The notes under the pieces were generated by a model that worked only from the letters and a program-made list of their open reading frames with translations, was not told where the DNA came from and made no database searches. Below are positions 1 through 64,000 of a stretch of DNA of 64,000 bases, piece after piece (within the stretch, counting starts at the first letter, position 1; each line of letters starts with the position of its first letter). The position numbers and the translations under genes are program-made. Origin of the DNA: Methanobacteriota archaeon (GTDB taxonomy: Archaea > Halobacteriota > Bog-38 > Methanoflorentales > Methanoflorentaceae); contig CAVRAO010000008.1 in the NCBI GenBank assembly GCA_963719035.1, positions 288,001 through 352,000 of the forward strand, in the 5' to 3' direction.

Positions 1-1036
1 AATGGTTTGCGCTGCTGAAGACGTAGAATCAGGAAAAACAGGCCTCGAAGATATTAGATTCATTCATAATGCAGTTCCGGAAATTGCAAAGTCAAAAATC
101 GATGTGACTGCTGAATTCTTAGGAAGACGTTTCACAGCCCCTATCTTTATTGCAGGAATGACAGGTGGACACAGGGAAGCTACCGCTGTGAATGCTGCGC
201 TTTCAACGGCAGCAGAGCAACTAGGAATCGGCATTGGTGTCGGGAGCCAACGCGCAGCGATTGAACACCCTGAACAAATCGAGTCATTTAGCATAGTCAG
301 GGAGCGAGCGCCTAATGCCTTCGTGGTAGCTAACATTGGTGTTACTCAAATCAAGGAGTATGACCTAGATATTATCGAACGCATAATCGAAATGGTGGAC
401 GCAGACGCGCTGGCAATTCACCTCAATTTCCTGCAGGAAGCTGTACAACCGGAAGGGAATACCGACGCAGAAGGCTGCCTCGACGCCATAAAATCACTTA
501 GCGAATCCCTGCGGGTGCCGATTATCGCCAAGGAGACCGGTGCTGGCATTTCTAGAGAGGCAGCAACTCTTCTAAAAAAGGCAGGAGCGTCTGCGATTGA
601 CGTGGGTGGTGCTGGAGGCACAAGCTGGGCTAAAGTTGAGACGTATCGTGCACAGACAGACCCTCTGCTCGAGAGATTGGGAGTACTATACAGCAACTGG
701 GGTATACCTACTACGGTATCCATTTTAGAGTCTTTGATCCTGCCCGTTATCGGAACCGGGGGAATTAGGCACGGCCTTCACGTGGCCAAAGCAATTGCTC
801 TTGGAGCGTCGTTGTGTGGTATAGGGTTGCCTTTATTGAAACTCGCAATAGAAGGTCCAGAAAATGTAATAAGCGAGATCACAACGATAACTGAAGAATT
901 GAAAGTTGCTATGTTGCTCACGGGATGTAGGACACTCGCTGATCTTAAAAGATGCTCACTTATTATCTCAGGCGAAACCAAAGAGATCTTGCAGCAACGT
1001 GGATTTAACCTAACAGAGCTTCAGACAAGGAGGTAG
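1..1036 (+). CDS. fni: Type 2 isopentenyl-diphosphate delta-isomerase (probably 5'-truncated by window edge)
   Basis: Motifs MTGG, GVGSQR, HLNxLQE, KETGAG, GAGGTSW; the usual N-terminal RKxxH segment is missing, so the gene likely starts upstream. Confidence 0.95.
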   Translation, partial: MVCAAEDVESGKTGLEDIRFIHNAVPEIAKSKIDVTAEFLGRRFTAPIFIAGMTGGHREATAVNAALSTAAEQLGIGIGVGSQRAAIEHPEQIESFSIVRERAPNAFVVANIGVTQIKEYDLDIIERIIEMVDADALAIHLNFLQEAVQPEGNTDAEGCLDAIKSLSESLRVPIIAKETGAGISREAATLLKKAGASAIDVGGAGGTSWAKVETYRAQTDPLLERLGVLYSNWGIPTTVSILESLILPVIGTGGIRHGLHVAKAIALGASLCGIGLPLLKLAIEGPENVISEITTITEELKVAMLLTGCRTLADLKRCSLIISGETKEILQQRGFNLTELQTRR

Positions 1037-1040
1037 TCTA

Positions 1041-2381
1041 GTGGAGATAGAAGTTAACGCAATTGGCGGCTACGAAGAAGTCGGGCGCAATATGACTGCT
1101 ATTCGGGTGAAAAAAGACATCGTAGTCATAGATATGGGGCTCAGGCTAGACAGGATAGCGATTCACGAGGATGCAGAAATAGAGAAGATGCATCCTATTG
1201 ACTTAATCAAGATGGGAGCGATACCAAATGACGCACCGCTGAGTCAATCCAAGAGGGCTGTAAAGGCGATAGTCTGCACGCATGGACATCTTGATCATAT
1301 AGGCGCAGTGCCGAAGCTCGCACACAGATATGACGCCCCAATAATCGCGACACCGTTTACCGCTGAGCTGATAGCACAACAGATCCAGGCCGAGAAGAAG
1401 TTCGGCGTCGAAAATCCCCTTTATACGCTTGAAGCGGGACAAGTGTACCAAATAACTCCCGATATAGCAGTTGAATTCGTAAGAGCGACACACAGCATAC
1501 CCGATCCAATATTTGCCGTGCTACATACGCCGGCCGGCGCTCTCGTCTATGCGAACGACTTCAAGCTCGATCGAACTCCTGTGATTGGCAAACCCCCAGA
1601 CTTCAATCGCCTTAAAAGTCTGGGAAAAGAGGGAGTGCTCGCTTTGATCGTCGAAAGCACTCGAGTAAAGGAGGTCGGCAAAACCCCGTCAGAACAGATT
1701 GCTAAAGACCTAGTTCGCGACGTACTGCTTGGAACTGAAGAAGAAGACAAAGGGGTGCTTGTCACGACGTTTTCGTCACATATCGCCCGCGTAAAGACAA
1801 TCTTCGAAGCGGCTCAAGAGATGGACCGACGCCCACTGATCCTCGGCCGCTCTATGGAGCGATATCTGGGAACAGCTGAAAGGATGGGATATGTAGAGCT
1901 TCCAAATGACATTGGTGTGTACGGAAACAGGAGATCGGTAGATAAAATATTGAGACGAGTGATGCAGGAGGGCAAAGACAATTACCTTCCGATAATCACG
2001 GGTCATCAAGGAGAGCCCGAAGCTATGCTCACGAGGGTCGCACGCGACCTGACGCCCTATCAAGTTACGCCTGGCGACAAGATCGTGTTTTCTGCTGACG
2101 TGATCCCCAACCCGCTCAATGCGGGCAACCGATATTCGCTCGAAACAAAGCTCAAAATGCACGGTTCGCGGCTTTATACCAACGTCCACGTCTCAGGACA
2201 CGCGGCCCGTGAAGACCATTGGGAAATGATCAAGATGCTCAAACCAAGCCACATTTTTCCAACACACGGAGATCTGACGATGACGAGCTCTTACGTAGAA
2301 CTGGCGGAAGAAGCTGGTTACAGCCTGCGGGACAATATTCACCTTTTGAGGAACGGCCAGAACATTTCGGTAAAACCTTAG
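1041..2381 (+). CDS. rnj: Archaeal RNase J (beta-CASP ribonuclease)
   Basis: GGYEEVGRNMT, HGHLDH, HSIP, FSSH, HVSGHA motifs; conserved fni-rnj-idsA-gltX synteny; GGAGGT RBS before GTG. Confidence 0.93.
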   Translation: MEIEVNAIGGYEEVGRNMTAIRVKKDIVVIDMGLRLDRIAIHEDAEIEKMHPIDLIKMGAIPNDAPLSQSKRAVKAIVCTHGHLDHIGAVPKLAHRYDAPIIATPFTAELIAQQIQAEKKFGVENPLYTLEAGQVYQITPDIAVEFVRATHSIPDPIFAVLHTPAGALVYANDFKLDRTPVIGKPPDFNRLKSLGKEGVLALIVESTRVKEVGKTPSEQIAKDLVRDVLLGTEEEDKGVLVTTFSSHIARVKTIFEAAQEMDRRPLILGRSMERYLGTAERMGYVELPNDIGVYGNRRSVDKILRRVMQEGKDNYLPIITGHQGEPEAMLTRVARDLTPYQVTPGDKIVFSADVIPNPLNAGNRYSLETKLKMHGSRLYTNVHVSGHAAREDHWEMIKMLKPSHIFPTHGDLTMTSSYVELAEEAGYSLRDNIHLLRNGQNISVKP

Positions 2382-2439
2382 AAGCCAAGAGGAAACCGCC
2401 CCTAGAGCCGCATATCGTTAGCGAAATCGCAGCGCTTTC

Positions 2440-3423
2440 ATGGAGATGCCAAAAATGAACAGTTTGAGCAACGACTTAGGCAAAAGAAAGGATATGATCG
2501 ACAATGCGCTAGATGACTATGTCCAGGTAGTTTTTCCCGAAGAATTGTACAGAGCTGCCCGCCATCTCATTGAAGCGGGCGGGAAAAGGCTGCGGCCTTC
2601 AGTTTTACTAATGGCTGCCCAAACGGTTGACCCGGACATCGCTATAGACACGATAATTCCCGCCGCGGTCTCCGTGGAGCTCATTCACAATTTTACATTA
2701 ATTCACGACGATATCATGGATGCTGATGAGACGAGACGCTCCATTGAGACCGTTCACACAAAGTGGGGGATGTCACAAGGCGTTCTAGCAGGCGATGCAC
2801 TTTACGCCAAAGCCTTTGAAGTGCTTTCGTATACGAGAAAAGAACCAGACAAGGTGACAAAATGTCTTCGGCTGCTCGCCAAGGCATGTTTACGCATCTG
2901 CGAAGGGCAATGGCTCGACATCGCGTTCGAGCATAATCGGAACGTATCGGAGGCAGACTACCTCGACATGGTTCAAAAAAAGACCGCTGTCCTTTATGCA
3001 GCGAGTCTTGCCATGGGAGGTATACTCGGAGGCGGCACTGACGATGAAGTGCACGCTCTTTGGGAATTTGGCATTGCCATCGGTATCAGTTTTCAGATCC
3101 GCGATGACGTGCTCGACCTCATTACACCATACGAAGTGCTCGGAAAAGACAGAGCAAGCGACCTCACAGAAGACAAGATGACGCTTATTATGATACACGG
3201 GCTTAACCATGGGATAACCCTTGACCCATCTAAACTTACGACAGAAAATGAAATCGACAAAGCGATTGAAGCTTTGCAGAATGCTGGATCGATAGATTAC
3301 GCCATGGAAAAGGCGCGAGAGCTTCTAAAAGTCGGCAAGTCGCGACTCTCTATTATAGCCGATTCAGAGGCAAAAGATAATTTACTCGCACTCGCGGACC
3401 ATATGATTTCCAGAGTCTATTGA
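2440..3423 (+). CDS. idsA: Geranylgeranyl diphosphate synthase (polyprenyl synthetase)
   Basis: GGKRLRP, FTLIHDDIMD (FARM), GQxLD, KTA, FQIRDDVLD (SARM). Confidence 0.93.
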   Translation: MEMPKMNSLSNDLGKRKDMIDNALDDYVQVVFPEELYRAARHLIEAGGKRLRPSVLLMAAQTVDPDIAIDTIIPAAVSVELIHNFTLIHDDIMDADETRRSIETVHTKWGMSQGVLAGDALYAKAFEVLSYTRKEPDKVTKCLRLLAKACLRICEGQWLDIAFEHNRNVSEADYLDMVQKKTAVLYAASLAMGGILGGGTDDEVHALWEFGIAIGISFQIRDDVLDLITPYEVLGKDRASDLTEDKMTLIMIHGLNHGITLDPSKLTTENEIDKAIEALQNAGSIDYAMEKARELLKVGKSRLSIIADSEAKDNLLALADHMISRVY

Positions 3424-3446
3424 TTGTTATCAGTCGAGGCGATCGA

Positions 3447-5135
3447 GTGGATCCTCAGGTTTTAAGCACAGAGATTAAAGCACGAGCGCTCCAAAATGCG
3501 ATTCGACACGGAGGTAAGGCAGACCGACGTGCCGTCATATCAAAGCTTATTGGCGATTATCCCGAACTTAGACAGCAAGCTTCAGCAATATCAAGCTCAA
3601 TGGACGACGTCATAGCTGAGGTCAACGTCCTGACACTCGATGAACAGAGAGAATTGCTCGAAGAAATAGCCCCAGAACTGCTAAGTCACGAAGGACAGCA
3701 GCGAGGCGAGAGAACCCATCTCCCGGAGCTGCCGCACTGCGAACGCGTGATCATGCGATTCGCACCTAATCCTAATGGGCCCGCTACTCTCGGCAGCGCA
3801 CGCGGAATTGTTGTCAATTCTGAATACGCTAGAAGATATGACGGTACATTTATTTTGCGTTTTGATGATACCGACCCTCAAACGAAGCGGCCAATGCTTG
3901 AAGCGTACGCGTGGTACCTCGAGGATTGTGAATGGCTTGGTGCTACCCCAAACATCGTGGTTAACGCTTCCGACCAAATGGAGGTATATTACCGTTACGC
4001 TGAAAAACTCATCGCAATGGGTGCGGCCTATGTTTGCACTTGCCCCCAACAGCACTTTAAGGCGCTTAAAGAAGCAGGATTGGCGTGTCCTAATCGCGAC
4101 AATGCACCTGAACTGAATATGAAGCTTTGGAAACAAATGCTCGACGGTCATTTTAGCGAAAAAGAAGCGGTTTTAAGAATTAAAACTGATATAACCCATA
4201 AAAATCCTGCTTTACGCGACTGGATAGGCTTCCGAATTGTCGATCTGACGCACCCCAGAGGGCTCACATTTCGAGTGTGGCCGCTGCTTGATTTCGAATC
4301 GGCCATTGAAGACCACGAGCTAGGGGTCACGCATATAATCAGAGGAAAAGATTTGCGTGATAGTGAAAAAAGACAGAAGTTCCTTTACGACCATCTAAGG
4401 TGGGAGTACCCGTTCACCTTACACTGGGGAAGGATTAGTGTGCACGAATTCGGCAAGTTCTCAACAAGTGCACTGAAGAAGCAGATTAGCGAAGGACTTT
4501 ACAGTGGGTGGGATGACCCTAGACTCCCAACACTAAGGGCTTTGCGGAGGCGAGGTTTTACTCCAGAAGCGATCAAGCGCTTTATTGTGAAGCTTGGCGT
4601 TAACGAATCGGATATTAGCGTGAGCCTAGAGAACCTCTATGCTGAGAATAGAAAAATCGTGGACCCGGTTGCTCATAGATATTTCTTCGTAGATGATCCG
4701 GTCCTTATGCACATAGCCGAAAGCGCCCCTACCATAGCCCATGCACCGCTGCACCCGTCAGATCCTAATGTGTACAGAGAGATTCCCGTCGAAGCAGACG
4801 TTTGCATAAGTACAAAAGACAATACGTTTTCTCTAGGCGATTTGGTGCGATTGAAGGACCTTTATAACGTTAGAATTGTGCGCAAAGAACCTCTAGAAGC
4901 AGAATACGCCGGCCACGAAATAGTGAAAGGCACGAAAATAATCCACTGGGCCCCGCCTGACGGGCCTATGGTTCAGGTGCTCACGCCGAGCGGAGTCGAT
5001 GTAGGAGTTGGCGAAGCTGGCATTGAAAATGAACTAGACAATGTGGTGCAATTTGAACGTTACGGATTTGTTAGAGTTGATAGGGTGGAACGAGACGGAT
5101 TGACAAAAATAACGTGCTACTTTACCCATCGGTAG
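3447..5135 (+). CDS. gltX: Glutamyl-tRNA synthetase (archaeal type)
   Basis: RFAPNPNG, LRFDDTDP, THIIRGKD, GWDDPRLPT, QFERYGF; start moved to GTG 3447. Confidence 0.95.
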   Translation: MDPQVLSTEIKARALQNAIRHGGKADRRAVISKLIGDYPELRQQASAISSSMDDVIAEVNVLTLDEQRELLEEIAPELLSHEGQQRGERTHLPELPHCERVIMRFAPNPNGPATLGSARGIVVNSEYARRYDGTFILRFDDTDPQTKRPMLEAYAWYLEDCEWLGATPNIVVNASDQMEVYYRYAEKLIAMGAAYVCTCPQQHFKALKEAGLACPNRDNAPELNMKLWKQMLDGHFSEKEAVLRIKTDITHKNPALRDWIGFRIVDLTHPRGLTFRVWPLLDFESAIEDHELGVTHIIRGKDLRDSEKRQKFLYDHLRWEYPFTLHWGRISVHEFGKFSTSALKKQISEGLYSGWDDPRLPTLRALRRRGFTPEAIKRFIVKLGVNESDISVSLENLYAENRKIVDPVAHRYFFVDDPVLMHIAESAPTIAHAPLHPSDPNVYREIPVEADVCISTKDNTFSLGDLVRLKDLYNVRIVRKEPLEAEYAGHEIVKGTKIIHWAPPDGPMVQVLTPSGVDVGVGEAGIENELDNVVQFERYGFVRVDRVERDGLTKITCYFTHR

Positions 5136-5178
5136 ATCTAAGCGACACCTCATCTCTAAACGGTGAACGAGTGCCGCG

Positions 5179-6969
5179 TTAAGAATTGAACAGAACGAGT
5201 AACAACGATATAGCTACAGACGCAATAATCACAGAGATTGCTAAGGCGCCGCCCATTGCCATTATAGCATTTACTGTACTTGCGAGCTCTGCAGTCTTTT
5301 GCGAGCCAAAAACAGATACACCTGTAGCTTGTTGGGTGTTCATCCCAAACGAAACCTGCTCTAGATCCTCCTCTGCCTCATCAACAAGCTCTATGATCGT
5401 CTTCAACAGAACGCCGTTGTCGGCTCTGAGCCCCAACCAGTTCGCACCACCAAAGGAGTTCACGACGTGGTTGTCAGTGGTCATGATTTCCGCTTCATCG
5501 ACTTTCAAAGCGCTGACAACCATTTCCCGCAAATTTGGGACCATGTTATTAGCATCCGCCAAGATGTACGCTGTTCGCTGTCCTCCAGCGTCAACCAAAG
5601 CAACCTGAATTCCGAGATCACCCATACCCTCGTCTCGTCTGAAAATAGGCCCCTTACTAGCTATTCCAAGCTTTATATCAGTTTCAAGGGGTTCTGTTAA
5701 CATCAGTCGTGACGAGGCCTCCCTAATCGCGTCAATCAGATCGAATGAATTCTTCGTGCCCGCCCAGATGGATGACGCATATGGAGTCGTGCAGTTGTGT
5801 GCATCAATCAACACAGAAAATCGAACACCCTGTGTTCTCGCTTCAGCACTAGCAACCAGACCAAGCCCAAATTCAATATCCTCTGTAGATTCGGGCGACA
5901 AAGTCGATATAAACAGAATTGAGTTGCCAAATCTTTGAGCGAGAAGTTTTACCTGGCCTTTCTTTACTCTAATTGATTTTGATGCGTCTGTGCCATATTG
6001 GGTGTTTTCCAGCGCGCGTGCCGCAGCTTCAACTATTTTCAGTGACTCTTTTGCCGAAACTAAATTGAAATCGTGCGTCGCGGTTCCGTGGGGAACCAAA
6101 ACCTCTCCGCCATCGAGATTGTCTACTATCCTCACGGGCAGATTTCCGCCGCCAAGCTCACCGACTGGACCTGGATGTACGGCTGGGATAACAAAAGTGG
6201 CTTTAAGCTGTTCTTTGGACCTAAAGGAGAGGGTAGTGACGGGAACTGTCACAGATTCGCCTATCTTTTTAAAGAAGTCTTCCATCCCAGGGGCGCCGTC
6301 GACTGCTTGTGCAATGTAGCCACGAATGAAATCTATGCCGCTAACGCCGAACGACTTTCTTAAAGGTGCATCGATGTACCGTATGAATACTAGCGTCCCC
6401 ACCGTGAAAATGATGCTTATTATGACTAAATTCACGACGTAGCCCGTGACCCCGAATAACGGCAAGAAAATAGCCCCAAATATAGTTTGAAGTGAAGCAG
6501 GGCCTACATTTCGGGCAACGCTCTTCATCGTTGTGGCCATCAACACTAAAAGCCTGAAAGCAAAAACTACGCCTAATGACATGACGTACGCTGAAAACGT
6601 CAGCTGCCAACCTGTAACAAACGAAATCACCGCACCGATTATACAAAAAAGGCTAATAATTATGGCTCCAACGAACGCCAACAAAGCGGAACGATTGATG
6701 GTCATAGTTCCTTGCAACAACCGAGCCAGCGGATGAGTAAAAGCGGCGGCCATTACTGCTGGGATACCAATAAGGACCAAGCCAGCGAGAAGATTCTCTC
6801 TCAACCCAAGGTTAAAGACGCCCGCGCCGACCACGAGAGATAATGCAAGCGTAAATGGGATCGTGTTTTTCCATCGTGGCGCTGTAAAGACATATTTCAT
6901 CAGTCCAGCAGTCCGCTCTTCCATCCCCTTTACAACTTTCTCCTTCGGGCCAAACAACCTAAGCTTCAT
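5179..6969 (-). CDS. DUF2070 family membrane protein
   Basis: N-terminal TM bundle, then HPGP, PHG..HDFN, DAHN, DANN, TTDNH motifs; ATGA overlap with the upstream gene. Confidence 0.85.
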   Translation of the reverse strand: MKLRLFGPKEKVVKGMEERTAGLMKYVFTAPRWKNTIPFTLALSLVVGAGVFNLGLRENLLAGLVLIGIPAVMAAAFTHPLARLLQGTMTINRSALLAFVGAIIISLFCIIGAVISFVTGWQLTFSAYVMSLGVVFAFRLLVLMATTMKSVARNVGPASLQTIFGAIFLPLFGVTGYVVNLVIISIIFTVGTLVFIRYIDAPLRKSFGVSGIDFIRGYIAQAVDGAPGMEDFFKKIGESVTVPVTTLSFRSKEQLKATFVIPAVHPGPVGELGGGNLPVRIVDNLDGGEVLVPHGTATHDFNLVSAKESLKIVEAAARALENTQYGTDASKSIRVKKGQVKLLAQRFGNSILFISTLSPESTEDIEFGLGLVASAEARTQGVRFSVLIDAHNCTTPYASSIWAGTKNSFDLIDAIREASSRLMLTEPLETDIKLGIASKGPIFRRDEGMGDLGIQVALVDAGGQRTAYILADANNMVPNLREMVVSALKVDEAEIMTTDNHVVNSFGGANWLGLRADNGVLLKTIIELVDEAEEDLEQVSFGMNTQQATGVSVFGSQKTAELASTVNAIMAMGGALAISVIIASVAISLLLVLFNS

Positions 6970-7647
6970 CGATTCGCCCCGCTCTTTTCTTGAAGTTCTA
7001 GCTTACGAATTTCTATATGCCCTCTGCACTGTCCGTCAAACCACTTCTTTTCATAACTGATTATCTTAATGCGTTTGTGAAAGATCGGCGCATCGAGGAC
7101 GAGCGTTTCGTACTCTCCCCCTTCCCCCATAATATGCACTCCGTATCTTCGATGCAAAACAGATAAATCGTCAACCGCTTCTTCATCGATTGTACAGACC
7201 TAGCCACGATTCATCCAATCCTTGCGCCGCTACCTGAACGACTGTAATTTGCATTAAGCGCGCCATTGCCCGTAGCAGATGTTCACTGCCTCTGTTCCAA
7301 AGGGGTGCATACAGGTCCAATTGCAGCTTGTCGCAGAGCGTTTTAAATCGACTCATCTGGTAGTTTGATGCTATCGTACCCACTACAACCCCGTCTACTT
7401 CTAGATCTTGCAGCAAGCTTCTTAGTACGACCAACTCGTCCTCATATGAAGAAGATACGCCCGATGTTAGTGGGATACCGACAGCTTGTGAAATTAGAGG
7501 GGTGACATGTACACACGGTGTGTGATACATAAATGAGTCTTCTACAGGTTGAATGTTCACCAAATGCACCACTTCGTGTGCATACGACGCGCACGTTAGT
7601 GCGCAGATTGAGTCCTTGCCCCCCGAAATCAAAGCAGCTAAACGCAT
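6966..7647 (-). CDS. dph6: Diphthine-ammonia ligase-like PP-loop ATPase, interrupted by a +1 frameshift near 7196
   Basis: SGGKDS, PLW, GEGGEYETLVLDAP split over ORFs 7183-7647 and 6966-7157; removing one base gives continuous WLGRTIDEEAVDDLSVLHRRYG. Confidence 0.85.
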
Positions 7648-7680
7648 TCAGTCTCCGCGCTTAATTAGAACAGGCAAGTG

Positions 7681-8025
7681 TCAGTCTTCTTTTAGAATAA
7701 CGTCAATTGCTTTAAGCGGCACATCTACCAAAGCTTTGCCTATTACTGACTTTGCGATTTTTGCTGCGTGGGACTCGTTTTCGGCATTCAATATTTTGAT
7801 TTCGAGTATCAATCCGACGAGGGCTGTTTTCGCCACTAAATACGCACTGTTTAATGTTTCTCCGCACGCGGGACAAGATATTGACCCGACTGCGACTTCA
7901 ACCTTGCTGAGCTTCGGGTTTAAACGCTTACCAGTCTCCGCTATCGCTATACCTATAGCATCGTCTACCGATTTGACGTCTTTTACAAGCCATGCTGCCT
8001 CGAGTGTGACATAAAAGTCGGGCAT
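7681..8025 (-). CDS. UPF0212/DUF555 family protein
   Basis: [11 protein letters not shown], [22 protein letters not shown]. Confidence 0.85.
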
Positions 8026-8115
8026 ACTTTCTCTTAAGCCTGCACTGTTAATTAATATTCTTATAGGGCGATTCTTCCAAAGACGTTATCGCTTGTTCGA
8101 TCGAAGAGCTGCCGT

Positions 8116-8367
8116 TTAAGCTGTTTTTTCAGTCCGAAGGGCCCCTACGCGAACTCCTGCGTCAAGCCATCCATGGCCATAGCTAAAGCACACCAAAGCA
8201 TTGACTAAATCGCCGATAGCTTGAAAATGAAGCCCATCTTTATAGTAAGACCGCGCCATGACTAAAAAATCTGTTGAAATCTTATCGTTGGAAATGATTT
8301 CTACGTGTTCTAGGTCAAAGCGAAGCATTGCTTCATAACGTGCCACCTTCTCTACGATTTCTGACAT
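8116..8367 (-). CDS. DUF357 family protein
   Basis: MARSYYKDG, SYGHGWLDAG; typical position downstream of dph5. Confidence 0.85.
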   Translation of the reverse strand: MSEIVEKVARYEAMLRFDLEHVEIISNDKISTDFLVMARSYYKDGLHFQAIGDLVNALVCFSYGHGWLDAGVRVGALRTEKTA

Positions 8368-8368
8368 T

Positions 8369-9124
8369 TTAAGTACCAGCAAACGTTTGAAGCGCCTCTT
8401 TTTCTACAAAATGAAGTGATGCCGGAATGACAAGAATGTGCATCGGAGGACCAAAGTCGTATTCTTTAAGCTTCCCCAGCGTGTCTGCTCTCACAGTTGG
8501 TGAGCGTGACCCTGCCCTCGCAATGCCAACCCCCTGTAAAGAGGCCAATTGATCTCGTCCTTTCTCGTGTTCGCTGTGAAGTAGCAATTTTATTCCCTGT
8601 CCAAGCGTCATGAATTCTTCTTGTATATCCAAAAAGAGCAACGTATGGAGGTCATTCCTTAGATTCAATGCGACTGTATTGTAAGGCATATCTGAAATTT
8701 CTCTATAAGGAAAAGCAATGGTCGCCGACTTGCCAAAACGATAGTTTTGAAGGCCGGTCAATCCACAAACTGCGGTAGTGATCGACGCACCATGAATAAT
8801 TTGGGTGCTTATTCCTTGGTTGTGCGCCCGTATTCTCAAAGCGACATGTGTTGTAGAAATCATCGCGTCGCCCGCAGTCAAGAAGGCAACGTTCTTGTGT
8901 TTAGCATCTCTTAGAATGTTCTTGTCGGGAGCTTGCTCTACGTCCTCTCTACCAAGCAAATGTATTTCGCGCTTATATAATCCTTCAAGTTTCTCAATTG
9001 TCGTTCCCATCAGCTTTGAAGTATAAAACTCAGCGTATATCACATCGGCATTTTCGATCGCTTTTAGTCCTTTCACTGATACATCGTCTTCATCAAATAG
9101 ACCCAGACCAACGAATGTCAGCAC
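8369..9124 (-). CDS. dph5: Diphthine synthase
   Basis: LTFVGLGL, EFYTS, GDAMISTTH, GLQNYRFGKS, HTLLFLDI; true start GTG 9124 (the longer ORF extension is antisense to trm5). Confidence 0.93.
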   Translation of the reverse strand: MLTFVGLGLFDEDDVSVKGLKAIENADVIYAEFYTSKLMGTTIEKLEGLYKREIHLLGREDVEQAPDKNILRDAKHKNVAFLTAGDAMISTTHVALRIRAHNQGISTQIIHGASITTAVCGLTGLQNYRFGKSATIAFPYREISDMPYNTVALNLRNDLHTLLFLDIQEEFMTLGQGIKLLLHSEHEKGRDQLASLQGVGIARAGSRSPTVRADTLGKLKEYDFGPPMHILVIPASLHFVEKEALQTFAGT

Positions 9125-9277
9125 TGAACTACCCCGATCCGAGAAAGAATTCGGCAAATAGCTTGGTGTCAAATGCAATAGCTTTTTCTCTCTCAGATTG
9201 ACCGCGTTAGTGGTATACAAGCGCAGCTTGTCGAAGACCAGAAAAAAGATAACTTCGAGCGTTCTCTTATCGAGCAG

Positions 9278-10255
9278 ATGGTTGTGTCGCAGAAAAAATG
9301 GTGCGTCACCGCGCCAAAACAAGAAGGCGAGCGGGTCAGGAGAGAGCTCAAGGAGCTTAGCCTCTTGGATGAGAGATATAAAATAGAAGAACGAAACGGA
9401 CGGCTTTACATACCGTTCAAAGGAGGGCCGCACGAACACCGCTATAACGTGGAAGCATGTTCCGTTGACCTTCGGCCGCAAACGCTTCGGAAGAGGCTTG
9501 GAATCAGTTACGATACAATTGGGGACATTGCTATAATCGGTTGGTTCGATGGCGCTCGAGCCGCCGCGACCGAACTTTTGGAGACGCAAAATCACATCAA
9601 AGTTGTTCTCGCTGCGGTTAGCGGTGTGAGTGGCGAGTACAGACTGAAAGATCTCATCTTCGTTGCTGGCGAGAGACGGACGGAGACAGAACACAAAGAG
9701 TACGGCTCCAGACTGCTGATCGATGTCTCGAGAGTTTATTTCAGCCCGCGCTTAGCGACAGAAAGACACCGCTTGGTTGAATTGGCGCAGTCGGATGAGA
9801 CCGTTGCTGACATGTTTGCCGGGGCCGGGCCCTTTACCGTATTACTAGCAAAGAAAGTAAAAAAAGCAATCGCTATTGAGTTGAACCCTGCTGCGTTTCG
9901 TTACCTGAAAAGGAACATCGAATTGAACAAGTTAGATAACGTCAAGGCTTGCTTGGGCGACGCAAAAGACCTAGCACCCAGATTTGCAGGTGCAGCAGAT
10001 CGTGTTATTATGAATTTGCCGCACAGTGCCTTCAATTTCTTGAGCGAAGCCTTGACCATACTCAGCAGCGGCGGTGGCTTTGTCCATTACTACGACGTGA
10101 AACCTGAAAACGAGTTTCCTGAAACCATTGAAAGAGTCAATGAGTTTGTCCAAAATCGTGATAGGACCGTTGAAACGATTTATCTTAAGAAGGTCAGATC
10201 ATACGCTCCACATCAATATCATATCGCAATTGACCTAAAAATCGCTCCACGTTGA
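9278..10255 (+). CDS. trm5: tRNA (guanine37-N1) methyltransferase, Trm5/Met-10+ family
   Basis: YDTIGDIAI, VYFSPRLATE, DMFAGAGPF, ELNP, MNLP, VRSYAP. Confidence 0.85.
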   Translation: MVVSQKKWCVTAPKQEGERVRRELKELSLLDERYKIEERNGRLYIPFKGGPHEHRYNVEACSVDLRPQTLRKRLGISYDTIGDIAIIGWFDGARAAATELLETQNHIKVVLAAVSGVSGEYRLKDLIFVAGERRTETEHKEYGSRLLIDVSRVYFSPRLATERHRLVELAQSDETVADMFAGAGPFTVLLAKKVKKAIAIELNPAAFRYLKRNIELNKLDNVKACLGDAKDLAPRFAGAADRVIMNLPHSAFNFLSEALTILSSGGGFVHYYDVKPENEFPETIERVNEFVQNRDRTVETIYLKKVRSYAPHQYHIAIDLKIAPR

Positions 10256-10304
10256 CTTGGCACGGATTCTGCGTTTGAGCTCGACGCAAACTCGAAAGCG
10301 ACAT

Positions 10305-11108
10305 TCACCTTATCTGTGCAACCAAAGGGGCTTGCCTTTTGTGTGTAGCGCGCTGTACTTGCTCGGAGATTGCTTGAACTTGACGCAATTCCACGCCCAG
10401 CAGTTGGGCTGTTTGCTCAACAGTTTTCTTCTTATCTATTAGTTCACACAAAATTCGATCGAGCAGCGAATAGGAGATGCCGAGTTCTTCCTCATCTGTT
10501 TGTCCTAACCATAGTCCAGCTGAGGGCGCCTTCGAAATTATTCTTTCCGGAATATTTAGATGCCGCGCTAGCTGAAAAACTTGAGTCTTGTAGAGGCCAC
10601 CGATAGGCAGAACGTCCACACCGCCGTCTCCGTACTTGGTGAAGTAGCCAGTGAGCAGCTCTGTTCGATTGCCTGTTCCCAAAACTAGTCGGCGTTCAGC
10701 GTTCGATGCAACATAGTTGAGAGCCATTCTAATTCGAGGCTTCAAATTTGCCTCGGCTATCGAAAGTTGGTCGAGTGTGTGAGCAGGCAGGATCGGCTTC
10801 GCCGATTCTTTGAAGCAGTTGACTAGGTCATTGATGTCAATTATCGTAAACGAGAGCTTATACGCTTCAGCGATAGAAGTTGCATCGAGCACGTCTTGCT
10901 CTGACGTAACTCCTTTTTCCGGCAATATCAACGCTTTCGTATTTACAACGTCGTGCGCCAATGCCGCGACAACTGACGAATCAATTCCCCCACTCAAAGC
11001 AACAACTGCACCTCGAGCATTGGCAGATTGTACTCTAGCTTTTATGAAGCGTTTGAGCTGCCTCAGGATTTTGCCTAAAGCATCTTCATTCAACGCAAGC
11101 GAATACAT
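10305..11108 (-). CDS. nadE: NH3-dependent NAD+ synthetase
   Basis: SGGIDS, NLKPRIRM, GYFTKYGDG, PSAGLW.GQTDE. Confidence 0.95.
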   Translation of the reverse strand: MYSLALNEDALGKILRQLKRFIKARVQSANARGAVVALSGGIDSSVVAALAHDVVNTKALILPEKGVTSEQDVLDATSIAEAYKLSFTIIDINDLVNCFKESAKPILPAHTLDQLSIAEANLKPRIRMALNYVASNAERRLVLGTGNRTELLTGYFTKYGDGGVDVLPIGGLYKTQVFQLARHLNIPERIISKAPSAGLWLGQTDEEELGISYSLLDRILCELIDKKKTVEQTAQLLGVELRQVQAISEQVQRATHKRQAPLVAQIR

Positions 11109-11120
11109 GGTTGAAAGTGG

Positions 11121-12279
11121 TCAATCGCTAGCGCCAAAAACATCTTTGACTGTGCTAAAGACTTTGGACTTTCGGCTGGCTTTCACGATTGTTTCGCCGC
11201 TTATAGATGCAAGCTCTTGAAAAAGCGCTTTTTCCCTTTCGGTCAGATTCTTTGGAATCTCAACGATTAACGTCGTGTATTGACTGCCCCGACCACGCCC
11301 GTGAATGCTTGGGGCGCCCTTGTCTTTCAAACGTATCGTTGTACCGCTTTGCGTTCCTGCGTGAAGATCTACCATTAAAGCGCCATATACAGACGGCACT
11401 TCAATTTTCCCGCCCAACGCTGCCGTTGAGACGCTTATAGTTACGTCACAATAGATGTCATCGCCTTCGCGTTTGAACACGGGATGTGGTCTAACGTGAA
11501 TAACTATAAGCAAATCACCCGGGGGCCCGCCACGGACCCCTACAGAACCTTCACCCGCTTTTCGGATGTGTAAGCCTGAATATGCCCCTTCTGGAACCTT
11601 GATAGGGACTGTCTTCGTAGATTTGACCCTTCCAGGTACTCTTACAATGCTTGCATTTGGTCTCGAATATTTTACCTTCACCTTGACACTCGGGGCAAGT
11701 TTCGATCCTGATAACCTGGCCCCCAAAGATGTTCTGAGCACGCTGTATCTCGCCTCTACCGCCACAGGAAGGGCACGTTTTTATGTCACTGCCTGGTTCG
11801 GCACCTGTTCCTGCGCAGTTATCACAGCGTTGATATCGAGATACTTTTAGTTTGACTTCAGCCCCAAAAATTGACTCTTCAAATGATAATTCGACGTCGG
11901 CTTGCAAATCGGGACCTCGTCGCGGACCTGTCGGACGCGTCCTTGTTTGGGTTCCGAATGGACTGGTACCGAAGCCCCCTCCGAAGAATGTCTCGAAAAT
12001 ATCTGAAAAGTCGCCAAATCCGCCGCTATCGCTGAATCCTGCTCCAGACGAAGCTTGCTCGAAACCTGCGTGGCCAACCCTGTCATAGGTTGAGCGTTTG
12101 CTTGGATTGCTGAGTGTCTCATAAGCCTCAGTAATCTCCTTAAACTTGTCTTCTGCCTCGCTTTTGTCGGGGCAAACATCAGGATGATATTTTAAAGCAA
12201 GTTTTCTATAGGCTTTCTTTATCTCTGCCTCTGTGGCAGTCTTGTCGACTCCTAGCACTTCGTAATAATCACGTTTCAT
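11121..12279 (-). CDS. dnaJ: Chaperone DnaJ, +1 frameshift near 11635
   Basis: J domain with HPD, G/F region, CxxCxGxG repeats; the C-terminal domain (GPPGDL, PxKL) lies in the adjacent frame. Confidence 0.92.
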
Positions 12280-12295
12280 GAGGTCTATTTACGCA

Positions 12296-14089
12296 CTACT
12301 TCTCGTCGACTACCTCGTAGTCCGATTCTTCGGTCGGGGGTTCTTGTTTTGCTTCTTCTGCAGTCTTAGCGTAGAGCTCGGTCGTAATTTGATAAATCGT
12401 GTTCGTTAGTTGTTCTGTTGCCTGTTTAATGGCTTGGATGTCTGTACCGTTGAGGGCCTCGCGCACTTTTTCGATTTCGGTCGAAACCTTGCTCTTATTA
12501 GAAGCGTCGACCTTATCTCCAGACTCTCTCAATGTTTTTTCGGCCGTGTATACCATAGAATCCGCGCTGTTTCTGATCTCCGCTTCTTCTTTCTTCTTTC
12601 GATCCTCATCAGCGTGGGCCTCAGCATCTTTGACTAATTGATTAATCTCTTCTTCACTAAGGCTGCTGGTTGCCGTTATAGTAATCTTCTGCTCGTTACC
12701 CGTTCCCAAATCCTTTGCCGAAACGTGCACAATACCGTTAGCGTCTATATCAAAGGTGACGTCGATCTGGGGAACCCCTCGCGGCGCAGGGGGGATTCCG
12801 ACTAACTGAAATCGCCCGAGGGTTTTGTTGCCGACAGCCATTTCACGTTCACCCTGAAGCACGTGAATCTCAACAGAGGTCTGGCTATCAGCTGCAGTCG
12901 AAAATATTTGAGATTTCTTGGTAGGAATAGTGGTATTCTTTTCAATGAGTTTAGTGAACACGCCACCGAGAGTCTCTATTCCCAAGGATAAGGGAGTGAC
13001 GTCGAGCAGCAACACATCTTTCACCTCGCCGACAAGAATGCCGGCTTGGATTGCAGCGCCGATTGCCACGCATTCGTCCGGGTTAATGCCACGATCGGGC
13101 TCTTTGCCAAGGTATTGCTTTATGGCGTTTTGCACCGAAGGAGTGCGAGTAGAGCCCCCGACTAGTAGGATGCGGTTGATGTCCTTTGGCTCAAGCTTCG
13201 CGTCTTTCATAGCCTGTCTCATCGGCCCCATCGTCTTTTCGACCAAATCCTCCGTCAGCTTGTCAAACTGCGCCCGCGTTAACGACATGTCCAGGTGCTT
13301 TGGGCCATTTTGATCTGCCGTGATAAACGGGAGGTTTATTGCGGCACTGGTCAACGTTGACAACTCGATCTTAGCCTTCTCTGCCGCCTCCTTGAGTCTC
13401 TGCAAAGCCATCTTATCGTCTCTGAGATCGATGCCGTGGTCCTTCTTGAACTGATCGGCAAGATAGTCGATAATCCTTTGATCAAAGTCATCGCCACCGA
13501 GCAGGTTATTGCCGTTAGTAGCCTTTACGTGAAATACCCCGTCACCGATATCCAATATCGACACGTCAAAAGTTCCCCCGCCAAGATCAAAAACCAAAAT
13601 CTTCTGGTCTTCTGCTTTATCTAAGCCGTACGCGAGGGCTGATGCTGTTGGTTCGTTAATAATCCGCAAGACTTCAAGACCTGCTATAGTACCTGCGTCT
13701 TTCGTGGCTTGACGCTGACTATCGTTGAAATACGCAGGGACAGTGACAACGGCTTGGCTCACCTTCTCACCAAGATAATTCTCAGCATCTTGCCGCAATT
13801 TCTGTATGATCATTGCTGAGATTTCTTGTGGTGTGTAGGTCTTACCTTCAATAGCGACCGTGAAGTTGGAGCCCATCTTCCTTTTTATGGACGAAATCGT
13901 GTGATCTGGATTAGTAATCGCCTGCCTTTTAGCAATCTCGCCTACAACTCGTTCATTCTTCACGAAAGCTACCACAGAGGGCGTCGTTCGATTTCCTTCT
14001 GCGTTTGGAATTACTACTGGTTCGCCCCCTTCCATGACTGCGACGACAGAGTTAGTCGTTCCCAAATCTATGCCTATTACCTTGCTCAT
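12296..14089 (-). CDS. dnaK: Chaperone DnaK
   Basis: [34 protein letters not shown]. Confidence 0.98.
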
Positions 14090-14616
14090 TTGTCCACCCT
14101 ATTTGTGCTTTTGTTGACCTTCACTTTGGAAGGCCGAACCACCTTTTCATGAAGCTTATAGCCCTTTTGAATCTCCTCAGTTATCACGTTATCTGGTAGG
14201 CTAGTATCACCTTCAGTCATAATTGCCTCGTGCAAATGCGGATCAAAAAACTCTCCGACCGACTTTATGCTCGTGACGCCGCTCTTGCCAAGAATATCGC
14301 ATAGCTGTTTGTGTATCAATTCGATTCCTTCAGAAATGCCTTGGTTGCTTTCAGTCCGCAGTGCCTGAGCAGCTCGTTCAAGGTTGTCAGAGATGACAAG
14401 CAATTCCTTAATCAGTTCAACAGATGCGTACTTTGAGAGATGCTCACTTTGTGTCTTAGTTCGCCGCTTAAAGTTTTCAAAGTCAGCCTGAAGCCTTTGT
14501 AGGCGCGAGAAGTATTCCTCATTCTGTTTCTTGACGCTGTCAAGTTCCGTTAAAAGAGCTGTTTCCGCAGCGGGAATTTCGACTTCGATAAGCTCTTGGT
14601 CATCATCTTGTGGAAT
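14086..14616 (-). CDS. grpE: Nucleotide exchange factor GrpE (~176 aa), probable ATT start
   Basis: Frame stays open upstream of the called TTG through [12 protein letters not shown] and an acidic N-terminus; C-terminal FDPHLHEA and [11 protein letters not shown]. Confidence 0.9.
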
Positions 14617-14659
14617 CGGCGATACCCCCTCCAGAAAAAGACTGTATTTTTTTTATATG

Positions 14660-14695
14660 TTTGCACTTCTATATAAAAGCTCTTAAGAGAGCTAA
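14660..14695 (-). promoter_or_regulatory. grpE-dnaK-dnaJ promoter: TATA box inside a CIRCE-like inverted repeat
   Basis: Minus strand TTAGCTCTC-ttaagagcTTTTATATAg-AAGTGCAAA. Confidence 0.55.
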
Positions 14696-14852
14696 ATTGA
14701 AAAAGATCGAGTCTGTGCGCCTTTTTTTTAAGTTCTACTTTCACATCTAGTCGTTCTGGTTAGTCGCTCCAATTCTCCTTTGTCCTACAGCTAAAACGTA
14801 AAACTCACTTCAAATTTTTATCGCAGGATTGCGTTGACGGCCTTTTACCGCC

Positions 14853-16067
14853 TTAAACAATATTGCTGTAATTGTCGATATCCTTTCTGATTGTCGTTGC
14901 CGATTCAACGGTACAATGTACTCCAACGATTTTTCCCGCCTCGACGAGAATTCCATGCCCAAAACGACAGTTCTCTCCAATTATAGCGCCCAAGTTCATT
15001 ACGTGGTGGAGCTCTCCATCGAGAAACGGCATCGCAATCTTTGTTTGCTCGGTAATGAAATGCGAACCGATCATCGTATTTTTACCTATGATTGAGTTTG
15101 CGACAAGCGAATGAGAACCTAACCGCACATCATTCATTATCAAAGAGTTTCGCACTTCAGTAAAAGAGTCAATCGTAACGCCGTTGCCAATGCTCGTTGA
15201 CGGTAAAATGGTGACATTAGGTCCAATCTCAACATCTCTGCCTATCACAACTGGTCCAAGCACGTACGATCCTGATCTTATGATCGAATTCTCTCCTACG
15301 ATAACGCTTCCTCGCACTTTCGCATCGTCTTCTACCTGGCCATTCTGTTGCGAGGATACATCTTTGATGGAAGAAAGCACCGCAGCATTTGCAGTGAGTA
15401 GATCCCACGGATAGCTCGCGTCGATCCACATAGACGTCGTATGAACCCCAGTAACGTCGTAATGCTTCTCAATCATCCTCTGAATGGTGTCTGTGATCTC
15501 ATATTCTCCTCTTGGGGATATCTTGGTATAGGGAATTTCGTTAAATGCTGCCGGCGTGAAAACATAGATCCCTGTGTTAATATAATGGCTAATATCCGTG
15601 CCCGGTTTTTCGATTATTTGCGTTACGCGGTTTCCTTCCGTTATTGCGACCCCATAACCCTTGACGTTTTCTTTTACAGTCAAAAGTAGCGTTACGTCGC
15701 CAGATGCATTATCCAAGACCTCTTCAATAGCCTCCGGACTGGTTAAGTTATCACCATTTAGAACTAAGAATTTTTCTTCGATTGAATCTTCAGCTAGCTT
15801 AATCGCATGGGCCGTTCCGAGCTGTTGTGGCTGCTCAACATATGTTATTTCTACGCCGAATTTCTTCCCACCTTCGAAGTAGTTCATTACTTTTTCTTTC
15901 TTGTAGCCAACTACAAGACTTATGTCGGTAACACCGCTCCTAGCAAGAGAGTCAATCACATATTCAAGGATGGGACGGTTAGCTACAGGCACCATCGCTT
16001 TTGGTTGAGTCAATGTAAATGGCCTTAAACGCGTTCCTTCCCCTGCAGCTAGGACAATAGCTTTCAC
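14853..16067 (-). CDS. GlmU-like sugar-1-phosphate nucleotidyltransferase with left-handed beta-helix
   Basis: LAAGEGTRLRP, QLGTAHA, EKP, RGEYEITD, hexapeptide repeats; start GTG 16067. Confidence 0.88.
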   Translation of the reverse strand: MKAIVLAAGEGTRLRPFTLTQPKAMVPVANRPILEYVIDSLARSGVTDISLVVGYKKEKVMNYFEGGKKFGVEITYVEQPQQLGTAHAIKLAEDSIEEKFLVLNGDNLTSPEAIEEVLDNASGDVTLLLTVKENVKGYGVAITEGNRVTQIIEKPGTDISHYINTGIYVFTPAAFNEIPYTKISPRGEYEITDTIQRMIEKHYDVTGVHTTSMWIDASYPWDLLTANAAVLSSIKDVSSQQNGQVEDDAKVRGSVIVGENSIIRSGSYVLGPVVIGRDVEIGPNVTILPSTSIGNGVTIDSFTEVRNSLIMNDVRLGSHSLVANSIIGKNTMIGSHFITEQTKIAMPFLDGELHHVMNLGAIIGENCRFGHGILVEAGKIVGVHCTVESATTIRKDIDNYSNIV

Positions 16068-16170
16068 TGTACCCCTTCGCACATCTATACGGAAAATAAC
16101 TATATAGCCGTTACTTATCATGCTGATTGGGACGCAGAAGTTGAAGTCTTGTTGTTGCAGGTGCTAACGC

Positions 16171-17805
16171 TTGCAGATGTGGTCACTTATGAAAGGAGAG
16201 CAATGCAAGAACCTTGAGGAGCTTACAAGCGCTGTCGTAGACAACGCCATTTTCCCTGATAACGAAATACTAGGCAAGCGAAAAGAGTTTGCCAAACACA
16301 TCGAAGCTTTCCACAACGATTCCCAAATCCCACTCTGCATAGACTATGATGGAATCGTCGTGATGACTGCACACCAGCCAAATTTTTTTCCGTACAGCGG
16401 AGTTGTACGAAAGGCAGTACTACTTCACGCTGTGGCAGAACATTTGCGAGAGCGGCTTAACTGTCCTGTAGCGGAGCTATTCTGCTTTGCTGACCAAGAC
16501 TTCGCAGATGAAAGATGGTTCCGAGAAGCGCAACTCCCGAGCGTTAGAAACAAAAACGGAACTCTCAGCCTCCATTTAAAGGTCGCTGACATTTACAATA
16601 ACAAGATCCTCCATGCTGTTCCGAAACCTGAAAGTGATGAAGTTGAGAAAATAAAAAATGAAATTCAGCGGTGGGTCTCTGAATCAAAAGAGTCAATATT
16701 AAAAAGCTCGAAGCGATTGGGGTTAGATGTCCCCGACGTTTGCTTAGAGACAAGATCTGTCTTCGAACTTATTGATCGCGCAGGAGAGCGAAGCACAAAC
16801 GCTGCTGATTTTAACGCTTTTTTTTTAGCATACCTTATCGAACAGTCTGGTCATAAAACTGCTTTCGCACGCTTTTCTGAATGTCAACAGGTATTCCGTG
16901 ATGAAATCGCTTTTATGTTAGAAAACGCCGACCAATACGCAAGATTGATGGCTGAATCACAGAAAAAGCCTACTTTCGCACCTCACACCCCGATTTGGTA
17001 CCATTGCCCTTGCAACGGAAAGGCAGACGTCGAGGCAAGGTCTACTCACGACTGCGCGCTCGTCACTAGGTGTCGTGCGTGTAACACGACCTCCGAGTTT
17101 AAAGGCAACTTGCGCTCAGCGTTGCAGCAGATGTTGCCAAACGTGTCGCTGCGAGCAGAAGCTATGCTCATCGCTTTCAGCGGCATCGGCATTACATTCT
17201 ATGTTGGAGGCATGGGAGGTACCGAATATCTCCGCAGAGCCGCAAAGATCGCTGACGCCCTTGGCGTACGTTTTCCAGTTGTCTCAACGTGGAGGCCCAA
17301 AGATGTTTACGGAGGCGTCGGCCAGTTGGATGCAATGCTAGAACTTTTAAGGGTTAAGGCTCAATACAATCTTGTTCAGGACGACGAGAAGTGCGACGTA
17401 GCAATTCTGCAGCGCGAGTTGGATGACATGTTAGCGGACCTAGATGGGGCGATCTGCGCGCTCGACAATCTCAAAATTGCCGTTGCAAATAGGAAGGTTG
17501 ATGGTTTTAAAGAGAAAATAGGTTTCATCGTCAACATGCAAACTCAGTTGAAGACGCAATTTGAACGGAATAAGATCGCAAGAGATCGTTCGATTGTGGC
17601 CAACACAAAAAAGACACTCAGCATGGTTCCCTCTATCATCGATTATGCAGTCAACATCGGTGTGCAATCGACCACCGCACAATGGTTGGCCGCACTGGAA
17701 CAAAACACGCATTTTGACGAGACGTTGCTACTGAAGACCAATACTGCAATGGACGCGTTATTCGACGAGACAAGACAATTATGCGTCGGTGATTTGTTTG
17801 AATAG
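16171..17805 (+). CDS. BshC-like putative amino-acid ligase (Rossmannoid) with zinc-ribbon insert and coiled coil
   Basis: TAHQPNFFP, FADQD, CPC..CRAC, PNVSLR, YVGGMGGTEY..FPVV, helical C-terminus; 544 aa. Confidence 0.55.
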   Translation: MQMWSLMKGEQCKNLEELTSAVVDNAIFPDNEILGKRKEFAKHIEAFHNDSQIPLCIDYDGIVVMTAHQPNFFPYSGVVRKAVLLHAVAEHLRERLNCPVAELFCFADQDFADERWFREAQLPSVRNKNGTLSLHLKVADIYNNKILHAVPKPESDEVEKIKNEIQRWVSESKESILKSSKRLGLDVPDVCLETRSVFELIDRAGERSTNAADFNAFFLAYLIEQSGHKTAFARFSECQQVFRDEIAFMLENADQYARLMAESQKKPTFAPHTPIWYHCPCNGKADVEARSTHDCALVTRCRACNTTSEFKGNLRSALQQMLPNVSLRAEAMLIAFSGIGITFYVGGMGGTEYLRRAAKIADALGVRFPVVSTWRPKDVYGGVGQLDAMLELLRVKAQYNLVQDDEKCDVAILQRELDDMLADLDGAICALDNLKIAVANRKVDGFKEKIGFIVNMQTQLKTQFERNKIARDRSIVANTKKTLSMVPSIIDYAVNIGVQSTTAQWLAALEQNTHFDETLLLKTNTAMDALFDETRQLCVGDLFE

Positions 17806-18421
17806 AGTAGTGCTAGCGATCGGCGCTCATCCTGATGACTGTGAATTAGGTTGCTACGCCACGTTAGCCTATCACAAAAGCAAAGGCGACTCGGTTCACC
17901 TCATGATACTCTCAAAAGGCGAGGCGGGGGGACCAAGTGAAAAAAGAATTACAGAGAGCAAAGAAGCCGCCCGGGTACTTGGTGCGGATAGCATCACGAT
18001 CGGCGACCTAAGAGATCGGATGATTACAACTGACTATCAGACAATCGAGCTTATTCAGGCAAAGTTAGAGGAATTACAGCCGGACAGGATATACACTCAC
18101 AGCCCGCACGATAATCATCAAGATCATCGAAATGCTGCGTTAGCAACTATGACGCTTTACCGGCATGTTGACGATATATTCCTTTATGAGTCCCCGAGCG
18201 TGTCACACGAGTTCACTCCGCGGGTTTTTGTCAATATAACGCGTTTCTTCCATGTCAAAAACGAGGCTTTAAAACTCCACGAAACACAGAATAACAAATA
18301 TTACGTTAGAACAGAAGCGATCGCTGCTCTTGCTCAGTATCGCGCTTTTCAGGCTGGGATGCTAACTACGTATAATCACAGCAAAGCTGAAGCTTTCGAT
18401 CTAGCAAAATTAACTTTATAA
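17789..18421 (+). CDS. PIG-L/LmbE (BshB-like) N-acetyl-sugar deacetylase
   Basis: AIGAHPDD, GEAG, R..E...A, HQDH, final AEAF; overlaps the stop of the upstream gene. Confidence 0.9.
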   Translation: MICLNRVVLAIGAHPDDCELGCYATLAYHKSKGDSVHLMILSKGEAGGPSEKRITESKEAARVLGADSITIGDLRDRMITTDYQTIELIQAKLEELQPDRIYTHSPHDNHQDHRNAALATMTLYRHVDDIFLYESPSVSHEFTPRVFVNITRFFHVKNEALKLHETQNNKYYVRTEAIAALAQYRAFQAGMLTTYNHSKAEAFDLAKLTL

Positions 18422-18450
18422 CCATCTACCCGCGAAGACATTAAAGAGGG

Positions 18451-18789
18451 TTAAGCACCTTTTCGAGGTTTAACCACCCTACGCCTGTCTTTGACCGCCA
18501 AGCCCGCTGCTCTTAACGCCCATATAATTAGGAAAAAGATGGTTACGAGGGTAAGAGCGGCCAGCAGGCTGTAAGGAGTGATTCCGCCTGTGAGACTTAT
18601 GAGCGATTGAGAATAGCTCATGAGAAGCCCAATCGTAACTACAATTGTAATGCTTAATCCGATAGATATTGCGAGCCGCTCGGTCACTTCTAGTTGATTT
18701 AATCGTGGAAAAAATGCGAGCGACATAGCGAACCCCGGAACGACAAGGACAGCAATGAAAGCAAGAGCAATTTGTATGATGCTCGACAT
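18451..18789 (-). CDS. DUF1616-like small membrane protein
   Basis: VPGF..SLAFFP, ERLAISIGLSI, three TM helices; GGAGGAG RBS before ATG 18789. Confidence 0.7.
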   Translation of the reverse strand: MSSIIQIALAFIAVLVVPGFAMSLAFFPRLNQLEVTERLAISIGLSITIVVTIGLLMSYSQSLISLTGGITPYSLLAALTLVTIFFLIIWALRAAGLAVKDRRRVVKPRKGA

Positions 18790-18908
18790 GACTCCTCCAA
18801 ACTCATATACTTCAGATAAACGTGGGACCCTAGGACATGCTTTACGCAAATAGAGGTTGAACGAACCTAACCTTTTTCTCTAAAAATGAAGCAACAAAAT
18901 CAATCTTT

Positions 18909-19820
18909 TTAACTCATAAAGCGACTTAACTTTTCAAGACCGTCAGTGATTTTAGTTTCTGGCTCATAGTCAATGAGCTTCTTTGCTAAGCTGATATCTG
19001 CCAAAGATCGCCTCCCATCTCCAACCCGCGGCGTTGTGTGTACGATACGTGCATTCGTGGGCACTATTTCTTTTATTTTTTTGGCGAGGTCGTTTATGGA
19101 CGTCTCTACCCCACTTCCGACGTTAATGGCGGTACCCGAAGCTTTACTTTTTGCCGCTAGCAGATTTGCCCGAACTACGTCCCTCACGTAGACGAAATCA
19201 CGAGTTTGCTTACCATCCCCAAATATCTGGATTTTAGCATTTGACCTCGCATCGTAGAAAAACTTACTTATCACACCAGCGTATGCGTTTTCGGGTCGCT
19301 GATATGGCCCGTAGACATTGAAATATCTCAACGAAATCGTGTCAATGCCGTACAAGCTGTGATAAGCGGCCAGATACAGCTCGCCGGAATACTTACTAGC
19401 TGCATATTGTGAAATGGGCCGGATCGGTTGCATCTCGTCAATAGGAAAAACATCTGCATTTCCATAAACGGCAGCGCTCGATGAATAAATAATCTTAGAT
19501 ACATCATTCTTCCGAGCAGCTTCACATACCGAGAGAGACCCTAAAATGTTGTTTTCCAAATCCACAAATGGCTCTCGCGTGCTTGCAACGACATCTACGC
19601 GCGCAGCAGTGTGGAAGACTATATCGACGTCTTTGAGTGCCTCAGAGGTAGTTTCAGCGTCTCGAATGTCACCTTTTATAAAATGAACATTAGGCAATCG
19701 GACCACTCGCGCTACACTGCTAAGATTGTCCAAGATCCGCACTTCTGAGAACTCGTTTGAAAGCAATTCAGCGAGCTGATTGCCGATAAATCCGTATCCG
19801 CCTGTAACTAGCCCAATCAT
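18909..19820 (-). CDS. NAD-dependent NDP-sugar epimerase (GalE/WbpP-like SDR)
   Basis: TGGYGFIG, SSSAAVYG, YAASK, RYFNVYGP, QTRDFVYV. Confidence 0.9.
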   Translation of the reverse strand: MIGLVTGGYGFIGNQLAELLSNEFSEVRILDNLSSVARVVRLPNVHFIKGDIRDAETTSEALKDVDIVFHTAARVDVVASTREPFVDLENNILGSLSVCEAARKNDVSKIIYSSSAAVYGNADVFPIDEMQPIRPISQYAASKYSGELYLAAYHSLYGIDTISLRYFNVYGPYQRPENAYAGVISKFFYDARSNAKIQIFGDGKQTRDFVYVRDVVRANLLAAKSKASGTAINVGSGVETSINDLAKKIKEIVPTNARIVHTTPRVGDGRRSLADISLAKKLIDYEPETKITDGLEKLSRFMS

Positions 19821-19895
19821 ATCACGAAAACACAAGACAAGTTCATTCCCGTCGGCTAATATTTAAAAGCATCGTCAGGCTTAAAGTGGCTTTCT

Positions 19896-20972
19896 TTAGG
19901 AGGAGCTCCGCTTAGTCTTGGGCCGTCTGAGGGTCCCCCATTTATAAGGATATTCCATCACAAGCTTCTTGTTGTGGCACAATGGGGTGACTTTGTCTGG
20001 GCACGAAGTTAGGCAGTCTCCGTTACAAATTGGCGTAAAATGCCCAAGCTCGTCCCTCATAGTTAATTTACCGAGCGTTGTGCATTGCGTTAGCCGGAAT
20101 AAGGCAGGATTATACTGCTCCAAACATATTGACAGGGTCATTTCGTACTTCCCACATAGCGATTCAACTTGCCTATACAACTTTAGCCGATCCACAAAAC
20201 TGAGAGAGTGATTTCCCTCTTTGAGCGCATATTTGGCTCGTATTTGAGTTCCCAAATCTGAGAATGGGCTATTCTCTATCCTAGAGATAAGTCTGTTAAA
20301 AACCCTACCATTGAAAGTGCCCGTTGATATCGTCACATTCCTAATTCCTATCGAATTTAAAGTCTCAAAAAGCTCGGTAAGTTCGTCGTGATCGTCTGTA
20401 AACCCAGAGATGATCGGATCGACTCTTGCCACCACATCTACGCCTGCGTGTGCGAGCTGCTCTATCGCTCTAAACCTTTTAAAAGCAGGTGGTGCCTTGC
20501 TTAACACGTGCAGTTTCTTCTCATTAATGCTCTCACACGTAAACGAAACGCGAAATCGTTTGTAGTCGAGCCAATTGGTGTCAAGAATTTTAAGCACGAG
20601 GTCTGACTTAGTAACGACAGTGAAGTAGACATCGTGTTTAACAGCAACGCTCATGGAGCGTAAAGCAGTATTATGTACGAGGTCAAGTGGTTGGAAAGGG
20701 TCCGTAACTGCGCAAAAATAGAGTGGGGGGCAGATCGCCACGCTACTTAGCTCAGCGTCGAGCAATTCCGGTGTGTTTTCGTATACTTCAATCGAGCGCC
20801 CATCACGAGACCACGGGTACCCTTTGGCATAGCAATAAACGCAGTCAAAAATACAATCTCCGCTTTTCGTGACATTCACAATTGCTGCGTGCGGACATTT
20901 CCGATGATTGATACGATATGGGAAATCATGGATAAGTCTGCTGCGTCGCTCTATTGGGACTGCTTTTAACAT
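19896..20972 (-). CDS. Radical SAM protein, spore-photoproduct-lyase-like family, Cys-rich C-terminus
   Basis: CIFDCVYC (CxxxCxxC), TDPFQP, VTKS, RVDPII; tail CNGDCLTSCP...C. Confidence 0.8.
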   Translation of the reverse strand: MLKAVPIERRSRLIHDFPYRINHRKCPHAAIVNVTKSGDCIFDCVYCYAKGYPWSRDGRSIEVYENTPELLDAELSSVAICPPLYFCAVTDPFQPLDLVHNTALRSMSVAVKHDVYFTVVTKSDLVLKILDTNWLDYKRFRVSFTCESINEKKLHVLSKAPPAFKRFRAIEQLAHAGVDVVARVDPIISGFTDDHDELTELFETLNSIGIRNVTISTGTFNGRVFNRLISRIENSPFSDLGTQIRAKYALKEGNHSLSFVDRLKLYRQVESLCGKYEMTLSICLEQYNPALFRLTQCTTLGKLTMRDELGHFTPICNGDCLTSCPDKVTPLCHNKKLVMEYPYKWGTLRRPKTKRSSS

Positions 20973-21169
20973 GCTGCGTCTTTGTAATGTTTATGTATTC
21001 AACCCTTAGTAATAAGCAATATTCTCAAAACGCGAGCTTACGAATGTTTTGGTTGTTCTAGCTTCGCATTCAGACAATCGAAAAGTTGAAGGTAATAACT
21101 AAGTTAAAGACCATATATGCGTATCTATCTGCGGCTGCACGGACAGTTGAATACACGAGCGATGATTAA

Positions 21170-21724
21170 ATGAACTGGCTAGAGAAATTTCTTTACAGAT
21201 TAAATATCGTTTTATTCCGAATCTGCTCGGGTAGTGCGCGAGTCTACTTAGCACGAAGACTAGGAGTGCGGATTGGCAGCAACTGTCAACTTTATTACTG
21301 CAACTTAAGCACCGAACCGTATCTGATCTCGATAGGCAATAACTGTAAAATTACGTATGGGGTAACCTTCATGACCCACGACGGCGCGAAGTGGGTTTTG
21401 GAGCAAAATCACGATTTCGAAGGCACCAAGTTTGGCCCTATTTCTATCCACGATAACTCCTTCATCGGCGTAAACTCAATAATAATGCCCAATGTGGTAA
21501 TTGGCCCGAACAGTATCGTTGGAGCTGGATCCGTCGTCACCAAAGATGTGCCTCCAAATACGGTGTATGCGGGGAATCCTGCAAGATTTATTTGCACATA
21601 TGAAGAATATTTAGAAAAATGTCGACTCAAAAACACCGGCACCATCCCTCGGGAAAACATGAAAGATGTTTTGACTAAGATGTTTGAGCAAGAACTCGAA
21701 CAACGAGTTGAACCCAGAGATTAA
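21170..21724 (+). CDS. Hexapeptide-repeat sugar acyltransferase
   Basis: TEPYLISIG, THDG, IVGAGSVVTKDVP, AGNPAR. Confidence 0.85.
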   Translation: MNWLEKFLYRLNIVLFRICSGSARVYLARRLGVRIGSNCQLYYCNLSTEPYLISIGNNCKITYGVTFMTHDGAKWVLEQNHDFEGTKFGPISIHDNSFIGVNSIIMPNVVIGPNSIVGAGSVVTKDVPPNTVYAGNPARFICTYEEYLEKCRLKNTGTIPRENMKDVLTKMFEQELEQRVEPRD

Positions 21725-22017
21725 GCGCTTAAGATTTGGAGCCACGCAGATTAAAACGGATGATATGAAGTTATTATGTATATCGCGGAGCTACCTTGTC
21801 ACTGCTGAGTAAATTTTGCTTTCTGCAAGCTGTAGTGAACTTTTTTATCGCATCAACTTAGAGAAGCCCCCTTACTTGCGACAACTATAGAACCGGGCCA
21901 CACTCGCAGACTGCCTATCAAAGTGCGCTCCAACTTGTTGTATGTTGTCTGCATACTGGAAACGTCTGGATTCGTGACCTCGGTAAGGGCTAGGCAAACG
22001 CTAAGCGCTTGGCGACG

Positions 22018-23046
22018 CTAAATATAATTCAAGCCGCGCAAAATTTCTTCTATTTCTGTACGAGTGATGAAAATTGGCTCTTTAGGTGTGTAAGGCTGGA
22101 TATCTCCGCAAGCTGCTAAATCACTGTAATGCTTCCGGACGTGTGACAGCTTTTCCATCTCTGGCGCTACAATGAGCATGTCCTCTGTTTCGTAAGCGCG
22201 TATCTGCTCGCTCTCCGTCAAGAGCTCTTCTCGGAGTTTTTCTCCGGGCTTAACGCCGATGATTTTGGTACTAACATCGTCGGGCTTATTTCCGTACTTA
22301 GATGCTAATATTTCTATCATAACGCTGGCTACGTCCGTGATCCTCATTAACTTCATTTTAAAGATGAAGACTTCTCCCCCTCGAGCGATTTCACATGCGT
22401 GCAGAATCAGCTTAAGGGCATTGGGCATCAGGATTCTAGGCCGTACCATTTCCTGGTGTGTGATTGTCACAGGCCCCCCCGTTTCAATCTGTCGTCGGAA
22501 CAACGGAAATATGGACCCTCGCGAGCCGAGCACATTGCCGAATCTAACGCTGGCAAAAACTGTTCCCGTTGTCGTATGGTTAGCAATCGTCAGTAGGCGT
22601 TCTGCGAAGAGTTTCGAGGCACCATATGCCGTGGTTGGCTTGACAGATTTGCCCGTGCTCGGAAACACGACTTTCTTAACATTATGTCGTAAACACACCT
22701 CGACCAAGTTCTGGGTTCCGATGATGTTCGTTTTGACTGCTTCGTAAGGATTGTCCTCGCACATCGGCACATTCTTGAGCGCCGCAAGATGGAAGACGTA
22801 ATCAACTCCTTCAAAAAGAGGGTCAATCCGTTCCTTATCCCGTATATCAGCCACAAAAAACGACACTTTTTTTGATTTGAGCTCTTGCTCAAGATCGTAG
22901 AGAGCGCCTTCGTTATTATCCAAAAGTACTAAAGCACGAGGATTGACATTTAACAAAGCTCGAACAAGCTGCGACCCTACTGAGCCGGCTCCGCCTGTCA
23001 ACAATATGGTCTTATTAGTATAGAACGAGGATCCAGAGGTACCCAT
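22018..23046 (-). CDS. UDP-GlcNAc 4,6-dehydratase-like SDR (Polysacc_synt_2, PseB/CapD family)
   Basis: TGGAGSVG, HLAALK, YGASK, VRFGNVLGSRGS, PGEKL.EEL. Confidence 0.85.
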   Translation of the reverse strand: MGTSGSSFYTNKTILLTGGAGSVGSQLVRALLNVNPRALVLLDNNEGALYDLEQELKSKKVSFFVADIRDKERIDPLFEGVDYVFHLAALKNVPMCEDNPYEAVKTNIIGTQNLVEVCLRHNVKKVVFPSTGKSVKPTTAYGASKLFAERLLTIANHTTTGTVFASVRFGNVLGSRGSIFPLFRRQIETGGPVTITHQEMVRPRILMPNALKLILHACEIARGGEVFIFKMKLMRITDVASVMIEILASKYGNKPDDVSTKIIGVKPGEKLREELLTESEQIRAYETEDMLIVAPEMEKLSHVRKHYSDLAACGDIQPYTPKEPIFITRTEIEEILRGLNYI

Positions 23047-23321
23047 GTTTATTTCAATATAAAGAAGCGGTTTTGTGTATTCCAATATTATTCTTATACT
23101 TTTCTTTCCGATTGTGTCGTTATTGTAAGCTTAAATTCCAGCGGCTGTCGTTCTATCTGACCGCTCTTATTAAGCATAAGGCCAGAGGATCTAGTGGATC
23201 GCATAACGTCCTATTACCATAATGCGCTGTCCAGCCGTTCGTTAGAGTGTGCAGATCATAAGTCCAACTACTGTTTTTAGATCTCGAACGCTTCTGAGAC
23301 GAAAGAGCGCCACCCTCGTTA

Positions 23322-24461
23322 CTAGCTATCGCTCAGAAGCTCTTCAAACAGGGCCTTTTCTTTTGCTTCGCAAAGTTTGTTTGAGTATTTTTTAAGCGCA
23401 ACTGTTCTACACATTTGCGGAAACTCTTCGTTCTCCAAGGCTTTCGAAATCTTCTCCGCAATTTCACTCGGATCATCAGACGCAAGGTATCCGGTAACGC
23501 CATCCTCGATCGTATCTCTTATCCCAAACACGTCCGTACCGACGGCGGGCGTTCCACAAGACATCGCCTCGATCAGAACTCTTGGCTGACCTTCGATTGA
23601 ACTAGTCATCACCATCAAATCTGCCATATTCATAAACTTCGGCACCTCTGAGTAGGGCACCGCGCCGGTAAAAAGAACTCTATCAGCAACCCCAAACGAT
23701 TCTGCCATTTCCTCAAGTTCATTTTCAAGATCACCTGTACCAACGATTAACAGTCTATATTTCTGATCAAGCTGCTGAACGGCCCTTAGAAGCAAATCAA
23801 GCCTTTTTACCGGATGCAATCTCCCAACAAACATGAGGATTTTTTCGTCTCGAATGCCATACCTTTTTTTAAGCTCTGTGACGTCAATTCCAGGCCGAAA
23901 AACGTCTTCATCAAAAGTCAATGGAATAACAACTACTCTCCTAGCCCCTCTTTGATGAAGCTCATTTTTAAGAGATGCATTGCGTGTGACCATTACATCA
24001 GCATTTTTGATGACATAGTTTTCGATCAAGCTAGCTAAGGTTCCTAAGGCTTTTCCTTTGTTTACATGCGTAACTTGATATGCCCAGTTATATTCATAAA
24101 AGACTACTGACGGCTTTTCTTTGAGTTTAGCTGCCAAGACTGCCCCTGGACAGGCAGCGCTAAAGCCTCTTACAAGGGATCGTCCCTTCAATCGCTTGGC
24201 AATTTTGAAAGCACTCAAGATGGTGTAGGAAAGGTGCCAAAGGCCAAATCCGCGAAAAAGCGCCGAGGGAACATGTTCGATTGCTGATGCTAATTCAAAC
24301 CTGCGAGTGTCCCCAGTAATTAAAAAAAGATCGCACAAACCTTCGTATCGCAACAAACTATCCTTAAGAAGCCGAATCATACTGCCGTCGGTGTTGACGC
24401 TATCAACTAATCGAACATCAAATGAGGTGACAAAAAGCAGTCTACACCGGTCTTGAGTCAT
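23322..24461 (-). CDS. Glycosyltransferase family 4
   Basis: FVGRLHPVK, EGQPRVLIEAMSCGTP (ExxxxxxxE); start ATG 24461. Confidence 0.9.
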   Translation of the reverse strand: MTQDRCRLLFVTSFDVRLVDSVNTDGSMIRLLKDSLLRYEGLCDLFLITGDTRRFELASAIEHVPSALFRGFGLWHLSYTILSAFKIAKRLKGRSLVRGFSAACPGAVLAAKLKEKPSVVFYEYNWAYQVTHVNKGKALGTLASLIENYVIKNADVMVTRNASLKNELHQRGARRVVVIPLTFDEDVFRPGIDVTELKKRYGIRDEKILMFVGRLHPVKRLDLLLRAVQQLDQKYRLLIVGTGDLENELEEMAESFGVADRVLFTGAVPYSEVPKFMNMADLMVMTSSIEGQPRVLIEAMSCGTPAVGTDVFGIRDTIEDGVTGYLASDDPSEIAEKISKALENEEFPQMCRTVALKKYSNKLCEAKEKALFEELLSDS

Positions 24462-24550
24462 CCGATTGATTATAGCAGATGACGTTAATAATCTTTTAGA
24501 TACACTTACAAAAGTATATTTAACAACAGCCGGCTGAATAGTTGACCGAT

Positions 24551-25834
24551 ATGGCCAACACTGTCTCGAGATTTGCAGCTGCTTTCCAAAAAGCACGAGA
24601 CTTGCTTTCTCTTCACTTTATCCGCAGCATCGTGCGAGGGCTCTCTGTTTTGGGAGCCGGATATGCGCTGGCGAAAATCATCTCGCTTGCAGAGGAGCTC
24701 TTCATTGGCCGTTACCTTGGGGTCGAAGTTTATGGTACATACCTCATCATTCTTGCTATAGCTGCCATTTTAAACGCAGTGATGATGCTTGGGCTTCCGA
24801 AGGCCGTCGTGAAGCTCGTCGCCGAACGAAATGAACGCATTGTTGACGTGCCGACAAATGCATTATTTATTGCTTTTTTTCTCGCAGTAGTAACGTCTGT
24901 GCCCGTAATCATCGTCGGGTATTCGGACAGCTCTTTAGCGTTACTAGGAATTACGCGGTATGAGTTGGTTTTTGGCTATACCATAGCGGTTCTTCTCACA
25001 CTGTACACCGTCGCACAATCCTTCAAACTAGCAATGTATAAGATTAGATTTGTTGTCGTCGCGGACGTTCTTTATTGGAGCGTTGCGCTCATCTTTTTCA
25101 TAGTTTTTCGTGACTTATCGCTAGGCTTGATTGGCATATGTGTTGGCTCTTTGCTCGGCTCTCTCATTCTCATTTACCGGGTACCACTCAGTTTCGCACG
25201 CTTCTCGAATCTAAGCATAAAGTCACTCATCCCACTTAGTGTATACCTAGGTGCGGATAGCGTACTCGGTATTTCAGCGCAACAGATTAGCTTTCTCTAT
25301 CTGAACATAATAGCAACAGCTTACGCTGTTGGAGTCTTTGGCGCACACTACCGATCAAGCATATTTCTGATCGTGCCGCTCGTAACAGTACTCTCAATGG
25401 CCCTTTATCCGCGCTTCTGCTCAATTGAACAGAGCTTGCGACCAAGCGTTGGGAGATATCTTGCCTATGGTGGCATTCCAATTTGTATCGCGGCGTTTGT
25501 TCTGTCGTTTATAAGTGGCGTGTTCTTCCTGCAAATTTTTAGAGTCCCGCTAATCTTCCCACTTCTGCTTGTTCTCGCAATTTATTCAGGGCTCTTCGTC
25601 TACAACAGAATCTGGGACAAATTAGTAACAGCGTGCGAGGGCGCGAAGATGGTCGGCTGGGGAATCGCATTTGGGACCTTAACGTTCTTGTCGGTTATGC
25701 TTGTACTCACCCCATACGTAGGCGGTATGCTCGCAATCGCCACCGGGATGGTCGCAAACGAGATCGTTTATGGCGTCTTGCTGCTGAGCTGGTTCAAGCG
25801 TCGCGTCGCAGACATTGGGAACCAAAAACTATAA
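24551..25834 (+). CDS. Oligosaccharide flippase (Wzx/MOP family)
   Basis: About 12 TM helices; RYLGVEVYG and AVGVF motifs; glycan cluster context. Confidence 0.75.
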   Translation: MANTVSRFAAAFQKARDLLSLHFIRSIVRGLSVLGAGYALAKIISLAEELFIGRYLGVEVYGTYLIILAIAAILNAVMMLGLPKAVVKLVAERNERIVDVPTNALFIAFFLAVVTSVPVIIVGYSDSSLALLGITRYELVFGYTIAVLLTLYTVAQSFKLAMYKIRFVVVADVLYWSVALIFFIVFRDLSLGLIGICVGSLLGSLILIYRVPLSFARFSNLSIKSLIPLSVYLGADSVLGISAQQISFLYLNIIATAYAVGVFGAHYRSSIFLIVPLVTVLSMALYPRFCSIEQSLRPSVGRYLAYGGIPICIAAFVLSFISGVFFLQIFRVPLIFPLLLVLAIYSGLFVYNRIWDKLVTACEGAKMVGWGIAFGTLTFLSVMLVLTPYVGGMLAIATGMVANEIVYGVLLLSWFKRRVADIGNQKL

Positions 25835-25899
25835 GTGACTCGGACATAGCGATTCAATAGGAAAGCTTGATTGACAAAATTTGAGGTAGTCTCCTTCTA

Positions 25900-28221
25900 A
25901 TGCGAGAGCGATACGAGCAGAATCAAGAGTATACTAGACCAAGGTCCCCACAGTCTCCATCAGCAGAACACAGTCAGGCGATTACGCCCGCCCTTGCTAG
26001 AAAGCTAGGCAAGAAATTCTCAGTCGGCATTCTGTTAACGACTCTCGCCATCCTCCTTATTACGGTAGGTTACGCCGGATATTGGAATGGCGGCACCGAT
26101 TTAATCGATCATGATACTTCAACGTACATCGCGCTCGCAAAATACATCCAACAGAACGGCGCTCTAAGCGCTACCAATCCAAACGCAGCGCCCGGTGACG
26201 TCTGGTACAACGGCCAACCGCCTGGCCTTCCGATCATATTCAGTGCAGTTGCCACCCTTGGCGGCGTCAATATCAACTTAAATTCTGATCTACTCCTATT
26301 GCTACAGGGATTTTCCGCTTTCATATTAGTTTCTTTTATCCTCACGACGTTTGTAGTTGTAAAGAAGATAACCGGCGATACGCGAATAGCCGCTTTGGCA
26401 TCATTTTTTTCTGCAACGTTTAGCCCGAACCCGGCCATATTAGGACCGCAGTATATCGTGCCGTCAAGCTTCGGACTCATCCTAATGTACCTCGCGACGT
26501 ACTACCTTTACAGTACGATCAATGATGATGCGGGAAAGTCTCTCTTGAGCTCAAAATATACAGTGTTAGGCGCTCTCACCGTGACTACACTCATCTTTAC
26601 TCACAGGTTTTCCACTACGACGTTTTACTATATTTTCACCCTATTCATCATATTATACGTGTTGATTAATCTCGGGACCAGAATGCATTTGAAACAGATC
26701 AGCGCTATGATTGTGCTTCCAGTCATAATAAGCGCCCCCTGGTGGCTCACCATGTATAACCAGTATCAAACCCTTCCGTGGAGCATTCCAGAAGTCTTAA
26801 CGTTATCAGCAGGGATGTTAGGACTCAGTGTAGTTGGCGTGCTCTTTAGCGGAAGCGCCGATACGAGAACGGCACACAAACGCCGCGACAGACTGTTTGC
26901 TGTTGTCGGCCATTCGACAAAAAACGTGTTGAATTTGATCATTATTTTGGTGTTAGTCGCGATTGCAGGAGTTGTTGCTATTTCTCTTGTTTTTTCGGCT
27001 CAGACAGCATTTTCGCTAGCTTTCATGATTTCAAGTCTAGGCCTCATTCCAATTCTTGGCGTTCTTGTCTACAAAACGACGCTCTGGGATCGCCCTGAGA
27101 CTAATCTGCGGAACATGCTTGTCTCAAGCTGGCTCCTCGTGGCCTTGGTGCCTACCGTAATAGGGGTAATTGGGATAGCAGCCCCTAATTTGCCATGGCT
27201 CGTGCAACGTGTCATACCATACGCGCTAAAAAATGCAGACGGGGTGCGGTCGATCCTTTATCTCGTGCTCCCTTTGTCCATACTCGCCTCGCTCCTGGTT
27301 TTCAGGTTGGCATATGAGCCGCAGCCCCGCGTTCAAGGCTTGCGCCGGAGGGGAGACAAAAGGGCCATACGTTCGATTCTTATTATCGTTTTTGTGGTTG
27401 TTTCGGTGCTCTCCCCCGTCTTTCACATCGCCACCACCACCGCCCTTGCCACGAATGCGCAAGATCCAAAGCTCAATAATAATGAAATGGCCGCGCTGAA
27501 GTGGCTTAACAATCGTACGTCGTCAAATGACGGAGTTTTGTCAGATCCAACTTTCCTACAATACGTAAACACCTTCACTAACGCGCGAGCGGTATTGTCC
27601 ACCGATTCTGAAAACTCGTACGTCGTCACCCATCAGCTATCGCACCTCACCGACCTTGCCAACTTTATGAACGGCTCTACAGATTCCGCCACTAAGCTGC
27701 TCATTGCGAAAAAAATGGACGTAGACTACTTCGTTTATGATCGTGTAAAGGCAAAATATTCGAGCGACCTTTGGAAATTTCCATTGCCAGACTTTGTTCC
27801 TGATACACGAATCATGACGGAAGTCTTCAAAAACAGCGACGTCGTAGTGTACAAAATTGACCAAAGCAAGCTCTCCTTAGCGCCGACACAATATGCGTCG
27901 ATTAGCAAGGTCGAAGTAAACGGCGATTCTGCAGTTGTCTATGTAACAAATCACGCGAGCGACCCGATAAGCTTGCACATCGCTTGGCAAGACAGGTACA
28001 AGCCAGTCACCCTGAACAGCAAGGAAACAAAGCCAGTGACCATAGACCTGCCAAAAAGCAGCGGGAGCAGATTCGGATTTATGCCCACATTAGGCTCGAC
28101 AAGCACGTTGTACGTGAGCCTGTGGATGGATCCACCCTCCAATATCAGTAACTCAACGACAGACGCGAGATACGCGTACCCCATCGATGCGGTCAATATC
28201 AATTCACAACAGCTAGTATAG
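25900..28221 (+). CDS. Large GT-C-fold-like membrane glycosyltransferase
   Basis: TM1 followed by acidic loop DHD..Y, QPPG, about 13 TM helices, E..AL.WL..VLSD external domain and beta-rich C-terminus. Confidence 0.6.
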   Translation: MRERYEQNQEYTRPRSPQSPSAEHSQAITPALARKLGKKFSVGILLTTLAILLITVGYAGYWNGGTDLIDHDTSTYIALAKYIQQNGALSATNPNAAPGDVWYNGQPPGLPIIFSAVATLGGVNINLNSDLLLLLQGFSAFILVSFILTTFVVVKKITGDTRIAALASFFSATFSPNPAILGPQYIVPSSFGLILMYLATYYLYSTINDDAGKSLLSSKYTVLGALTVTTLIFTHRFSTTTFYYIFTLFIILYVLINLGTRMHLKQISAMIVLPVIISAPWWLTMYNQYQTLPWSIPEVLTLSAGMLGLSVVGVLFSGSADTRTAHKRRDRLFAVVGHSTKNVLNLIIILVLVAIAGVVAISLVFSAQTAFSLAFMISSLGLIPILGVLVYKTTLWDRPETNLRNMLVSSWLLVALVPTVIGVIGIAAPNLPWLVQRVIPYALKNADGVRSILYLVLPLSILASLLVFRLAYEPQPRVQGLRRRGDKRAIRSILIIVFVVVSVLSPVFHIATTTALATNAQDPKLNNNEMAALKWLNNRTSSNDGVLSDPTFLQYVNTFTNARAVLSTDSENSYVVTHQLSHLTDLANFMNGSTDSATKLLIAKKMDVDYFVYDRVKAKYSSDLWKFPLPDFVPDTRIMTEVFKNSDVVVYKIDQSKLSLAPTQYASISKVEVNGDSAVVYVTNHASDPISLHIAWQDRYKPVTLNSKETKPVTIDLPKSSGSRFGFMPTLGSTSTLYVSLWMDPPSNISNSTTDARYAYPIDAVNINSQQLV

Positions 28222-28392
28222 CTGCGGTTTAACCGAGACGTAGGGATTGTCAACACAGCATCTTGTTTTTTATATAATCGCTAATTACGCGATTAATTGC
28301 GCTAACCGAAGACTATTGTAAAGGGCATTCTGAGCACTTACAACATCCTGGGAGTTCCGCACTCTTTTTTCTTGCTAACGCCCGCCAAAGGT

Positions 28393-29394
28393 TCACAATG
28401 TTGACAGCACTGCGAGCATTATGGCAGCAGCGCCAGATATTCCGCAAAACAGCCACATCAGTTTAACCAGTCTCGGCTCTTTCATGGATCTTCGGCTTAA
28501 GATAAAATCAGACAAGTTCTTTCGAACAGAATATGATTTCGACGGGATCAAGTACCCCTCGTTCGTAACTTGGGTGGCTGTATATAGGTGACTCTCTGTA
28601 ACCTTTCCAACAGAGAACAGCACCATTGCATAGTTGATGATGTACGGCAACGCTGCAATAACAGCGAACACTTCGATTTTTAGCACTATTGCGCCGACAG
28701 CGATAGCGCTTCCTACGCAGAGCGTCCCTATATCGCCTGCAAATATGCGGGCAGGATACCGGTTGTACGGAAAAAAACCCACAAGTGCCCCGAGTAGCGC
28801 CGCCAATATTATTAGCCCTGCTATGTCACTAGTCGGCGACAACATAATCCCTCCGACGATTATCAGACAAGAAGTCAGTATAGCACCACACCCGATCTCC
28901 ATTCCATTGAATCCAGCAAATGTGTTTACAGCGTTAGCTCCAGCGGTAACGGCAAAGGGTACAAGAGGAATCCATGCGAGCCCAAGCCATAGGGCCCCTA
29001 CCAACGGTATTAAAAGATATGGGTCACGCCCAGCAGCTAATATGAGCGGAATGCCAGCGAAATAACCGAGGAGGGGCTTTTCCCAAGCCCCGAGGTGCAT
29101 TACATCATCTAGGGCCCCTACCATTGCTGATAGGGTCACCACCAGCAGCGAGATCAAAATCAGCTCTAAACTTAGGCCTAAAAAAGCAGCGACGATTAAC
29201 GACGTAGCGAACCCCGCGTAAATTGCAAAACCACCCATTTCCGAGATCTGAGGCTTATCTACTTTGTGAACGTCGATGCCAGATACGCCTGCAGATTTCA
29301 TTCTCGAGATGAGAGGCGGCGCTGCAGCAAATGTAACTACAAATGAAAGAAGAATGGAGACTATAAGTAAAAATAGCGCATAGCTATCAATCAT
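28393..29394 (-). CDS. UDP-GlcNAc:polyprenyl-phosphate GlcNAc-1-P transferase (GPT/AglH/MraY family)
   Basis: GIDVHK, EMGG, GALDD, NAVNTFAGFNG, YPARIFAGD. Confidence 0.88.
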   Translation of the reverse strand: MIDSYALFLLIVSILLSFVVTFAAAPPLISRMKSAGVSGIDVHKVDKPQISEMGGFAIYAGFATSLIVAAFLGLSLELILISLLVVTLSAMVGALDDVMHLGAWEKPLLGYFAGIPLILAAGRDPYLLIPLVGALWLGLAWIPLVPFAVTAGANAVNTFAGFNGMEIGCGAILTSCLIIVGGIMLSPTSDIAGLIILAALLGALVGFFPYNRYPARIFAGDIGTLCVGSAIAVGAIVLKIEVFAVIAALPYIINYAMVLFSVGKVTESHLYTATQVTNEGYLIPSKSYSVRKNLSDFILSRRSMKEPRLVKLMWLFCGISGAAAIMLAVLSTL

Positions 29395-29420
29395 CTAGAA
29401 TGTCACTTTTTTCAAGGTTC

Positions 29421-30716
29421 TTAAGTCTTCTTAGTTGGCCCAAATGTGCGCACTATCTGAGCTCGCGTAGTGTCTAGCGTAATGGCGCCTGTCTCGTCGA
29501 ACATAGCCTGCACAGTACCTTCGGCTTGAGATGCAGCAAGCGTGCGCATACCCATAAAACCCTCCGAAAAACACGTGAGGTGAGTATAAAATCCCGTTTT
29601 TGGTACTTGCGGACTGATCCTGAGGTTCCCCTCTTCAAAAAGCTGAACGACTTTGGAAACTATTCGCTCTGACGATTTTCCGTCGTAAAGAGTGTCATCT
29701 ATTGTGTTTCCTGACGCTGTCGATCGTATGGCGTCAGTCAAGACATCAGGATCCGGACTCTTGCCTACTAATCTGTTCCATCCGTTTTCGATAGTCTCAA
29801 CATAGTAGGTGCTATCAGACAGTGTGATACACGGAGTTTGCAAAACCGCGCTTTCCTTCTGAGGTCCCCCAGAATCGGTGATTAATACATTGCAGTCCAT
29901 CATTAGTCGTAAAAAATCTGTATAAGGAAGGGGATCGATCAGATGGATATGCTCAGACGACTCCAGTTTGTCCATCAGGCCAAACTTGATGAGATGGTTT
30001 CGCGTGTTTGGATGCAAGAGCACGATGACACTATAATCGTCGAGATTGACCGCAACTTTCACGATTCGACCTAGCGCCTCAGGGTTTCCAATGTTCCACG
30101 GCAGCCTTACGGCGAATGCTGCAAGCGGCCTTTCGCCTTCGCGATATACATCAAAAGAATCCGCCTTCAAAGCTCTTGGTTTATAATCGAGGAGCGAATC
30201 TATTAGAGGATCCCCTAAATAGTGGACGTAATCAGGATCATAACACTCTTCGAGCAAATTCAGATATGCCGTGTTACATACGGGAAAGAAAAGCGTCGAG
30301 CACATTTCGATTACCTTTCTTCTTACATCACTATGCACGTCGCGTAACGAACGATACCCCGACTCAATATGACCAACTGGAACAAATTTCATCGAAGACG
30401 CGATAGCTGCGCTAAACGAAGAGATGACATTACCTTGAACGAACACGAAGTCAGGTCGTGCTTTTTCTAATATATCGTCGATCTGACTGATCATAGCGGA
30501 GATCTGCTTATTGTAACTCATATTCCCAAGCGAGAGGCTATAATCGGGCTCTCTAAGATCCAAATCGATTAGCAGGTCTTCATACATCCCGCGGTCAAAG
30601 TGCTGTCCTGTATGAGCGAAAATGAGTTCAACCTCCTCGTTCTTATCAATCTCCTTAAGAAAAGAAGCCATCCCTATTAGCTCCGCTCGCGTTCCAATAA
30701 AAACAGCAATCCGCAT
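29421..30716 (-). CDS. UDP-GlcNAc 2-epimerase-like (WecB family), degenerate active site
   Basis: GTRAE, HTGQH, HIESGYRS, HPNT, TDSGG..KE. Confidence 0.8.
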   Translation of the reverse strand: MRIAVFIGTRAELIGMASFLKEIDKNEEVELIFAHTGQHFDRGMYEDLLIDLDLREPDYSLSLGNMSYNKQISAMISQIDDILEKARPDFVFVQGNVISSFSAAIASSMKFVPVGHIESGYRSLRDVHSDVRRKVIEMCSTLFFPVCNTAYLNLLEECYDPDYVHYLGDPLIDSLLDYKPRALKADSFDVYREGERPLAAFAVRLPWNIGNPEALGRIVKVAVNLDDYSVIVLLHPNTRNHLIKFGLMDKLESSEHIHLIDPLPYTDFLRLMMDCNVLITDSGGPQKESAVLQTPCITLSDSTYYVETIENGWNRLVGKSPDPDVLTDAIRSTASGNTIDDTLYDGKSSERIVSKVVQLFEEGNLRISPQVPKTGFYTHLTCFSEGFMGMRTLAASQAEGTVQAMFDETGAITLDTTRAQIVRTFGPTKKT

Positions 30717-30789
30717 AGCTCGTCTCCTTTGAGCTAACAAGCGCCATCGGCTAAATAGCTTATCATCTCGAAGTGAACGGTTCGCATTA

Positions 30790-32019
30790 TCAGTGCGTGG
30801 CTCCTTTCCCTTCGATTTGCGAACCTGGCGGATAGACTCCGGCAGCTAGTGCGCCAACGCCGACAATCGATCCGGGACCTATCGACGTTCCGACATTTAT
30901 CATGCTATTTATGCCTGTGTGTACGTCGTCGCCCATAATGACGCCAAGTTTTCGTCGTCCGGTGCGAACTCCGGCGACTGTAATAGGCTTTGCGTCAAAA
31001 CGGAGGTTAGCTACCAACGTCCCCGCACCGAAATTACATCGCTGCCCGATAACGCTATCGCCGACGTAGGATAGGTGCCCAATTCGGCTGTCGTCCATAA
31101 TTACGCAGTTTTTTACTTCAACAGCGTTGCCGATCTTGACTCCGTTTCCTATGCACGTACTAGGACGAATACAACAGTTTGGCCCTATTTCGCAGCGTTC
31201 TCCAATTCTTGCTGGGCCCATGATATAAGCACCATTTCTGACAATCGAGCCACGTCCGATTTTCACAGCGCCTTCTATCGTTGCAAAGGGCTCAACAATA
31301 CCTTCGTTTTTGCATTCAAGTGTTTGGAAAAGGAGCTCATTGGCATACAGCAGATCCCACGGTCTCCCTATGTCTATCCACTGTTCCCTGACGTCAAGAT
31401 ATCGCACTTTGTCACCTTGGTCAATCACCAACTGTATCGCGTCGGTAATCTCGTACTCATCTCGTGCCGACTTAGGGATCTGAGCAATAGCGTCGAATAT
31501 CATCGGGTTAAAAGCGTAGATACCTAGGTTTGCCAAATCGGAAACAGGTTTACCAGGTTTTTCCGTTATTTTTACAACTGCGTCACCAACTACGTCGATT
31601 ATGCCATAGTTAGTAGGGTCTTTCGCTCTTTTAGCCGCGATAACAACTGCAGAATCTTTTTGGGCTTCAGCTAGCGATTTCAACGTAAGGGGGCTTACCA
31701 GACTGTCGCCATTGAGGGCAAGAAAGCGCTCATCCACGAGGTCTCTAACCTGGCTAACTGCGTCCGCCGTCCCGCGCTGTTTTTCTTGCGTTACGAACTC
31801 AATTTGAGCCCCGTACTGCGCTTCATGGAAATGAGAGCGAATAACTTCCTCCTGATACCCAGTTACGATTATCACGTGCTTAATGCGTGCTTCGACGCAC
31901 GAGTTCACGATGTGTTCAATTATAGGGATCCCTACCACCGGTAGCATTACTTTCGGACGAGTGTACGTAAGCGGCCTCATCCGTGTCCCTTCACCCGCAC
32001 CGAGAATGATCGCTAGCAT
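30790..32019 (-). CDS. glmU: Archaeal bifunctional GlmU (uridyltransferase/acetyltransferase)
   Basis: GAGEGTRMRP, RDEYEITD, HLSYVGDS, NFGAGT, NLRFD, GRRKLG. Confidence 0.9.
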   Translation of the reverse strand: MLAIILGAGEGTRMRPLTYTRPKVMLPVVGIPIIEHIVNSCVEARIKHVIIVTGYQEEVIRSHFHEAQYGAQIEFVTQEKQRGTADAVSQVRDLVDERFLALNGDSLVSPLTLKSLAEAQKDSAVVIAAKRAKDPTNYGIIDVVGDAVVKITEKPGKPVSDLANLGIYAFNPMIFDAIAQIPKSARDEYEITDAIQLVIDQGDKVRYLDVREQWIDIGRPWDLLYANELLFQTLECKNEGIVEPFATIEGAVKIGRGSIVRNGAYIMGPARIGERCEIGPNCCIRPSTCIGNGVKIGNAVEVKNCVIMDDSRIGHLSYVGDSVIGQRCNFGAGTLVANLRFDAKPITVAGVRTGRRKLGVIMGDDVHTGINSMINVGTSIGPGSIVGVGALAAGVYPPGSQIEGKGATH

Positions 32020-33326
32020 TACAAGTGCCTCTTCACTATGGCCATAGCGGTTCTGTAGAGCTCTTTTGCCGCCGACAAGTCTTGCGCTTCAGCAGTTATC
32101 CTTAGCTTTGGCTCTGTTCCGGATTTTCTCACCAAGAGCCAACCTTCCTCAAAATCAAGCCTCACGCCATCTATAGTCGTCATCTCGACGTAGTTAAGCG
32201 CGCGTAGTTCCTGAGCAATCGCCACCATCGGATCTTTGTCACTTTGGTGCTTACAGGATCCTCGCAAAATGTGATACTTAGGAAACTGTGCGATAAGTTC
32301 AGAGATCGATTGTTCGGCTGCAATTGAAACGATTCGCGCTGCTGCGTAGATGCCATCCGGACAGTATGAAACGCTGGGAAAAATCCAGCTGCCGCTGCTT
32401 TCACCTCCGAAGTCCGCCCCTGAATGCTTGACTTCTTCGGCGACATAAACGTCACCTACGCGCGTTCGACGGACAGGACAAGGGAGCACGTCATCAACCA
32501 TGCGTGAGACATCAACGGGACAAACTACCATCTTTTTCGCTTCGTTCACGCCAAACAGCGCGAGCATCTCGTCGCCAGTGACGTACTTCCCGCCGCGGTC
32601 AATTGCCATCATGCGATCAGCATCACCGTCGTGCGCTATGCCGATGTCGGCGTGAAAACTTCGCACAGCTTCCGTGAGAAGGTTTAAGTTGCTTTCGATC
32701 GGCTCGGGATCTCTTGCAGGAAAGAACCCATCAAGCTGTGCATTGAGCGTAATCACGTCACAACCCATTTCTCTAAGCACGTATGGTGTAATAGTTGCTC
32801 CTGCTCCTGAGCCGCAGTCAACAACTACTCTGCAGCTTACCTTGTTGAAGTGAGCTAACACTTCCTTTTTGTGATCATTGATTGCGTTTTCATAAGAAGT
32901 GATTCTCCCGATGGCGTCCCAGTTCGCCCGACTTCCTGAATACACCGGACGCGATAACGCTTCGGTAATAGATGATTCAATGTCTTTTTGCTGCCTGCTA
33001 TTGAACGAGGTTCCGTCAGAATTCCACAATTTGATGCCGACATATTCAGAAGGATTGTGTGAAGCAGTGACCATAATCCCACAATCATAATTTCGTGCTG
33101 CGTAAGAGAGTGTAGGTGTCGATACGAGGCCGATTCGTGTGATGTCGCACTCACAAGCGGTGAGTCCGGAAATAAGCCCAAACTCAATCATTTCGCTAGC
33201 AATTCGAGGATCTCTGCCGATCACGGCAGATGTACACCTTGATCCGACGGCAAGTCCAATACTAACTGCTAGCTCTGAGTTGAGGTCCTTATTAGCTATC
33301 CCACGAATTCCCGAAGATCCGAACAT
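32019..33326 (-). CDS. glmM: Phosphoglucosamine mutase
   Basis: FGSSGIRG, TASHNP, DGDADR, GGESSG, RKSGTEP; coupled to glmU. Confidence 0.9.
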   Translation of the reverse strand: MFGSSGIRGIANKDLNSELAVSIGLAVGSRCTSAVIGRDPRIASEMIEFGLISGLTACECDITRIGLVSTPTLSYAARNYDCGIMVTASHNPSEYVGIKLWNSDGTSFNSRQQKDIESSITEALSRPVYSGSRANWDAIGRITSYENAINDHKKEVLAHFNKVSCRVVVDCGSGAGATITPYVLREMGCDVITLNAQLDGFFPARDPEPIESNLNLLTEAVRSFHADIGIAHDGDADRMMAIDRGGKYVTGDEMLALFGVNEAKKMVVCPVDVSRMVDDVLPCPVRRTRVGDVYVAEEVKHSGADFGGESSGSWIFPSVSYCPDGIYAAARIVSIAAEQSISELIAQFPKYHILRGSCKHQSDKDPMVAIAQELRALNYVEMTTIDGVRLDFEEGWLLVRKSGTEPKLRITAEAQDLSAAKELYRTAMAIVKRHL

Positions 33327-33461
33327 GGTAAGCTTCTTGCCCCTTTACGCACCGCAGTTCATCATGCAGCAAATGGCAAAAATTACAGTCAGAATCCGTT
33401 TCCCATTGAAATTAAATGTTTTGGTAAAACTATAAATCAAGAGCTATACTTTCAATATTTC

Positions 33462-33950
33462 GTGCGTCGACTGACAGAGTATGAGGCATATGAGCGCAAC
33501 TCGATGTGGGGTTGGTCAAAAATTAAAAACCCCTTGAGAGTGGCCCTGAACTACTTGGTAATACGCATATCTGGCTTCTTGCCTTCATTGAAAATAAAAA
33601 ACGCACTCTATCGTTCAATAGGCATCAAAGTTGGCAAGAATGTTGCTATCGGTTTAGAAGTCACTTTCGACATCTTTTTTCCTGAATTAATAGACATCGG
33701 AGACAATTCCATCATTGGATACCACTCCACACTGCTTTGTCACGAGTTCTTAGTAGATAAATGGAAAAAAGGCCCAGTGAGAATCGGCAGAAACGTTTTG
33801 ATAGGGGCAAATACAACAGTTCTGGCCGGAGTTGTCATTGAAAGTGGTGCGACGGTCTCGGCCTGCTCGCTTGTCAACGGGGACGTAGCCGGAGACGCCC
33901 TTGTCGGTGGGGTTCCAGCTAGAGAGATTAGGAGTGAATCCGGGACGTGA
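33462..33950 (+). CDS. YvoF-like hexapeptide O-acetyltransferase
   Basis: NS.W, KNALYR, D.FFPELI.IG.NSIIGY, HEFL pattern resembling Bacillus YvoF. Confidence 0.7.
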   Translation: MRRLTEYEAYERNSMWGWSKIKNPLRVALNYLVIRISGFLPSLKIKNALYRSIGIKVGKNVAIGLEVTFDIFFPELIDIGDNSIIGYHSTLLCHEFLVDKWKKGPVRIGRNVLIGANTTVLAGVVIESGATVSACSLVNGDVAGDALVGGVPAREIRSESGT

Positions 33951-34543
33951 GGCTCCGTGGCATAGTGGAAAATATTCCACTTCTGATTCTGATTATTATA
34001 ATCAACATTGCCGGTTCGCTGGTCGGTCTATTCTACTACTGGGATCAGCTCGTATCTGCGAGCCCCTTTGCCTGGATATTCATACCAGATTGCCCCCTGT
34101 ATACCTTGTTAATAGCCGTTGTGCTCGCTGTGTACGTTAGCACAAAGCGTAGCTCTGATCTAATCAACTTCATCACAGCCGTCGGATTGGCAAAATATGG
34201 AACGTGGACTGTAGCTGTCGTTTTGGGGTTCAGCACGTTCTATTTTTCAGTCGACAGCAGCCTGTACACAGTGCTTGTTCTCATGCACGTTGCGATGGCA
34301 GCTGAATTTATCCTTCCACTGCTCTTGATTCGGCAGCTCAAATATCGCTGGGCCGCCATTGCCCTTGTATGGTTTCTTGCAAATGATTTCGCTGACTACT
34401 TTTTAGGCACGCACCCCACCGTTCCAACAAGCGAAATCTCGCGTATCGCTGCATTTACTTTCCTGCTCACGCCGCTTTTCATAGCATTAGCTTACTATAC
34501 AGCTAGATTTTTAAATAATAGCAAAACACATAAAAACCTATAG
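33947..34543 (+). CDS. DUF1405 family membrane protein
   Basis: G..YY..QL, FIPDCP, KYGTW, ND..DY..GTHP. Confidence 0.85.
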   Translation: MRLRGIVENIPLLILIIIINIAGSLVGLFYYWDQLVSASPFAWIFIPDCPLYTLLIAVVLAVYVSTKRSSDLINFITAVGLAKYGTWTVAVVLGFSTFYFSVDSSLYTVLVLMHVAMAAEFILPLLLIRQLKYRWAAIALVWFLANDFADYFLGTHPTVPTSEISRIAAFTFLLTPLFIALAYYTARFLNNSKTHKNL

Positions 34544-34648
34544 CGGGGGTTGCCAAGCTAGGTCAAAGGCGCAGGGCTTAGGACTACACAATGTGAGTGA
34601 GGGACCCTGTCTCATAGGAGTTCGTGCGTTCAAATCGCACCCCCCGCA
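34543..34648 (+). tRNA. tRNA-Leu(TAG) with 21-nt intron at 37/38 (34583-34603)
   Basis: Acceptor GCGGGGG/CCCCCGC+A; anticodon stem CAGGG/CCCTG; anticodon TAG 34579-81; long variable arm; T-arm GTGCG-TTCAAAT-CGCAC; BHB with CTTA/TGAG helix and two 3-nt bulges; CCA not encoded. Confidence 0.95.
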
Positions 34649-34835
34649 CTATTCACGCTACTATCCGCTTTATGATGATCTGCAGGCTCAGCATAGGTGA
34701 AATTAGATGCTAACCGTTCGGTTAATAGCCAACAGAGCGACAAAACGAGAGCAGGGCGAGGAAGAAGCTGTTTGCCGATCACTTCGCTACGAAATCGATA
34801 GTGGCAGTCAGATTCGTGTCGCTCAGAGTGTCATT

Positions 34836-35708
34836 TCAAGGCAAAAGCATTAAAAGATCGGCGCTCGATTCAATTTTGGTTTCTATGCCGTCTTTGAAAA
34901 GACGGACTGTGCCCCCGCTTTCTGAAACTGTTACCGCTATTGCTTGCGTCTCACGCGTCACTGCAAGCGCTGACATGTGCCGCCCGCCAAATCCACCGAG
35001 CTCGATTGACTTCGTGTTAACATCTAAATATCTGCCCGCCGATATTATCACACCTTTGTCGTCAACTATAAACACACCATCAATCTGCGCAAACTCTTTA
35101 ATGGTTTCCCAGTGAGAGCGATTCTTGATGTCACGCGTATCCTCAGTGTGACCTTTATATGGATTGAGGATAAGCTGGTGAGATCTCTTCAACACTTCGT
35201 TGGTATCTCCTATGATGAAAGCGGTTCCTACTTTCTTACCTTCTCTCCCTTCTCTTCCCAATTCAAGAGCCAGACGCAATACGGCTTTTAGCGCGGTTGG
35301 ATCAACACGTTCGCCCGTTTTGTCTATTGTCTTCACAGTTGCGAGCTGCTTCACATCACACACAACGATCGATGACACTTCAGGTAGACATAGTACCCCA
35401 AGAACGAACCCTCCATTGAGTATGTCGTGAACATAAGCAGCTGTTGCAACGTCCTGCACAAGAACAAAATCATTTAACGCGGGGGCAATAATGCTTGTGT
35501 TGAAGTTTTGGGCGACACCTTCGCGCAAAAAGTCTCGCAATTCTTTGTTGACACCTTTGGTAAGCGAAGAAGTCGTGATGAAGGTTGCAGGGACATCAAA
35601 TGATATCTCATTGCAGGGCACGTCTGAGATCACAAAAACGTGCGTCGCATTGACCATTTTCGCTAGATCATTAGCAGCCGTTGTTATTGCTGTGAAAATT
35701 TGATCCAT
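34836..35708 (-). CDS. dacZ: Diadenylate cyclase, DacZ type
   Basis: REGREGKKVGTAF, KEFAQIDGVF, GGRHMSA, VSESGG. Confidence 0.88.
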   Translation of the reverse strand: MDQIFTAITTAANDLAKMVNATHVFVISDVPCNEISFDVPATFITTSSLTKGVNKELRDFLREGVAQNFNTSIIAPALNDFVLVQDVATAAYVHDILNGGFVLGVLCLPEVSSIVVCDVKQLATVKTIDKTGERVDPTALKAVLRLALELGREGREGKKVGTAFIIGDTNEVLKRSHQLILNPYKGHTEDTRDIKNRSHWETIKEFAQIDGVFIVDDKGVIISAGRYLDVNTKSIELGGFGGRHMSALAVTRETQAIAVTVSESGGTVRLFKDGIETKIESSADLLMLLP

Positions 35709-35824
35709 AGAGTCCTATGCTTCAGATATGCAGGCTTTCGCTATGTATACTCTTTCTCTTGATTTAAAAAAACTGCGTTAGCTGATTTTGAAAGAGCGCT
35801 GGTTGATCTATTTATATTTGTTTC

Positions 35825-37012
35825 GTGAAATGGCAAGAGATGAAGCACTTTAACGCGGATTTACACCTACATTCACGTTTCAGCATAGCGACGAGCCCCA
35901 AAATGGACTTACCGCACATGAGTGAAGCGGCTCATACAAAGGGCGTTGATATACTTGGAACGGGTGATTGCCTTTACAGGCCTTGGCTCGATGAGCTTGA
36001 ATCGACCCTAGAAAAAATTGGAGACCGCTATGAGATTGAAGGAGTGGCATACATAATTCAAGCTGAAGTCGAAACAACGATCGGGGGCCGTATCCACCAC
36101 TTGTTATTCTTCCCAAGTTTCTCTTCGGCTTACAAACTGCACGACATCATTTTGGAGGGCGGGTATTCCCAGCTTACAAGCGGCAGACCTCAGCTTAAAA
36201 TATCGCCCGAATGCCTTGTCAGCTTGGCTCGTGATGTCGGTGCGCTTATCGGACCTTCACACGCTTTTACGCCGTGGACTTCGATGTACGCAGCTTTTGA
36301 AAGCTTAGACGATTGCTATGGAAAGAATGCAAAGCACATCACCTTCTTAGAACTTGGATTGAGCGCCGACACTCAAATGGCGAGTAAAATTGCGGAATTG
36401 GACTCGTGCGCCTTCGTATCTTTCAGCGACGCCCATTCACCGTCACCAGATAAGCTAGGCAGAGAGGTAACACGATTCTACTTGAACCGTGCAAGTTTTC
36501 GCGAAATCAAGAGGGCTTTTAAAGGCGTTAACGGCCGGGAGGTAGTTCTCAACGTTGGTCTCGATCCCCGGGAGGGCAAATACCATTTGACAGGTTGCCG
36601 CCGATGCAAAAAAGCGTACAATTTGGAAGATGTCATCATTGAAGGGAGAGTCCTGAAAACCTGCCCTGCATGTGGCGGACCTCTTAAAATCGGAGTGAAA
36701 GATCGAATACAACTCCTAACGCTCAAGAGCCACAAGGTTTCCTTAGCCCGAAGGCCGCCGTATATGCACGCCGTTCCGCTTATAGAGATACTAAAAGCTA
36801 TGAAACAGTCACAACGTCTGAACGTTAAGAAGGTTTACGAAGCGTTGATACAACAGTTTGACAACGAGATAGATATTCTCATCGACACGCCTTTGGCTAG
36901 CCTAAAGCAACACCACCCACAACTAGCCGAGATACTCGCCCGATTTAGAAAAGACGATATCGAATTCGAGTTTGTTGGAAGAGGCGGCTGGTACGGAAAA
37001 ATTAAAATCTAA
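35825..37012 (+). CDS. Endonuclease Q family (PHP domain plus zinc finger, TIGR00375-like)
   Basis: DLHLHSRFS, GTGD, HAFTPWTS, ELGLSAD, SDAHS, GKYH, CxxC..CPACG, GGWYG. Confidence 0.88.
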   Translation: MKWQEMKHFNADLHLHSRFSIATSPKMDLPHMSEAAHTKGVDILGTGDCLYRPWLDELESTLEKIGDRYEIEGVAYIIQAEVETTIGGRIHHLLFFPSFSSAYKLHDIILEGGYSQLTSGRPQLKISPECLVSLARDVGALIGPSHAFTPWTSMYAAFESLDDCYGKNAKHITFLELGLSADTQMASKIAELDSCAFVSFSDAHSPSPDKLGREVTRFYLNRASFREIKRAFKGVNGREVVLNVGLDPREGKYHLTGCRRCKKAYNLEDVIIEGRVLKTCPACGGPLKIGVKDRIQLLTLKSHKVSLARRPPYMHAVPLIEILKAMKQSQRLNVKKVYEALIQQFDNEIDILIDTPLASLKQHHPQLAEILARFRKDDIEFEFVGRGGWYGKIKI

Positions 37013-37368
37013 TAGTTTTCAGTTTGCCGCTTTCTGTTCTCAAGGTTCTTTTTTTCGTAAGCTTCGATGACCGTTTGCGGAGTCAAACCGGCACTGATCA
37101 TCGCAGACACCAAAAAGTGTAAACAATCAACAAGCTCCTCATGGACATCCCGCCACTTCTCTTCAGTCAATGTACGCTGTTTCCACCACTTTTGGTCGCC
37201 AGTGATGACAACCCCAAGCGTATTGCGTGCCTCGTACGACTCCTGTATGAGGTGCCCGAGCAGTGCGACAACCCTATCTTCCTTATTCCATTCACTGAAA
37301 GGGGGTCGATTTTGCACAAATTTATCGAAGCTTGCTTGTAGTTCGAAGATCCTTTCGAGCCTATCCAT
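37009..37368 (-). CDS. Dimeric all-alpha dUTPase (dUTPase_2/MazG-like)
   Basis: E..E, KWWK, EELVDCLHF, KN.EN..RQ..Y. Confidence 0.8.
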   Translation of the reverse strand: MDRLERIFELQASFDKFVQNRPPFSEWNKEDRVVALLGHLIQESYEARNTLGVVITGDQKWWKQRTLTEEKWRDVHEELVDCLHFLVSAMISAGLTPQTVIEAYEKKNLENRKRQTENY

Positions 37369-37436
37369 GGTGATGACAACAAGAGGTCGAAGGTAATAAC
37401 GCTACCGATGTATATACATAGAAAAATTGATCTTAA

Positions 37437-38543
37437 GTGAACAGTCAGTTGAGGGAGGAGTTTCGCATCCAACCTATGGACAAAACGAGACGCGACAGGT
37501 TAATTCTCCTAGGTTTTGCAGCATTTGTTTTAGTGGTCCTCATTTTTATCTCGTGGCCGTTCAGAGATGTAATAGCGGTGACGCTTCTGCTTGCGTTTAT
37601 TCTTCAATATCCCACAGCTTGGCTCGAAAAACGCATACATAGACGACGAACCTCGATTCTGATCGTCATAATGTCTATTTTTGCAGCCCTCACCTTCGTA
37701 TTGCTAGACATCGTTTACATTCTCTATAGTGAGATTACGAGTCTTTCTGTCTCATCTGAGAACATAAATGACCTCCTCAATCAAGGCTTGGAAGGCCTTA
37801 TCAAGAATTTTAGCGCTCGAATAAGCGAAAGTCTTAGAGTCACAATCATACAAGATAGGATCTCCCAGATATTGTCCACAATTCTGAAAGACGCGCTTGC
37901 GAGTTCAACAGGAATAATTACCAGAGTTATCCCAAACATTCCGCTCTACGTCGTCGAGCTCATAATCATTACTCTGCTTCTTTACTATATCTTGCTACGC
38001 GGCCGCGACTTCTTAGATGAGATGATCACGTTAGTGCCTGCCGAGTATCAAAGCGACTTACATCGGTTTCTAAAACATCTCCAAAGCATTTATTACTCGC
38101 TCTATGTCGTGAACCTTGGATCGAGTCTTGTTAGTGGCATTTTCGCTGCAGTCGGATATGCAATCCTTGGAGTGCCGTATTTCGTTACTTTTGCGATACT
38201 CATCGCCATTTTTGGGCTCATTCCAGTCATAGGCAGAGCAATCATATATGTCCCTCTCACGTTATACTACCTGCTCATCGGAGATCCCGTCAGAGCAATA
38301 GTGCTCCTAGTCTTCAGTTGGGCTGTGCTCGATCAACTAACGGGCCTGTACATCCTTCCTTTGTGGGCACACCGTACCGGCAGAGTCCCACAAGCACTTA
38401 CGATTCTCGCTTTCACGGCACCCATTTTTGCCCTCGGTCCAATCGGCTTCGTAATAGGACCCGCGGCTTATGGGCTCGCCCTTGCTTTGTACAGAACTTA
38501 CCGAGATACAAAGCAACTAAAAAGCTTGACCGCAGGTTTTTAG
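37437..38543 (+). CDS. AI-2E (PerM/UPF0118) family transporter
   Basis: LAFIL.YP, LIPVIG, GPIGFVIGP; multi-TM. Confidence 0.85.
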   Translation: MNSQLREEFRIQPMDKTRRDRLILLGFAAFVLVVLIFISWPFRDVIAVTLLLAFILQYPTAWLEKRIHRRRTSILIVIMSIFAALTFVLLDIVYILYSEITSLSVSSENINDLLNQGLEGLIKNFSARISESLRVTIIQDRISQILSTILKDALASSTGIITRVIPNIPLYVVELIIITLLLYYILLRGRDFLDEMITLVPAEYQSDLHRFLKHLQSIYYSLYVVNLGSSLVSGIFAAVGYAILGVPYFVTFAILIAIFGLIPVIGRAIIYVPLTLYYLLIGDPVRAIVLLVFSWAVLDQLTGLYILPLWAHRTGRVPQALTILAFTAPIFALGPIGFVIGPAAYGLALALYRTYRDTKQLKSLTAGF

Positions 38544-38544
38544 C

Positions 38545-39465
38545 ATGTTAACAGCAAACCTAAGCGGCTACCCGAAGAGGCCCGATCTGGACTCTATTCG
38601 GAAATATTTGGACGTTGGCGGTGAAAACCCGTTCACGACGTCTGTAAAGAGGGCTGTGCGGGACCAAATAGAAGCCAAAGTAGATATAGTGACAGACGGC
38701 CAGATCAAAGACCCCATCACCTTAATAGCTTCTAACGTTCCAGGAATGGAGACTAATGACTACGTTTGGATCGAAGGTAAACTAGGGGCTCCGCGAAGGC
38801 CGATGATGGCAGGAGATTTTCTAACTGCTGCTGCCGAGTGTGGCGATGCCAAGCTCGTAAAAGCAGTCTTGCCGGGCCCATTTTCGTTTGCTGAAAGCTG
38901 CAAAGTGAAGCCCCAATCACCATATAGCTCAAATCACGACGTAGACCTGCTGTTCGATATCGCATCCATTATTCGTTTCGAAATCCAAGCGCTAAAAGAG
39001 AGCAAGGCACGCTTGATTCAAATTGTCGAACCCATCGAGAGTGTAAAGGACATTGACGTTTTCTTAGATCTGCTGTCGTTTTTGTTCAAAAGGGTTAAAA
39101 CGCCAATATGTCATCTCGAAGGTGACGTCAGCATGGCGTTTCCGCAGCTACTTGATGCAAAAATCTCAGTTATTTCATTTGATGTTGTTGCTTTCCCACA
39201 GAGTCGCGAGATTCTTAAATTTGAGGAACTTTTTGAGGTACACGAAAAAAAAATCTCTTTAGGATGCGTCGACTCGTCAGCAGCAAAAAAAGAATCAGTC
39301 GATTCGATCGAGAAGCGGGTTATCGCCTTCGTTGACGCTTTTGGTTATGAATCTGTCTGGATTTCCCCGAATAAAACCCTCGCGAGTCTCCCACCACGAA
39401 CAGCATTTCACAAACTACAGCAACTATCAACTGCTAAAAACCGAATTACCGCCAGAATGATATAG
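38545..39465 (+). CDS. Core (single-barrel) MetE-like protein lacking zinc cysteines
   Basis: GYP, DQ..A.VDIVTDGQ, PGPFSFA, IQIVEP, GCVDS; HxC is HLE and PDCG is PNKT. Confidence 0.75.
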   Translation: MLTANLSGYPKRPDLDSIRKYLDVGGENPFTTSVKRAVRDQIEAKVDIVTDGQIKDPITLIASNVPGMETNDYVWIEGKLGAPRRPMMAGDFLTAAAECGDAKLVKAVLPGPFSFAESCKVKPQSPYSSNHDVDLLFDIASIIRFEIQALKESKARLIQIVEPIESVKDIDVFLDLLSFLFKRVKTPICHLEGDVSMAFPQLLDAKISVISFDVVAFPQSREILKFEELFEVHEKKISLGCVDSSAAKKESVDSIEKRVIAFVDAFGYESVWISPNKTLASLPPRTAFHKLQQLSTAKNRITARMI

Positions 39466-39542
39466 TTGTTCTATAAAGACAAAGGCTGCTGATCGTAAGA
39501 GAAATATAGCCTTTATCATATCTACGTCTTGGAGTTGATCAC

Positions 39543-40481
39543 GTGCTTAGCGTTAATGAGATTTCTATGGGAATCGTCGAAGAGATGCTCGACTACACTG
39601 AAGAGCTAAAGATAGAAGCGCTCGAACTTGACAACGGTTCCACAGTAATTGATTGCGGTGTTAATGTTGAAGGGGGTTATGAAGCTGGAGAGATGTTTAC
39701 AGAGATATGTCTTGGCGGGCTGGGATCAGTTAGGCTAACTGTACAGACGCTGAAGGATACACCTCTGGTGTTTATCCACGTTTTTACCGATCATCCCGCT
39801 CTAGCAACCCTCGGATCGCAAAAAGCGGGCTGGTCCATTAAGCACGACAAATATAGTGCAATGGGTTCGGGACCCGCGCGAGCATTATCTTGCCAGCCAA
39901 AGAAAACGTATGAATTGATAGATTACGAAGATGATTATGATTTTGGGGTAATCGCCCTTGAATGTGACCATCTACCCGATGAGAAAGTTGCAGAGGGGAT
40001 AGCGGAGCAATGTAACCTTGAGCCGTCAAAACTAACGCTGTTAAATGCACCGACATCTTCGATAGTCGGCACGGTTCAGGTAGCAGGGCGGGTCGTTGAG
40101 GTTGCCGTTTACAAAGCAGCTGAACTTGGGTATGACACTCTGCAAATACAAAGCGCTGCTGGCTCGTGCCCGATAGCACCAGTCACAAAGGATTCGCTCC
40201 GAGCAATGGGTATGACAAACGACGGCATCATATATTATGGAAATGTCTTCATGACTGTCAAAAAGTATGACAAGATTTTCGAGAAACTGCCCTCGGAAAC
40301 GTCTTCATCATACGGCAAACCCTTTTACCAGACGTTCAAAGAAGCCGACTATGACTTTTATAAGATTGACAAGTTTATGTTCGCTCCTGCCCAAATAACA
40401 GTGACAGATACGCAATCAAACGAAACGCACAAACTTGGTCGCTTAAACGAAACCGTGCTCGCCGAATCGTTTGGGATTTAA
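39543..40481 (+). CDS. mch: Methenyl-tetrahydromethanopterin cyclohydrolase
   Basis: IDCGV, CLGGL, GSQKAGW, GSGPARAL, ND.I.Y.G, DFYKID..FAP. Confidence 0.95.
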   Translation: MLSVNEISMGIVEEMLDYTEELKIEALELDNGSTVIDCGVNVEGGYEAGEMFTEICLGGLGSVRLTVQTLKDTPLVFIHVFTDHPALATLGSQKAGWSIKHDKYSAMGSGPARALSCQPKKTYELIDYEDDYDFGVIALECDHLPDEKVAEGIAEQCNLEPSKLTLLNAPTSSIVGTVQVAGRVVEVAVYKAAELGYDTLQIQSAAGSCPIAPVTKDSLRAMGMTNDGIIYYGNVFMTVKKYDKIFEKLPSETSSSYGKPFYQTFKEADYDFYKIDKFMFAPAQITVTDTQSNETHKLGRLNETVLAESFGI

Positions 40482-40501
40482 GCTCCTGCAGTTGCAAAAA
40501 G

Positions 40502-42082
40502 TCAATTTAAAACGTTCAGGACCGTTCCTACGCCTTTGCTTTTGCCTTCTCTGAAAATAAATTTCTGCCCAGCATAAACGTGATATGGCCGATATTTGAA
40601 TCGGATCCTTGCTCTTCCGGATTCTCCAGCCATCATGAATTCGCTTTCAGGATAAAATGTCACGCTCTCCGATATAGTCTCGATATGAATTACCGGTTCA
40701 TAACCACGTCCGATCCTCGTTGGATGCTGTAAGATATACACTTCGCTAATGAATTCCTTTACAGCAACAGGTTTATTCCGGGAAATAACCATGCCTCGCT
40801 CAATCTGATGTGGTTTAACCCCCTTGATTGCCAATCCCACGATATCACCTGCAGACGCTTTTTCAACGTTGCAGTGGTGCATTTCAATCGATTGAATCTT
40901 CACTAGGCGCAACGCGCCGTCTTTTCCTGGGCCTAAATAGAGCTTATCGCCTACAACAACTCTACCGCTTTTGATCGTTCCGCTGGCGACCGACCCAACG
41001 CCCGTTATCTGGTAAACTCGATCGATGTAAATCTCAAAATCTCCGTCTTCAGTGTTATTCCTTTTTGGCAAACACTTAAAAAGCTCATCCAAGATTTCTA
41101 TGCCCTCAAGCGTGACAGGCGAAGCTCGTATAATCGGGACGAGCAGTCCCTGTGCGACCTTGCTATAGATCCGCTCGACCCGATCGACCGTCTTTAACTT
41201 GTATGGCACGCGGCCGACGATTCCTAAGACATCGTGGATCTGAGATTCGACCTCTACCAACGTGTGCTCAGAGACTCTGTCTATCTTTGTTACAGCTATT
41301 ATAGTGGGCAGCTCCATTGCGAGTAGGATCCCAAGATGTTCCCGCGTGACGTTCGTAACTCCGTCGTCAGCTGAAACGACAAGAAGCCCATAATCGAGCT
41401 TCGGGCCGACAATTCCTCTGATGGTGGTTCTGAGCCACGGTTCATGGCCTACAGTGTCCACAAATGACACTAACTTTCTAGACTTTTGAACGACCCCCGC
41501 TCGTTCTTTTTTGCTTAGGGGGTTCTTAAGCCGAATGACATGTTCGTTGAACCCGTAAACGACATACGATAAGTCAGCGGAGAGCCCCCGCTCTATTTCG
41601 TGAGGTTTCACATCGAGATAGAGTCTCGTTTTTCCTGAGCCGTCATCAGGAGTTCCACTTACGATCGTTCCGACCAACGTGCTCTTCCCGTGGTCAACGT
41701 GGCCTGCCGTTCCAACAAGGATATGATCTTTAGCGGCATGTGTGTTCTTGATCGTCACTAACCCGATATGACCATTGCGGACTGGATAATCCTCCCGCTT
41801 ACTGATGTCAGCGCCGATGTCGTGGGCGATTTCTTGCAAAACAGTCACAGACTCCTCTAGCTGTGATCTAGAAATACCCTTTAAATAGCCTGAATCAGTG
41901 ATTCCGACGACATATTGCGCTTTCCCATTAGCTTGTAGCAGTTTATCGTTCATCTGACACGCGAGGGTCTGCCGGCGCTCTTCCTTAAGGTGCGTTTCAC
42001 GTGTCAAAAACTCTTTAAACTCAAGCCCCGCTCCCTCACCGGTGCCTGCGATCGCCGTCAGTTTCTCAAAACCCGAAAACAT
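40502..42082 (-). CDS. Archaeal GTPBP1-family translational GTPase
   Basis: GHVDHGKST, DTVGHEPWLRTT, TKID, EF-Tu-like barrels, FREG.SKG.G. Confidence 0.9.
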   Translation of the reverse strand: MFSGFEKLTAIAGTGEGAGLEFKEFLTRETHLKEERRQTLACQMNDKLLQANGKAQYVVGITDSGYLKGISRSQLEESVTVLQEIAHDIGADISKREDYPVRNGHIGLVTIKNTHAAKDHILVGTAGHVDHGKSTLVGTIVSGTPDDGSGKTRLYLDVKPHEIERGLSADLSYVVYGFNEHVIRLKNPLSKKERAGVVQKSRKLVSFVDTVGHEPWLRTTIRGIVGPKLDYGLLVVSADDGVTNVTREHLGILLAMELPTIIAVTKIDRVSEHTLVEVESQIHDVLGIVGRVPYKLKTVDRVERIYSKVAQGLLVPIIRASPVTLEGIEILDELFKCLPKRNNTEDGDFEIYIDRVYQITGVGSVASGTIKSGRVVVGDKLYLGPGKDGALRLVKIQSIEMHHCNVEKASAGDIVGLAIKGVKPHQIERGMVISRNKPVAVKEFISEVYILQHPTRIGRGYEPVIHIETISESVTFYPESEFMMAGESGRARIRFKYRPYHVYAGQKFIFREGKSKGVGTVLNVLN

Positions 42083-42264
42083 GTCCGCAAGTCAATAGGT
42101 GTTGTTATGACGAATAGTTCTATCGATGAGATATACTGCTTTCAGCCCTAACTTCCCCGCGAAGATCCCTTCGTTGGTTGCAAAAAGCATTGATTTAATC
42201 TGCTCAGCGTCTTGCTAACGCTGCTGTTACCGCCAGAATGTCGGTAACTCACCTACCGGAGGTG

Positions 42265-42693
42265 TCACGTGCTTGTCGGTCTTTCGTTTCTAAAGAGATA
42301 TAGTGGCAGCCCTCGAAAGCTTCGCAAGGTTAGTCGCGCGTCTTCAATGATTTCAGACCCAAACGGTTTTATAAGCGCGTCAGCACCTACCAGTCCAGAT
42401 ATAGCTAGGATATTTGGTTGAATTTCGAGTGGTGGGCGAGAAGAAAATATCAGACTAGCGCCTTGGTACACGTGCAGAGCTGGACAGGTTACGTCGTCTT
42501 TAACATAGATTGGCGCCAGCCGCCTATCGACAGCGTCGAGTTCGAGTAAATCCGTTGCCGCAACTGTAAAAAAAGGGCGTAATGCTACAGCAACTGCTGA
42601 AAACCTTCCACAACCAACCTCAACTATCATTTTCGAATAGTTGTTCTTTATAAATTCCGTGAGAACTTCTGTAACGCATCCGTGCTTATCCAC
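42265..42693 (-). CDS. UPF0146 family protein
   Basis: VEVG.G, DDV..P, Y.GA.LI.S.RPP.E. Confidence 0.8.
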   Translation of the reverse strand: MDKHGCVTEVLTEFIKNNYSKMIVEVGCGRFSAVAVALRPFFTVAATDLLELDAVDRRLAPIYVKDDVTCPALHVYQGASLIFSSRPPLEIQPNILAISGLVGADALIKPFGSEIIEDARLTLRSFRGLPLYLFRNERPTST

Positions 42694-42762
42694 AGCTTTT
42701 AATTATTCTTACGTGTCATAAACTTGTTCCACATCCACAAGCCATAAGCACGGGGTTGTCGC

Positions 42763-43200
42763 GTGTACTCAATTCGTAAGTTCCAACCGTCAGATTTTGA
42801 ACGGGTTATCGGTATCGAAAAAGAGGCATTCGACGAATATAATCCCATTCTGTTTATGGCAGCTTACGAGACGTTTCCTGAGGGGTTTCTTGTTGCAGAC
42901 AAAGATGGTGACGTGATTGGGTTCTTAACCACAGTAGCGGTCTCGCTATACGAGGTGAAGATTTTATCGCTAGCTGTCGATAGAAGATATCAAAGCAAAG
43001 GGCTTGCATCGATGCTCTTGCAGAGTCTCTTCGAAGTTGTGCGAACGAAAAGAATTCTAAAAATACTCCTCGAAGTGAGGCTGAGCAACGTTCGCGCTCA
43101 GAGATTGTATCTATCGCTCGGCTTTAATCTCGTAAAGGTAATTTGTTCGTATTATCAGGACGGAGAAGACGCCTATTTGATGGAAAAGATGCTAACTTAG
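42763..43200 (+). CDS. rimI: RimI/Ard1-like GNAT N-acetyltransferase
   Basis: LAV, Q.KG.A, LEVRLSN..AQ.LY..LGF, YY.DGEDAY.M. Confidence 0.85.
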   Translation: MYSIRKFQPSDFERVIGIEKEAFDEYNPILFMAAYETFPEGFLVADKDGDVIGFLTTVAVSLYEVKILSLAVDRRYQSKGLASMLLQSLFEVVRTKRILKILLEVRLSNVRAQRLYLSLGFNLVKVICSYYQDGEDAYLMEKMLT

Positions 43201-43203
43201 TAT

Positions 43204-43485
43204 CTATCGGAGTCTGATCATCTCAGTTCGCTCGGCGAGTTCTTGCATTCGTGCGGAAATCCTCCCTGTGCCCGAAAGCTCTTCGGAGTCCATGACAGAT
43301 GCGAGCTCGTTGCCAAGTACGAAGATAGCGTGCTTATGTTCCGCTTTGCTTCTATGTATGTGCATAGGGCCAATATGAAGCGAAGCGTACCGCTCAAACT
43401 CACCGTTACAAAATGTGTGTTCTTCAAAATAGTTCTTACAGCGAACTAAAAGCGTATGTAATTGAATCAATTCCTCTTTATGCAT
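43204..43485 (-). CDS. UPF0058 family metal-binding protein
   Basis: MHKEELIQLH, P.HIHRSKAEHKHAIF.LG. Confidence 0.85.
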   Translation of the reverse strand: MHKEELIQLHTLLVRCKNYFEEHTFCNGEFERYASLHIGPMHIHRSKAEHKHAIFVLGNELASVMDSEELSGTGRISARMQELAERTEMIRLR

Positions 43486-43665
43486 GGGCCATACCTCGGT
43501 GTCGTTAGACGCTAAACTGGTTAAAATCAAGTCGTATAAAGTGTTTATGTAGGAATAGAGCTTCCGAAAAACTATATTTAAATATAGCGCTTTCTACAGC
43601 GCTAAAGAAGGACAAAAAAGAGTTAGGGGGTGCGGAACTGGTTAAAACGGTCCCTCAGCGTTAGA

Positions 43666-44877
43666 TTACTTAATATCTTCGGTCGTAAGTACTTTGACCG
43701 ACACTGGTCGTTTCACGACGTTGCCGATTTTAACCCCGATTAGGTAATTAAGCTCCTTTTCTGCCGCAATATCAAGAATACGTTGGGTTATTACTCCGTC
43801 AAAAACGACGCTTTTAACAAGACCGTTTGACTCTTTTAGTGCGCTGACAAGATTGCGCACTTCCACCTCTTTTAAAACTTTCCCCTCAGCGTCGAGCAAA
43901 AAAGCATTCAACGTGCCATTTAGCGCCTCGGCATACTCTCTGAAGCTTTTTTCAACGGAAGACGGCTCGCTAGCTTCCACTGTTGCTACGCGCGGCGCGG
44001 GTTCTGGTCCCTTCCGAACGCTTTGTGCGGGCTTCCTTTTGCTCTTCTGCTCAAGCACCTGCTCGATAGGTATCTTGTTTCTCAGCGCCTTTACAATCTC
44101 TTTCTGAGACAGATCTTCAACGCTCTTGCCCTCGGGCGCCGACGCGACGAAATCAACGTCAGCTGTTTGCAGGAGTTCCTTTAGGATCAGTTCGCCCCCC
44201 CGATCACCGTCTACGAACGTTGTGACTGTCTTTTTCTTACTTAGCTCAATCACCGCCTTGGGAACGTTCGTCCCCTCAACTGCAATAGCGTTCTTGATGC
44301 CGCACCGTAGTAGATTCAGAACATCGGCCCGTCCTTCAACGATCAATATTGCGTCAGAATCCTGAACATTGGGGCCTGCCGGTAGTTTATCTTTTCCATA
44401 AGAAACTAGTTCGTCGACTCGAACAGCTTGCTTAACCGATTCTGTGAGTTCTTGGCTCTCAGGAAGGCTTTCGTCAAACTTGTTCAGAAGTATGTGTTTC
44501 GCCTGGTCGACGATTTGACGTCGCTTTGATGCCCGCACGTCCTCAATCTTGGTAACTGTAATACCCGCTATACATGGCCCAACGCGGTCAATCGTTTCCA
44601 GCGATGCTGCGAGTATCGATGTTTCAATCTTATCCAGAGAGGATGAGATGAGGACGTAACCGTCGGACTTGCCGCTTTTGGAGCTAATGTTTACTTCGAT
44701 CCGGCCGATCCTACCGGTTTTTTGAAGCTCTCGTAGGTCTAAATCGTCTCCAAGTAGCCCCTCTGTTTGTCCAAAAATCGCCCCAACGACGTCAGGCTTC
44801 TCGACGACGCCATCAGTGTGGATATCAGCATAAATAACGTATTTTGTAGTGTCAGAATTTTGCATATCTACCGTCAT
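43666..44877 (-). CDS. dnaG: Archaeal DnaG (TOPRIM)
   Basis: [36 protein letters not shown]. Confidence 0.95.
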
Positions 44878-45086
44878 CTCCTTAGAAACAGCAGAAGCTA
44901 AAAAGGGTTAATAATAGGCCTTTTCAATTATCGCTATTCAATTATTGCTAAAGTCGCAGTTAGTGATAATTGCAAGCTCCTGCTTGCAGTGTGAATGTAG
45001 GTTATCGTGACCTTGTTCACTTTCTATCTTGCCCCGCTAATTATTAAAACTACCGATGTGTTACAAAACGTTGATAAGTCTTTTTC

Positions 45087-45410
45087 TTAACTAAACTGCT
45101 TTTTTAACCTCGTGTTGATAACCGTCTCAACTTCTTCAATGTCAATATTACGCAATAATACCACTTTTCTGGTGCTTGTTTGACCTGAAATTAGTTGCAC
45201 GTCGTTTACTGGTTTATTAAACAACAGAGCTAAGTATCTGACGAGTTGTTCGTTGGCTTTGCCCTTCTGGGCGTGCTCAGTAAGCTTGATGCAGAGTGTG
45301 TGCCGCCACGCGTTGTATCCACTCACACCCGAGTATCGCGAGCCTGGACTGACCTCAACGTGAAGGGTTACACCTTCCGGAACCGTCCTCAAAGCATCTG
45401 CAAGCTGCAT
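45087..45410 (-). CDS. DUF167/YggU family protein
   Basis: V.PGS, GKAN..L, I.SG.TS..K; start ATG 45410. Confidence 0.85.
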   Translation of the reverse strand: MQLADALRTVPEGVTLHVEVSPGSRYSGVSGYNAWRHTLCIKLTEHAQKGKANEQLVRYLALLFNKPVNDVQLISGQTSTRKVVLLRNIDIEEVETVINTRLKKQFS

Positions 45411-45434
45411 TGAATTTGATAAAGAGATTTGTTG

Positions 45435-45679
45435 GTCTGTGCCCTGACGCACTAACTCCGAAGGCTCATTCTAATGAAATTTTCGCTGTCACCTTCAGTT
45501 ACCCTCGTGCCAGGGCATATTGCGACCTGTACCATTGCGGGGTTGTCTTGTTATCATCGAAGGGCATTTGCCAGGAACTCAACCAAGGACCTATACGCAA
45601 CGGAAATTCTCGCTCCTTTATGCACTGATAGTCATCCAAACACAAAAGTGACGCGTCGCACCAGTCCTCTTAGGAGCGC
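45435..45679 (-). ncRNA. Three-hairpin box H/ACA pseudouridylation guide RNA
   Basis: Three hairpins, each with an internal pocket, apical GA...AUGA K-turn/K-loop and 3' ANA box (AGA, ACA, ACA); TATATAAT about 20 nt upstream; pockets complementary to conserved 23S segments. Confidence 0.8.
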
Positions 45680-45868
45680 TAAATTGTATGTGGAGGATAT
45701 TATATATCGTTTTGCTGGTTTGTAAGCGCTGCTTTCGCAACACAAGCCCGAGTCAGCAGCATCAATGCCAAGGGAGGCGCACTGCTATGAATTGAGGCCT
45801 GCCTGCAAACGAAGGCTTTCAAGAAATGCAGCCAGTAAAAAGAGAGCATGGCCCGCGCGACCGGCCAG

Positions 45869-45896
45869 ATCGATGTTTATTTATGATCATATCGAT
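45869..45896 (+). promoter_or_regulatory. ModE-box-like palindrome over the moaA TATA region
   Basis: ATCGATGTTTA-N6-ATCATATCGAT versus consensus ATCGNTATATA-N6-TATATANCGAT. Confidence 0.45.
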
Positions 45897-45913
45897 ATAT
45901 TTGTACTTGAAAC

Positions 45914-46843
45914 ATGTTTGACCCGTTTCATCGTCCAATAAAAAGCCTGCGCATTTCCTTAACGCGCAAATGCAACCTTAAGTGCCTATATTGTCACGAA
46001 GAGGGAGAGCTACGCAGTGCTCAGCCGTATGAGATCTCTGTGGCTGAAATAGCCAAAATCGCTCGAATCTGCCACAACGAGGGCGTAACGAAGGTCAAGT
46101 TTTCGGGCGGAGAGCCGCTTTTGCGCAAAGATATTAGCGAGGTTATTAAGGCGCTGCCGCCTTTCGAAGATATTTCAATGACGACCAACGGTCAACTCCT
46201 CGAAGAGCGGATAGGCGATCTAAAAGGACTTGACAGGGTAAACGTTAGCGTAGACACGTTTAATCCAGCCACCTACAAGAAGCTCACCGGGGGGAATATC
46301 GAAAACGTAGTGCGCGGACTCGACGCGGCGCTCGAAGCAGGTCTGACACCTATCAAGATCAACATGGTGGTGATGGACGGAATCAATGATCACGAGATTG
46401 GAGACATGATCAGGTATGTGCGAGGGAAAGAGATGGTTTTGCAGCTGATCGAACTAATGGACTTCAAGAAACACTCGGAGCTCAGGGGCTCGAATCTTCG
46501 CGTTATAGAAAGCACCCTGGAGGGGCTGTCAGATAGAACGACGACGAATACCTTGCACAAAAGAAAGAAGTTCGAGATCAACGACGCTGAAATTGAGATC
46601 GTCCGCCCCGTAGACAACACCGAGTTTTGCATGAACTGCACCAGGCTGAGAGTGACTTCAGACGCAAAGCTTAAGCCTTGTCTTCTCAGAAATGACAATA
46701 TTGTCGATGTACGAGGAATCGATCAAGTTTCAGACGCCGAAGCGTTAGAAATTATCGTGAAAGCTGTCAAACGGAGGGAGCCATATTACAAACCAAGACC
46801 AATTGACGGAGCTTATAGTCGACGGAAAGCGGATACCTATTAA
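45914..46843 (+). CDS. moaA: GTP 3',8-cyclase
   Basis: LRISLT..CNLKC.YC, GGEPLLR, C-terminal FC..C.RLR..LKPCL. Confidence 0.95.
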   Translation: MFDPFHRPIKSLRISLTRKCNLKCLYCHEEGELRSAQPYEISVAEIAKIARICHNEGVTKVKFSGGEPLLRKDISEVIKALPPFEDISMTTNGQLLEERIGDLKGLDRVNVSVDTFNPATYKKLTGGNIENVVRGLDAALEAGLTPIKINMVVMDGINDHEIGDMIRYVRGKEMVLQLIELMDFKKHSELRGSNLRVIESTLEGLSDRTTTNTLHKRKKFEINDAEIEIVRPVDNTEFCMNCTRLRVTSDAKLKPCLLRNDNIVDVRGIDQVSDAEALEIIVKAVKRREPYYKPRPIDGAYSRRKADTY

Positions 46844-46960
46844 CCAGTTTGTCCAAGACGTTTTTGCTGGAGTAATAGGTGGCGTTCTCTTGTCTATTCA
46901 CGGCATTGACGACGATTGGAAGCTCGCAGAAATAAAGATAAAGCACAGCGATTAGTTTTT

Positions 46961-47692
46961 ATGGAGCTTGATTCGCTCGTCGAAACACTTGAAGCAATTG
47001 CGCCTCCTGAACTCGCTGATCCTATCGATGATGGACGAATAGGGCTCATATCTCGCGGGCGGGAGAACGTCAACGTAATAACGGTTGCTTTGGATCCGAC
47101 AGCGAACGTTATTCAAAAGGCGATACAAAACAACGCTGATATACTGATCACTCACCACACACTGATTTGGAACCCCATCACTAAGGTCCCCTTAAGTATT
47201 CAAAAACAGCTCAAACTCATCTTGGAGAACGATTTATCGTTTTATGTCCTGCATACCAACTACGATGCAGCAACTGGGGGGGTCAATGACGTGTTAGCGA
47301 AACTCGTCGGATTGCACGACATCGAACCTTTTGGCATCGGACGAATTGGCACAATCAGACCGGTCAGCACATCAGATTTCGCGAAGCACGTAGCGCAAAA
47401 ACTGAATACACACGTCCAGTTTGTCGGAACGCGCGTCGTAAAAAAGGTAGCGGTGATTGGCGGTAGCGGCTTTGATGCGACGGACCAAGCAATTGCAGCT
47501 GGTGCTGATGCACTTCTTTCAGCCGAGCTGAGTCATGCTGCTATTCGCCGCGCGGAAGGGCACCTTTCTCTCGTCGATGCAACGCATTATGCTACTGAAG
47601 TGCCGGCAATGAAAGTCCTAGCCCAGCGTGTGGGCGGTGATTTCATTGATGACATACCGAAGCTCTACAGTTTCGGGTGCAAAGACAAATGA
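46961..47692 (+). CDS. Nif3-like dinuclear metal protein
   Basis: ITHH, LHTNYD, GVND.LA, HYATE. Confidence 0.9.
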   Translation: MELDSLVETLEAIAPPELADPIDDGRIGLISRGRENVNVITVALDPTANVIQKAIQNNADILITHHTLIWNPITKVPLSIQKQLKLILENDLSFYVLHTNYDAATGGVNDVLAKLVGLHDIEPFGIGRIGTIRPVSTSDFAKHVAQKLNTHVQFVGTRVVKKVAVIGGSGFDATDQAIAAGADALLSAELSHAAIRRAEGHLSLVDATHYATEVPAMKVLAQRVGGDFIDDIPKLYSFGCKDK

Positions 47693-47742
47693 CGACCTCT
47701 GCCATCGTGAAGACACAGTCGTGATGCATAGGAGAGGTATCC

Positions 47743-48039
47743 TTGTTTTCAGATACGTTTAAACGACAAATTGAACTCGAATACGGCAATCGAGGAAAAA
47801 AAGGACTTGAGATAGCTGGAGAAAGGCGTGTAAAACGTTATAAAGACTTTTATGTCGTCGTTGGAGAGACTGACGAGTACATCGTCGAGGAGACTCTGTG
47901 CACCTGCAAAGACTTTTTGTTCAACACTTCACGAAATATAGTAAAATGCAGCCATATGATTGCCGTTGAAATTGCGGAACAGGAAGGTTTGATTGATGTT
48001 ATTAACGCGTGGTATCAGGACGTGCGACCATTGCTGTAG
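47743..48039 (+). CDS. SWIM zinc-finger protein
   Basis: VKRYKDF.VVVG, CTCKDF...CSH. Confidence 0.8.
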   Translation: MFSDTFKRQIELEYGNRGKKGLEIAGERRVKRYKDFYVVVGETDEYIVEETLCTCKDFLFNTSRNIVKCSHMIAVEIAEQEGLIDVINAWYQDVRPLL

Positions 48040-48065
48040 CACGACTTTAGTTATCGACTGAGGGA

Positions 48066-49406
48066 TCAGCAGCTCACATCAGGGAGTTTCTTTCCTGTTC
48101 GTAGATATTCAATCATCTTTTGTTTCTTACTTATAGCCCGCTCAGCAGCCAGATCGATCCGAGCACGCATTAACTCAATTTCATTATCTTCTGCCTGTTC
48201 ACCGACTACTTTTTTCAAAGGGGTATACGCCGATTCGCGGAACTTTGGCGTAAGGGCAAACGGTTCACCACCCCGCAGCACTTCAGCGCCGCGCCCTTGT
48301 GTTATATAACCAACCTCGTCGACTTTGATGATGCCCTTCAAGGCGCTTTTTATTGCCGGTCCGAGCTCAGCAGGGACAATCAAAAGCAGCGAATCAACAG
48401 AGACCCCCATGAAATCGATCTGCAGATCGTCCAGCATCTTCAAAACTGCTGGGTTAATTAGGGGCCGTACCTTCTCTTCTTCGAAAACGATTTTCACATG
48501 CGCTGTTTTTGATATTTCCTCCGCGTCCCCTCGTATGCCGCCGTTTGTGACGTCGGTCATCGCGTGTATTTGGGTGACCAAGCCGGTCTGAATCAACTTG
48601 TTACAAGCGTGAAGAAACTTAAGATTCAATGTTTCTTGCACCACTTCTGGACGACCGTTGTACAACGCTGCGGCTGTTATGGTTCCCCCTCCTGCCCCTT
48701 CTGTCAACATAATGACGTCACCTACACGTGCATTGATGCGCGCCGTTAAGCCTTCAGTACTGGCCACTCCAACTGCTCCGACACATCCGGTAAGTCGATC
48801 ACCGATAACCATGTCACCACCGATTCTCAACGTGCTGCCAGTGATGAGCGGTACGTTCATGACTTCCGCTACCGCGCCGATTCCAGCCGTGTAGTCAAAA
48901 ACTTTTGAAATATCTCCATCATCAGCCACGTGAATGTCTGAGAACAACGCAACTGGCTGCGCGCCCATGACGTAGATGTCCCGCAGCGATGCGCGTGTTA
49001 CGTGGAATCCAGCGAGAAATGGAAAATCGCTCAAGCGTGAATGCATGCCGTCTACGGTGACTACAATCAAGTCCCCATGTGCTCTCACCACCCCTGAATC
49101 ATCAAGCTGATCGGAGCCAACAAGAGCGCTTGTTTTACCGATAATGCTCGCTATTTTTTCGTGCACAAAGAAGTCGCCGGCTCCTCGTGAGCCGACGCCG
49201 AAATTACCCATGGTAACCCCAGACAGTTCTCGATCACAAAGGGTCCGTTCCGCTTCCTCAACGACCGCTTGGGATAAACGGAGCGCTGACTCTCTAGGAA
49301 TGTCGCGTACTTCCAAAAGTCGCTCAACAAGCGTGAGCTCGATATCTTCTTTTGCTACTCCGCGCCTCAGCGCGTTTTTCGCATAGCCTTCGAGATCCAC
49401 TAACAC
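48066..49406 (-). CDS. AIR synthase/HypE-related PurM-superfamily protein
   Basis: GVGSRG.GDF, DDSG, DGMHSRLS, MTDVTNGG.RGD. Confidence 0.85.
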   Translation of the reverse strand: MLVDLEGYAKNALRRGVAKEDIELTLVERLLEVRDIPRESALRLSQAVVEEAERTLCDRELSGVTMGNFGVGSRGAGDFFVHEKIASIIGKTSALVGSDQLDDSGVVRAHGDLIVVTVDGMHSRLSDFPFLAGFHVTRASLRDIYVMGAQPVALFSDIHVADDGDISKVFDYTAGIGAVAEVMNVPLITGSTLRIGGDMVIGDRLTGCVGAVGVASTEGLTARINARVGDVIMLTEGAGGGTITAAALYNGRPEVVQETLNLKFLHACNKLIQTGLVTQIHAMTDVTNGGIRGDAEEISKTAHVKIVFEEEKVRPLINPAVLKMLDDLQIDFMGVSVDSLLLIVPAELGPAIKSALKGIIKVDEVGYITQGRGAEVLRGGEPFALTPKFRESAYTPLKKVVGEQAEDNEIELMRARIDLAAERAISKKQKMIEYLRTGKKLPDVSC

Positions 49407-50020
49407 AACTCCACGAAGTTCTTTAGTATCCGCAAACCGACCGTTGAAGATTTCTCTGGATGGAATTGCGTGCCAAAAACGCTTCCGCTGGCAATAACAG
49501 CGGTAAAATCGGTGCCATAGTTAGAAGTTGCAATGGTATGGCTACCTGGTTCTACATAATACGAATGAACAAAATAAACGTACCCGCCGTCGACACCTTT
49601 GACCACTGCGTTTTCGTTCACTACCTCTAAGCGATTCCATCCCATATGAGGTATCTTAAACTTTTCAGAGGTGGTATCGAAGTTGAACCGCTTGACGTGA
49701 CCTTGCAGGAGGTTTAAACCCTCGACTGGCCCCCCTTGACGCTCTCCCTCGTCGCTCACGGTCAGCAACATCTGCATGCCCAAGCAGATCCCCAGCACGG
49801 GCGTACCTTCGTCAACAGCATGCAGCAGCGCTTTTTTTTTGTTTTGCACGTTCTGCATACCGCTGTTAAACGCACCCACCCCTGGGAGCACCAACCCGTC
49901 TGCGCTGCTAAACCGAGTGGAATCTGAAGTAACTTCAACCTGTGCTCCAACGCGTTCAAGGCCACGCCTTACGCTTCTAAGGTTCCCTAAACCATAATCT
50001 ATTACAACAATTCGTTTCAT
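49400..50020 (-). CDS. hisH: Imidazole glycerol phosphate synthase glutaminase subunit
   Basis: DYGLGNL, LPGVG, GICLGMQ, PHMGWN, YFVHSY, QFHPEKS. Confidence 0.96.
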   Translation of the reverse strand: MKRIVVIDYGLGNLRSVRRGLERVGAQVEVTSDSTRFSSADGLVLPGVGAFNSGMQNVQNKKKALLHAVDEGTPVLGICLGMQMLLTVSDEGERQGGPVEGLNLLQGHVKRFNFDTTSEKFKIPHMGWNRLEVVNENAVVKGVDGGYVYFVHSYYVEPGSHTIATSNYGTDFTAVIASGSVFGTQFHPEKSSTVGLRILKNFVELC

Positions 50021-50309
50021 AGCCAGCTGTAAACAAACCGGGTCTACACTTTGCGGTCGTATTCAGTAATATATTTCCAACTGTATATATTAGGTCTCTA
50101 CAACAACCTACTCACCTAAACGTATTGAACCGTGAGCCATAACCCTGCAATACGTGTGGTCTAAGTCACGTAAACGGTGTTAAGCCTAATCTCAAGACGG
50201 GCGTATTTCGACAAACCAGCGTATTTATGGATTTTTTTACGTTAGCGTAGCGACGTCAGTCCGTATTTAACCGCAGTCAGCTTAATATACAGCTAAAGTA
50301 TTGAGATAA

Positions 50310-50762
50310 ATGATGGGAGATGAAGTAACCGCCGTCGAAATCAAAGGCATATACATGGTCAGCACTACTACCGGCCATACGCCAGTAGTGCTGTTAACGG
50401 ACGACGGGGACCGTTTCTTGCCGATATACATTGGTATCTCTGAAGCAATTTCAATCAACGCAGCGTTACACGGAGAGATACCATCTCGCCCAATGACACA
50501 CGATTTGATAATGTCGATACTGGAAAACTTTGAAGCGAGCATAGTGACGGTTATTATAGATGATATGGAAGAGGGCATCTATTATGCCCAACTCTCAATA
50601 AAAGTTAATGGCACCGAAAAACAACTCGACGCGCGTCCGAGCGATTGCATTGCGCTCGCGATTCGATCAGACACTACGGTGCTCATACGACGCTCTATCC
50701 TAGACGAAGGCGCAATAAACAAAGATGACCTCGACATCAAAGAAATGGATTTTTTCTTATAG
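50310..50762 (+). CDS. Bifunctional nuclease (DUF151/BFN) family protein
   Basis: LPIYIG..EA, RPMTHDL, DARPSD.IALA. Confidence 0.9.
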   Translation: MMGDEVTAVEIKGIYMVSTTTGHTPVVLLTDDGDRFLPIYIGISEAISINAALHGEIPSRPMTHDLIMSILENFEASIVTVIIDDMEEGIYYAQLSIKVNGTEKQLDARPSDCIALAIRSDTTVLIRRSILDEGAINKDDLDIKEMDFFL

Positions 50763-50825
50763 CGGGCTGATGTCCACTGCCGCTCCTCGCCATGTTTATC
50801 TAATATCAAAAGCTTTCGTTTCTTA

Positions 50826-52553
50826 ATGCGCCTGCGAGCCTTTCTACTCGACGTCGATTATATCACGCTAAACGGTCGCGCAGTTATTCGACTGTGGCTT
50901 AAAGATGAGCGTGGTCAAAATATTATCGCCTACGATTCAGGTTTTGAACCCTATTTTTACGCAGTAACGGACGACGCTGAGGCGATCATGTCGGTTGCTT
51001 CAACGCGATCTGGAGAAGAGATTAGGCCGAATCGCGTCGAACGTGTCGTGCGCAAGGATTTTGGGCAACCGCTCACCGTGCTCAAGGTGTTTGTCGATCA
51101 CCCGCAACACGTGCCGATATTGCGAGAAAAGGTCGCGGAGGTTGGCGTAAGTGTCAGGGAAGCAGACATTCTATTCGCCGTGCGGTACATAATCGATCGC
51201 GAACTCGTGCCCATGGATCAGGTTCTGGTGGAAGGCCGCGAACGCGCAGATCCGCATTTTTCCTTCGCCATCGACGTCGACCATATAGAAGCAGAACAGC
51301 ACCACACGAATCCCGATCTCAAAGTGATGGCCTTCGACTGCGAGATGTTAAGCCACGGTGGCGTTCCAATTCCGAGCAAAGACCCGATCATCATTATTTC
51401 CATAGCGACCGGAGCTGATGAAACAGCCTTCCTTTCGGTTGGTGAAGACAAGGATGATAGGCGGATCATCGCCGACTTCATCTCCTTCATTCACGAATAT
51501 GACCCCGACGTTATCGTCGGCTACAATACTGACGAGTTTGATTGGCAATACTTGAAAACGAGAGCAGAAAAATTCAAGCTTCGCTTGACGATCGGAAGGG
51601 ACGAGAGTCCTGCCAAGTTCAGCGCCGGGGGTGGCATGAAAGAGGTCAGGATCTTCGGACGCAGCAACGTCGATTTGTATAAGGTCGTAAAACGGGATCT
51701 TGGCGAGCTCAGCGTTAAAACGTTGGACAATGTTGCCGACTACCTGGGGGTCATGCGCAAGTCGGAACGCGTGCAAGTGCAGGGTTGGGACATGGCGCGG
51801 TATTGGAACGATCCTAAGCTTAGGCATGTTCTTTTTGATTATTCCAAAGCCGATGTGGTGAGCACGTGGGGGGTCGCAGAACGCCTGCTCCCTCTTCAGT
51901 TTGAATTTTCACGCATCGTAAGACAACCGTTGGACGACGTATCAAGAATGGGGAGGGGGCGGCAGGTCGAGTCACTTTTAGTTGCTGAGGCGTACAAGAT
52001 AAATGAAATTGTGCCTGCAAAAAGAGGGGGCTCGGGCAGCTACGCCGGAGGCTTCGTCCTCTTTCCAAAATCCGGCGTGCACGAAGACGTACTCAGCCTT
52101 GACTTTTCAGCTATGTACCCTTCAATAATGATTAGCTACAACATTTCGCCGGACACCGTCATGTCGCCAGATGAAAAGTCTACGGAATTCTACGAGGCCC
52201 CAGAAACGCAATATCGATTTAGGAAGCAGCCTGATGGATTCTTCAAACTCATACTCACGAACTTAATTGAACGAAGAACTGCAGTTAGAGAACAAATGAC
52301 TCACACTGACAAGGGTTCACGCGATTTTACTTCACTTGATGTTCACCAGAACGCAATCAAGATCCTGACAAACGCGTTCTATGGTTATACTGGATGGCAT
52401 GCGGCGAAGTGGTACCGCAAAGAGTGTGCTGAAGCAACGACAGCGTGGGGACGCACTATCATACAGGACGCGGTTGAGCGTGCTGAGAAGCACGGTCTCG
52501 AGGTCATCTACGGAGACACTGACAGCTTATTTGTGAAGCTCAAAAATGCCTGA
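50826..52553 (+). CDS. polB: Family B DNA polymerase, large N-terminal part (N-term, exonuclease, motifs A-C)
   Basis: FDCE (ExoI), GYN..FD (ExoII), Y...D (ExoIII), DFSAMYPS, K...N..YGY, YGDTDS, then stop 8 residues later. Confidence 0.95.
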   Translation: MRLRAFLLDVDYITLNGRAVIRLWLKDERGQNIIAYDSGFEPYFYAVTDDAEAIMSVASTRSGEEIRPNRVERVVRKDFGQPLTVLKVFVDHPQHVPILREKVAEVGVSVREADILFAVRYIIDRELVPMDQVLVEGRERADPHFSFAIDVDHIEAEQHHTNPDLKVMAFDCEMLSHGGVPIPSKDPIIIISIATGADETAFLSVGEDKDDRRIIADFISFIHEYDPDVIVGYNTDEFDWQYLKTRAEKFKLRLTIGRDESPAKFSAGGGMKEVRIFGRSNVDLYKVVKRDLGELSVKTLDNVADYLGVMRKSERVQVQGWDMARYWNDPKLRHVLFDYSKADVVSTWGVAERLLPLQFEFSRIVRQPLDDVSRMGRGRQVESLLVAEAYKINEIVPAKRGGSGSYAGGFVLFPKSGVHEDVLSLDFSAMYPSIMISYNISPDTVMSPDEKSTEFYEAPETQYRFRKQPDGFFKLILTNLIERRTAVREQMTHTDKGSRDFTSLDVHQNAIKILTNAFYGYTGWHAAKWYRKECAEATTAWGRTIIQDAVERAEKHGLEVIYGDTDSLFVKLKNA

Positions 52554-52673
52554 TTTGCGGCATGCGGTAAAGGGAGGCGCGCTAAAGAGCAGTCGAGAGT
52601 GATTTGTGCCGATTAATCGCGCGACAAAACCATTCACAATCGGTCGTCGATATGAGCGACAAGGAGGGACCTA

Positions 52674-53351
52674 ATGGCAGCTGAATTAATGGATAGAGTC
52701 CGCACATTCATCCAGGAGCTCTCGACCATTTATCCAATTCGGCTCGACGTGCAGGAGCACTACACGGCTATCTTCTTTACCGAGAAGAAGAAGCGCTACG
52801 CTGGGATTACCGAAGATGGAACCATTGTTGTCAGAGGTCTTGAAGTGCGCAGGGGTGATTGGTGCGCACTCGCAAAGGAGCTCCAGTCTGATGTCATCAA
52901 GATCATTCTTGAGAGGCGAGAACCTGGAGCTGCTGCAGAGCTGGTCACGAGTACGATCAAAAAACTTAGAGCTGGCGAGATTCCGTTAGCAAAGCTCATA
53001 ATCTACAAAACGCTTACTAAAAAGATCGCAAGCTACGAATCCGTCCAAGCTCACGTAAGGGCAGCAAAGCGAGCAAAAGAATACGGCCTTTCCGCTGACG
53101 TTGGCGCGAAAATTGCGTATCTCGTTATGAAAGGGTCTGGATCGATTGGAGACCGATCTTATCCGGCTGAGATTTTTACCCAAGAAGAAGGCAAAGTGGT
53201 TGATACAGATAAACGACAACGAGAGATAGACGTCGAATATTACATTAAGCATCAAATTCTTCCGCCCGTCGGAAGAATACTAAATTACTTCGATTACGAC
53301 GATTCAGAGCTCGAAGGACAACCTTTCCAAAGCACTCTCGGTCATTTCTGA
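52674..53351 (+). CDS. polB: Family B DNA polymerase, C-terminal part (rest of palm, thumb, PIP-like tail)
   Basis: KKRYAG, RGLEVRRGDW, YY..Q..P, terminal QSTLGHF; own AAGGAGG RBS. Confidence 0.93.
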   Translation: MAAELMDRVRTFIQELSTIYPIRLDVQEHYTAIFFTEKKKRYAGITEDGTIVVRGLEVRRGDWCALAKELQSDVIKIILERREPGAAAELVTSTIKKLRAGEIPLAKLIIYKTLTKKIASYESVQAHVRAAKRAKEYGLSADVGAKIAYLVMKGSGSIGDRSYPAEIFTQEEGKVVDTDKRQREIDVEYYIKHQILPPVGRILNYFDYDDSELEGQPFQSTLGHF

Positions 53352-53575
53352 CGATCATTGATGGGTTTCGTGTCTTCATTCCTTGCCGCAAAACGACACG
53401 TCGGCTTGCGGCGTGCTCAATCTTAAGATGAGCGGACTCTAATATTGAACAAGGTTCTTTAGACTGGGGCCTTCGCAGGTAGCGTCATCCCACTTCGTCG
53501 CTATTGGCGCCATTTACTCAGAACCTGCTCTGTTCAGCGCCCGCTTAAGCATTCCTCATACTTTACAAGCATATT

Positions 53576-53608
53576 AAAAATAGAAGGAATAGGAGCGCGA
53601 ACGCTCCC
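53576..53608 (-). terminator. Hairpin plus T-tract after the 110-aa gene
   Basis: Minus strand GGAGCG-TTCG-CGCTCC, then pyrimidine-rich stretch and TTTTT. Confidence 0.5.
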
Positions 53609-53625
53609 TTACTGTTCACCCAGAA

Positions 53626-53958
53626 TTACCGCTTCATTGCTGCCATTGCTTCTGCTTCGGCTTTCAAAACCCCCCTCATGATTTCCTTTCCCGTTTCGTA
53701 TGGTATCATTTCGCGCACTTCGCTCACGATCCAAGGGTAGAATGAGAATGTCCTCGTGAACATATCTTTGGCTTCTCCGCTAACAATTGCATATCCTGAC
53801 GTTCCATCTGGGAAGTAGCCGAACTCTAGCAGTCCATCTTCCTTTAACCCTTTGTCAAGCATTGCGAACAGCATCTCAGACAACTGTATCATTTCCGCCG
53901 GGTCAGCCGGCCACGGCGCTACCGGGTTCATGTGCCACGTGTTCAAAAATTTCGCCAT
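53626..53958 (-). CDS. Hypothetical protein, DUF3303-like small alpha/beta fold
   Basis: AAGGAGGT RBS, F...W, G.F.DG.SGY pattern. Confidence 0.65.
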   Translation of the reverse strand: MAKFLNTWHMNPVAPWPADPAEMIQLSEMLFAMLDKGLKEDGLLEFGYFPDGTSGYAIVSGEAKDMFTRTFSFYPWIVSEVREMIPYETGKEIMRGVLKAEAEAMAAMKR

Positions 53959-54216
53959 TTCTTTAACCTCCTTTCACTGTTGACGGCGGTGGCAGTGACC
54001 GCCGTTTTTTCTAAAACACGTAAAAAGACGCTCTAAGGACATAAATATTGTTGTGACAGACGCTTGTTACGCTTCTAACTTCAGTTCAGCGGCCTGAAGC
54101 CTGGAGGCGAGGCACGAGATGATGCTCTGCCTGTTCGCGCGGATCAACCAGCAGTTATGCCTTTTTCAATGAAAAACTTTTTATAAATTATTAATAGTGA
54201 TAGACCGGTTGATCGC

Positions 54217-55498
54217 ATGGGTAGCGAAAATCAAGCTTCAGAAAGCAGCGCGCTCACACTTTTTGGCATGAGCCCAGAAAAAGGCCGCTGGATATTTGTT
54301 GCGCTCGGACTCGCCATCAACGTGTGTTTGGGCAGCATATACTCGTGGAGCGTTTTTAGGTTGCCGCTCCAAAAACTCTGGTCTATCGATGCGACCGCCA
54401 GTTTATTGCCATTTATCTTCTTTCTCGCATTTTTCGCCCTTCTGATGCCTTTCGCTGGTGGACCCCTCGACAAATATGGTCCTCGGAAGCTAACGATCCT
54501 CGGAGGGATTATCGTTGGAATCGGGTGGATTCTGGCAAGTCAAGCGCCGAACATCGCGATCCTCACGTTAGCTTACGGTATCATCGGCGGTGCAGGAGTT
54601 GGAATCGCCTACAACGCCCCAATCGGCGTGAGCGGACGATGGTTCCCCGACAGCAGAGGGCTTGCTGTTGGACTGACGGTGCTGGGGTTCGGCGTATCGC
54701 CGCTGATTACCGCACCATTGGGCAACTATCTGATCGGCACCTACGGGGTTATGAGCAGCCTTGGTATTTTGGGCATTGCATTTTTGATCTTGATCGTGCT
54801 GCTTGCATTGCCCCTGCGATTTCCTGACCCTGACTGGCGGCCAGAAGGCTGGACAGCAGGCGCAAGCGAGCGCGCAATGTGAAGACCTTAACAGATCCCA
54901 AATGGTCCGCACGCGAGGTTTCGTTGGACTCTGGCTTGGATTCTTCATCGGCACCTTAGCGGGCCTGATGGCGATTGGCATCAGCAGCCCAGCAGGGCAA
55001 GAAGTATTCAAGTTGAGCGCAGCGACCGCTGCCGCCTTGGTGGGTGTCTTTGCCATATTCAACGGCATCGGTCGGCCCATTTTTGGTTACCTCGTCGACC
55101 GGATATACCCGCGAAATGCGGCGATGCTGAGCTTCGTCATTATCGCAGCAGCCGCGATACTCCTTGGATTTGGGGCCGCTCCTGGTGCCACGGGCGTCTA
55201 TATCGTCGGGTTCTGTGCCCTGTGGCTCTGTCTCGGGGGTTGGCTCGCAATCGCGCCCGCGTGCACCGCCGCATTTTGTGGCACCAAGTATTACGGGCCG
55301 AATTACGGGCTCGTCTTTACCGCGTACGGCGCCGGAGCCATTGTAGGAAACCTTCTCGCTGGGCAGTTGCGGGATCTCGTCGGAAGTTATGTCGCGGTGT
55401 TCTATCCGGTCGCCGTACTGGCTATCGCCGGCATCGTGATCTCCTTCTTCCTCATTCGGCCGCCAAGCCAGCCAAGTGTTGAGGAAAAAGGGGCATAG
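54217..55498 (+). CDS. OFA-family MFS monocarboxylate transporter, copy 1, +1 frameshift near 54864
   Basis: YSWSVF, DKYGPR, WFPD.RGLA.G, NG.GR, NYG; central linker is 28 nt versus 27 nt in copy 2. Confidence 0.85.
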
Positions 55499-55588
55499 GC
55501 CCTCCCTTTCTACGTTACTGCCGATGGCAGCCATCATCGTAGACTGCTCGAGCACGACATTCTCAATAGTGATTGGCCAGTTGATCAC

Positions 55589-56869
55589 ATGGGTAGCGAA
55601 AATCGAGCTTCAGACAGCAGTGCGCTCACGCTGTTTGGCATGAGCCCAGAAAAAGGCCGCTGGATATTTGTCGCGCTCGGACTGGCCATCAACATGTGTT
55701 TGGGGGGCACCTACTCGTGGAGCGTTTTCCGGTTGCCCCTGCAAAAACTCTGGTCTATCGATGCGACCGCCAGTCTATTGCCATTTATCTTCTTTTTCGC
55801 ATCTTTCGCCGTGCTCATGCCGTTAGCCGGAGCGCCCCTCGATAAATACGGTCCTCGAAGGCTGACAATCATCGGAGGGATCATTGTAGGGATCGGTTGG
55901 ATTCTTGCAAGTCAAGCGCCGAATATCACGTTCCTTACGTTAGCTTACGGTATTATCGGTGGTGCGGGAGTCGGAATCGTCTACAACGCCACAATTGGCG
56001 CGAGCGCTCGATGGTTTCCTGATAGGAGAGGGCTCGCAGTAGGACTCACGATACTGGGGGTTGGCGTATCACCGCTGATTACCGCACCGTTGAGCAACTG
56101 GCTGATCGTTAATTACGGGGTTTTGACCAGCTTTGGTATTTTGGGCATTGCGTTCTTGATCTTGATCGTGCTGCTTGGATTGCCGCTGCGATTTCCACCC
56201 CATAACTGGCGGCCAGAAGGCCGGAGACCGTCGCGACAGAGCGTGCAGTGTGAAGACCTTACCAGCTCCCAAATGGTCCGAACGAGAGGATTCGTTGGAC
56301 TCTGGCTTGGCTTCTTCATCGGGACCCTCGCAGGCTTGATGGCAGTTGGTATCAGCAGTCCCGTAGGACAAGAAGTGTTCAAGTTGAACGCAGCGACCGC
56401 TGCCGCCTTGGTGGGCGTCTTCGCCGTATTTAACGGCATTGGTCGGCCTATTTTTGGGTACCTCGCCGACCGGATACACCCGCGCAATGCGGCGATGCTG
56501 AGCTTCGCCATTATCGCAGCAGCCGCGATACTCCTTGGATTTGGGGCGGCTCCTGGTGCCACGGGCGTGTATATCGTTGGGTTCTGTGCCCTGTGGTTTT
56601 GTGGCGGAGCGTGGCTCGCGATCGCGCCTGCGTGCACTGCCGCTTTTTGTGGCACTAAGTACTACGGGCCAAATTACGGGCTTGTCTTTACCGCTTTCGG
56701 GGCCGGAGCCATTGTGGGAAATCTTCTTGCTGGGCAGTTGCGGGATCTCGTCGGCAGTTATGTGGCAGTGTTCTATCCGGTCGCGATACTTGCGATTGCC
56801 GGCATTGTGATCTCGTTCTTCCTCATTCGGGCGCCAATTCAGGGACGTCGTGAGAGTGGAGGGGCATAG
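55589..56869 (+). CDS. OFA-family MFS monocarboxylate transporter, copy 2 (intact)
   Basis: Same motifs; close tandem paralog of copy 1. Confidence 0.9.
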   Translation: MGSENRASDSSALTLFGMSPEKGRWIFVALGLAINMCLGGTYSWSVFRLPLQKLWSIDATASLLPFIFFFASFAVLMPLAGAPLDKYGPRRLTIIGGIIVGIGWILASQAPNITFLTLAYGIIGGAGVGIVYNATIGASARWFPDRRGLAVGLTILGVGVSPLITAPLSNWLIVNYGVLTSFGILGIAFLILIVLLGLPLRFPPHNWRPEGRRPSRQSVQCEDLTSSQMVRTRGFVGLWLGFFIGTLAGLMAVGISSPVGQEVFKLNAATAAALVGVFAVFNGIGRPIFGYLADRIHPRNAAMLSFAIIAAAAILLGFGAAPGATGVYIVGFCALWFCGGAWLAIAPACTAAFCGTKYYGPNYGLVFTAFGAGAIVGNLLAGQLRDLVGSYVAVFYPVAILAIAGIVISFFLIRAPIQGRRESGGA

Positions 56870-57134
56870 TCCTTTCCTTTCTTAAGCGTTGCAATGCACA
56901 CTCCTTCACATCGGGCGACGACGATTACATAAAAAACAGCGTTCATCGTGATCGGCGCCGCCCAAACAAACGTTAAAAAAGGCAAAAACGCTGTCGCGAA
57001 CACGCTGCTCGAGTCAAGGGTTATTACCATCAGCACAATCCAACCGTTGTGCAAATTATTAAGCACCAGCATTCAGTGTAGCTTGTCAGCTCTTTCTTCG
57101 TGAAGTCCAGCTCTAGAGCCGGAAGGCCGCTTCT

Positions 57135-59084
57135 TCACCACTTGAACCCGATGAGGTTCCAGTAGTTGAGCCATGCGATGAAGGCAAGCGCTGCTCCCGT
57201 GACGACCGTGTAATGTAGCCTCCCCCAGACGTTCCAATATCCCTTCACCCACGCGAGCACGGTGAAGCTCACGGCGCCGAAGGTCAGCACGGTGCCAATA
57301 AGCGAGAGGATCAGCGCAGCGATGATCGAGAAGGGGACGCTCGTATTGAACATTACGTTGTTTATGATCGTTTCATCAGCTGCCAGCGTGGAGATCGCGC
57401 CAAAGAACACTAAAAAGAGCGCGCTCGCCGTTCCTAGCACCCAATGGGCGCAGCGGGTCTGACGGGAGTTTACGCCGCTGGCATGGCCGTCGAGCACGGC
57501 GCCGATCGGCCAGATCGCTACTGTGGGGAGAAGCGCGAGGCTGAGGTACGAGACGTTGTCGACGAAGGCGGGGGTCGAGTACCACGCTAACCGGTTATAG
57601 TACTGCGGGGCAGCTGAAAAGAAAAGGTGCGTGCCGTTGCCATCGTTCTTAAAGATGGCCGTCTGCAAGACCGTTTGTGCGCCATCCGCTCTCGTAAATA
57701 CAAGCGGCGCCACCTCGACGTACTCAGCGGCTTGTCCACCCATGCTCATTTGTAGCGTACCGTTCGGGCGCCCAGTGATTTCGACGAGCTGCGGTTTTAC
57801 GAGGTATTTTTCGAGTGTGCTATACGCACTCCGCGTTTTTTGGTAGGTGCCCGTCACCGAACTCGCGTCGTGGTAATTCACGAGCTCAGGTATGGCCTTT
57901 TCAACCGGATAGTAGCGATCGAGAAACGCGTTGAGCAAGTCTTCCCGGGCAGCCGTCCCTGCTGGACCGTTATACGACACGAATAGGCCTACATTACGCG
58001 CAGGTAGCAGCACGAAGTAGGCGTGAAAAACGTTCGTATCGCCATTATGCCAAAGGATCTGCTCGTTGTTGCGCGTCATCATGCCAAGGCCAAGCGCCCA
58101 CGAGGCATGAGGATCCGGGGTGAAATGGGGGCTATGCATCTCTATCGCAGTTGCGTTGTTTAGGATGCGTACATCGCCGTAGCGCCCGTTCTGAAGGTGG
58201 GCGGTCAGGAACTTGGCCATGTCGGGCGCGGTGGACATTATCGCGCCTGCCGGGGCTACTTGGAGTATTTCCTCTGGTGTTGGCGTATATGTGCTCCCGT
58301 CATAGGTGTATCCCGTTGAGACGTCCTGTGCCAGCTTTTCCGGCACCGGCTGCTCGATCGTCGTACGGTTCATGCCAAGCGGCGTAAAGAGCTTTGCGTT
58401 GGCGTACTGGTCGAACGGCATGCCGGAAACCTGCTCCACGATGTGGGCAGCAAGGGCCGTCCCCCAGTTCGAGTAGGACCAGACCTGTCCTGGCGGGAAA
58501 ACACGTGCCGGCATGGTGCGCGCCAGCGCGGTTCCTAGGGGCAAGAGATCGCTGACGTTACTTACCGCAAAACCTCGCTCTTTGTTCTCAAACCCCGCCG
58601 TATGCGTCATCAGGTTCTCCATTGTGACGGGCTGCGGATACGTGTTAGGAATCTTGAAATCTGAAAGGTACGTGTTCACATCCGCGTGCAAGTCGATCTT
58701 TCCCTCTTCAACGAGCTGCATGACGGCCGTCCACGTGAAGAGCTTCGTGATCGATCCGATACCGAACAGCGTCGTGTTAGCGTCGACGGGGGTTTGATTC
58801 TCGAGGTTGGCATAGCCGTAGCCCTTAGCAAAAAAAAGTTGACCTTCCTTGACCACCGCCACGGTGGCCCCGGGGATGCGGTAGGTTTGGAGTTCATTTA
58901 CAATCGTATGGTTGAGGAATGCCTCCAATTCGGCGGGGTCCTTCAGCCCTCGTGTGGTATCGCTTGCCGCTGCGTTCGACGTTGATGGGGCCTGTTGCGC
59001 CGCACACAGGCTGGGAATGAATCCCGCTAGCAAAAGAAGCGTCACGAGCGTGACTATGATAAAGGTCAATCGAGGGGCTGACAT
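57135..59084 (-). CDS. Membrane-anchored serine hydrolase (beta-lactamase/AmpC-like family)
   Basis: Signal peptide, SITK (SxxK), YSN, HNG, four C-terminal TM helices; start ATG 59084. Confidence 0.88.
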   Translation of the reverse strand: MSAPRLTFIIVTLVTLLLLAGFIPSLCAAQQAPSTSNAAASDTTRGLKDPAELEAFLNHTIVNELQTYRIPGATVAVVKEGQLFFAKGYGYANLENQTPVDANTTLFGIGSITKLFTWTAVMQLVEEGKIDLHADVNTYLSDFKIPNTYPQPVTMENLMTHTAGFENKERGFAVSNVSDLLPLGTALARTMPARVFPPGQVWSYSNWGTALAAHIVEQVSGMPFDQYANAKLFTPLGMNRTTIEQPVPEKLAQDVSTGYTYDGSTYTPTPEEILQVAPAGAIMSTAPDMAKFLTAHLQNGRYGDVRILNNATAIEMHSPHFTPDPHASWALGLGMMTRNNEQILWHNGDTNVFHAYFVLLPARNVGLFVSYNGPAGTAAREDLLNAFLDRYYPVEKAIPELVNYHDASSVTGTYQKTRSAYSTLEKYLVKPQLVEITGRPNGTLQMSMGGQAAEYVEVAPLVFTRADGAQTVLQTAIFKNDGNGTHLFFSAAPQYYNRLAWYSTPAFVDNVSYLSLALLPTVAIWPIGAVLDGHASGVNSRQTRCAHWVLGTASALFLVFFGAISTLAADETIINNVMFNTSVPFSIIAALILSLIGTVLTFGAVSFTVLAWVKGYWNVWGRLHYTVVTGAALAFIAWLNYWNLIGFKW

Positions 59085-59264
59085 GTGATCGCCGACTCCA
59101 TCAAGTGGCGGGCGGCCGCCTCGCCAGCAGTACATCGCTCACGCCACGGGGCGCACGAGCACGTATCGTCGCTTGAGTTACCAACATGCTGCGGATGTCG
59201 TATTCCCTTTTAAAGCTTGTGAAAAGTGGCTAAAGCACGCCACGATGCGCCTTCCTTCTGCTAG

Positions 59265-59513
59265 GCGATCGCGCCTGCGTGCACCGCCGCATTTTGTGGC
59301 ACCAAGTATTACGGACCGAATTACGGGCTTGTCTTTACCGCTTTCGGGGCCGGAGCCATTGTGGGAAACCTTCTTGCTGGGCAGTTGCGGGATCTCGTCG
59401 GCAGTTATGTGGCAGTGTTCTATCCGGTCGCGATGCTGGCCATCGCGGGCATTGTGATCTCCTTCTTCCTCATTCGGGCGCCAAGTCAGGCAAGTCTTGA
59501 GGAAAAAGCATAG
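59265..59513 (+). pseudogene. 3' fragment of a third MFS transporter copy
   Basis: Near-identical to 56618-56869 and to the end of copy 1; no 5' part. Confidence 0.9.
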
Positions 59514-59728
59514 TCCCGTTCTTTCTTACGCTGTTGCCGAGAACGCCTCTTTTGAGGCTGGGTAGAAGCTAATGATCTATGAAGGGTTGGCTCCCGCCAG
59601 AGAGCTCGTGTGATGCTTATGATCATTTCATAGCTCTTGGCAAGTGCGAACAGGCACGAGCAGGGGCCAGATTCCTTGAAAACTTCATATCTGTTCGAAC
59701 GCGAGATAAGTCACATCAAACGGAAAAA

Positions 59729-59762
59729 GTGTGACAAAAAGTGTAACAAAATGGTAACAAAA
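59729..59762. repeat. Three tandem 11-12 bp direct repeats (core GTRACAAAA)
   Basis: gtgtgacaaaaa / gtgtaacaaaa / tggtaacaaaa. Confidence 0.65.
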
Positions 59763-60452
59763 CCATGCCACTTTTAAAAAAAAACCAGCCTACGATCGTT
59801 GAGGCTTCCAACGGCGCTGCCTCGCCGTAGGCAAACGAGAAGCCTCTTTTTTAATTATCAATTAAATATTATATAAATAATATAAATATATTTAACGTGC
59901 ATTCCTGTATGCGAGGCAAACCACGCCACAATTTGACTTTAAAAAACAAAGAGATAGACACCAAATGCCCTGCGTCCAGTCCCAGCGGCCAATGCCGTAA
60001 CATACGGAAATCTAAATAGCGATTTAGCGGTATTTTGCACCGCTATTATTGGAAAATGGGGTCGTGCGCGACTGTTATTCGTTGAAACGGTTAAAATAGA
60101 GAGTTAGACGTCTTTTTGCGCTCTTCAGTTTAAAATAAACACTACTTTATGCGATAAATTAACCCCAAAATGAAGCTACATATTCTCAACCGAGGCCGTG
60201 AATGCGTTACAAATCCGAACATTGATTTACTATCGCGTCGTAAGGAATAACGATGAAAAATTCACGTTAAAAAAAGCGATAAAGAAACGAAAGCAGGCCG
60301 CGCGATTGATGAGCATCAATATGGTCTGCCTTCGCACGTAGTAGACGCGTTAAAACTATTGGAACTATTTGTATAATAGTTTTGGCTTTTTTTGTGTCTT
60401 CCCTCGTAGTCGCCGCTTCTAACGTGAAATACTCCGAAAGGATGAAGAGCAC

Positions 60453-60800
60453 GTGAAAGATATTAGAAACAAGACACGGATTCGTTGAGCTGCGGGCTCA
60501 AGGAAATCGCTAAGGGCAGTCGCCGATGAGCTTGGAATCGGCCTTCAGACAGCTGTGCGATGGGACCACGAGCTCAAGGAACAGATCGAGAATCGGAAAG
60601 CAATGGAGCTCAATGCGCTCCTGGAGCGGACCGACTGACCATGCAGGCGAAAATCGAGCGCTACGGCGCTGAACTCAAGCGGTTGACCAAGGAGCTGCAA
60701 GAGCGCGACCTCGCCGGGTGCCGACCCCGAAGCTTTATGATATAATACTCAAACTGCACGCCCGCGTTGAGGAGGTGTGTCCGGCGCTGACTTACGCGGC
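60453..60800 (+). pseudogene. Frameshifted HTH/coiled-coil protein of mobile-element type
   Basis: Reconstructed FVELRAQG.SLRAVADELGIGLQTAVRW...ELQERDL..VPTPKL across about 4 frameshifts. Confidence 0.65.
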
Positions 60801-60859
60801 GATGACGAGGTCGCGGACCAGAAGGCGCTGCGCGAGTTGGTCGATTCACGACGTCCGCT

Positions 60860-61585
60860 TCGCGTGCGCTTACGAACTGTTCATACAAGCCCTTGATTTC
60901 GAAGGGGCTGTATTCCTCCGCCGGACCGAAAATACCGATGAACTATGGATTGTTGTTGGTGAGAGCCTTCCCACGGTAAGACGCATTTCAGATGGAACTG
61001 CTTCTCCCCAAGACTTTGAAAGAGGTGAATACTTTTCCGTCGGTCGCGTATTTGCCATAAAAAGGAAAGGCGAAGAACTCACCGCTTGTCTGAAACTCAT
61101 GGAACTATTGTTCCGCGCCACGTACGGCTTCGAGCACCCGGAGAAATTCATTGCCCCTGGAATCGTCGACAAGTCCGCGTACGACAGGCTACTTAAACGA
61201 CTCGATGATGAACATGAAGAAAACCGGCGGAAGGCACGAGAAGGGGAGACCGAAATTATAAAAGTTGCACGGGAGCTGGGCTTTCCCCGAAACCTACTGG
61301 CGAGGGTCCCAGTCATTGGTTCGCCAGGTGTCCAGGGAAGATCCACGGCAAAACTCGGAATCATGTCCTCATTCATCGACGCTGCAGAGGACTGCTTCCG
61401 GTTGCGGATGGTGCCGCCGTAAAGGTGGTGTGGAAGAGCTTCGAGCATTTGTAAGGGAACGCAAAGATGAGAAGAAAAGAGGTGGGTCGGACGAAGAATT
61501 ATGCGCAAAAGAATCGGATGAGGATAAATGGCAGGCCAGACGTGGTCTCTATGGAGTTAGGAGGTGTAGAAAAGAAAGAAGATAA
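60860..61585 (+). pseudogene. Frameshifted hypothetical protein with C-terminal zinc-binding domain
   Basis: ARELG..P...HWFARCP...NH...GCGWCRRKGG reconstructed across about 3 frame changes. Confidence 0.55.
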
Positions 61586-62538
61586 AGGTCCGATAAAAAA
61601 AGAGCGGCAAGAATCAAAATATGGCGAAGAATTAGTAGAACTCGGTTATAGACTTGAAAAAGGGCTTGGTTTTGACCAGGATTATGGCAAGGCTATGGAG
61701 CTTTATACATTAGCCAGCGCCGAGGGTAATAGTACGGCTATGAACAACATCGGCTGGCTTTATCTGAATGGTCTGGGAGTCAAGCGTAATTTAAAAGCTG
61801 CAGTCGAGTGGTTCGAAAAAGCAGCCCAATCTGATAACACGAGAGCCATGATCAACCTTGGCAACATACGCGAGGCATATGGATTGGATGACGAAGGCAA
61901 TCCTGACTACAAAGGCGCGATGAAATGGTACACAGAAGCCGCCCAATTGGGAGATCCAAAAGCCAAATTGAATCTTGGCAATCTGTATCACTATGGGCAT
62001 GGGGTCAGGAAAAATTACAGAAACGCTGCCGAGATCTATAAAGAGCTGGCCATGTCAGGATATGTAAAAGCATACTTTTACATGGGACTGTACTTCCAGA
62101 ATGGATTTCATTTTAAGCAAAACTACGATGCAGCTAGATATTTCTATGAAATGGGAGCAACCGCCAACGATTCTCTCAGTATGATGAACCTGGGTGTAAT
62201 GTACGGCAAAGGACTAGGAGTAGAGGTCGATAACGAAAAGGCTTTGTCCTGGTATAAACAGGCAGGCGAAAGAGGTGACCCCCTGGCATTTGTAAACATC
62301 GGTTGGTTCTTTGAAAAGGGACTTGCGGTCGAGCAGGATTACAAACAGGCTGTTTATTGGTATAAAAAAGGGGGCTGATGCCCGGGAACCCCATGCTATG
62401 AACAATTTAGGGGCAATGTATGAGCGCGGGCTGGGTGTCAAGAAAGACCAAAAGAAGGCGGAATATTGGTATGCCAAAGCCAGGGACGCGCTGGAGCCTC
62501 AACCGTTTTTAGAAAGCCCTGCGACTGAAATTAACTGA
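61467..62538 (+). CDS. Sel1-like repeat protein, +1 frameshift in G-run 62370-62374
   Basis: Repeated A..NLG.MY..G.GV..D...A..WY..AA units continuing in ORF 62311-62538. Confidence 0.88.
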
Positions 62539-62690
62539 TGGAGAGTGTTATGAAAAACGAAACAAGAGGCATTGAAGAGCTTGAAAATCAATTCGAGCTA
62601 ATAGATGACATCATTTGTTATGAATGTAGGCAAACTAAAATAGGCGCATGTCTCTGGCTAGATGGAGAATGTCCACTTGATCTGCTATAA
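62538..62690 (+). CDS. 50-aa Cys-containing microprotein
   Basis: TGATG overlap with the Sel1 stop; MESVMKNETRGIEELENQFELIDDIICYECRQTKIGACLWLDGECPLDLL. Confidence 0.45.
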   Translation: MESVMKNETRGIEELENQFELIDDIICYECRQTKIGACLWLDGECPLDLL

Positions 62691-62944
62691 GTTGTAAATC
62701 AACATACCCAAAGCGTATGAATATGACATTCCAACAAGCGCGGCAGCTATAGGGAGATAAAACGCCAAACGATTCACATTTTCTAGAAATGCTTGATTCA
62801 GAGGATCTTGAACGTCTGAGCGGTTTTAAGATATTCGCGTTTCATATCGGGCTAGACGAATTCAAGCCCGAATATCTCAGGCAAATGGACACTGTCTCGA
62901 TCTCATCCTATACACTGAGAGCTTAGGAAACTTCGTGGAGGACG

Positions 62945-63238
62945 ATGATGAACCTAGCTAGTATTATTGTAGCATTCTTCTTGATTTGCTTGATAATAGC
63001 GGTGCCGCCATTTGGCATTTTGGTTCTTATATTTTATGTAATATGGTGGATTTTTGATTCGGGAAAGAACGATCAGTGTCCAACAACAGAGGTCACAGTA
63101 ACAACTGAGATTCCGAGTAATACGTTTGTAGTTACGACTGATCAAAATGGATATATTTCAAATGTCGAGCCATTCGAAAGCGTGGAATTTGTTAGAGACG
63201 AGGAGGGTAAAAAATGGGAACACTGGGAGCATTTGTAG
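62945..63238 (+). CDS. Hypothetical membrane protein
   Basis: GGAGGA RBS; N-terminal hydrophobic hairpin. Confidence 0.55.
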   Translation: MMNLASIIVAFFLICLIIAVPPFGILVLIFYVIWWIFDSGKNDQCPTTEVTVTTEIPSNTFVVTTDQNGYISNVEPFESVEFVRDEEGKKWEHWEHL

Positions 63239-63393
63239 GAGTTTTATTATTCCATAAGTTGTTCCAAGCTGCTTCCTCAAACTAGAAGCACGACTAAGCA
63301 CAATAGCGTGACAACGAATGTTTGATGTAACTGATATCGTCGAAGCGATGTGCGGGCGAACGCGCATACGTGGTTAGTGTGTAAGGTATCGAA

Positions 63394-63867
63394 ATGGCAG
63401 CTAATTTCTGTACGCACTGCGGAGTGAATCTCCTTAAAGAGCATAAGTTCTGCCCTAACTGTGGACAACCAGCCTCTGCTGCATCTACAATACAACACAT
63501 TGACTATGTTGATTTAGGCGACTATGGTGCACAACCGATTGCACAACCGGTATACCAACAATATCAACAGGCACCAACATCACCAGTGCCAGTATATCTC
63601 TCAGACAGAAAGAATCCCGGTGTTGCCGCAGTCTTATCCTTCTTTTGGGCTGGACTTGGTCAAATTTACAACGGACAACTAGCGAAGGGGATCGGTTTCA
63701 TGGTGTTATACGCGTTCAGCGTCCTCTTGATATTCGTGCTGATTGGTCTCCTACTCGCTCCGATTGTGTGGCTCATCGGAATGTGGGATGCGTACAATAC
63801 AGCTCAACAGTTCAACGAAAGACAATTGCAGAACGAAAGATTATATTATGAGAGTCTTAGGCGATAG
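63394..63867 (+). CDS. Zinc-ribbon plus TM2-like membrane protein
   Basis: FCTHCG..FCPNCG, P/Q linker, KNPGVAAVLSF..GLGQIYNG. Confidence 0.8.
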   Translation: MAANFCTHCGVNLLKEHKFCPNCGQPASAASTIQHIDYVDLGDYGAQPIAQPVYQQYQQAPTSPVPVYLSDRKNPGVAAVLSFFWAGLGQIYNGQLAKGIGFMVLYAFSVLLIFVLIGLLLAPIVWLIGMWDAYNTAQQFNERQLQNERLYYESLRR

Positions 63868-64000
63868 ATTGCTTGTCCCTTTGGGAGCGATTCTTAGAAC
63901 TAAATCCCCCTTCCCTTTTTCACCGCGCTTAATGTACCTCGTCGGCCCCACGTTACTTCGAAACCTCGTGCTGTCAACACGTCTGCAATTTTTGCGCCGT

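Follow-up and report, generated by a model that had tools for sequence, protein, structure and literature searches.

A BshC-like protein encoded with a PIG-L/LmbE-family deacetylase in an archaeal glycan gene cluster: a candidate module for exchanging the N-acyl group of an amino sugar

We analysed a 64,000-nt stretch of contig CAVRAO010000008.1 (assembly GCA_963719035.1) from a Methanobacteriota archaeon, hereafter the window, in which a gene pair at 16171..18421 encodes a protein of the BshC/WbqC superfamily and a PIG-L/LmbE-family zinc de-N-acetylase (Table 1). The open reading frame list confirms the overlap of the two genes that had been described in an initial annotation of this DNA, with the start of the deacetylase gene lying across the last 17 nt of the BshC-like gene. 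The length of 544 aa given there holds for the frame opened by TTG, but the ATG at 16189 is the likely start because homologues open with MKGE, which shortens the protein to 538 aa. Hydrophobic segments are absent from both proteins (0 in each).

Table 1. Coordinates of the gene pair, its motifs and its neighbours in the window (residues of the BshC-like protein in 544-aa numbering)
Feature	Position	Strand	Remarks
Archaeal GlmU-type sugar-1-phosphate nucleotidylyltransferase/acetyltransferase	14853..16121	-	422 aa; TIGR03992, 372 bits vs 292
BshC/WbqC-superfamily protein	16171..17805	+	544 aa from TTG; 538 aa from ATG 16189
TAHQP, residues 66-70	16366..16380	+	After first Rossmann strand; aligns with BshC GGQQ and WbqC IHQPN
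FADQDF, residues 106-111 (FADQD, 106-110)	16486..16503	+	Aligns with BshC AGEDH and WbqC YDDVQF
Cys4 zinc ribbon CPC..CRAC (C279, C281, C301, C304)	17005..17082	+	CPC, 279-281; CRAC, 301-304; separates the halves of the Rossmann core
Second conserved block, PNVSLR 323-328 and YVGGMGGTEY 344-353	17137..17229	+	From alignment
WRPKD, residues 374-378	17290..17304	+	After last Rossmann strand (370-373)
C-terminal helical domain	17398..17781	+	Helices 410-441, 446-463, 466-484 and 489-537 (AlphaFold model)
PIG-L/LmbE-family zinc de-N-acetylase	17789..18421	+	210 aa, GTG start; PF02585
HPDD metal-binding/catalytic motif, residues 14-17	17828..17839	+	Conserved in 23 partner deacetylases
HQDH motif, residues 110-113	18116..18127	+	Conserved in 23 partner deacetylases
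Small DUF1616 membrane protein	18451..18849	-	PF07760, E 1.2e-13; 3 hydrophobic segments
Flanking sugar-modification genes	18909..25834		Profile matches
GT4	23322-24596		Profile match
Polysacc_synt flippase	24542-25834		Profile match
Glycan initiation and UDP-GlcNAc supply genes	28393..33326	-	Profile matches

The deacetylase is intact, as had been claimed, with a match to PF02585 well above the cut-off (92.4 bits vs 28.2, E 4.1e-26) and both signature motifs conserved. Its best NCBIfam model is TIGR04001 (BshB1), at 87.2 bits and under the 182.5 cut-off, and assignment as an equivalog of BshB2, MshB or Mca was rejected (34.8 vs 195.25, 17.4 vs 224.35 and 24.3 vs 277.15 bits, respectively). 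Solved members of PIG-L/LmbE, namely BshB1, BcZBP and the archaeal diacetylchitobiose deacetylase, have PF02585, AHPDD and HxDH in common with it and were matched by profile at E 4e-34 to 5e-31, the nearest being diacetylchitobiose deacetylase (E 4e-34) and BshB1 (E 1e-31). To judge from sequence comparison, the window deacetylase forms a subfamily of its own that travels with BshC-like or WbqC genes. The window's genome contains only two PIG-L genes in 2.19 Mb.

We found all of the motifs that had been quoted for the BshC-like protein (TAHQP, FADQD, CPC..CRAC, PNVSLR, and YVGGMGGTEY), and their conservation within the family is well above chance. In an alignment of 33 BshC-like sequences with identity down to 32% (A1), invariant positions comprise H68, Q69, P70, N71, D108, Q109, D110, S326, R328, and the four ribbon cysteines C279, C281, C301 and C304, as well as Y344, G346, G347, G350 and Y353 of the second block and W374, R375, P376 and D378. 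H68, Q69, N71 and all four cysteines are also invariant in a second alignment of 44 sequences (A4). The zinc ribbon sits in an insertion of ~100 residues, with strands predicted at 275-310 in the AlphaFold model, and the protein ends in a helical tail of ~135 residues, where the long modelled helices at 410-484 agree with the coiled coil proposed earlier. By its place in the predicted secondary structure, WRPKD would occupy the site of KMSKS in class I aminoacyl-tRNA synthetases (aaRS). Strings resembling HIGH or KMSKS (HxG[HN] or K[MFIL]S[KST]S) occur in 0 of the 33 A1 members; adenylation chemistry is therefore without motif support in this family.

No Pfam or NCBIfam model matched the BshC-like protein, and its relationships were traced through an AlphaFold model (pLDDT 91.6) that was compared with 48,161 PDB representatives by VIA and was also searched with Foldseek. 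The initial annotation had set a structural match to BshC or HUP folds as a test, which the protein passed: Bacillus subtilis BshC (4wbd) ranked first of all 48,161 (Z 32.8, 465 residues, rmsd 5.8; Foldseek E 1.5e-16, TM 0.54), in an alignment of model residues 1-522 with chain residues 22-539 that includes the C-terminal region. The second match was class I LysRS (1irx; Z 24.9-25.1, 293 residues, rmsd 2.9), which stands ~12 Z units above other aaRS matches. The next matches, at Z ~13.5, were all class I aaRS or MshC (~13.4), and Glu-Q-RS and other aaRS paralogues followed at Z ~12. The modelled core is thus of the class I aaRS-type Rossmann fold, with BshC and class I LysRS as its nearest matches.

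Relations at the level of sequence are more distant. The A1 profile matched 4wbd at E 8.4e-4, and PF10079 was found in 21 of 33 A1 members (best E 2.3e-13) and in 63 of the 68 more distant homologues among those listed, but not in the window's protein at E<=10; PF24850 (CC_BshC) is carried by 15% of members of one related Atlas cluster. We rejected the protein as a BshC orthologue, given that TIGR03998 (cut-off 265.8 bits) had no match to it at E<=1. The same model had no match in the window's genome at E<=0.01 and gave at most 42 bits with bathyarchaeial relatives, while among 14 control genomes it matched in four, including B. subtilis, and exceeded its cut-off in two. The BshC-like identity put forward earlier consequently holds for the fold but not for orthology, and the motif correspondences quoted with it hold in part: in the comparison with 4wbd, GGQQ and AGEDH align with AHQPN and ADQDF, but NVVTRP..IAGPGEINY (BshC 320-377) aligns only weakly with ISxRA..YVGGxGGxEY. 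A resemblance to WbqC, also noted at the outset, was upheld by profile comparison using hhalign with 25 archaeal WbqC proteins (probability 92.9%, E 3.6e-7, 131 columns), in which a collinear second block aligned weakly with the WbqC YisG..G..YL motif (E 2e-4, probability 46%). PF08889, which scores genuine archaeal WbqC proteins at 200-277 bits, was absent from the three matches of the BshC-like protein at E<=10 and from the 25 families, out of 64, that were listed as matched by the 33 A1 members. Comparison by hhalign with 22 LysRS-I sequences yielded no sequence-level signal (probability 0.5%).

These comparisons place the protein beside several known systems. With BshC it shares a similar length, a Rossmann core, connective insertions, a helical C-terminal domain, collinear motif blocks, and a partnership with a PIG-L/LmbE deacetylase, though identity in the structural alignment is 11-12%, HQPN stands where BshC has GGQQ, and the Cys4 ribbon that is invariant in the window's family is, according to the initial annotation, not typical of BshC. 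The B. subtilis bshC gene also lies apart from bshA and bshB, whereas the gene described here is directly beside its deacetylase and inside glycan clusters. WbqC shares a common core (IHQPNYLPYLG with AHQPNFFPYSG, YDDVQF with FADQDF, and YisG..G..YL with YVGGMGGTEYL), but is an uncharacterised protein of O-antigen-type clusters with ~225-250 aa, as against 538-544 aa, and has neither the zinc-ribbon insertion nor the C-terminal helical domain. The portions of the literature that we located on WbqC report no assay of its function. MshC has a class I aaRS fold and likewise acylates an amine freed by a PIG-L-family enzyme, MshB; it is a close paralogue of CysRS that retains the ATP-dependent adenylation machinery, whereas the window's family resembles BshC and LysRS-I more closely and does not have adenylation motifs.

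The surroundings of the pair are rich in genes for sugar modification. The GlmU-type gene is transcribed divergently and lies beside the pair across the methanogen family (loci L001-L004, L009, L011, L013-L015, L017, L018, L020, L021, and L025), while DUF1616 is found near the pair in Bathyarchaeia too (L027, L028, L030, L033, and L034). Further along, the flanking segment encodes an NAD epimerase/dehydratase, a radical SAM protein, a hexapeptide acyltransferase, and a PseB-like UDP-GlcNAc 4,6-dehydratase as well as the GT4 and the flippase, and the initiation and supply segment encodes a PF00953 phosphosugar transferase (28393-29394), a UDP-GlcNAc 2-epimerase-like protein, a second GlmU, and GlmM. 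Among the neighbours named in the initial annotation, the GlmU-type, GT4, flippase and PF00953 genes were thereby recovered, but the label GT-C for the gene at 25900-28221 was not, as this gene matched no Pfam or NCBIfam family and displays only ~11 hydrophobic segments.

Linkage to a deacetylase and to glycan genes, as suggested for this locus, was found in several archaeal phyla. Of 49 loci, 29 have a PIG-L gene immediately next to the BshC-like homologue, with either gene first, and three more have one 2.1-4.3 kb away; it is absent from the fetched flanks of the other 17, at least three of which (L012, L016, and L045) end within ~60 nt of the gene on one side. Paired loci come from methanogen MAGs, Bathyarchaeia (9/10), Methanomethylicus, Thermoplasmata, Hadesarchaea, and Methanosarcinaceae. 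Loci that lack PIG-L include a within-genus paralogue and the sister genus in the same family, both of which sit among housekeeping genes. The same PIG-L subfamily also occurs within 1.5-kb flanks at 16 of 30 archaeal WbqC loci, with E 1e-42 to 1e-73 when scored by the profile of the partner deacetylases. Recurrent neighbours include DegT aminotransferases, GFO/IDH/MocA oxidoreductases, hexapeptide and GNAT acyltransferases, GT2, GT4, nucleotidyltransferases, UDP-sugar dehydrogenase, flippases, and DUF1616. The BshC-like family comprises 296 clusters at 50% identity; it occurs without exception in the 23 other genomes sampled from the window's family and is patchy beyond it (19/377 genomes), with a Borrarchaeum MAG and ammonia oxidisers among the further carriers.

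With family membership, motifs, fold, homology and gene coupling established, we infer the substrate and the reaction. We hypothesize, with moderate confidence, that the overlapping genes give rise to a soluble, cytoplasmic pair of enzymes that would change the N-substituent of an amino sugar on a glycan precursor before export of the glycan: the N-acetyl group would be taken off and another acyl group, probably an amino acid, put in its place. In the first step, the zinc hydrolase would strip the N-acetyl group from a GlcNAc-type residue. The carrier of this residue could be a nucleotide sugar, a small glycoside or a lipid-linked precursor; as small soluble GlcNAc glycosides are the substrates of the enzyme's nearest solved relatives, a metabolite would fit equally as well as a glycan. 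In the second, the BshC-like protein would join a carboxylic acid to the freed 2-amine by an amide bond of the kind made by BshC and MshC; this acid would most likely be an amino acid. The acyl donor may be an ATP-activated acid, as for MshC and aaRS, or an aminoacyl-tRNA, as for the cyclodipeptide synthases, which are aminoacyl-tRNA users derived from class I aaRS. The expected product would be a surface glycan or glycolipid that contains an N-(amino)acyl-hexosamine, rather than canonical bacillithiol. The neighbourhood favours such an exchange over synthesis of a thiol, and the terms ligase and aminoacylate that were first applied to the BshC-like protein are best taken as putative labels. 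To our knowledge, BshC has itself never been reconstituted in vitro, as the sole step of bacillithiol synthesis for which this is so, and the BshC reaction is for that reason likewise an inferred one.

The initial annotation had also entertained an archaeal low-molecular-weight thiol like bacillithiol, with the GT4 as the BshA analogue. On this reading, the pair and the GT4 would make a Cys-GlcN-aglycone of the bacillithiol or mycothiol class, with the BshC-like protein adding cysteine. This is consistent with the top structural rank of BshC, with BshB1 as both the best NCBIfam model and the second-nearest solved structure of the deacetylase, with BshA as the second-best NCBIfam model of the nearby GT4 (~103.7 bits), and with the occurrence of the protein throughout the window's family, as expected of a core cofactor enzyme. 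We nevertheless consider it unlikely, and the window's genome counts against it: TIGR03998 has no match there, the best BshA match (TIGR03999) reaches 172.1 bits, with the cut-off at 273.7, and belongs to another locus rather than to the window's GT4, and the bacilliredoxin family PF06491 is absent from the genome, which is 91% complete. The deacetylase scores below the BshB1 cut-off and its subfamily is shared with the homologous WbqC genes, the BshC-like gene is patchy outside the window's family, and its neighbours across phyla are genes for nucleotide-sugar tailoring, GT2/GT4, flippases and membrane proteins, not redox genes. In 7/7 genomes that have it, a recent paralogue does lie ~0.55 kb from a gene for tRNA-Cys(GCA), as might suit a cysteine-adding enzyme, but this adjacency represents a single evolutionary event, and the same tRNA-Cys type is present in genomes without the paralogue. 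In its passages on archaea, a 2020 review (PMC7278568) notes archaeal InterPro matches to BshC and BshA and suggests a possible capability for making bacillithiol, and describes the compound as undetected in archaea at that date. A RefSeq BLAST survey (bioRxiv 10.1101/2025.07.06.663066), in its account of this pathway, places it in no archaeon.

Two further readings were weighed. The BshC-like protein might catalyse another reaction on the deacetylated sugar or on a different substrate, such as coupling of the sugar amine to a carboxylate other than an amino acid, for instance a uronic or hydroxy acid, amidation of a sugar carboxylate, or action on a tRNA as a synthetase paralogue of the Glu-Q-RS kind. 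Its missing amino acid-activating motifs would allow for this, as would the presence of Glu-Q-RS and other aaRS paralogues among its structural matches, the neighbours, which frequently produce uronic and 2,3-diamino sugars (UDP-sugar dehydrogenase, GFO/IDH/MocA, DegT, and hexapeptide transferases), and the PIG-L-less paralogues, which show that function is possible without an adjacent deacetylase. However, a partnership with a de-N-acetylase that is so specific and recurs so often points to the freed amine as the acceptor; BshC and MshC both form an aminoacyl amide on GlcN, as their NCBIfam names agree; and the LysRS alignment spans chain residues 3-321 of 1irx, with no anticodon-binding domain in the matched part, so that we regard a reaction of this kind as quite improbable. 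Alternatively, the pair could serve catabolism or salvage of GlcNAc compounds, with the BshC-like protein as an accessory, in the manner of the archaeal diacetylchitobiose deacetylase pathway, whose deacetylase is the nearest solved structure (E 4.1e-34). We give this very little credence, since genes for glycoside hydrolases, sugar transporters and GlcN-6-P deaminase were not found next to the pair, whether in the window or in the annotated related loci, the neighbours are biosynthetic (GlmM, GlmU, glycosyltransferases, and flippase), and we know of no role for a synthetase-fold partner in the known chitin pathway.

The pair offers a second, independent system in which to study BshC chemistry, through a sister family that keeps the zinc ribbon, stands nearer than BshC to class I LysRS, and is firmly coupled to its own deacetylase. 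As this uncharacterised family is widespread in archaea, an unrecognised N-substituent on archaeal surface sugars may be common. As a more speculative and rather doubtful extension, BshC-like and WbqC-like proteins may constitute one superfamily descended from a class I LysRS-like ancestor, which lost its ATP motifs and, in the manner of cyclodipeptide synthases, came to use aminoacyl-tRNA for adding an amino acid to an amine that a dedicated PIG-L partner exposes. Were this true, the synthesis of envelope glycans or thiol cofactors in archaea and some bacteria would commonly include a tRNA-dependent N-aminoacylation of hexosamines that has gone unrecognised, and the resistance of BshC to ATP-based reconstitution would be explained. 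More generally, a triad of glycosyltransferase, de-N-acetylase and putative re-acylase recurs, in which the last two are a member of one PIG-L subfamily and a BshC-like or WbqC protein, respectively. A bacterial operon drawn as proSx-GT4-WbqC-lmbE-tRNAProX-murG (PMC10404621) contains the same GT4, LmbE and WbqC/BshC triad as the window. This Streptomyces-type operon with its own prolyl-tRNA synthetase and tRNA would be tied by the triad to thiol cofactors and O-antigen-type glycans, and raises the question of whether aminoacyl-tRNA is used here outside translation. Class I LysRS itself has the catalytic-domain fold and a four-Cys connective insertion in common with the BshC-like protein, but possesses the HIGH and KMSKS motifs that the latter does not, and the window's genome encodes a genuine, separate LysRS-I (C2:334726-336189) with a CxxC..CxC insertion and HVGN and KMSSS motifs.

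The overlapping ORFs encode a large BshC-like protein, P0001, and a PIG-L/LmbE-type deacetylase, and share 17 nt. All of the P0001 motifs quoted in the initial annotation were found in the translation, and their positions, the four cysteines included, are invariant in an alignment of 33 family members with identities down to 32%. H68, Q69, N71, and the four cysteines are still invariant in a wider alignment of 44 sequences (identity down to 16%). The true start of P0001 is probably the ATG at 16189, because homologues start with MKGE and translation from this codon gives 538 aa, exactly the length of many of them. The partner had been described as an intact zinc deacetylase, which is borne out by a PF02585 match of 92.4 bits (cut-off 28.2) and by the HPDD and HQDH motifs, both kept across 23 partner proteins.

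Coordinates of the gene pair, its motifs, and other features discussed in the text
Feature	Position	Strand	Remarks
BshC-like ORF (P0001)	16171..17805	+	544 aa, TTG start
PIG-L/LmbE deacetylase ORF	17789..18421	+	210 aa, GTG start
Divergent ORF, GlmU-like	14853..16121	-	422 aa
TAHQP	residues 66-70		P0001 translation
FADQD	residues 106-110		P0001 translation
CPC + CRAC	residues 279-281 + 301-304		P0001 translation
PNVSLR	residues 323-328		P0001 translation
YVGGMGGTEY	residues 344-353		P0001 translation
773-aa ORF, initially a 'GT-C' candidate	25900-28221	+	between flippase and phosphosugar transferase
DUF1616 small membrane protein	18451-18849	-	adjoins pair in the window's subclade
GluRS gene	3420-5135		11 kb from pair
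diphthamide-synthase-like ORF	7183-7647	-	154 aa of 219-position profile only
dnaJ	11121-12279	-	two overlapping ORFs (DnaJ_C; DnaJ + CXXCXGXG)
grpE	14086-14403	-	105 aa
tRNA-Cys(GCA) beside recent paralogue	L006:12171-12242; L007:12180-12251; L008:12152-12223; L010:7027-7098		loci from other genomes
tRNA-Cys of the window's genome (G000)	C8:136607-136678		one in genome
Identical GT4 matches in G000	G000:C4:14460-21400; G000:C2:769018-775736		identical scores

Taken alone, P0001 gave no match in Pfam or NCBIfam at E<=1, and a single-sequence search of the PDB returned noise only. Its relatives number 212 proteins at E<=1e-3 among 8000 candidates scored, and 296 clusters at 50% identity in an exhaustive library. 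The best 120 of these 212 comprise 52 close archaeal proteins without Pfam annotation and 68 more distant ones (~33% identity, E about 1e-75 to 1e-83), 63 of which carry PF10079, the BshC N-terminal domain. This signal, also shown by 21 of the 33 aligned family members, is marginal in the relatives, reaching at most 35 bits over ~100 residues, while their best TIGR03998 score is 42 bits against a cut-off of 265.8. A protein-language-model search returned only clusters of archaeal 'hypothetical protein' entries, some partly annotated with BshC domains. When the family profile was compared with the PDB, the BshC structure 4wbd was the sole match below E 0.01 (E 8.4e-4), with AHQPN placed over GGQQ and ADQDF over AGEDH; the wider profile also pairs a second conserved block with BshC 320-377, a pairing not significant alone. 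The likeness to WbqC remarked upon initially was recovered as well, at the level of sequence profiles: hhalign against 25 archaeal WbqC proteins gave a probability of 92.9% (E 3.6e-7, 131 columns), followed by a collinear second block in which YVGGMGGTEYL aligns with YisG..G..YL (E 2e-4, probability 46%).

An AlphaFold model of P0001 built on the alignment (pLDDT 91.6, pTM 0.90) is most similar to 4wbd, both in Foldseek (E 1.5e-16, TM 0.54) and in VIA-align (Z 32.8, 465 residues). Second in VIA-align is the class I LysRS structure 1irx (Z 25.1, 293 residues, rmsd 2.9), followed by CysRS, MshC, GluRS, MetRS, and others at Z about 13.5 and below. The ranking did not depend on whether VIA-align rescored the Foldseek matches or ran its own search of 48,161 representatives. 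No sequence-level signal links the family to 22 class I LysRS proteins (hhalign probability 0.5%), and the ATP-binding motifs of class I synthetases are absent from the family, with HIGH-like or KMSKS-like strings in 0 of 33 members. The LysRS-I of the same genome carries HVGN, KMSSS, and a CxxC..CxC insertion; YSGV and WRPKD of P0001 were assigned to the HIGH and KMSKS sites by eye. From the marginal BshC signal, the fold ranking, and the WbqC profile match, we infer that P0001 is a distinct member of the BshC/WbqC superfamily with a predicted class I synthetase-type core, and not a BshC orthologue. The resemblance to BshC noted in the initial annotation thus holds.

Linkage to the deacetylase, as the initial annotation had proposed, recurs across archaea. 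We scanned species-representative genomes once, obtained 49 homologue loci, called their ORFs, and compared these with the window proteins; neighbour identities were checked with Pfam for 118 ORFs from 21 more distant loci and 44 ORFs from 10 loci. A PIG-L gene directly adjoins the BshC-like gene (overlapping or within 132 nt) in 29 of the 49 loci and lies 2.1-4.3 kb away in three others. None was found within the fetched flanks of the remaining 17, of which at least three (L012, L016, and L045) are cut off on one side within ~60 nt of the BshC-like gene. Chance adjacency should be rare, since PIG-L genes number only two in the 2.19-Mb genome of the window. The BshC-like gene precedes PIG-L in the methanogen family, and the order is reversed in nine of the ten Bathyarchaeia-titled loci of the distant group as well as in Methanomethylicus, Thermoplasmata, Hadesarchaea, and Methanosarcinaceae loci; two loci, one from Borrarchaeum and one from an unclassified archaeon, have the deacetylase two genes away.

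Within the phylum, the BshC-like family occurs in 43 of 401 sampled genomes, that of the window counted: each of the 23 other genomes from the family to which the window belongs has it, as do 19 of 377 from other families. The gene is single-copy in the genome of the window. A quick maximum-likelihood tree places the second copy present in some genomes of the genus as a recent duplicate and the copy of the sister genus as basal; both lie amid housekeeping genes with no PIG-L neighbour. WbqC (PF08889) genes were found in 40 of the 401 genomes, and at 16 of 30 archaeal WbqC loci the 1.5-kb flanks contain a PIG-L gene that matches the profile of the BshC-like partners (E 1e-42 to 1e-73). One deacetylase subfamily thus accompanies both branches of the superfamily, and the WbqC and PIG-L module appears to parallel that of the BshC-like protein.

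The most distant relatives, L046 from Halorientalis persicus and L049 from a Vicinamibacterales MAG (23-27% identity), have neither the C.C…C..C zinc-ribbon pattern nor a PIG-L gene within the fetched flanks. L046 lies next to aminoglycoside-phosphotransferase-like kinase, GATase1-like, inositol monophosphatase-family, and RuBisCO-like proteins, and may belong to a different small-molecule pathway. Three further loci, L006, L017, and L022, carry genes with 57-70% identity to the window; because their titles (Bathyarchaeia archaeon; Acidiferrales bacterium) conflict with the position of these genes inside the methanogen-family clade, mis-binned contigs are suggested.

The pair lies in a glycan cluster that also encodes amino-sugar supply, in a window placed in a methanogen by its MCH gene. 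The supply genes comprise two archaeal GlmU-type genes, GlmM, and a UDP-GlcNAc 2-epimerase-like gene; sugar modification is represented by a PseB-like 4,6-dehydratase, an NAD epimerase, a radical SAM protein, and hexapeptide transferases. The divergent GlmU-type gene, the GT4, the flippase, and the PF00953 phosphosugar transferase reported initially were all confirmed. The 773-aa ORF, for which GT-C is a tentative label, matches no Pfam or NCBIfam model. Its product has about 11 hydrophobic segments and then a soluble C-terminal stretch of ~270 aa, and could be a glycan polymerase or an oligosaccharyltransferase-like protein.

Two pathways had been put forward for the pair, editing of a glycan amino sugar or synthesis of a bacillithiol-like thiol. 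By profile the deacetylase is nearest to enzymes acting on small GlcNAc glycosides, diacetylchitobiose deacetylase (E 4e-34) and BshB1 (E 1e-31), and it falls below all thiol-pathway equivalog cut-offs. The remaining evidence also points against a bacillithiol pathway: the genome (91% complete) contains no TIGR03998 match, no bacilliredoxin was found in it, and no GT4 exceeds the BshA cut-off, the best reaching 172 bits against 273.7 and lying at another locus. Consistent with this, a BLAST survey reports no archaeon with the full bacillithiol pathway (bioRxiv 10.1101/2025.07.06.663066). Glycan editing is favoured by the neighbours of the pair across phyla, which include DegT aminotransferases, GFO/IDH/MocA oxidoreductases, hexapeptide and GNAT acyltransferases, UDP-sugar dehydrogenase, nucleotidyltransferases, GT2, GT4, flippases, radical SAM/SPASM, and DUF1616 proteins, and to which the window adds genes for initiation and UDP-GlcNAc supply. 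In such editing, an amino sugar would be de-N-acetylated and then re-N-acylated, probably with an amino acid. Because neither P0001 nor the deacetylase has a hydrophobic segment, this would take place in the cytoplasm, ahead of glycan export. Five Bathyarchaeia loci (L027, L028, L030, L033, and L034) likewise have a DUF1616 gene at a distance of one or two genes from the pair, and its product is a possible third conserved partner.

The predicted fold of P0001 would point to an amino-acid handling enzyme, for which ATP-dependent ligation and tRNA-dependent transfer are about equally likely. BshC is not known to have been reconstituted in vitro. By analogy, a lead toward an aminoacyl-tRNA donor comes from a bacterial operon, proSx-GT4-WbqC-lmbE-tRNAProX-murG, which, according to a figure legend, unites the same triad of glycosyltransferase, LmbE, and WbqC with its own synthetase and tRNA, and whose tRNA, according to the discussion there, may act outside translation (PMC10404621). 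No dedicated tRNA or aaRS was found beside the archaeal PIG-L-linked genes. The window contains no tRNA gene, and its GluRS is taken to be an ordinary housekeeping enzyme. Among 33 loci scanned, a tRNA lies within 1 kb of the BshC-like gene only at four loci of the recent paralogue. This is an extra tRNA-Cys(GCA), ~0.55 kb away, whose identity to the housekeeping tRNA-Cys is only about 80%; the adjacency holds in all seven genomes that have the paralogue, and a second extra copy differs from the linked one mainly in the acceptor stem. We rejected this adjacency as evidence of a dedicated tRNA and give it little weight, since the seven genomes form one clade and genomes that lack the paralogue also have this type of tRNA.

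No papers on BshC-like proteins were found, nor anything relevant on bacillithiol in archaeal groups; the texts consulted on BshC in archaea mention database matches only, and in those on WbqC no enzyme assay was found. Within the openly available main texts searched, three points are not in print: an archaeal family with an invariant zinc ribbon, its modelled closeness to class I LysRS, and the PIG-L partner common to the BshC-like and WbqC branches.

Only 0.05 of sampled words were present in RNA runs. A single study contributes two metatranscriptome contigs that match the window at about 90% identity and run across the junction of the pair (17113-18024 and 17130-17962); such contigs demonstrate neither transcription nor a single transcript, and are a weak hint that the pair is co-expressed in a relative. 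A promoter and terminator scan with a bacterial consensus gave counts at shuffle level.

Several genes of the window are shorter or more divided than in relatives, where dnaJ is one ORF of 385 aa and grpE encodes 155-200 aa; together with the diphthamide-synthase-like ORF, these are probable assembly frameshifts or truncations. Elsewhere in the genome, the identical GT4 matches on contigs C4 and C2 indicate either that a glycosyltransferase block several kb long is duplicated or that the assembly contains it twice.
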